This document shows, piece by piece, positions 1 to 32,000 of a stretch of 32,000 bases of DNA. Location: the NCBI RefSeq assembly GCF_018398935.1, contig NZ_CP074694.1, positions 5,970,001-6,002,000 of the forward strand, given 5' to 3'. Origin of the DNA: Telmatocola sphagniphila (lineage in GTDB: Bacteria > Planctomycetota > Planctomycetia > Gemmatales > Gemmataceae). The notes beneath the pieces were generated by a model. That model was not told where the DNA came from, did not search any database, and saw nothing but the letters and a program-made list of their open reading frames with translations. A program made the translations under genes and the position numbers. Within the stretch, counting starts at the first letter, position 1. Each line of letters begins with the position of its first letter.

Positions 1-201
1 AGCCCGCACACGCTTCGCCATAGTTTCGCCACGCACCTGTTATCGGGAGGGGCGGACCTGCGCACGGTGCAGGAACTGCTCGGTCACGCCAGCATCAATA
101 CCACGCAGTTGTACACTCACGTCGATCATGAACGGCTCCGGAAGATCCACCAGCAGTTTCATCGCCGGGCAGCGCGTCCCGGGAAGGACGCCGGCAAATA
201 A
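1..201 (+). CDS. Tyrosine recombinase/integrase, XerC/XerD family, C-terminal fragment (5' end lies outside the window)
   Basis: Frame 1 is open from nt 1 to the TAA at 199-201 and reads [54 protein letters not shown]... This carries the box II signature of tyrosine recombinases: H-x-x-R, LLGH, and the nucleophile Tyr in QLYTH. It is absent from the supplied ORF track because it has no start codon inside the window. Confidence 0.85.
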
Positions 202-262
202 ATCATTTGACTGAATTTTCTTCCCTATCGCTATTGCAGCCAATATACTGACAAGTACCTGA

Positions 263-1591
263 ATGTTAAAATTTGTCCAAATAGAGGGTTCGGTCATGGT
301 GCGTACGGGCGTACTGGGCCTTTGTCTACTGGCTCTAAGCAATGCGGGGTTAGGGGCGGCCGATGCCAAGCCGAGCGAAGAACTCGATAAAAAAGCGCGC
401 GAGCTGGTTCGCAAGTTAGGCGATCCGGCCTTTCGCAAGCGCGAAGCCGCGGCCAAGGAACTGCTCGCCATGGGCAGTAATAGCCTGCCCGCTTTAGAGG
501 CTTCGCTTCACGATCCCGATGCGGAAATTCGCGAACGCTGCCAGCAGCTTCTGCCATTGGCCTACGAGGCCGACATGCGCTGGAAGATCATTCAGTTCGG
601 CGAAGATAAGCTCGGCCAGAAGAACATCTCGCTCCCGGGCTGGAAGAAGTTCTCGCAGATGGCCGGTACCGACGAGAAGGCTCGCAAGTTCTTTACGGAT
701 ATGATTACGAGCAACGTGGGTCTGCTTCAGCATGTGGAAAGCGATCCCAAGAAGGCCGCGCAGATGTACATGTCGCGCTGTTCCGATTTCGGGAATCAGC
801 AGGCCAACATGGTTTTCGTGAACATCAATGGCATCGTACAGCGCCAGTATCAGCAACCCCCTCAACCTAAACTGCATGAATTTGCCGCACTTCTATTAGT
901 GAATTCGGAGCCTAAGGTCGAAGACGCCGTGAACAATGGTGGAGGCAACAACTATTACTCTAATGTGGGTTATCTGCTCTATCAGCCGTACATTCGTACT
1001 TTCCTGAACGATGAAAAAGACGGGGCGATTTTCAAGAAGGTCTTCATGGGCTGGCTGGATGCCCAGATCGAACCCTACCTGACGCCGAGCAAATCTCCCA
1101 ATCGAATGATGTCCAACAATTTGACTTATGCCATGCAAGCGATTCAGAATAATGATTTGAAGGAAGCCGTCGGCTTCGTGGAGAAAGTGGTGGGGCTGAA
1201 GGAATTGCAAGGCTACTGGCGTGGTCAGGCGATCTGTACTCTGGCGAAGTTCAGCGAACCCAAGCATATTAAATTGCTGGAGCCCTTGCTGAAGGATGAA
1301 ACGGTAATCACCACGATCAATTTCGGCGGTGTGAATAACAAACCGATTACGGTTCAGGTTCGCGATGTGGCCCTGGGCATTACCATTCATCTGAAGGGTG
1401 AGAAGCCGGCCAGCTTCGATTTCGACGGCATGAAAGAAGGTCGGTACGGCAACATGGGGAATAATGTTTTTTATCCTTATGCGTTCGGCTTCGAAGATGA
1501 CACGAATCGTAAATCGACGTTTAAGAAGTGGGACGAGTTCGTGGCCAAGAAAGCCAAAGAGGGCGAGAAGAAGAGCGAGCAGAAGAAGTAA
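263..1591 (+). CDS. Secreted helical-repeat (HEAT-like) protein of unknown function, paralogue A1
   Basis: The start is ATG 263. An alternative ATG at 296 gives MVRTGVLGLCLLALSNAGLGAADA, which looks like a signal peptide. The N-terminal module KARELVRKLGDPAFRKREAAAKELLAMGSNSLPALEASLHDPDAEIRERCQQLL resembles HEAT/ARM-type helical repeats. The protein aligns end to end with ORF 2011-3249, and both end in FKKWDEFVAKKAKEGEKK. I recognised no catalytic motif. Confidence 0.8.
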   Translation: MLKFVQIEGSVMVRTGVLGLCLLALSNAGLGAADAKPSEELDKKARELVRKLGDPAFRKREAAAKELLAMGSNSLPALEASLHDPDAEIRERCQQLLPLAYEADMRWKIIQFGEDKLGQKNISLPGWKKFSQMAGTDEKARKFFTDMITSNVGLLQHVESDPKKAAQMYMSRCSDFGNQQANMVFVNINGIVQRQYQQPPQPKLHEFAALLLVNSEPKVEDAVNNGGGNNYYSNVGYLLYQPYIRTFLNDEKDGAIFKKVFMGWLDAQIEPYLTPSKSPNRMMSNNLTYAMQAIQNNDLKEAVGFVEKVVGLKELQGYWRGQAICTLAKFSEPKHIKLLEPLLKDETVITTINFGGVNNKPITVQVRDVALGITIHLKGEKPASFDFDGMKEGRYGNMGNNVFYPYAFGFEDDTNRKSTFKKWDEFVAKKAKEGEKKSEQKK

Positions 1592-1600
1592 GCTTGAGTA

Positions 1601-1627
1601 GGGGACTGGCGAAAGATGCCTGTCCCC
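1601..1627 (+). terminator. GC-rich stem-loop 10 nt after the stop of paralogue A1 (possible terminator)
   Basis: GGGGAC (1601-1606) pairs with GTCCCC (1622-1627) across a 15-nt loop. No U-tract follows, so a terminator function is uncertain. Confidence 0.2.
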
Positions 1628-2010
1628 GGATGAGTAAAGCGAGCAGGCCGAATTTTGGGAAGGGCATAGGTGAGCCCATTTCAGGATTCTGCCTGTTGTA
1701 TTTTCGGGGGGGTATCTGTGGAAACTGCAGAGAACACATGGAGAAAACTCAGAGGACTGTCCCCTGAGTAGCGGTTAGGGAAGAAGAGTTTTTACCACCG
1801 AGTACACCGAGAGCACTGAGGGATATTGGGGGGGAAGTTCGTTTTTTGGTGCTCTGCGTGCCAAGGTGGGTCGAGTCACTTCTGAGATTTTTGAAGAAGC
1901 CCAAGCAGGAAGCGATTGATCTTTCGGTGATGGCCCTATCAGCTTGGTTTGACAAATCTTATGTTTTTTGTTACTAACTCTAGGCAGTAGATCCCCAAGA
2001 GGTTTCGTCC

Positions 2011-3249
2011 ATGCTGCGTGCAAGTTTATTAGTCGTTTGCTTCACGATGGTGCCTTTCGCCAGCTTGGAGTGCGATGAACCCAAACCCAACGGCGAGCGG
2101 GATAAGAAGGCGCGGGAACTGGTACGCCAGTTGGGCGATCCGGTATTTCGCAAGCGAGATGCCGCGGCGCAAGAGTTGGTGGCGATGGGAACCGAGAGTC
2201 TGCCCGCCTTACAAGCAGCTGTTAATGACCAGGATGCAGAGATTCGAGAAAGAAGTAGACAGCTGTTACCTCTAGTCCTGGAGGCAGATTTAAAGACGAA
2301 GTTGATTCAATTTCGGAAAGATAAGACCGGCGAGAAGAATATCGGCCTACCTTGTTGGAAGAGATTCTCGCGGGCCGTTGGCTCCGACAAAAAATCACGT
2401 GATTTTTTTGCGGAGATGGTCTCGAACAACATGGAGTTATTTCAGTACGTCGAAACTGATGCACGGAGAGCGATGGAGATTTGTGACCAACTTGGCCCTC
2501 ACTATGTGAATGGGGTCGAAGTTCCCCACCAGCGTAAGCCTAACTTATTTGATACAGTTGCCTTCCTATTGGTAAGTTCAGAACCCAATTTTAAGAAAAT
2601 TATAAATTTAAAATGTGCGGATACATTCAGTCCAGTGGCCCGTCTTCTTGCTGAACGTGAAGTTCAGTTCTTCTTCGATGATCAACAAAATGGCTCAATC
2701 TTGAAAAAAGTATTTTTGCTTTGGCTGGACGTGGTAATCGAACCTTTCTTAGCACCTCGAGATACTCCGGCACCTTCGTATATATATGATTTGGAAATTG
2801 CCATGTATACAATTGAACGGAATGAAATAGATGAAGCTGTGGAATTTGTTGAGAAAGTAGTCTCTATAAAAGATCCAAGACATAAATTTGAGCGTGCGCA
2901 GGCTATCTGTTTTCTGAGCAGATTTCAGAATCCCAAGCATCTAAAATTGCTGGAAACATTAAGAGATGACGATTCTGTACTAAAAAGTTTCAATATTTGG
3001 GGGCCAGGTTACTTTCCAGTAAGCGCAGAAGTACGAGATGTGGCACTTGGGACAATCATAACCCTAAGCGGAGAGAGTCCAGAACAATTTGGTTTCGATG
3101 GAATAAATCATCCCTATTTTAAGCAGCGAATCGGGAAGTACTACAACCCAATTCACTTTGGTTTCGAAACCGACGAACATCGTAAAGCCGCCTTCAAGAA
3201 GTGGGACGAGTTCGTGGCCAAAAAAGCCAAAGAAGGCGAGAAGAAGTAA
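2011..3249 (+). CDS. Secreted helical-repeat (HEAT-like) protein of unknown function, paralogue A2
   Basis: ATG start with a signal-peptide-like N-terminus, MLRASLLVVCFTMVPFASLEC. It has the same module as A1 (KARELVRQLGDPVFRKRDAAAQELVAMGTESLPALQAAVNDQDAEIRERSRQLL) and the same C-terminal tail (FKKWDEFVAKKAKEGEKK). Confidence 0.8.
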   Translation: MLRASLLVVCFTMVPFASLECDEPKPNGERDKKARELVRQLGDPVFRKRDAAAQELVAMGTESLPALQAAVNDQDAEIRERSRQLLPLVLEADLKTKLIQFRKDKTGEKNIGLPCWKRFSRAVGSDKKSRDFFAEMVSNNMELFQYVETDARRAMEICDQLGPHYVNGVEVPHQRKPNLFDTVAFLLVSSEPNFKKIINLKCADTFSPVARLLAEREVQFFFDDQQNGSILKKVFLLWLDVVIEPFLAPRDTPAPSYIYDLEIAMYTIERNEIDEAVEFVEKVVSIKDPRHKFERAQAICFLSRFQNPKHLKLLETLRDDDSVLKSFNIWGPGYFPVSAEVRDVALGTIITLSGESPEQFGFDGINHPYFKQRIGKYYNPIHFGFETDEHRKAAFKKWDEFVAKKAKEGEKK

Positions 3250-3255
3250 AACTCG

Positions 3256-3283
3256 GGGGACTGGCTCCGAGGTTCCAGTCTCC
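3256..3283. terminator. Stem-loop between convergent genes (possible bidirectional terminator)
   Basis: GGGGACTGG (3256-3264) pairs with CCAGTCTCC (3275-3283), giving a 9-bp stem with one G-U pair and a 10-nt loop. It lies in the 48-nt gap between the stop of 2011-3249 (+) and the stop of 3298-3666 (-). There is no clear U-tract. Confidence 0.35.
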
Positions 3284-3297
3284 TGAGAATACCTATG

Positions 3298-3666
3298 CTA
3301 CCGGCCGCCCGAGAGCACCAGTTCATTCCCCTCGGAATCCCGCATCACCACAAAAGTTCCCCACGGCTCGGCCTTGGGCGGCTCCCGGAATTCCACCCCG
3401 ACGGCCAGCAACTCCTCGTAAGTCTTCTGCACATCGTCGCACTCGACCGATATCCCCGTGAACTTGCCAATGCGTTCCTCCTGGCCCGGCGGAGTGAACA
3501 GCGCAAAACCGGTGTCCCCGCGCGGCGGACGCACCTCGATCCAGCGCTGCGAAGGACCCATCGGCTGATCGGTAATCAGCGTAAAGCCCAGCTTGTCCAC
3601 GTAAAACGCCAGAGCCCGGTCCTGATCGCGCACCGGAATCGAAGCGAACTTGATTTTTCGAATCAT
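3298..3666 (-). CDS. VOC-family (glyoxalase / bleomycin-resistance / dioxygenase fold) protein
   Basis: A 122-aa ORF with an ATG start. MIRKIKFASIPVRDQDRALAFYVDKLGFTL...WIEVRPP...GISVECDDVQKTYEELLAVGVEF...PWGTFVVMRDSEGNELVL is the typical paired beta-alpha-beta-beta-beta pattern of small VOC proteins. Confidence 0.85.
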   Translation of the reverse strand: MIRKIKFASIPVRDQDRALAFYVDKLGFTLITDQPMGPSQRWIEVRPPRGDTGFALFTPPGQEERIGKFTGISVECDDVQKTYEELLAVGVEFREPPKAEPWGTFVVMRDSEGNELVLSGGR

Positions 3667-3812
3667 TGACGGATTCCCATTTTCTCGTGAGTTAAGCCGA
3701 ATCGAATTTTCTCCAAATATAGCCAGCGAACACGGCTATCAACAGATGAGAAATGGCAATTTTTCGAAGTTGCTGTTGCTCGTCACTATATTGTCGGGTA
3801 CTATAGTCGCCA

Positions 3813-4121
3813 ATGGTACAGCTGGAAGCTTATATCCTGGATTCTCTTTTACCCGATCTGGTCGGGCACGACCGGCGCAGTTCTTCCTTCATCGTCTACC
3901 TCTATCTCTACCGGCTGGCTTCCCAGCAACCGAACTGGGCGGTCAAAAAATCGCACCAGGCAATTGCTTTAGCAACCGGATTGTCTCGCAGTTCGGTTCA
4001 AAGTTCTCTGACGCATTTGCAGTCGCGACAATTAATCCATACGACTCGGGCAAATCCGACGGCCGTGCCGCAACATCGGGTCAATCGGCCCTGGCTGCGA
4101 TTAACGAGCCGAAAAAATTGA
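3813..4121 (+). CDS. Small helix-turn-helix / winged-helix-like DNA-binding protein (hypothetical)
   Basis: A 102-aa ORF with an ATG start. LLPDLVGHDRRSSSFIVYLYLY is followed by an HTH-like stretch, SHQAIALATGLSRSSVQSSLTHLQSRQLI. I prefer it to the overlapping 212-aa ORF 3650-4288, whose 3' part is antisense to the kinase gene. Confidence 0.6.
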   Translation: MVQLEAYILDSLLPDLVGHDRRSSSFIVYLYLYRLASQQPNWAVKKSHQAIALATGLSRSSVQSSLTHLQSRQLIHTTRANPTAVPQHRVNRPWLRLTSRKN

Positions 4122-4129
4122 AGAACGAG

Positions 4130-7100
4130 TTAGCTTTCCGCATCCAGTACGAGGCGTACTTTTTTGGCGAGAGTCGACTGCGTCAACGGCTTCTGGATGA
4201 AGGCGTCCTTGGAGGTTTCAATTCCCTGGCGGACCACGGCATCATCCATGTAGCCGCTCATGTAGAGTACGCGCACGTTCGGCCGTAGCTTGCGAACCGC
4301 ATCGGCCAGCATTCGACCACCCAGTTCCGGCATCACCACATCGGTCAGAAGTAAATCGATTGTCCCCGGATAACTCTCGGCCATTTCAATAGCTGTTCGA
4401 CCGGAATCGGCCTGGAGAATTTTGTAGCCGAGCATCGAGAGTGCCGTCGTGGTCAGCCGTCGCACGGCTTCCTCGTCTTCGGCGAGCAGGATGGTTTCCT
4501 GGCCGCGCGGTACCCCGTGGTTATCGACGGAATTTTCCTGGGAGTCCGTTTTTGAGATTCTCGGGAAAAGGATTTTGAATTGAGTGCCAAAACCGACTTT
4601 GCTTTCGACCTCAATCGCTCCCCCGGCCTGATGGATGATGCCGTAGACCATGGCGAGTCCCAGCCCGGTTCCTTTCCCCAGCCCCTTGGTAGTGAAAAAG
4701 GGCTCGAAAATTCGCTTTTTCACTTCATCGCTCATGCCGACGCCGGTGTCGGAAACCGAGAGTTGAACGTAGGATCCCGGCGGGCATTCCATGGCCAGGT
4801 TGAAAGCACTGTCTTCGATTTCCAGATGAGCCGTCTCGATTGTCAGGCGGCCCCCCTCCGGCATGGCATCGCGAGCATTCACGGCCAGGTTCATCAAAAC
4901 CTGTTCCAACTGCCCGGGATCGATTTTGACCAGCGAAGTCTTGGAGTCGAGATGGCTTTCCAGTCGGATATCTTCGCCGATGAGTCTTCGCAGCAGGCGG
5001 CTGACGGAATCGACGACTTGATTCAGATCCAGGATCTTGGGCTCTATTATGGCCTTACGGCTGAAAGCCAGGAGCTGGGCCGTCAGTCCCGCGGCACGTT
5101 CCCCGGCATCGCGAATGGCGGCAAGCGGTTCGCGACCCATGGAGGAACCGGGGTATTCCTCTAGCAGTATTTCGCTGAAGCCGTTGATGACAGTTAGCAG
5201 ATTATTGAAATCGTGGGCGATGCCGCCCGCCAGTCGGCCGACGGCTTCCATTTTCTGCGCCTGCTGAAACTGCTCTTCGAGCCGTTTGCGCGAGGAGATA
5301 TCGCGAATGACGCAGGTGAAATGCAATTCTCCATCCAGTTGAAAATGCGTCAGGGTGATTTCGACCGGGAACTGCAGGCCATCTTTGCGGTGGGCCTGTA
5401 ATTCCCGATTGACGCCGAGCGATTTTTCCGTTCGGGGGGGCCGGCCGTCGAGGGTGAAGATTTCGGCTTCAAGGGCTTCGGGAATGAATTCGCGGAGATG
5501 TTTGCCGATGACTTCCTGCTGACCATAACCGAAAAGCCGCGTGAATGAGGCATTGACGGTATGGATGGTCCCCCAGGCATCGATGGTGATAATCGCATCG
5601 CTCACGCTCATTTGCACGGAATGGAGCAGATCGAGCGTCCGCTCCCGTTCCGAGAGATCGGTGAGAGCGACTACGTAGGAATCGTTCACTGGATCGGGCA
5701 GGGGGGACCCGACGGAATGAACGAGGACCGACCGGCCATCCCGGCGAACGATGCGGATCTCGATGCCATTCAAAGATTCCCCGGTGTTTCGCATCAGGGA
5801 AATTCGATGGGAGATCAAATCTCTGTGTTCGGTATGAACGATGCTCAGCGGATCCACACCCAGGAGTTGATCTTCATTTTGGGCGCCCATGAGTTTCACG
5901 AACGCGGGATTGCAGAAATTGATTTTCCCGTTGGAATGAGTGAATAGGGCATCGGGCAGCACATCGACCAGCCGACGGTATTTCTCTTCGCTGTCCCGGA
6001 TGAGCCTTTCGCTGCGCTTGCGGTCGGTGATGTTCACTGTGACGTTGGCATACCAACCCGGTCTTCCGGTGGCGTCCCGAATCAGAAAAATGGAACGGAA
6101 GACATCGATACTGGCTCCCGTGTGCAGATTTTTCATCTGCATTTCCCCTTCCCAGAGGCCATTTTCCAAGGCGGTCGGGATAACCGTTTGCCTCATGAAC
6201 TCCCGCCAGGGCGGGTCGAGATAATCCGAGAAATGGAGGTTGGAGATATCGTCGTGTTCGCCGAGCCCCACCATGCGGCGACCCCCGGCATTGATGAAAG
6301 TGATTTTCCCATTCAGATCGGCAATGGAAATAAACTCCTTGCTATGCTGAATGAGCGAGATCAACTTCTGCTGTTCGACTTCGGCCTGCTTGCGTTCGGT
6401 AATATCTGTGACGACACCGTGCCAGAGAGTACTGCCGTCTTCCTGCAGCGTCGGCATCGATCGCGATTCGACCCAGATTTCCCCGCGTTTGGGATTGTTA
6501 GCGCGGAACTGTCCGAACCAGGGCGTTAAAGTTCGCGAAGATTTGGTGAGGCTTTCCGGTATCCACTCCAGATCGTTCGGGTGAAAAATCGCAAAGAACG
6601 GATCGGCATTATCTTTGACCTGATCGTGGCTGAGGCCGAAGATATTTTCAAACCCGGGACTGACATAAGGGAGAGAGGCTTTACCTTCCTGGGAGATGCG
6701 GAACGAGACCAGTGCGCCGGGGACGCTCCTGGCAATTTTCAGGAATCGATCTCGCTCTTCGCGAAGTTCATTGAGGGCCTGTTTGAGATCTTCGATGTCG
6801 GTGCAGGTGCCGTACCAGCCTTCTATCTGTCCGTAATTGTCGTGGATCGGTACCTGTCGCGCGATGTGCCAGCGATACAGCTTATCTTTGCGGAGAAGGC
6901 GAAACTCGAGATCCTGGGGTGTGACGGAGTGGATGGTCTGTTGCCAGAGTTCCAGAGTTCGCGAACGATCATCGGGATGCACCAGATTCGTCCAGGCCCA
7001 GCCCAGCAGTTCGCTGCTCTTTAACCCAAAGTACTCTTCCGCCCGTTTGTTGAAGCTGTTGACGGCACCATCCGACCGAGCTTCCCAGACAATTTGAGGT

Positions 7101-8698
7101 ATGGCATCGGCCAGTTCGCGGAAGCGCTTCTCGCTTTTGCGTAAAGCGTCCTCGGCCAGTTTGCGTTCCGTTATATCCTGATCGACGCCTTCGATGCGGA
7201 TGAGTTTGCCATCCTTATCTCGGATGGCTCGCGCATGGTACTGAACCCAGAGTTGGTTGCCGTCGGGATGCACCAGCCGGACATCTTCGACGATTTCGTC
7301 GAGACCTTCGTGAAGCTTTTGCAGGGATTGTCGCATTCTCGTCCGGTCTTCCGGATGCACTGAATCGAGAAGCGTTTCCATCGTGCATTTCGACAGATCA
7401 TCCAGACCGTACAGCTCGAACATGACATCGGAAAATTCGGTGATCTCGTCTTTCAGCGGATCGTAGTGCCAGGAGCCGATGCGGGCCATCTCCTGGGCTT
7501 CCGACAACCGGGCTTCGCTTTGAATCAGCGCGGCCTCGGTTTTTTTGCGCTGCGTGATGTCCTCGACGACGGTGATGAAGTAAAGCGGTTCTCCTTCCTC
7601 CGATCGCCGGAGAGAAACAGTCGTGTTGACCCAGGTGCACGAGCCGTTTTTGCGAACGTACCTTTTTTCGAGTTGATAATTGGCAATCTCCCCCGCGAGC
7701 AGCTGTCGGCCGCGAGACAGATCCACGGGAAGATCTTCCGGGTGGGTAATCTCCTGAAAGTTCTTCTGCAGCAGCTCCTCACGGGAATAATCGGTGATTT
7801 CGCAGAAACGCTGATTCACCCGCAGCCATCGACCTTCGGGAGAGACATGGGTGATGCCCACGGCGGCCTGTTCGAATGTTACCCGGAATTGCTCGGCGGT
7901 TTCGCGAAGAGCGATTTCCACTGCTTTCCGCCGATTGATATCTTCAATCACGGATATCATGTAGAGCGGTTCGCCCGATTCGGAACGCTGCAAGGAGCCC
8001 GTCCGGTTCACCCAGATGTGGGTGCCGTCCTTACGGATATAGCGTTTTTCAATTTGCGCCGATTTGACTTTTCCTTCCCGGATCGCGCAAACCTGCTTCA
8101 TATCCTCTTCGAGATCGTCCGGGTGAGTGATGTCCCGAAAATTAAATTGCATCATTTCTTCGCGGGAATAACCGGTGATTTCCAAAAGCCGGTCGTTCAC
8201 TTTGATCCAGTTCCCCGACAGCGAGACGTGCGCCAAGCCCACAGCGGCCTGCTCGAAAGTGCTGCGAAAAAGGAGCTCCGCCTGACGAAGTGCGGCCGAA
8301 GCCCGTTCCGCCTCTTTTTTGAGGGCGTGCGTGGCCAGGGCGTGCTTGACGGAAGGAACCAGCCGGCCCAGACGGTCTTTCAGCAGATAGTCGAAAGCCC
8401 CTTTTTTGATGATCGAGACGGCGGCTTCTTCCCCGATGGAGCCGGATACCAGAATGAATGGAATGTCCCGATTCACTTCCTGAAGAACTTCGAGAGCCCG
8501 ATAACTGTCGAATTGAGGCAGATTCCAGTCGCACAGAACCACGTCCGGACCTTTGGCCAATTCGTCGCGAAACTCCACTTCGGTCTGCACCACCGAGCTT
8601 TCAAAATTCAATCCGCCGCGGCGCAGTTCGTAATTGATCAGCTTGGCGTCCTGCGCGTTATCTTCCACCAATAAAATTTTGAGTGGGGATTCAAGCAT
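4130..8698 (-). CDS. Hybrid sensor histidine kinase: REC, 8 PAS domains, HisKA, HATPase_c, REC (no TM segment)
   Basis: 1522 aa. The N-terminal receiver is KILLVEDNAQDAKL...VVLCDWNLP. Eight PAS-like units each end in D-I-T/S-x-R-K. The H-box is AGGIAHDFNNLL, the N-box is LMNLAVNARDAMP, G1 is DTGVGM and G2 is GKGTGLGLAMV. The C-terminal receiver is ILLAEDEEAVRR...LLLTDVVMPELGG. Its ATG (8698-8696) overlaps the upstream response-regulator stop by 8 nt. Confidence 0.95.
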   Translation of the reverse strand: MLESPLKILLVEDNAQDAKLINYELRRGGLNFESSVVQTEVEFRDELAKGPDVVLCDWNLPQFDSYRALEVLQEVNRDIPFILVSGSIGEEAAVSIIKKGAFDYLLKDRLGRLVPSVKHALATHALKKEAERASAALRQAELLFRSTFEQAAVGLAHVSLSGNWIKVNDRLLEITGYSREEMMQFNFRDITHPDDLEEDMKQVCAIREGKVKSAQIEKRYIRKDGTHIWVNRTGSLQRSESGEPLYMISVIEDINRRKAVEIALRETAEQFRVTFEQAAVGITHVSPEGRWLRVNQRFCEITDYSREELLQKNFQEITHPEDLPVDLSRGRQLLAGEIANYQLEKRYVRKNGSCTWVNTTVSLRRSEEGEPLYFITVVEDITQRKKTEAALIQSEARLSEAQEMARIGSWHYDPLKDEITEFSDVMFELYGLDDLSKCTMETLLDSVHPEDRTRMRQSLQKLHEGLDEIVEDVRLVHPDGNQLWVQYHARAIRDKDGKLIRIEGVDQDITERKLAEDALRKSEKRFRELADAIPQIVWEARSDGAVNSFNKRAEEYFGLKSSELLGWAWTNLVHPDDRSRTLELWQQTIHSVTPQDLEFRLLRKDKLYRWHIARQVPIHDNYGQIEGWYGTCTDIEDLKQALNELREERDRFLKIARSVPGALVSFRISQEGKASLPYVSPGFENIFGLSHDQVKDNADPFFAIFHPNDLEWIPESLTKSSRTLTPWFGQFRANNPKRGEIWVESRSMPTLQEDGSTLWHGVVTDITERKQAEVEQQKLISLIQHSKEFISIADLNGKITFINAGGRRMVGLGEHDDISNLHFSDYLDPPWREFMRQTVIPTALENGLWEGEMQMKNLHTGASIDVFRSIFLIRDATGRPGWYANVTVNITDRKRSERLIRDSEEKYRRLVDVLPDALFTHSNGKINFCNPAFVKLMGAQNEDQLLGVDPLSIVHTEHRDLISHRISLMRNTGESLNGIEIRIVRRDGRSVLVHSVGSPLPDPVNDSYVVALTDLSERERTLDLLHSVQMSVSDAIITIDAWGTIHTVNASFTRLFGYGQQEVIGKHLREFIPEALEAEIFTLDGRPPRTEKSLGVNRELQAHRKDGLQFPVEITLTHFQLDGELHFTCVIRDISSRKRLEEQFQQAQKMEAVGRLAGGIAHDFNNLLTVINGFSEILLEEYPGSSMGREPLAAIRDAGERAAGLTAQLLAFSRKAIIEPKILDLNQVVDSVSRLLRRLIGEDIRLESHLDSKTSLVKIDPGQLEQVLMNLAVNARDAMPEGGRLTIETAHLEIEDSAFNLAMECPPGSYVQLSVSDTGVGMSDEVKKRIFEPFFTTKGLGKGTGLGLAMVYGIIHQAGGAIEVESKVGFGTQFKILFPRISKTDSQENSVDNHGVPRGQETILLAEDEEAVRRLTTTALSMLGYKILQADSGRTAIEMAESYPGTIDLLLTDVVMPELGGRMLADAVRKLRPNVRVLYMSGYMDDAVVRQGIETSKDAFIQKPLTQSTLAKKVRLVLDAES

Positions 8699-9149
8699 CC
8701 GAAATAATCTCCGCAGGGGGCATTTTGTTGACGATTAACCAGTAGAGTCCCAGTTGCCGTACCACCTCTGTGAACTGATCGAAATCGACCGGTTTTTGAA
8801 TGTAGCTATTCACACCGAGTTTGTAACTTTCGATTAAATCTTTGTCTTCTTTCGAAGAAGTCATCACCACCACGGGAATTATCTGAGTTCGGGGATCGGC
8901 TTTAATCTGTCGTAAAATTTCATGTCCGTCGACCAGAGGGAGTTTCAAATCGAGCAGGATGACCTTGGGTAAGTGAGTGGCTTCGCGCTGAGCGAAAATC
9001 CCTTTGCAGAAGATATAATCCAGCGCCTCCGCACCATCGCGAAGTACTTGAACGTTATTCGCCAAGTTAGATTTTTGAAAGGCGTACAGCGCAAGTTTCA
9101 CATCATTGGGATTGTCTTCGATCAGCAGGATTTCAATCGGCTGTGACAT
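8691..9149 (-). CDS. Single-domain response regulator (CheY-like receiver only)
   Basis: 152 aa with ILLIEDNPNDVKL, the acceptor Asp in VILLDLKLP, VVVMTSS and YIQKP. There is no output domain. It overlaps the upstream kinase by 17 nt and the downstream kinase by 8 nt, which suggests translational coupling. Confidence 0.93.
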   Translation of the reverse strand: MSQPIEILLIEDNPNDVKLALYAFQKSNLANNVQVLRDGAEALDYIFCKGIFAQREATHLPKVILLDLKLPLVDGHEILRQIKADPRTQIIPVVVMTSSKEDKDLIESYKLGVNSYIQKPVDFDQFTEVVRQLGLYWLIVNKMPPAEIISDA

Positions 9150-12100
9150 GAGAGCGGGCCCCTTCTAATGGGAGAGAGAAATAGAAAGTCGCACCATCAT
9201 TAATAGTCGCCTCGGCCCAAACCCTGCCACTATGGCGGTTTATGATGCGCTGTACTATGGCTAGACCTACACCCGTGCCTTCGTAGTCCTCCTGACGATG
9301 CAATCGCTGAAATACGCCAAAAAGTTTGTGAGCGTATCTCATGTCAAAACCTACACCATTATCTTTAATAAAGTAGACATTTTCCATTTCATTCTCAATC
9401 TCCCCCACTGTAATTTCCGGCGAGGCTTTTTTGCCGGTGAATTTCAGGGCATTAGCAAGCAAATTCAACAAGACTTGTTTAAGCAGCGAGCGATCCGCAT
9501 AAAACTCGGTTAAGGGTTCAATTTTGAAATTAATCTGTTGATCCGGCCTATTTTTAATTAATTCCTCAAAGCACTCGCGAACAAATTCGTGCGCCGGCAG
9601 CAATTGCTTTCTGATCGAATGGCGGTTCAAGCGGGAGAAGGCGAGCAGGTCGTCGATCAAGCGGCCCATCTGTTGAGTATTGGCTCGGATGTCCTGGATG
9701 AATTCGCGAGCGGGATCCGGCAGTTGAGCCAAATAGTCTTCCTGAAGAATCCGGGAGTAGCCATCGATGGCTCGGAGCGGAGCGCGAAGATCGTGGGAGA
9801 CAGAGTAGGAGAAGGATTCCAATTCTTTATTGGTCGCTTCAACTTCGGCCGCTTTTCGGACGAGATTCGCATTCAGCCTTCGAATATCCTCCTCCTTTTG
9901 CTTCATCTCCGTGATGTCCCAATTGGTCCCGATCATTCGTTCCGCCCGCCCGGAGCTCTCTCTGTAAATCTTGCCGTGCGCGCGGATGTGATGCACCGAG
10001 TGGTCGGGCCAGAGAACGCGAAATTCGGTATTAAAATCTTTCTCGCCGCGGATGGCTTCCTGAATCTCCCGATTTCCGCGGTCCCTATCCTGGGGATGGA
10101 CGCCGTTCAACCAGGCGCGATAGGCTCCCTGGAACTGCTCCTTGGCGATTCCGTAGAGGGCATACATGGACTCATCCCAATCCAATCGGTCCTCGAGCAG
10201 GTTCCAGTCCCAGATACCCACTTTTCCTGCATGGGTCGCCAGGAGTAACCGTTCGGAGATGCGTTGAACTTCCGCTTCCGCTCGACGAACGACCGTGACA
10301 TCCTGAGCGGTGCCGCGCAGCCGGATAATCTTTCCGGTCGCATCTCTTTGGGCTTCGCCTTTGGCAACCAGAACCCCTGGGGAACCGTCGGGTCGGAGGA
10401 ATTCCAGATCGAGTTCGTAACCCACCCCCTCAGTAAAAGCCGTGTTTACCGCCTCCGTGATTCTCTTCCAGCTGGCGGGGGAGAAGTATTTTTCCTGCTC
10501 CTCGAAGGAGGGGGGGGCTTTCTGAGAGTCCAAACCGAAGATCCGGTAGAGTTCCGGAGTCCACTGGATCAGATTCTCCGACTGTAACCAACTCCAACTA
10601 CCCAGGTGGGCCAGCCGCTGAGCTTCATCCAGTTCCTGGGTTCGTTCCCTAACTCGTAGCTCGAGATTGGCGTTGAGTTCGCGAATCTCTGCTTCCGCCA
10701 TTTTTCGCTCGTGGATATCGGTGATGGAGCCTGCCATATAGGCCGGACCTTCACCCGGTTGGCGATCCGACTTGCCGCGGGAACGGAACCAGCGGTATTC
10801 GCCCGAGCGGTGCCGCAGCCGAATTTCGATGTCGTACTCGGCTCCAGTCTCCTGATGGGCCCGGACGGCCGCAAACATTTTTTCGACATCGTCGGGATGC
10901 AACCGTTCCAGAAAAGTATCGAAATGATGGGGTAGTTCTTCGCCGGCATGGCCCAGCAACTCGCACCAGCGCGGCGACATATAAACGTTTGGCGTACCCA
11001 ACTCCCAGTCCCAGATGCCATCGTTTACCCCTCGGATGACGCGCGCATGACGGGCCTCGCTGGCCCGCAGTGAGTCTTCGGCCCGTTTACGGTCGTCGAT
11101 ATCCAGGACGAAGGCGGCCAGGCCGTCCCCCGTGGGAAACAGTCGAATGTCCACCCATCGTTCGGCAATAGGTGAAAAGGTGATGAAGTTTACGTTAATC
11201 TGTTCGGTCATCGCTTTGCGATAGGCTTGCTCCATCCAGGTGCCCACAAGCTTCGCAAAAACTTCCCAGAATCTATTTCCCAGCATCTGTTCGCGATTAA
11301 ATTTAAAAAGGTTTTCGCACGCATCATTGACGAAAGTGAAGCGATATTCTCGATCGAGGGTGAAGCAGGCCTCGGACATGCCTTTGACAAGTTCCGCCAG
11401 TCGGCGATCCGAAGAATTTAATTGTAATTCCCAGTCTTGCAACTGAGCTTCAAAGCGCTTGCGATCGGTGAGATCGCGGAAAAACGCCACAAATCGCCCC
11501 CCCGATTCGGGCCAGTAGCGAACCGTAACCTCGACGGGCCAGATTTTTCCCTCTTTAGTTCGATGAAAGGTGTTGAAGCGATCGTACCCCTGTTTTCGAA
11601 TGTTCTCAATATGCTGAGCCATCTCGTCGGAGTTCTCTTTAGCTTCGAGCTGACTGGGGGGCATCGCCAGGAGTTCTTCCCGGCTATAACCGGAAAGGCG
11701 AACATAGGCATCGTTGACATCTAAAAAGCGACTCTGGTTGTCGATCAGCCAGAAGCCGTCTGGTGAAGTCTCGACTAAAGATCGATAGAAGGATTTAAAC
11801 TCGAATGGAGTCTCCGAGCTTTTAGGAATTGATGGCGAAAGTTCTGAGTCGTCGCCCACTTTGGCCGCTTCGCGAGTTCGGAACTGCAGGGAAATGACGT
11901 CGGAAGTTAATTGGCGGAGGCTCACGAAGATCTGCTTCGTGGTATTCGTGCGGCGCTGATAGGAGAATTCGGCTTCCTGGCGGTCTTTCGAATTGCGGAA
12001 TTCTTCGAAGATGGCCGTCATTCCTGGCAACTGCGTAGGGAGCGGTTGTCCGACGGCCTGACTTTCGGAAATGCCAAAGAGTTGCTGGGCCGCGCGGTTC

Positions 12101-12219
12101 CAACTCAAGATCGAGCCGGAATCGGAAACCAAAACCACACCCAGATCGGTGAGGGAAGCGACCAGTTGGCTGAATAAATCCGGAGAAACAGAGTCCCTAA
12201 TTGAGGTGGACTTCGGCAT
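9133..12219 (-). CDS. Cytoplasmic multi-PAS sensor histidine kinase (6 PAS, HisKA, HATPase_c)
   Basis: 1028 aa with no TM segment and six PAS-like units. The H-box is FSYSVSHDLRAPLRAIDGYSRIL, the N-box is LLNLLANALKFT, G1 is DNGVGFD and G2 is GTGVGLAIV. Confidence 0.95.
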   Translation of the reverse strand: MPKSTSIRDSVSPDLFSQLVASLTDLGVVLVSDSGSILSWNRAAQQLFGISESQAVGQPLPTQLPGMTAIFEEFRNSKDRQEAEFSYQRRTNTTKQIFVSLRQLTSDVISLQFRTREAAKVGDDSELSPSIPKSSETPFEFKSFYRSLVETSPDGFWLIDNQSRFLDVNDAYVRLSGYSREELLAMPPSQLEAKENSDEMAQHIENIRKQGYDRFNTFHRTKEGKIWPVEVTVRYWPESGGRFVAFFRDLTDRKRFEAQLQDWELQLNSSDRRLAELVKGMSEACFTLDREYRFTFVNDACENLFKFNREQMLGNRFWEVFAKLVGTWMEQAYRKAMTEQINVNFITFSPIAERWVDIRLFPTGDGLAAFVLDIDDRKRAEDSLRASEARHARVIRGVNDGIWDWELGTPNVYMSPRWCELLGHAGEELPHHFDTFLERLHPDDVEKMFAAVRAHQETGAEYDIEIRLRHRSGEYRWFRSRGKSDRQPGEGPAYMAGSITDIHERKMAEAEIRELNANLELRVRERTQELDEAQRLAHLGSWSWLQSENLIQWTPELYRIFGLDSQKAPPSFEEQEKYFSPASWKRITEAVNTAFTEGVGYELDLEFLRPDGSPGVLVAKGEAQRDATGKIIRLRGTAQDVTVVRRAEAEVQRISERLLLATHAGKVGIWDWNLLEDRLDWDESMYALYGIAKEQFQGAYRAWLNGVHPQDRDRGNREIQEAIRGEKDFNTEFRVLWPDHSVHHIRAHGKIYRESSGRAERMIGTNWDITEMKQKEEDIRRLNANLVRKAAEVEATNKELESFSYSVSHDLRAPLRAIDGYSRILQEDYLAQLPDPAREFIQDIRANTQQMGRLIDDLLAFSRLNRHSIRKQLLPAHEFVRECFEELIKNRPDQQINFKIEPLTEFYADRSLLKQVLLNLLANALKFTGKKASPEITVGEIENEMENVYFIKDNGVGFDMRYAHKLFGVFQRLHRQEDYEGTGVGLAIVQRIINRHSGRVWAEATINDGATFYFSLPLEGARSHVTAD

Positions 12220-12536
12220 AAATCGCAGGCTCGCGAATAGAGTTTTTGCGATCCAGGGAGAGATTGCTTATAGTTTATATAGTTCAAATAATCGAATTCG
12301 TCGAAATCCTTTTACGGCAATAATTTACGGAAACAAACCAGTCCAAATTCAGTGCTATTTATTAATGGATGATTTACCAGAGTTTATGCAACGAGTGGCC
12401 GAAAATATCAAATTAATATTTTGCTTAAAAAACCGAGAGCTAATTCGGCACTATACTTGCAATTCAGGGTCGAAAGCAGCCCTGCGATCCTGTTCGCCAA
12501 ACGGCCCCCGAACCTTCGCATGGGATATCGAGCATA
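12220..12536. promoter_or_regulatory. AT-rich divergent intergenic control region between the two kinase transcription units
   Basis: A 317-bp gap between the ATG at 12219 (-) and the ATG at 12537 (+). It is visibly AT-rich compared with its flanks. It contains TATAGTT twice (12269-12275, 12278-12284), TTTACGG twice (12311-12317, 12324-12330) and the palindrome CGAATTCG. No promoter has been mapped, so the function is inferred from position only. Confidence 0.4.
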
Positions 12537-15182
12537 ATGCGACCTCCGCGAGTCCTCTTGTTTCTGCTCCTGTTAATAATTGCGATTTTGCTCCTGGGAG
12601 TAGGACAATCCCTGCTTCCTCTCAAGCAACCGGACTTTCTCGCGTTGCTTCTTTCGATGCTGGGGGGCGCGGTTCTCACCTCGGCTTTTTTCATTTTCTT
12701 TCGAACTGGCAACTCACTTAGCGCTTCCGGAGTAACGGTGACCGATCTGCGAGCCGAGATTGGTCTGGAATTGAACCGAAATGCCTCGCTTCCGGAGATT
12801 CTCAAATCCTGTTCCGAAGCGATTTTGAAACATTGCTCGGCCTCATTCGTGCGCATCTGGACTTTGAATGAAGCGGAGCAGATGCTGGAATTGCAGAGCA
12901 GCGTCGGCCGCTACACTCATCTCGACGGGATGCATGCCCGAATTCCGGTGGGGAACTTTAAAATCGGTGAGATCGCCCGAGATCGGCAGTCTTTACTTAC
13001 CAACGAGCTGGCAAATAGCGAAAAAATCAGCGATCCGGAATGGGCTCGCCGCGAGGGCATGGTCGCATTTGCCGGTCATCCCTTGATCTATGGCGATTCG
13101 CTGGTGGGCGTGCTGGGACTGTTCGCTCAACGCGCACTTTCACCTTCGATTCTCAATGAATTAAAGGTGGCCGCCGATGCCCTGGCGCTGGGGATTTCCC
13201 GAAAGCGGGCCGAGAACCTCTTAAAGCAGGGAGAAGCTCGCATCCGGGCGATTATCGATGCCGCTCTGGATTGCATCATTACAGTCGACAAAAAGGGAAG
13301 AGTGATCGAATTCAACCCGGCCGCGGAAAAGACCTTCGGCTACAGTCGGGAAGAAATTCTGGGGAAGGATTTCAGCGAAATCATCATTCCCACGTCGCAT
13401 CGCCAACAGCATCAGGCGGGTATGAATCGCTTCCTGCTGACGGGAACATCGCACATCCTTCGTCAGCGTCTCTACGATGTTCTGCCGGCTATTCGTAAAA
13501 ACGGAGAAAGCTTCCCCACGGAATTGACTGTGGTGCCGCTCGAACTGGAGGGAGAGCCGATTTTCATTGGCTTTCTGCGCGACATCACCGATCAAAAAAT
13601 TGCCGCCTCAAAGCAGGCCGCCGCGGAAGCCGATCTGCAGAATGCCATCATTCAAGCGGAAAATGCCAACCAGACCAAGAACCTCTTCCTGGCCAATATG
13701 AGCCACGAATTTCGGACACCTATGGGGGCCATCGTCGGCTATGCGGAGATGCTGCTGTCGCCCAAATTGAATGCCACGGAACGGGTTCAGATTATTCGCG
13801 GCATAAGTCGAAACGGCCGGCACATGCTGTCGCTGATCAACGACATTCTGGATTTGACCAAGATCGAAGCGGGCAAGATGCGGCTGGAACTGATTCCGTG
13901 CCGGCTCTGGCGGATTATCGGCGAAGCTGTGTCAGTTGCGGAAGTGCAGGCGGAAGAGAAGAAGATTACACTCAACGTCTCGCAGACCGGCCAATTACCC
14001 CGGTCCATGACCTCCGACCCGACCCGGTTGCGGCAGATTCTGGATAATCTGCTCTCCAATGCGGTGAAGTTCACTCCGCAACGCGGTTCCATCAATCTCC
14101 GCATCGGTCTGGCCAGCGCTTCCGAAGACCGGACCCATCTGTGCATCGAAGTCGAGGATCAAGGTGTCGGTATGTCGAAAGAGGTGATCGATCGCCTTTT
14201 CGAACCCTTCGTACAAGCCGATGCCTCGACCACGCGTCGCTTCGGGGGTACCGGGCTGGGTCTGAGCATCTGCCAGCGTCTGGTGGTGGCGTTGCGCGGC
14301 CGGATTGAAGTCACCAGTCAGCCGAGCAAAGGATCGAAATTCACTGTCTTTCTGCCGGTCGATAAAGCCGATCTCGACGATCTGGTCGACGAGGAAACTG
14401 CGGCACGCGACACCCACCCGGCCGCGCTGCGGGCGACTGCCAAAGGAACCTCGCAGTTTCGGAGTCGTTTGCGGGTGCTGGTCGCCGAGGACAACCCCGA
14501 TAATCAGAACATTATCCGGTTCTTTCTGCAGCAGGCGGGTCTGAGCGTCGAACTCGCCGAGAATGGCGAAAAAGCTGTGAATGCCGCGTTCAATGGTCAG
14601 TTTGATTTCGTGCTGATGGATATGCAGATGCCGCATATGGATGGCTATGCCGCCGCCAGCCTGCTACGACAGAAAGGCTACAAAAAGCCGATTATCGCGC
14701 TGACGGCCCATGCCATGGCGGGCGATGAGGAAAAATGCAAAGCGGCCGGCTGCGATGGCTATCTCACCAAACCTCTCGACATCGAAAGGCTAGTCAAGCT
14801 CCTAGGACGATTGTCACGTAAGGAAGGGCAGAATAACGATGCGTTACCCAGCCCGTCGCGAATTGTAGTCCCGTCTCCCGAGCAAGTGAGCGAATCGGCT
14901 AAACTGGATTTGAAATCTCTCCGCGATACCTACATTGCCTCGCTGATGTTCAAGATCAAGGAATTTAAGAAGGGGTTGGAAGAAGAGGATCGCAAGCTGA
15001 TCGGCGATGCGGCTCACCGCCTTCGCGGCTCGGCCGCTATGTACGACTTGCAGGACGTTTCTGAAACCGCCGGGTTAATCGAAGACGCCAATCGCGAAGG
15101 AAGGGAATTCGATCTGCTCGGAGATCTGATTGCGGAGCTGGAGACGGTGTGCCAGCAGGCTTTGCGGGCGCCAGCACAATAA
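12537..15182 (+). CDS. Membrane-anchored hybrid sensor histidine kinase: 2 TM, GAF, PAS, HisKA, HATPase_c, REC, Hpt
   Basis: 881 aa. The TM helices are VLLFLLLLIIAILLLGV and LALLLSMLGGAVLTSAFFIFF. The GAF-like region ends in GHPLIYGDSLVGVLGLF. The PAS domain contains DCIITVDKKGRVIEFNPAAEKTFGYSREEILG. The H-box is MSHEFRTPM, followed by LLSNAVKFTP, DQGVGMS and GGTGLGLSICQ. The receiver is RVLVAEDNPDNQ...FVLMDMQMPHMDG. The C-terminal Hpt motif is AAHRLRGSAAMYDL. Confidence 0.95.
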   Translation: MRPPRVLLFLLLLIIAILLLGVGQSLLPLKQPDFLALLLSMLGGAVLTSAFFIFFRTGNSLSASGVTVTDLRAEIGLELNRNASLPEILKSCSEAILKHCSASFVRIWTLNEAEQMLELQSSVGRYTHLDGMHARIPVGNFKIGEIARDRQSLLTNELANSEKISDPEWARREGMVAFAGHPLIYGDSLVGVLGLFAQRALSPSILNELKVAADALALGISRKRAENLLKQGEARIRAIIDAALDCIITVDKKGRVIEFNPAAEKTFGYSREEILGKDFSEIIIPTSHRQQHQAGMNRFLLTGTSHILRQRLYDVLPAIRKNGESFPTELTVVPLELEGEPIFIGFLRDITDQKIAASKQAAAEADLQNAIIQAENANQTKNLFLANMSHEFRTPMGAIVGYAEMLLSPKLNATERVQIIRGISRNGRHMLSLINDILDLTKIEAGKMRLELIPCRLWRIIGEAVSVAEVQAEEKKITLNVSQTGQLPRSMTSDPTRLRQILDNLLSNAVKFTPQRGSINLRIGLASASEDRTHLCIEVEDQGVGMSKEVIDRLFEPFVQADASTTRRFGGTGLGLSICQRLVVALRGRIEVTSQPSKGSKFTVFLPVDKADLDDLVDEETAARDTHPAALRATAKGTSQFRSRLRVLVAEDNPDNQNIIRFFLQQAGLSVELAENGEKAVNAAFNGQFDFVLMDMQMPHMDGYAAASLLRQKGYKKPIIALTAHAMAGDEEKCKAAGCDGYLTKPLDIERLVKLLGRLSRKEGQNNDALPSPSRIVVPSPEQVSESAKLDLKSLRDTYIASLMFKIKEFKKGLEEEDRKLIGDAAHRLRGSAAMYDLQDVSETAGLIEDANREGREFDLLGDLIAELETVCQQALRAPAQ

Positions 15183-17208
15183 GGCGTTTCTGCGATTGCA
15201 GATTCTTGTTGAGATTGCGAAGTACACCGCTCCAGCCCTTGGGGAATTGGCCCGCCTCGGCGAGGATACAGATGCCGTCGGTATACTGATCGAGCAGTTC
15301 CAGGAAGGCGGGCTGGGTGGTATCCGGTCCGAGGATCAGTACCAGCGAGTAATTTTTTCGCGCCTTTTCGAACCAACTTTGGGCTTCCGGTGTCGCCAAT
15401 CCGTCCGCGTGGATATCGGCCGGCATCTGAACGACGCTGAATTCCGTTTCCGAGGCCCAATCCTCCTTCTGTATTTCAATCGAAGGACGGCAATCCAAAA
15501 GCAGAATATTCTCTTTGCGGGCTGTCAGGACCGTAGCGAGATTTCGTACCAGATCTCGGGTAACTTGCAGGCCCGGATGGCTGGTCCAAAGCAGGCTGAC
15601 GCCGTACTCGGGCAGCCAACGACGTACCGAGGTCGCCAGCCGTCGAGTGCTATCCAGGCCCAAAGTATCAAGTTGAGTGAGTTGATCGATCCCGGAACTC
15701 AAAGTCAGAAACTGACCTTCCCGGTAGAGGAGGAGTATCTGTTCACCCAGGATTGAGCCCATGCCGATCATCATTGTGACGCCGAAGCCGATGATCAGCC
15801 AGATTTTCTTGCTGGAGGCAACGGGGTAGGGGCTACTGATGGCGGGCAGAATAACAGTGAACTCACAGGATTTCTGCTCGCGCAGCCGTTGGAAGAGGGC
15901 GACCTGCTCGGCCAGGCGATTCCGCTCGGTATCCAGCGACTCCATATCTTTCTGCAGGCTGTACGATTTGATCGAGAGGGCGCGCAGTTCCTCCTGCCTA
16001 CGGTTCATCGCGGCCAGGCCTTTATCGACTTCGAACATTTCCTTCTGCAGGCCGATCAGTTGGAGATCGAATTCCAGCTTGCGGAAAAGCGTCTGCTGAA
16101 TGATCGGCGAACCGGCACTCTTGGATTTGCCTTTGGGAACGACAATCGCATCGATGTTGGTCAGTTCCTCTTTCCACTTCTTGACGTTTTCCGTGTCGGT
16201 GAGCTTGGACGTGAGAATTTCCACGTTTTTGGCGGCTTCATCGAGTTCGACGCGAGAAACCGCGCCGGTGGCCCGCAGTTTGGCCAGCTGTTCGTATTCC
16301 CGACGTTTGACGGTCAATTCCGCGAGAAATTCCTGCCGTTTCTTCTCTTCTTCGATCAATTCGCGCAGCCGATCCTGCCGACGGCGATTGTCAGTAAGCG
16401 ATTCCTGGGCCGCTTCGAATTTCTTGTCGCTTTCCTCTTCCTCTTCGGAACGCTTTTTAAAATCCTCGATCTCGCGGACCAATCGTTCCTTCTGAGCGAT
16501 GACCGTTTGCTCGGTCCGACTGGCGTGAGTTTTCGCTTCCCGCAAAGTGGCCATTTCGCGCTGGATCAGTTCCATTTCCGACTTGGAATCTCCCAGGTTA
16601 TTGCTTTTCAAAAACGCGTCGAAGGCTTCGCTCGCCTTACGGTACTTGTCGGCGCCTTCTTTCAAGCGGATTTCATAATCCTCCAGATACCGTCCCAGCC
16701 GTTCCATGCGCTGCTTCTGCAGCAGGTCGATGAAGTGCTGCATCAGACGATCGGTCATTTTCACGGCCACGTCCGACTCGGCCCATTGGAAGCTGATCGA
16801 AACGGTTTGAGTGGATTTCGGCGCGACGACTTTGAACAATTTGTCCAAAAGCGAAGTCGGTACGGTGAGCTGGAATTCTTCGATCAGGCTGGTAAGTACC
16901 GGCGTGGACTTGATGAGAGACACCTGCGTCTGCATGTCGGGGGGCGTGTAAAGACCCTTCTGGTTTTCGGGCACGGGCAACGGTGTATAGAGCAGGGTGC
17001 CGGAGGCTTCCCAGGTTTTTTTTCCGAGCAGAGCGCCCATGGCCAGGGCCATGCAGATGCCGATTCCGAAGGTGAGCAAAACCGATTTTATGCGCGTACG
17101 GACTGCCCGGATCACCAGATCAATGATCATACGGGGAGATATTAACGGCTTCTTTTTCGGGGTGGTTTCGGCCACTCCGGAAACTTCCACGGGCTCATGC
17201 TCTTTCAT
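15037..17208 (-). CDS. Polysaccharide co-polymerase (Wzz/GumC/Wzc-like chain-length determinant) with a degenerate C-terminal kinase-like domain
   Basis: The architecture is TM1 (VLLTFGIGICMALAMGALLG), a Wzz-like segment, a long E/K/R-rich coiled coil, TM2 (IWLIIGFGVTMMIGMGSILG), and a 229-aa cytoplasmic domain. The track start at 17220 is TTG. The ATG at 17208-17206 overlaps the upstream GT4 stop TGA (17207-17205) as ATGA, so I prefer that start. The 3' end overlaps the convergent kinase gene by 146 nt. Confidence 0.8.
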   Translation of the reverse strand: MKEHEPVEVSGVAETTPKKKPLISPRMIIDLVIRAVRTRIKSVLLTFGIGICMALAMGALLGKKTWEASGTLLYTPLPVPENQKGLYTPPDMQTQVSLIKSTPVLTSLIEEFQLTVPTSLLDKLFKVVAPKSTQTVSISFQWAESDVAVKMTDRLMQHFIDLLQKQRMERLGRYLEDYEIRLKEGADKYRKASEAFDAFLKSNNLGDSKSEMELIQREMATLREAKTHASRTEQTVIAQKERLVREIEDFKKRSEEEEESDKKFEAAQESLTDNRRRQDRLRELIEEEKKRQEFLAELTVKRREYEQLAKLRATGAVSRVELDEAAKNVEILTSKLTDTENVKKWKEELTNIDAIVVPKGKSKSAGSPIIQQTLFRKLEFDLQLIGLQKEMFEVDKGLAAMNRRQEELRALSIKSYSLQKDMESLDTERNRLAEQVALFQRLREQKSCEFTVILPAISSPYPVASSKKIWLIIGFGVTMMIGMGSILGEQILLLYREGQFLTLSSGIDQLTQLDTLGLDSTRRLATSVRRWLPEYGVSLLWTSHPGLQVTRDLVRNLATVLTARKENILLLDCRPSIEIQKEDWASETEFSVVQMPADIHADGLATPEAQSWFEKARKNYSLVLILGPDTTQPAFLELLDQYTDGICILAEAGQFPKGWSGVLRNLNKNLQSQKRLIVLAPAKPAGTPSPAPQSDLRADRIPFLRDWRLRLTRRFQKRPASRT

Positions 17209-18449
17209 GTCACACACCAAAGTTTCGCTTCGAGCAAATCAACGGCCGGAGGGGGTTCCGACCGAATCGCCTCGGCCGTGAGGGTCGATTCGAGGATCTT
17301 CGCCACCCGGGAAGCAGTCGCTTCCCAAGTGTATTCCTCCACGAGCCTTCTTCGCGCGTTCTGCCGAATAATAGTGCGCATTGCGGGATGGTCGAATAAT
17401 TCGTACAAACCCGCTTTCCAATCGGGCAGATTATTGGTCGAAACCAGCCGCCCGGCGTCGCCGTGATCCAGGATCAGAGGGATATCCCCCTGATCGGACG
17501 CCAGACAAACCGCCCCGGCGGCCATCGACTCCAGAATTTTTAACGGGCAGAAGTAAAAGTGTTTCAGCTGCCGGGCGTGCGGCGCTACCATCACATCCAT
17601 CAGGCTCAGGTATTTGGCGGCCTCCTCGGGAGCCTGGCGACCAGTGAAGATCACCCGGGGGTTCTTCTGGGCCGCCTGCTTGAGCCGGGGCAGTTCGGGA
17701 CCGCTGCCAATGAGTAGCCAGCTCAGATCTTCACGCTCGGTGGTGGCCTCGATCAGGTCCGCCAGCAAAGCGACACCGTGAAATCTTTGAAAAGTCCCTA
17801 GAAAACCGGCAACATTCGGAGTGGTAATCCCCAGTTTCTGTCTCTGTTCCCGGATTTGTTCATCGCTGGGAATTGCAAAATGGCTCAACTCGACACCATT
17901 GGATACGGCGTGCACCGGAACTTTTGTTCCGTAGTTGTCCAGAATGGTTTTGGCCGGGTGGCTGATAGTGATGGCGGCCCGGCTCTGTTTCAGGCCCCAT
18001 TTTTCAATCGCTTCCAATAGTCCGGGGGGATGCCAGCGGTCCGAGCTGAAGCCGCGGCATTCGTAGGCCGCCGGGGCATCGACGTAGGTAACCAGGGGCA
18101 CGCCGAGTTTCCGGGCGGCCCAGTGCATGGAGAATCGGTAGGGGTCGCTGCGGCAGAGAATCACATCGGGCCGGGCCGCTTGGACCGCCGCGAGATCTTT
18201 TTTTAACGAAGAAAAATTTGTTGCAATTCCTCGACCGAACCAGAGGCGAGTTTTGAGGCGAGAGAGGAAATTTTTGCGCTTACCCGCATTATTCGAGCTA
18301 AGTTCCCCTATCGAAGTGTTCCACGGTCCGTCCGATCCGTGAACTATAACTTCATGTCCGAGGGTGCGGAGGCGTTCGCTGATCGCCTGAACCATCTTGG
18401 CGGCCGGGTGGTGAGCTTCGGTCAGGTAGTGGCTGTATAAGACACGCAT
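17205..18449 (-). CDS. Glycosyltransferase family 4 (GT-B fold)
   Basis: From the ATG at 18449 the protein begins MRVLYSHY..., a typical GT4 N-terminus preceded by the purine-rich AAGAGAG. A longer alternative starts at ATG 18485. The C-terminal half has the GT4 pattern FYFCPLKILESMAAGAVCLASDQGDIPLIL. Confidence 0.85.
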   Translation of the reverse strand: MRVLYSHYLTEAHHPAAKMVQAISERLRTLGHEVIVHGSDGPWNTSIGELSSNNAGKRKNFLSRLKTRLWFGRGIATNFSSLKKDLAAVQAARPDVILCRSDPYRFSMHWAARKLGVPLVTYVDAPAAYECRGFSSDRWHPPGLLEAIEKWGLKQSRAAITISHPAKTILDNYGTKVPVHAVSNGVELSHFAIPSDEQIREQRQKLGITTPNVAGFLGTFQRFHGVALLADLIEATTEREDLSWLLIGSGPELPRLKQAAQKNPRVIFTGRQAPEEAAKYLSLMDVMVAPHARQLKHFYFCPLKILESMAAGAVCLASDQGDIPLILDHGDAGRLVSTNNLPDWKAGLYELFDHPAMRTIIRQNARRRLVEEYTWEATASRVAKILESTLTAEAIRSEPPPAVDLLEAKLWCVT

Positions 18450-18548
18450 TTTGCACTCTCTTACGGGGTTTTTTAATTCGGGCATTGAATATGCAATGAT
18501 AATGCCGAATCGAAAATCCCGAACTTTGTAACTCTACCGCAGGTCGTT
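18450..18548. promoter_or_regulatory. Short divergent promoter region of the two glycan operons
   Basis: A gap of about 100 bp (64 bp if the 18485 start is used) between divergently oriented GT4 genes. The function is inferred from position only. Confidence 0.35.
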
Positions 18549-19778
18549 ATGATTGAGATCCCAACCCAAATCGAACGTCAATTAAAGATAGCATTTATTC
18601 TTCCCGGATTGGGAAGAGTTCATCGCGGAGCCGAAACGGCTTTCCTGGAATTAGCGAAAAGTCTCAATAAATTCGATGATTTGGACGTGCAATTATTTGG
18701 CGGCGGCAGTGATGTTCCCGCCGATTTGAAGATCCATACTATCCCGCTGGTGAATCGCGAGAAGTTCGAACGCTATCCCCGCTTTCCGATTTTTCGCAGC
18801 GAGAACGAGTATGAGGAATTCTCTTTCATTTCGAGTCTCATTTTGAGAAAACGCAAAGAGATCCAATCTTTCGACGCGGCCATCCACTGTTCTTTTCCTT
18901 TTACCAACTGGTTTTTGCGAGCACTCGAGAAACGGGGAGGTCCCCGCTCAATTTTCATTACGCAAAATGGCGATTGGACCTGCCGGGCTGAGAGTCGGGA
19001 ATATCGCACCTTCCATTGCTCCGGTTTGGTTTGCACCAAGCCGGAATTTTACGACCGGCATAAAGATCGCTACCGGACGGAGCTGATCCCCAACGGCGTC
19101 GATCCCACGATCTTCATCCCCCGCAAAGAAGATCCTTCTTTTATCAAAGATCCGCGAATTCCCGGCGGAATGCATACGGTTTTGATGGTCAGCGCCTTCA
19201 TTCCTTCGAAGCGCGTACTCGATGGCATTCGCTCGGTCGCAGCGATCCCCAATGCATTTCTCGTGCTGGCCGGCGATGGCCCGCAGCGGGTGGAAGTGGC
19301 CAACCTCCTCAAGGAAGTTTTGCCGGGCCGTCATTTGATGCTGGGATCCGTACGCAAGGACGACATGCCGAAATGGTATCGCCAGGCCGACATTTTCCTG
19401 CACATGAGCCAGGATGAATCGTTCGGAATCGTCTATCTCGAAGCGGCGTCGAGCGGTTTGGCACAAGTCGTGCATCGTACGGAAAGCACCGAGTGGATTC
19501 TCGGGGATTCATCAATCTTTACCGATACTTCCAAAATCGAATCCGTCGCGGAGGGACTCCGCCAGTTGCTCGATCCCGAGACCCGTTCCCAAATGGGAAC
19601 TCGGGCCCGGCAGCGAGTGCTCCAGGATTGGACCTGGGATATCCAAGCGGCTAAATATCGAAAATTTCTCTTCGAAACGGTACGAAAGGCGGACAAGTGG
19701 CATGCTCTCAGTCATAGTCGTCAACTTCAACACTCGCGAGTACCTTCGCAAATGTCTGACTTCGCTACGTGCTCATGA
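18549..19778 (+). CDS. Glycosyltransferase family 4 (GT-B fold)
   Basis: A 409-aa ORF with an ATG start. The N-terminus is KIAFILPGLGRVHRGAE, and the E-x7-E-type region is FLHMSQDESFGIVYLEAASSGL. The last ~25 codons overlap the next gene out of frame. Confidence 0.85.
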   Translation: MIEIPTQIERQLKIAFILPGLGRVHRGAETAFLELAKSLNKFDDLDVQLFGGGSDVPADLKIHTIPLVNREKFERYPRFPIFRSENEYEEFSFISSLILRKRKEIQSFDAAIHCSFPFTNWFLRALEKRGGPRSIFITQNGDWTCRAESREYRTFHCSGLVCTKPEFYDRHKDRYRTELIPNGVDPTIFIPRKEDPSFIKDPRIPGGMHTVLMVSAFIPSKRVLDGIRSVAAIPNAFLVLAGDGPQRVEVANLLKEVLPGRHLMLGSVRKDDMPKWYRQADIFLHMSQDESFGIVYLEAASSGLAQVVHRTESTEWILGDSSIFTDTSKIESVAEGLRQLLDPETRSQMGTRARQRVLQDWTWDIQAAKYRKFLFETVRKADKWHALSHSRQLQHSRVPSQMSDFATCS

Positions 19779-20601
19779 GCCGGGCGCTCAGCTGATCGTG
19801 GTCGACAACGCCAGTCGGGATGGTTCGGCGGAAATGGTGGCTCAGGATTTTCCTGATGTTGCTCTCTTCGCGGAAAAGAAAAACCTAGGCTTTGCTGCGG
19901 GCAACAATGTCGGCTTGAAAGCGGCCACAGGCGACTACGTGGTCCTGTTCAATTCCGATGCGGAACTTCGCGACGCCGCTCTGACCCAATGTGTCGCGGC
20001 CATGGAAGCCGACCCCAGTATCGGCGCGGTGCACCCGGCTCTCGAAGGGCCGGATGGTCTGCCGCAGATTGCCGAACATAATTTTCCCAGCCTGGGATCG
20101 ATGTTTCGCGATGCCCTGCGACTGAAGAACAAGCGACCGGGCAGTCTGGAAAATCGCTGGCTGGCCGGCACCGCTCTGGTAATTCGCAAGAAAGCGCTGG
20201 ATTCGATCGGCGGGAAGCTGGACGACAGCTACTTCATGTACTGGGAAGATGCCGATCTCTCCGCCAAGTTGAAAAAAGCCGGCTGGAAACTGGAATTAGT
20301 TCCCGGCGCCACCGTGAAACATCACGGCGGAGCCAGTGGCGGCGGAGCCGATACCGCTCGAAGGGCCGATCTGCACGCCTGGTTTTGCTATGGAAAACAT
20401 CGCTGGTTTCGGTCCAACCGGCCCCGCTGGGAAGCGGCCGCGGTTTGGATGATGGACCTGGTGGATGTTCCCCGCAAGACTCTTCGGGGATTAGCCAAAC
20501 ATTCGGCCCGATACTCCGAATGGGCTCAGGCTAAAGTTACTGCTCAAGTTCTGTTCGGCTCGCTCACCGGAGCAAAACCACCGCTTCCTCGGGGAGCATA
20601 A
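19702..20601 (+). CDS. Glycosyltransferase family 2 (GT-A fold)
   Basis: From the ATG at 19702 the protein reads MLSVIVVNFNTREYLRKCLTSL, then VVDNASRDGS, NLGFAAGNN, LFNSDAEL and YWEDADLS, a classic GT2 pattern. The upstream part of track ORF 19414-20601 lies in another frame of the GT4 gene and is not credible as coding sequence. Confidence 0.85.
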   Translation: MLSVIVVNFNTREYLRKCLTSLRAHEPGAQLIVVDNASRDGSAEMVAQDFPDVALFAEKKNLGFAAGNNVGLKAATGDYVVLFNSDAELRDAALTQCVAAMEADPSIGAVHPALEGPDGLPQIAEHNFPSLGSMFRDALRLKNKRPGSLENRWLAGTALVIRKKALDSIGGKLDDSYFMYWEDADLSAKLKKAGWKLELVPGATVKHHGGASGGGADTARRADLHAWFCYGKHRWFRSNRPRWEAAAVWMMDLVDVPRKTLRGLAKHSARYSEWAQAKVTAQVLFGSLTGAKPPLPRGA

Positions 20602-20611
20602 GGAATACTCA

Positions 20612-21907
20612 ATGACGACTACCCTCGCACGACGGAGTCCCAGAACGCGAACTCCGGGAACTTTTCAGGATCAGCTTCAGCTGAGCACGAAGCCCCGCAT
20701 CGCCTATCTGGTCAATCAGTACCCGATGGTCAGCCATACTTTCATTCGACGCGAAATCGCCGAGTTGGAAAAGCGCGGCTATCAGATCGAGCGTGTCTCG
20801 CTTCGTTCCACCCTCGGTTCCATCGTCGATCCTGCCGATAAACTGGAAGCCGAGAAGACTTACAGCTGTCTCGCCGAATCTAAACTCAAACTGCTCGGTA
20901 GTGTGTTGACTTCCTGTGCGCTACACCCCTTGCGGACCCGACGTGCCCTGTGGGAAGCGGTTCGCTACGCCCGCAAGAACCCCAAAAATCTCGGTAAACA
21001 TCTCGCCTATCTGGTAGAGGCCGTGCGACTGGTCGACGTTCTGAAAAGCAAAAAAATCGATCACGTTCACGTGCACTTCGGTACCAACGCCGCCACAGTT
21101 GCGGTGCTGATGAAACGGCTGGCGGATGTGAAATTCAGCATGACCGTGCACGGCTCCGCCGAGCTCGATTCGCCGCTGACGATCAATCTCCCGGCCAAGG
21201 TGGCGGAAGCTGAATTCACCGCTGCCATCAGCCACTACACCAAGGCGCAGCTGATGCGCTTCTGCGATCCGGTGTACTGGAAAAAGATTCACATCGTGCC
21301 TTGCACGGTCGATCAGTCTTTCCTCGCCGATCCGCAGCCGATTCCCGAGGGTTCCCGAAATCTCGTCTGCGTCGGCCGCCTGAGCCCCGAAAAAGGTCAG
21401 TTGTTGTTGCTCGAGGCTTTTGCAGAAGCCATTGGTGATGGCACACCCGGGAAACTGGTTCTGGTCGGCGACGGCCCGGTACGGTCGGAATTGGAAAAAA
21501 GAATTGTCGCTCTCGACCTGCAAAATCGGGTGGTTCTGGCCGGTTGGCAAAACGAATCTCAAATTCGCCAGCACGTCCGGGCTTCTCGCGCACTAGTATT
21601 GCCTAGCTTCTACGAAGGATTGCCGGTGGTACTGATGGAAGCGATGGCGATGGCCCGCCCCGTGCTGGCCACTCCGGTGGGGGGCATACCCGAACTGGTT
21701 AAGGACGGGGAAAATGGCTGGCTCATCCCGGCCGGAGATGCTCATGAATGGGCCAAAGGAATTCGCAATCTTCTGAAGCTCGAGGCCGACGAGTGCGACC
21801 GATTGGGCAAAAATGGACGACTGGCGGTGCAGGCCAAGCATGCCCCGGAAGTCGCGGGCGACCGAATCGAGAAGCTATTCGAACAACTTTTAAGTGAACG
21901 GGCTTAG
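20612..21907 (+). CDS. Glycosyltransferase family 4, WcaL-like
   Basis: A 431-aa ORF with an ATG start 10 nt after the previous stop and an AGGAA upstream. IAYLVNQYPMVSHTFIRREIAELEKRG is the typical N-terminus of this subfamily. The C-terminal region is VLPSFYEGLPVVLMEAMAMARPVLATPVGGIPELV. Confidence 0.85.
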   Translation: MTTTLARRSPRTRTPGTFQDQLQLSTKPRIAYLVNQYPMVSHTFIRREIAELEKRGYQIERVSLRSTLGSIVDPADKLEAEKTYSCLAESKLKLLGSVLTSCALHPLRTRRALWEAVRYARKNPKNLGKHLAYLVEAVRLVDVLKSKKIDHVHVHFGTNAATVAVLMKRLADVKFSMTVHGSAELDSPLTINLPAKVAEAEFTAAISHYTKAQLMRFCDPVYWKKIHIVPCTVDQSFLADPQPIPEGSRNLVCVGRLSPEKGQLLLLEAFAEAIGDGTPGKLVLVGDGPVRSELEKRIVALDLQNRVVLAGWQNESQIRQHVRASRALVLPSFYEGLPVVLMEAMAMARPVLATPVGGIPELVKDGENGWLIPAGDAHEWAKGIRNLLKLEADECDRLGKNGRLAVQAKHAPEVAGDRIEKLFEQLLSERA

Positions 21908-21909
21908 AC

Positions 21910-23823
21910 ATGTGTGGAATTGCCGGAGCCTACGGAAAACTGAACGACAGGATTGTCGACGCGGTTCGAGTTGCTGATGCCACGCAGAAGCATCGCGGCC
22001 CCGACGATAACGGCTTTTGGCTGGATCAGTCGGCCGGGGTTGCGCTCGCGCATCGCCGGTTGTCGATTCTGGACCTCAGCCCGCTCGGTCATCAACCGAT
22101 GATTCACCAGGCTTCCGGTACCGTTCTCATCTTCAATGGCGAAATTTATAACTACTGCGATCTGCGCGACGAGTTGCTTAGTGCGGGCCATACGTTTATC
22201 TCCCATTCCGACACGGAAGTTATCCTCAAAGCGTATGTTCAGTGGGGGCCCGATTGCATCAAACGGCTGGAGGGAATGTTCGCCCTCGCCGTCTGGAATC
22301 CGCAGCGACGGGAATTGCTGCTGGCGCGCGATCCTCTGGGTCAGAAACCGTTTTACTACACCTTCCTGCCTGATGGCGACGGCGGACAGGCGCTGCTGTT
22401 CTCCTCCGAATTGCGATCATTGCTCGCTTCGGGACTGGTCGAGCGCAAGCTGTCGCCAAGTGCCGTTTCCAACTACGTCTGGAATGGATTCGTTCCCGGC
22501 CCGGAAACAATCGTTAAGGGAGTCGTGCAACTGCCACCCGGGCATTTGATGATCTTCAAGGAAGGACAGAAAGAGCTTCCGAGTCCCCAGATGTATTGGA
22601 CTCTGCCCCCGGCTGAAGAGGGAAAGATCGACCCGGTCGATGTCGAGCATCTTCTGAAAAAGGTTCTGAAAGAGCATCTGGCCACCGATGTACCGTTAGG
22701 TGTCTTCCTTTCGGGAGGAATCGACTCGTCCGCCATCGCCAAGATGGCTGTGGATGTGAGTTCTTCCCCGGTGATGACCTTTACCATCGGTTTTCACGAC
22801 TCCAATCTGGATGAGACGGAGGCCGCGTCGAGAATTGCCGCGGCCCTGAATACCGATCACACCAATATTCAACTGCAAGGCAACGAGTTTTTGAGACTAC
22901 TGCCCTCGGCCATGGAATCGCTCGATCAGCCGACGTTCGATGGTTTGAATTCTTATATCGTCAGTCGGGCTGTGCGTAAGGCCGGCCTGACCGTGGCTCT
23001 CGCTGGCACGGGCGGTGATGAACTGTTCGGCGGGTACCGCAGTTTTCGCGATATTCCCATGGCGAATCGCTGGGGCCGACGGCTCCGCTCGGTTCCCAAG
23101 CCGGTACGTAATTTCGTCGGGGCCCTTGCCAGTGGGCGCAGCCAGGAGATCCGGCCACAGACGCGCTGGGGGAAAGTGCAAAGCGTTATTGAGACCGGCG
23201 GCAATCTGCTATCGGTCTATCAGCTGGCCTATGGACTGTTCACGCCGGAGTTTGCGAATACTCTGCTGGGCAAGCGGCCGAATACCTCGAGTTTCCAGGG
23301 GTTGCCGAAAGATCGGTTTATCGATCTTTTGAAACAGGTTCAAAAAGAGTCTTCTCTGACGGCCGTGTCGCGGCTGGAGTTCTCGCTGTTTCTGGGTGAC
23401 CGCTTATTGCGGGATACCGATGCCGCGAGCATGGCCAGTTCGCTGGAAGTGCGGTTGCCGCTGCTGGATCGGCGGGTCGTGGAAGCGGTGGGCAAGCTGT
23501 CTCCGGAAGATCGTTATTTCCCCTTGGGGCAAAAGGCGTTTCTACGCGAACGGATTTTGCGCGGGCTCGATCCCGCCTTGTTCGATTCGCCCAAGAAAGG
23601 TTTTGTGTTGCCCTTTGAAACCTGGTGTCGAGGACCTTTGAAGCCGTCCCTGGATGCCAGCTTCAACGAGGTGGATACTATCCGTTCCATTGGGCTCGAT
23701 CCGGTACCGGTACAAAAGCTCTGGAAGGCTTTCCTCGATAATCAGCCGGGGCTCTACTGGTCGCGCATCTGGTCGTTGCACACGATTATCGACTGGTGCA
23801 AGCGACATCAAGTGACACTGTGA
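21910..23823 (+). CDS. asnB: Asparagine synthase (glutamine-hydrolysing) family amidotransferase, polysaccharide-locus type
   Basis: 637 aa. MCGIAGAYG supplies the Ntn Cys2 nucleophile, followed by HRGPDD and HRRLSILD. The PP-loop is LSGGIDSSAIA. The start is 2 nt after the stop of the preceding GT4 gene. The symbol denotes the protein family only; a role as the housekeeping enzyme is doubtful given the genomic context. Confidence 0.9.
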   Translation: MCGIAGAYGKLNDRIVDAVRVADATQKHRGPDDNGFWLDQSAGVALAHRRLSILDLSPLGHQPMIHQASGTVLIFNGEIYNYCDLRDELLSAGHTFISHSDTEVILKAYVQWGPDCIKRLEGMFALAVWNPQRRELLLARDPLGQKPFYYTFLPDGDGGQALLFSSELRSLLASGLVERKLSPSAVSNYVWNGFVPGPETIVKGVVQLPPGHLMIFKEGQKELPSPQMYWTLPPAEEGKIDPVDVEHLLKKVLKEHLATDVPLGVFLSGGIDSSAIAKMAVDVSSSPVMTFTIGFHDSNLDETEAASRIAAALNTDHTNIQLQGNEFLRLLPSAMESLDQPTFDGLNSYIVSRAVRKAGLTVALAGTGGDELFGGYRSFRDIPMANRWGRRLRSVPKPVRNFVGALASGRSQEIRPQTRWGKVQSVIETGGNLLSVYQLAYGLFTPEFANTLLGKRPNTSSFQGLPKDRFIDLLKQVQKESSLTAVSRLEFSLFLGDRLLRDTDAASMASSLEVRLPLLDRRVVEAVGKLSPEDRYFPLGQKAFLRERILRGLDPALFDSPKKGFVLPFETWCRGPLKPSLDASFNEVDTIRSIGLDPVPVQKLWKAFLDNQPGLYWSRIWSLHTIIDWCKRHQVTL

Positions 23824-24096
23824 GCGGCAGCGAACTCTGAATTTTTGAAGATCCGTTTCAATTCATTTCCTGGGTAGAGCTCGGGAAATCTTCTCTTCGT
23901 TAATCCCTTCCCACATCGCGAAAAGGGCGTCTATTTTCTTTCAGATCTCCTCTTTTCAATCTCAAACAATTTCGATTTCGAGTGAGTGATGAAAGGTCGC
24001 GTCGCGTGGGGAATTTTTGTATACTTCCGAGCGGTAATCTGTTAATTTTTAATCGCGAAAAGGCTTTGTTGGTCACAGCTCTCGCGGATATTCGCC

Positions 24097-24828
24097 ATGT
24101 TAAAATTCTTAGCTGGAATGCTGATTTGTTTGCTCGCCTCAAGCGGATATGGTTATCCGCCGCCGCGAAGCCCGGCCCCTCCTCCGTCCGAATCGCAACT
24201 CGAACGGTGGTGGGAGGATCTGGCAAAACAGGAGCCGAAGGCATCCACAGCTTTGTTGAAGCTATCGAGCTACCCAGAACAGACATTAAATCTTTTAAAG
24301 AAAAAACTTTATCGTCTGGAGCTGGACGATAAGAGATTCCTCAAGTTGCTAGCCGATTTGGGTTCTAAAGACGAGAAGGTAGCACGGGCAGCGGATGCGG
24401 AATTTCGAAAATATGATCCGCGCTTGGCGAAAGATATCCCGAATCTTTTTTTCAAGTCGATGGACGAATTGACCACAATGCGATTGGTCGCAATTCTCGA
24501 AGATAAGGAATTTGGCATCTACGAGAAAAAGGGAAAACCTGAGATTACACTGCAGCCCCATGATAGTCAAATCCGGATAACCCTCAGATGGCCGATCAAT
24601 AAAGAGGAATTCGAAGAAGTCAGTAGTTGGATATTCGCTATTAGTCCGGAGTGGACGGTAAAAAAGGATTGGCAATGCATGCAGCGAGCCATTGCATTAC
24701 TGGAAATTTTCAACTCCCCGGAAGCTATTGCGATTTTGAAGGATATCGCCAAAGGGCATAAACATGCCGCGCCGACCAAAGCGGCGTTTGAGGTCTTGGG
24801 TCGCATGAAGCTGGCCTTGAAGGATTAA
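24097..24828 (+). CDS. Secreted helical-repeat protein of unknown function, paralogue B1
   Basis: A 243-aa ORF with an ATG start and a signal-peptide-like N-terminus, MLKFLAGMLICLLASSGYG. It contains QLERWWEDLAKQEPKASTALLKLSSYPEQTLNLLKKKLYRLELDDKRFLKLLADLGSKDEKVARAADAEFRKYDPRLAKD. It aligns along its full length with the next ORF. Confidence 0.75.
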   Translation: MLKFLAGMLICLLASSGYGYPPPRSPAPPPSESQLERWWEDLAKQEPKASTALLKLSSYPEQTLNLLKKKLYRLELDDKRFLKLLADLGSKDEKVARAADAEFRKYDPRLAKDIPNLFFKSMDELTTMRLVAILEDKEFGIYEKKGKPEITLQPHDSQIRITLRWPINKEEFEEVSSWIFAISPEWTVKKDWQCMQRAIALLEIFNSPEAIAILKDIAKGHKHAAPTKAAFEVLGRMKLALKD

Positions 24829-24910
24829 TTCTAAGAAGATCCATCTCGATGCATCTAGATTGACATTTTTGAAAGATACCTTTCAGCCGCTGAAACAACG
24901 AGACTTTGCC

Positions 24911-25633
24911 ATGGGAAAATTGCTCACAGTAATGCTCTGTTGGCTGGCCATTTCGAATGGTCCTGTATATCCGGCCCCGCCTACCGATAAACAATTGGAG
25001 CAATGGTGGAAGGATTTGGCGAAAAAAGAGGGAATTTCCTATGTTGCGCTGCTTAAGCTCTCTCAGCATCCCGAACAGACGATTCCGTTTCTGAAGAAGC
25101 ATCTCACCCGACTGGAACTCGATGATAGGAAACTGAAAAAGTTGCTAGCGGATTTGGGTTCCGGGGATGAGAAAATTGCCAAATCGGCGGATCAGGAACT
25201 CCGACGATTCGATCCTCGATTAGCAAAAGACGTGGAGAAGTATTTTGATGAAAAGTTAGATGCGCTGACGCTAGTTCGATTGGTGACAATTTTTGCGGGA
25301 TGGGAATTTGGGCATTTAGAAAAGAATGAAATTTTACCTCTGGTAACATTTGGCGGGCATCTCGAACATACCGATTTCGTCTATATAGGGATCAAGTGGA
25401 TAAATAATGAGATGACTATATCCTGTGGTGGTAAAACAGAAAGCTTAAATAATATTTTGGATCAATCCGAAGAATGGCTTCTTCGGTTTCGAGCTATTGC
25501 GATTCTTGAGCATTTCGGTTCAACGGATGCTATCGAGATTCTTCAAGAACTTGCCAAAGGGAACAAAGTTGTACGGCCCACCAAGGAAGCCGTTGAAGCC
25601 TTGAAGAGGCTGAGATTTTCGTTGAAGGAATAA
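24911..25633 (+). CDS. Secreted helical-repeat protein of unknown function, paralogue B2
   Basis: The ATG at 24911 gives MGKLLTVMLCWLAISNG, which parallels the B1 N-terminus. The track start at 24860 is a TTG. It contains QLEQWWKDLAKKEGISYVALLKLSQHPEQTIPFLKKHLTRLELDDRKLKKLLADLGSGDEKIAKSADQELRRFDPRLAKD. Confidence 0.75.
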   Translation: MGKLLTVMLCWLAISNGPVYPAPPTDKQLEQWWKDLAKKEGISYVALLKLSQHPEQTIPFLKKHLTRLELDDRKLKKLLADLGSGDEKIAKSADQELRRFDPRLAKDVEKYFDEKLDALTLVRLVTIFAGWEFGHLEKNEILPLVTFGGHLEHTDFVYIGIKWINNEMTISCGGKTESLNNILDQSEEWLLRFRAIAILEHFGSTDAIEILQELAKGNKVVRPTKEAVEALKRLRFSLKE

Positions 25634-25658
25634 TTTAGCCGGGCTCCTCCGCGCCACC

Positions 25659-26414
25659 TTACTCCTCCACCGACTTCTGAGCCGCTGTCACTTTCGATAG
25701 CTTCGTATACCAGAGAATTCCCCGAAGGATTGAGAATATTCCAAACCCCAGGAATCCAGTCATCACAAAATACCGGCCGTTCGGCCCCGCCATGTTAAAC
25801 GAAAAGAGAGTAATCCCGATACCCAGGGCCAGGCTCAGACCACCAAGCCCCAGATAAAACAGAGCTTTCTTTTTAATCGCTTCCCGGGCCGCTTCAGGAT
25901 GCATTTTCAGGCTGATTTCGATCAGATCGCGCAACTGCGCAATGGCCTCTTTCTTCGGTTCGAAAACGAGCGGATCTTCGCTTTCCCAGTCGACCAGTAA
26001 CGTGGGCTTTCCCCAGAAACTGGGGAAATGAATTCGCGTAATCGCCTCCCCGGCTGAGATCTGAGTTAGCAAGGCGTTTTCGGAATCCAGAATCTGCATG
26101 CCCTCAGCTGTTGCTTCCACGTAACAGCGCTTCCCTTGGACCGGCTTCTCCAAACCATCCAGAGGAATTCGCACGGTAGCTTGCCCCGTCGGTGAATCTT
26201 TCGCGGCAGTGATTGTGATCTCTTCTTCAGGCAGTTTTTCTGGCTCACCCGCAATTTTGTTCCAGAAGAGTATCGCCACGCCGCCCAAAGTGAGAATGGC
26301 CCCGAAGATGATGAATGGAATTTTCGCCTGGGGAAGAAATTCGCCGAACATCACGCCCAGAACGCCAAACCCGATACCACTCAAAATTCCGATGATGGCA
26401 AAGACCTTATTCAC
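25659..26414 (-). CDS. Four-TM membrane protein with a central soluble domain (hypothetical)
   Basis: 251 aa, with a GTG start at 26414. There are two N-terminal TM helices (VFAIIGILSGIGFGVLGVMFG; IPFIIFGAILTLGGVAILFW), a soluble region of about 130 aa, and two C-terminal TM helices. The N-terminal module is paralogous to ORF 26578-26817. Confidence 0.7.
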   Translation of the reverse strand: MNKVFAIIGILSGIGFGVLGVMFGEFLPQAKIPFIIFGAILTLGGVAILFWNKIAGEPEKLPEEEITITAAKDSPTGQATVRIPLDGLEKPVQGKRCYVEATAEGMQILDSENALLTQISAGEAITRIHFPSFWGKPTLLVDWESEDPLVFEPKKEAIAQLRDLIEISLKMHPEAAREAIKKKALFYLGLGGLSLALGIGITLFSFNMAGPNGRYFVMTGFLGFGIFSILRGILWYTKLSKVTAAQKSVEE

Positions 26415-26577
26415 AGCTGGACTCGCTTGAAAATGACATAGAGAGCGTAAGGAATACGGCTTTCATTTTTGATAGGAATAGACCGAATTCTGTCCATCCA
26501 AGTGAGGCATTCCCAGCGAGTGAAGAGAAGTCCAAGTCAAGCTCGGCTGATACGTCGAAAAATCCGCTTCAAAACAC

Positions 26578-26817
26578 TCATTTTTCCAAGGAACCGGAAT
26601 CCTGGTTCTTTTGGGTAGCACTCGCTTGATGATCCGAATTCTCGAGCTTCCCGATAATCCGCTTCCATAACAGCAGGCCGAGGCCCATCAGAAAAGTGAG
26701 TCTGGCTAAAACAAAGAACAGGAGTTTGCCTTCCGGATAAAACGATTCGGCATAGTACCCCAGAACCGCAAAGCTGACTCCCATCGAAATACCCAGGGCT
26801 GCAAGGATTTTGGACAT
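26578..26817 (-). CDS. Small two-TM membrane protein (hypothetical)
   Basis: A 79-aa ORF with an ATG start. MSKILAALGISMGVSFAVLGYYAESFYPEGKLLFFVLARLTFLMGLGLLLWKRIIGK aligns without gaps with the first ~57 aa of the neighbouring 251-aa protein. I count about 17 identities by eye, including M, K, A, G, F, VLG, F-P, K, F, G, L-W and I-G. Confidence 0.6.
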   Translation of the reverse strand: MSKILAALGISMGVSFAVLGYYAESFYPEGKLLFFVLARLTFLMGLGLLLWKRIIGKLENSDHQASATQKNQDSGSLEK

Positions 26818-27128
26818 AGCCAGGCTCTTTTGAGATTGAATTGCGGAGTTGCACCGCTCAGTAGTGGCTTACGAAATATTAGAGTTCGAAGACTCGAATT
26901 GCATCAATTTCCATTCGGGGAAAACATCCAGTTCTACCGACAGTTTATCCGAAGTAAGAAGGGGTTAATATTGGCGAACTGCTTGGGCATTTGGGTAAAT
27001 TGCGAATTTTAGGCAATAAGATCGACTCCCGCTTCCGGTATAATCACCGTAATTTGGCAATCAGGGCCGAAGCGGAATTGCAAGGCTTTTTAACTCTCCT
27101 CGGAATCGAAATTACTGAGTGTACCTTT
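26818..27128. promoter_or_regulatory. Divergent intergenic region upstream of the FG-GAP gene, with a TATAAT hexamer and a repeated heptamer
   Basis: A perfect TATAAT lies at 27038-27043, 85 nt upstream of the ATG at 27129. I saw no convincing -35 element at 17-bp spacing. GAATTGC occurs at 26838, 26896 and 27075, and AAATTGC at 26995. Confidence 0.3.
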
Positions 27129-29732
27129 ATGAAGAAACTGCACCTTATCGAATTGGAAAACCGAATCACCCCGGTAGTCTCGGCCTCACTGAACGGCTCC
27201 ACGCTGAACATCTCGGAGAACGCCGCGAATGACTCCGCTATTGTGGGAACCAACGGCAGTAACATTGAGGTTCGCGATGGGGCAAACAATCTGATCCTGA
27301 GTGTGGCTCAGTCCAGCGTCACCGATCTCAATGCCTCAGTAACCCCGGCCGCCAATCAATCGCTCGTCTTCAAAAACGCGCTCAACTTCACCGGCTCGGT
27401 GGTCGCTAGCCAGCTCACGACCATTTCGGTCGATGCCGCGTTGTCGGCCGCAAATGTCACTCTTTCTGCGGCCAACTTGAATTTCACCTCACCTATCAAC
27501 GTCGGTAGCGGCATCATCACTCTCCAGCAGCAGTATGGCGCGAGCCAGGCCGAGAATATCGTGATCGGCGGCACGGCCCAGACCGGGAGTCTGAATCTCG
27601 ACGCGTCGCAACTGGCCACTTTCACGGCGGGCATTCTCCGGATCGGTCGAACCGACAATACTGGCAACATCACGATCAACAGTCTGACGCTACCGGCCGG
27701 CGTGCCGATCCTCTCGTTGCGAACCGGGGGCAATGTCACACTACCAGTGGTCAGCGGCCAGATCTCGACTCTGGTGGTTCCGAATCTGGCCATCGCGGCG
27801 GGCGGATCGGTCAGTCTGGATGGGCCGAATGCGGGAAAACTGGATGTGGAAAATCAGTTGGCCATTAGTGCTACCGGCTCTGTCTACGTCGATAATCCCG
27901 ATGAAACCAGCGGCCAAAATCTGACGATTGGCACTGTGGACGGCATAGCCGGGATACACACTTCTGGGGCCGTCTATCTGAGGGCGGTTAATCAGGTGAT
28001 CTTCCAGAATCCGATCACTACCACTTCGACGGTGCAGTTGGAAACCGCCCAGTTCATTGGCCAGCCGGGGCAGACGGCCATTTTTGCTTCGGGATTGAAT
28101 AGCCACGCTAACGCCATTGGCACGCCGAGCAATCCACTCCAGACGCAGGTCACGACCTTTGCGGGAGTACTGGCCTTATCGGGAACTTATCTGGCCAATG
28201 TCGGCACTCTGACTATCGGAACGGTACTCGGTGAAAGTGGTGTTCTCAGCATTCGTGGTTTTGGTGGGCCGATCGAGTTTTTCGCTCCTTCTTCTACGAC
28301 CAGTGATGGGAATCTCACGCTGGTGATTGATCAGCCGATTGAAGATAACATCGTGGTGCATGGGGGCGCGAAGACGAACTCGGTCACGATCAACTACAAC
28401 CTCGGGGCGACGTTGCCGGGCATGGCTTTCAGCGATGCACCCACCGGCAGCCAGAATAGTCTGACGCTCACCGATACGGGCGATACGACTGCCCATACCT
28501 TCTACGGTAGTGATACCGCTGCCGGATTGGATAATAAGAATTTCACGCTGGCGAACATTCAAAGTATCACATTCAACGGGGGCCTTGGCTACGATTCCTT
28601 TTACGTTACCCCTTCGATGAATCAGACCGCCTTCTTCGTGAATGGGGGAGGCGCAGGTAATGTACTTCGCGTAGACACGACCGGTACGCAAGGAAGTAAT
28701 CGGCAGTATACCCAGACGAGCACCGGGAAAACCGGCACCTGGACGTTCACGAATGCCCAGACAATTACATTTACAAATATTGGCAGCTTTGGAGATAACG
28801 GTACGCATTACATCGCAGTAGGCGTTGGTATCGGCGGGCCAGGCGCGGTGAACGTCTATTCCGATGACATGACTCAGAAATTCAGCTTCTATCCTTATTC
28901 GCAAAATTTTAACGGCGGCGTTGTGGTGGCGACCGGCGATGTCAACGGCGACGGCGTCGATGATATCGTAACCGGGGTGGCGTCGGCCGCCGACCCGCAT
29001 ATTGAAGTCTTCGATGGCGTGACCGGGAAGATGATCATGTCCTTCGATGCCTTCGATCCGGCCTATCGAGGTGGCGTGACGATTGGCTTGGCCGATCTGA
29101 GCGGGCAGGGCTACGACGATATTATTGTTGGCGCTGCCGTGGGAACTTCGCATGTTGTAGCGTTCGATGGAAAGACGGGGGCGCTAGTCCAGAGCTTCCT
29201 CGCTTACCCGGGCTTTAATGGCGGGGTAACCGTGGCCGGTGGCGATGTCGCGGGCAACGGCTACGACGACATTATTACCGGCACCGGTCCGGGCGGCCCG
29301 CCGCATGTGAAAGTGTTCGATGGGAAAAGCCTCGCGGTGCTCAAATCTTTCTATGCGTTCTCGACTTCCTACACGGGAGGAATTTCCGTAGCGGCCACCG
29401 ATCTGAATGGCGATGGCAAAGCCGACCTCATCGTCGGAGCCAGCGGTTCGAATGTCGATACGCACGTGGTCACGTTCGACGCCGTGACCGGAGCCCAAAC
29501 GAATTCCATTGAAGCGTTCACCGGCTTCTACGGCGGGGTTCAAGTCGCGGCCAAGGACTTCGATGGCAATGGCGAGGGCGAACTGTTCTTTGTCCCGGGC
29601 GCGGGCGGTCCGCCGCATTTAAGAATTATTACCATCCTGCAGGTCGATTCGCCCAAGGAGAATTTGTTCAGCGAGTATGCGAATATTTACACGTTCTCAC
29701 CCAGTTTGTTGTCGGGCTTCTATGTGGGGTAG
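27129..29732 (+). CDS. Large extracellular protein: N-terminal beta-helix-like region plus C-terminal FG-GAP/VCBS beta-propeller repeats
   Basis: The ATG at 27129 gives MKKLHLIELENRITPVV; the track start at 26991 is a TTG. The N-terminal ~550 aa are rich in N, S, T and G with short beta-strand repeats. The C-terminal ~270 aa carry five FG-GAP-type Ca-binding loops: GDVNGDGVDDIVTG, ADLSGQGYDDIIVG, GDVAGNGYDDIITG, TDLNGDGKADLIVG and KDFDGNGEGELFF. Confidence 0.88.
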   Translation: MKKLHLIELENRITPVVSASLNGSTLNISENAANDSAIVGTNGSNIEVRDGANNLILSVAQSSVTDLNASVTPAANQSLVFKNALNFTGSVVASQLTTISVDAALSAANVTLSAANLNFTSPINVGSGIITLQQQYGASQAENIVIGGTAQTGSLNLDASQLATFTAGILRIGRTDNTGNITINSLTLPAGVPILSLRTGGNVTLPVVSGQISTLVVPNLAIAAGGSVSLDGPNAGKLDVENQLAISATGSVYVDNPDETSGQNLTIGTVDGIAGIHTSGAVYLRAVNQVIFQNPITTTSTVQLETAQFIGQPGQTAIFASGLNSHANAIGTPSNPLQTQVTTFAGVLALSGTYLANVGTLTIGTVLGESGVLSIRGFGGPIEFFAPSSTTSDGNLTLVIDQPIEDNIVVHGGAKTNSVTINYNLGATLPGMAFSDAPTGSQNSLTLTDTGDTTAHTFYGSDTAAGLDNKNFTLANIQSITFNGGLGYDSFYVTPSMNQTAFFVNGGGAGNVLRVDTTGTQGSNRQYTQTSTGKTGTWTFTNAQTITFTNIGSFGDNGTHYIAVGVGIGGPGAVNVYSDDMTQKFSFYPYSQNFNGGVVVATGDVNGDGVDDIVTGVASAADPHIEVFDGVTGKMIMSFDAFDPAYRGGVTIGLADLSGQGYDDIIVGAAVGTSHVVAFDGKTGALVQSFLAYPGFNGGVTVAGGDVAGNGYDDIITGTGPGGPPHVKVFDGKSLAVLKSFYAFSTSYTGGISVAATDLNGDGKADLIVGASGSNVDTHVVTFDAVTGAQTNSIEAFTGFYGGVQVAAKDFDGNGEGELFFVPGAGGPPHLRIITILQVDSPKENLFSEYANIYTFSPSLLSGFYVG

Positions 29733-29742
29733 GGGGAAAAGT

Positions 29743-29767
29743 GTTAGCCCGAAACGTCAGTGAGGGC
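29743..29767 (-). repeat. Inverted copy of the 25-nt core of the downstream tandem array
   Basis: GTTAGCCCGAAACGTCAGTGAGGGC is the exact reverse complement of GCCCTCACTGACGTTTCGGGCTAAC. It begins 11 nt after the FG-GAP gene stop. It can itself fold (AGCCC-N13-GGGCT) and is followed by TTTT. Confidence 0.9.
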
Positions 29768-29808
29768 TTTTGGTATGGATTCTAATGCAGTGAGAATACC
29801 AGGTGGGT

Positions 29809-30300
29809 GGAAGTTCTGGAAACGGGAAGTTTCGACTTATTAATGCCCTCACTCACGTTTTGGGCTAACAAAGCCTATGCGGGGGGAAGTTCTGGAGACG
29901 GGAAGTTTCGACTTATTAATGCCCTCACTGACGTTTCGGGCTAACAAAGCCTATGCGGGTGGAAGTTCTGGAAACGGGAAGTTTCGCCTTATTAATGCCC
30001 TCACTGACGTATCGGGCTAACAACGCAAATCGGGCTAACAAAGCCTATGTGGGTGGAAGTTCTGGAAACGGGAAGTTTCGCCATATTAATGCCCTCACTG
30101 ACGTTTCGGGCTAACAAAGCCTATGCGGGGGGAAGTTCTGGAAACGGGAAGTTTCGCCTTATTAATGCCCTCACTGACGTTTCGGGCTAACAACGCAAAT
30201 CGGGCTAACAAAGCCTATGTGGGTGGAAGTTCTGGAAACGGGAAGTTTCGCCATATTAATGCCCTCACTGACGTTTCGGGCTAACAACGCAAATCGGGCA
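29809..30300 (+). repeat. Non-coding tandem repeat array: six units of 76 or 94 nt, organised as a duplicated 170-nt super-unit
   Basis: The units start at 29809, 29885, 29961, 30055, 30131 and 30225, each beginning GGAAGTTCTGGAAACGGGAAGTTTCG. Their lengths are 76, 76, 94, 76, 94 and 76 nt. Segments 29961-30130 and 30131-30300 are identical over the first 157 nt except for one base. Stop codons occur in all frames. Confidence 0.92.
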
Positions 30301-30654
30301 AATGGAGCCAACGCGCGGTCGGACGGGATCTGACTCACTCGTCCGCTAAGAATTGAGTCCCGGCCAATTATCTCGCGCCCGGCCCGAAAATATTTGAATT
30401 TTTCACTTCGTCATCAGGTGCCCCCAATTCGATCCCTTTTCTCGCATTCCTTCCCTCTCACGACTCGCTCATCAACCGCCGTTTTATCAGAGTGACTGAA
30501 GAGAATTTTCTCAATTTGATTGAGTTCCGCTGATGGCATCAAAGAAATTATGCCGCAGTAGAAAAGCCGGATATTTTTGGCCTCTGGCGCACCAGTTGCG
30601 ATTAGTAGCTCATCGAGATCAGGAAAATTCATCGCAATTATAGGGGATCTTAAA

Positions 30655-31350
30655 GTGGCAGCAGTCTTACTCGATGCGGAACCCATCGCAACAGTTAAAG
30701 CCCCCGTGCGACGGCCGATTCCAGAAGCCGGTTTGGCCGTAGGGCGACTCTATACCATCGCAAAGCGAACGACCGACATCGTGGTTGCTCTCGGTGCGAT
30801 CATCGCTCTGGCCCCTCTGGGCTTCGTGGTGGCACTGCTTATCAAGCTGACCGACATGGGACCGGTTTTCTTCGTCCAGAAGCGAATCGGCAAAGACGGT
30901 AAAGCCTTCTCCTTCATCAAGTTCCGCTCGATGATCGTGAATGCCGATCAGTTGAAAATGACCTTGAGCAAGCATAGCCATCACGGGGACAGTATCACCT
31001 TCAAAATGAAACGCGACCCCCGGATTACCTGGATTGGTTCGATAATTCGCAAAACGAGCATTGACGAACTGCCACAACTGTTCAATGTTTTAACTGGCGA
31101 GATGAGTCTGGTAGGTCCGCGACCCGCCGTGCCTTCAGAGGTGGCCCGCTACGAACCCCGCCATAAGGGTCGTCTGGCCGTGCAGCCGGGTATCACTTGC
31201 ATCTGGCAGGTTCGGGGACGAGGCGACATCCCCTTCGAACAACAGGTCAAGATGGACTTGGAATACATCAACCGTCGGTCCTGGTGGTACGACCTGATAC
31301 TGATGGTGGAAACGGTTCCCGCAGTTTTAACCGGCCGTGGCGCTTACTAA
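30655..31350 (+). CDS. Polyprenyl-phosphate sugar-phosphate transferase (bacterial sugar transferase family, WbaP/PglC-like priming enzyme)
   Basis: [57 protein letters not shown] and [21 protein letters not shown] are the hallmark motifs. The start is uncertain. The longest ORF begins at TTG 30577. GTG 30655 is preceded by AGGGGA, and GTG 30706 is also in frame. The stop at 31348-31350 is firm. Confidence 0.88.
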
Positions 31351-31381
31351 TACACTCGATCTTCATCAGGAGTTTACGACC

Positions 31382-32000
31382 ATGCAAATGACCATGATCA
31401 CCCCTAGCTACGGTCCCGATTTCGATCGTTGCAAGATGTTAGTCAACAGCGTAAACAAATACGTTCCCGATACTGTCGAACACGTTCTACTGGTGGATCA
31501 GCGAGACGAGGCTCAGTTCCAGAAGCTGGCCAGCTCGCGAACCCGGGTGATGACCGTCGAATCGGTTCTGCCCTGGTGGATCATGCGGCTGCCGATGGCT
31601 CGACGCTGGTGGTTCAGCTTCAAGTCGATGCCGGTCCGCAACTGGATCTTGCAACAAGTGGTGAAACTGGGTGTGGGCGAACACATCGAATCGGCCAACT
31701 ACATGTTCGTCGATTCGGATGTATCCTTCATCCGGCCGATGAACCTGGGCGAATTTACCGACGAGCAGGGTAAGCTGGTGCTCTACCGCAACCCGACCAT
31801 GGGCCGCACGGACATGCATGCCCCCTGGCACATGACCGCCGCGAAGCTGCTCGGTTTCTTCCCTTGCGATTATTTCGGGGCCAACTACATCGGCAATCTG
31901 ATCACCTGGCGCCGCGACAATCTTCTCATGCTGTACAAGCACATTGAGACGATGACTGGCATGGGGTGGATGGAAGCGATCTGCCGACAGTGGCACCTGT
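31382..32000 (+). CDS. Putative GT-A-fold glycosyltransferase-like protein, partial (3' end lies outside the window)
   Basis: From the ATG at 31382 the frame stays open to the window end (206 codons). It is not in the ORF track because no stop is present. MQMTMITPSYGPDFDRCKMLVNSVNKYVPDTVEHVLLVDQRDE resembles a GT-A N-terminal beta-alpha-beta. YMFVDSDVSF supplies a DxD-like motif, and WILQQVVKLG is also present. It starts 31 nt after the sugar transferase stop, so it is probably in the same operon. Confidence 0.6.
   Translation, partial: MQMTMITPSYGPDFDRCKMLVNSVNKYVPDTVEHVLLVDQRDEAQFQKLASSRTRVMTVESVLPWWIMRLPMARRWWFSFKSMPVRNWILQQVVKLGVGEHIESANYMFVDSDVSFIRPMNLGEFTDEQGKLVLYRNPTMGRTDMHAPWHMTAAKLLGFFPCDYFGANYIGNLITWRRDNLLMLYKHIETMTGMGWMEAICRQWHL

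Follow-up and report, generated by a model that had tools for sequence, protein, structure and literature searches.

A Lineage-Specific, Recently Expanded Intergenic Array of a Palindromic Unit Next to a Glycan Operon in Telmatocola sphagniphila

Results

The 32,000-nucleotide stretch of Telmatocola sphagniphila DNA that we analyzed (the window; contig NZ_CP074694.1, positions 5,970,001 to 6,002,000) holds a polysaccharide gene cluster whose products include several PAS hybrid kinases and glycosyltransferases. Toward its right end, a plus-strand gene for an FG-GAP repeat protein (27129..29732; Pfam FG-GAP and FG-GAP_3; 15220-17823 of the short-read contig L010) is separated by a 922-nt ORF-free gap from a gene on the same strand for a priming sugar transferase (Bac_transf, 30655..31350; Pfam PF02397, E = 3e-65), which has a GTG start and heads an operon of the order Bac_transf-DUF6492-Wzy_C-GT2-Wzx. 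The transferase is 100% identical to the protein known from T. sphagniphila, and a Logan short-read contig encodes it without change. Directly after the operon lies a convergent gene for a sigma-54-dependent response regulator with Response_reg, Sigma54_activat, and HTH_8 domains (5770-7431 of the short-read contig L002). The gap upstream of this glycan operon houses a tandem array, and the array locus starts just past the 3′ end of the FG-GAP gene. At the opposite end of the window, a tyrosine recombinase gene with XerC/D-like domains (L012, 7253-8191) ends at the very start of the sequence, and two tandem paralogous HEAT-repeat genes (263-1591 and 2011-3249) are 82% identical over a 90-nt stretch close to the 3′ ends (1484-1573 in the first, 3157-3246 in the second).

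The array occupies 29805..30299 on the plus strand and consists of six head-to-tail units. A preliminary description of this DNA had reported a 25-nt core, GCCCTCACTGACGTTTCGGGCTAAC, in six direct copies, and the sequence bears this out: the cores start at 29845, 29921, 29997, 30091, 30167, and 30261 (spacings of 76, 76, 94, 76, and 94 nt) and carry 2, 0, 1, 0, 0, and 0 substitutions in that order. The units, each beginning with GGAAGTTC, start at 29809, 29885, 29961, 30055, 30131, and 30225 on the plus strand, as do the copies of the 26-nt sequence GGAAGTTCTGGAAACGGGAAGTTTCG, the one at 29885 having 1 substitution. Both the coordinates and TRF confirm the 76-nt unit with 94-nt third and fifth copies that had been described, the lengths being 76, 76, 94, 76, 94, and, for the terminal unit, 76 nt. 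The longer units contain TCGGGCTAACAA-CGCAAA-TCGGGCTAACAA (30012..30041 and again 30182-30211, plus strand), an internal 18-nt duplication whose insert is the exact stretch between two TCGGGC copies. Units 3+4 and 5+6 make up two 170-nt dimers which, as had also been claimed, differ at a single base over their first 157 nt (A at 30011, T at 30181); the last duplication, that of the dimer, is recent. The top period in TRF is 170 nt (2.5 copies, 97% matches, score 803), with further rows for periods 76 and 94. At the right junction (30276-30299), the left part reads as in the 18-nt duplication and gives way to the unique flank TCGGGCAAATGG; this flank, reading AACGCAAATCGGGCAAATGG, has a TCGGGC in common with the core. 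Every unit also holds direct repeats GGAAGTTC...GGAAGTTTC and the palindrome GAAAC/GTTTC. The array is non-coding, as proposed, with stops in all six frames and no ORF of at least 80 aa overlapping 29743-30300. A copy of TATTGGGGGGGAAGTTC at window positions 1824-1840 that matches a unit junction was judged to be due to chance because the match does not extend.

One further copy of the core lies to the left of the first unit, in the opposite orientation. Beginning 11 nt past the FG-GAP stop, GTTAGCCCGAAACGTCAGTGAGGGC (29743-29767) proved to be the exact reverse complement of GCCCTCACTGACGTTTCGGGCTAAC, again as first described. Its hairpin, AGCCC-GAAACGTCAGTGA-GGGCT, spans 29746-29768, lies 13 nt past the same stop, and is followed by TTTT. 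In a repeat search, the inverted arm extends to 29 nt (29742..29770, minus strand; 97% complementary), and the inverted repeats I1-I5 are all 29 nt long and 93-97% complementary; with each copy in the array, the inverted copy forms an inverted repeat of 26-29 nt, of which it makes up the left arm. A unique 34-nt spacer (29771..29804), read from the sequence and outside all TRF rows, separates it from the first unit. Pairing of the inverted copy with any one of the direct copies gives a 26-bp duplex with z = -8.1 as RNA and -7.0 as DNA, and this long-range stem dominates the fold of the locus as its sole outstanding structural feature. Single units and small hairpins are not thermodynamically unusual relative to shuffled sequences (z of +0.1 to -1.9, both strands). 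None of the three substitutions seen among the cores of the array affects a paired position, the A-to-G change in unit 2 preserves a G-U pair on the plus strand only, and one GGA per unit lies within a predicted hairpin loop. A scan of 29500-30900 found neither a sigma-70-type promoter nor an intrinsic terminator on either strand.

We considered whether the array could be an assembly artifact. In the Logan assembly of short reads from the same strain (SRR14506984), contig L010 ends at window position 29832 and contig L002 begins at 30270, and both ends sit exactly 30 nt (k-1, with k = 31) inside the repeated sequence, which is the behavior expected of a de Bruijn graph at a real repeat. Since both junctions are supported by independent short-read contigs, the artifact reading was rejected; the array in turn explains why short-read assemblies break at this point of the polysaccharide cluster.

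Two relatives were compared: an ENA contig from an uncultured organism, L005, whose transferase is 68% identical, and a contig from a Gemmataceae MAG, L006 (60%). In both, Bac_transf comes right after GT4/AsnB (asparagine-synthase), the gaps measuring 172 and 294 nt, respectively, and neither relative has an FG-GAP gene or a tandem array upstream of Bac_transf. The array is absent from the relatives and is lineage-specific. Relative to L005 and L006, T. sphagniphila has ∼6.8 kb extra (23.83-30.65 kb), with the array at its right edge, and part of this segment is low in GC (0.47-0.49 vs about 0.55). The segment (23830-30650) is possibly an insertion. Its contents, besides the array and the FG-GAP gene, are three ORFs that lack a significant match in Pfam, one of them on the minus strand, and one further ORF with a weak, sub-threshold match to HEAT_2; no integrase or transposase was seen inside it. 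In L005, a perfect (CCGACAC) x 15 tract (6022-6128) fills the gap between Bac_transf and DUF6492 and is a candidate slippage-prone tract.

The part of the array that recurs in other genomes is the 23-nt hairpin AGCCC-TCACTGACGTTTC-GGGCT, with a 5-bp outer stem, a 2-bp inner stem, and a 13-nt loop region. When 185,579 species genomes were scanned for an exact 21-mer, one locus in one genome matched, that of Planctomicrobium sp. SH664; by our estimate, roughly 0.3 chance matches are expected in such a scan. Chance is nonetheless unlikely to account for this match because it extends to 23 nt, its host is a planctomycete, it lies 16 nt past the stop of topA, and there is a second copy nearby. That second copy, with two substitutions, lies 20 nt past the stop of purU and 930 nt from the first; the substitutions turn A..T into G..C at the predicted inner pair, so that the 2-bp inner helix is kept. 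This compensatory change is suggestive of a conserved inner pair, although it is not statistically strong, being a single event that 71 of 500 shuffles also reach. A 21-mer scan of metagenomes gave two loci, from one organism in two samples, whose nearest named relatives are Gemmataceae; here the hairpin lies between convergent genes and overlaps the stop codon of an ABC ATPase gene, and flanking bases extend its stem to 7 bp. The adjoining sequences vary from genome to genome (GTT-AGCCC, CTC-AGCCC, GGC-AGCCC, and AAT-AGCCC on the left; GGGCT-AAC, GGGCT-CTG, and GGGCT-ATC on the right). All four independent hairpin sites lie 0-20 nt past the stop codons of unrelated genes, and both orientations occur. 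The two SH664 copies (L007, 9939-9961 and 10888-10910) flank purU in inverted orientation, and the neighbors of purU differ in P. piriforme and strain SH661; the pair might mark a translocated segment. Since purU and the GFO/IDH/MocA gene have different neighbors in every relative compared, these relatives offered no orthologous counterparts of the hairpin sites. In the DNA sampled, the hairpin is a low-copy element of planctomycetes that is dispersed to positions just beyond the stops of unrelated genes. The identity of 23 nt spans two orders, Gemmatales and Planctomycetales, which is more than is usual for selfish REPs and hints at a constrained function.

Copy number was assessed with a covariance model of the hairpin, R1, searched against ∼167 kb from seven planctomycete genomes, of which ∼51 kb belong to T. 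sphagniphila. R1 scores 48-54 bits on each array core and has no further convincing match in the ∼167 kb; the best additional one (13.9 bits, E about 0.02) lies after purU in strain SH661. With filters off, R1 found no hairpin outside the array in the ∼51 kb of T. sphagniphila, and it found no other copy in ∼65 kb of other planctomycetes. SH664 has one exact 21-mer in its complete genome and one 2-mismatch copy within the 21 kb examined. REPs typically number tens to hundreds of dispersed copies per genome. An E. coli-like REP density, which is about 1 per 10 kb, is excluded by these data, and a family of a few dozen copies is compatible with the sampled DNA. The 51-nt linker of the unit has no second match in the ∼160 kb compared. 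An exact 21-mer scan of viral contigs gave 0 matches, and blastn of the core and the unit against plasmids gave none. Rfam 15 yielded nothing at gathering score over the whole window and nothing at E up to 10 over 29600-30750, Csr/Rsm families, riboswitches, and ribozymes included, and a tRNA/tmRNA search found none. No Y1_Tnp, the type of transposase encoded by the RAYT genes that accompany REPs and are often flanked by them, appears in the gene lists of the window, L002, or L012, and we found no paper on the repeat sequence itself.

Between the array and the transferase gene lies a sigma-54-type promoter match, TGGCGC-N5-TTGC (30585..30599, plus strand), with one mismatch to TGGCAC-N5-TTGC and 56 nt upstream of the GTG start. 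By number alone such matches are not above chance, 3 having been found in the window vs 1.7 expected. The Gemmataceae MAG has GCCTCTGGCGC-N5-TTGC at the equivalent position (2136-2150 of L006) and a perfect TGGCAC-N5-TTGC before its GT4 gene (537-551). In T. sphagniphila as in the MAG, the transferase gene thus has a sigma-54-type promoter (TGGCRC-N5-TTGC) in front of it, and a further one-mismatch site (12446-12460) lies ∼100 nt before a hybrid histidine kinase gene (12558-15182). Judging from these motifs and from the sigma-54 activator gene after the operon, glycan synthesis looks to be under sigma-54 control. The array lies 285-780 nt upstream of the predicted promoter. With a promoter that is conserved in L006 on its downstream side, the array falls outside the leader of the operon. 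A regulatory role of the array in the glycan operon is improbable, and the promoter is probably more relevant to the regulation of that operon. The unique DNA between array and promoter contains, outside the repeat, an inverted repeat, CGGACG-N14-CGTCCG (30320..30345), which, read from the sequence, would make a more conventional activator-binding site than the array and is a candidate for one.

Discussion

The array is of a kind already known, an intergenic tandem array of a palindromic unit, and it is lineage-specific and recently expanded. The account that we place first, and to which we would give about even confidence, is that of a REP-cluster-like minisatellite in which one palindromic unit was reiterated together with its flanking DNA by slippage and unequal recombination. 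REP clusters have been described as singletons reiterated in tandem with flanking DNA, and in Thauera EPS genes are flanked by such REP-cluster arrays (Di Nocera et al. 2013, PMC3733652). The likeness of our array to the REP clusters and BIMEs of E. coli, Pseudomonas, Stenotrophomonas, and Thauera lies in a short extragenic palindrome that occurs near gene 3′ ends in both orientations, in the reiteration of a singleton with its flanking DNA, and in a position beside exopolysaccharide genes, where REP arrays have also been reported (PMC3733652). At 23 nt, AGCCC-N13-GGGCT falls within the 20-40 nt of the short imperfect palindromes known as REPs, and at four of four independent sites it is extragenic, at gene 3′ ends, and in either orientation. 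REPs, however, carry an unpaired GTAG or CGTC tag at one end (PMC3733652), whereas the T. sphagniphila hairpin has no such terminal tag and shows CGTC only inside its loop; its stem is only 5 bp, its 13-nt loop is of conserved sequence, and it is low-copy in all sampled DNA. Unlike in BIMEs, the six array copies are all direct and only the leftmost is inverted, so that orientations do not alternate. Formal REP or BIME status is thus not supported: the tag and the alternating orientation are lacking, and copy number is low in the DNA sampled. Of the three possibilities that the preliminary description left side by side, the REP/BIME-like one nevertheless comes closest, through the recurrence of the palindrome past the stops of non-homologous genes.

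Other repeat systems share some of these traits. REPINs, as reportedly described by Bertels and Rainey in 2011, are two inverted palindromic units tens of nt apart that form one long hairpin. The inverted doublet of 29742-29770 with 29842-29870 likewise forms one long hairpin, but only one doublet was seen, with no sign of replication to other sites. The MIRU-VNTRs of Mycobacterium tuberculosis, which occupy ∼40 loci and contain small ORFs coupled to the flanking genes, resemble the array as head-to-tail intergenic units of ∼50-100 nt in operon regions that expand and contract by slippage or recombination; our array differs in that it is known at a single locus and has all frames closed. The BOX elements of Streptococcus pneumoniae, which number more than 100 dispersed copies, are, like the present locus, modular and intergenic, with one internal module of variable tandem number and ends able to pair into a long stem-loop, but here only the 23-nt hairpin, not a set of modules, was found elsewhere. 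A CRISPR array was rejected on the grounds that the sequences between the cores are nearly identical and not unique spacers; no Cas domains were found among the ORFs of at least 80 aa that were scanned. Integron attC sites have R″ (RYYYAAC) and R′ (GTTRRRY) in that order, with cassettes between sites. An attC or CALIN array was rejected as well, since in the ends GTTAGCC...GGCTAAC the order is reversed and both depart from the consensus, cassettes would not fit into a spacing of 76 nt, and there is no adjacent integron integrase.

On the REP-cluster-like account, the nucleus would be the hairpin AGCCC-TCACTGACGTTTC-GGGCT, with one copy placed in inverted orientation behind the FG-GAP gene. Another copy, some 75 nt away and facing the other way, would have produced a REPIN-like inverted pair, and it is this other copy that, along with 51 nt of the DNA next to it, would then have been reiterated. 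In the first step, illegitimate pairing of short TCGGGC direct repeats may have given rise to both the 18-nt duplication and the first duplication of the unit. We infer slipped mispairing because the 18-nt insert is bounded by TCGGGC copies and the TCGGGC of the flank repeats that of the core; these direct repeats at the junction are likely slippage points. Later growth would have come from whole units undergoing unequal homologous recombination or replication slippage, the 170-nt dimer being the latest to be duplicated. A read-through transcript from the FG-GAP gene would form the 26-bp duplex and many small hairpins. The locus is probably at most a hairpin barrier or insulator between the 3′ end of the FG-GAP gene and a separately promoted operon, and the extra copies of the array are probably neutral.

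A more mobile origin would explain some features of the locus. In a MITE- or REPIN-type element, the terminal inverted repeats would run from 29742 to about 29946, the interior would have been amplified later, and the transposase would lie elsewhere. The near-perfect 29-nt inverted repeat that brackets the locus (arms 97% complementary) agrees with this, as do the dominance of its stem in the fold (z = -8.1), a possible 3-nt AAG/AAG duplication around TGTTAGC...GCTAACA, and the place of the array at the edge of a ∼6.8-kb, partly low-GC segment missing from relatives. We nonetheless consider such an element unlikely. Elsewhere the core occurs as single palindromes and not as inverted pairs enclosing a linker, the SH664 pair encloses the whole of purU, the 51-nt linker is without a second copy in the 160 kb compared, a 3-nt duplication is weak evidence for a TSD, and no transposase is nearby. 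Less probable still is an enhancer array, in which the units would be upstream activator sequences for the neighboring sigma-54-dependent response regulator and would raise its occupancy at the transferase promoter. The array does lie upstream of a predicted promoter (30585-30599) conserved with L006, with a Response_reg/Sigma54_activat/HTH_8 gene directly downstream of the operon, and each unit offers direct repeats (GGAAGTTC...GGAAGTTTC) and a GAAAC/GTTTC palindrome. Yet the sites are not conserved along with the promoter, relatives with the same promoter having no such array; the distance of 285-780 nt is spanned by unique DNA with an inverted repeat of its own closer to the promoter; the near-identity of the units reflects very recent expansion and not maintained sites; and the core, their most conserved part, occurs elsewhere beside housekeeping genes, where no sigma-54 context was noted. 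Phased protein-binding sites, as suggested in the preliminary description, are conceivable, since a sigma-54 activator gene lies nearby; no positive evidence for them was found, and the array is not conserved.

The same description had also proposed roles at the RNA level. A repeat-built ncRNA could act from the plus strand as a sponge for a protein of the CsrA/RsmA type or another RNA-binding protein, each unit presenting one GGA pentaloop (GAAAC-GGGAA-GUUUC), or its core hairpin could titrate a binding factor of its own; taken together, these two variants strike us as very improbable. The plus strand has 18 GGA vs 0 on the minus strand in 496 nt (background about 19 per kb), with one per unit in a predicted loop, and the unit-2 A-to-G change keeps its G-U pair on that strand only. 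This bias, however, comes from one 76-nt unit copied six times and is effectively one observation, and 29500-30900 holds no sigma-70-type promoter or intrinsic terminator on either strand. There is no Rfam match up to E of 10, Csr/Rsm included, and the sponge RNAs known to us have diverged, not near-identical, repeats. We give the least credence, and very little of it, to a leader or processive-antitermination RNA for the glycan operon. Only the position of the array, in the 922-nt ORF-free gap upstream of the operon, speaks for it; the conserved sigma-54-type promoter downstream of the array leaves a leader of about 45 nt, relatives have the operon without the array, and Rfam has no match. 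The proposal of a structured leader or antitermination RNA is thus supported neither by promoter position nor by conservation nor by Rfam.

Conclusions

The REP-cluster-like minisatellite that we favor leaves the hairpin as the sole point of wider interest, as the same 23 nt occur in a Gemmataceae isolate, a Gemmataceae-like metagenome organism, and Planctomicrobium. We tentatively entertain, with low confidence, that this hairpin is a previously undescribed, sequence-constrained cis-element of Planctomycetota, which would explain its identity across two orders at non-homologous post-stop sites. Its predicted parts are an outer AGCCC/GGGCU stem, a GAA/GA internal loop, an inner R-Y pair that the compensatory change would preserve, and a GUCA/UGAC tetraloop. 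Such a hairpin could be a 3′-end processing or termination signal, or it could be the hairpin that a conserved protein binding RNA or ssDNA recognizes, for example, an HUH enzyme. If so, the seven copies in T. sphagniphila would amount to a natural amplification that could titrate the binding factor.

In practical terms, the array offers a ready-made VNTR marker for Telmatocola strains. To the best of our knowledge, signals of the kind that the hairpin may represent are essentially uncharted in Planctomycetota. If the hairpin is functional and does not reflect selfish spread, it would provide a handle on 3′-end formation or on a mobile-element system in this phylum.
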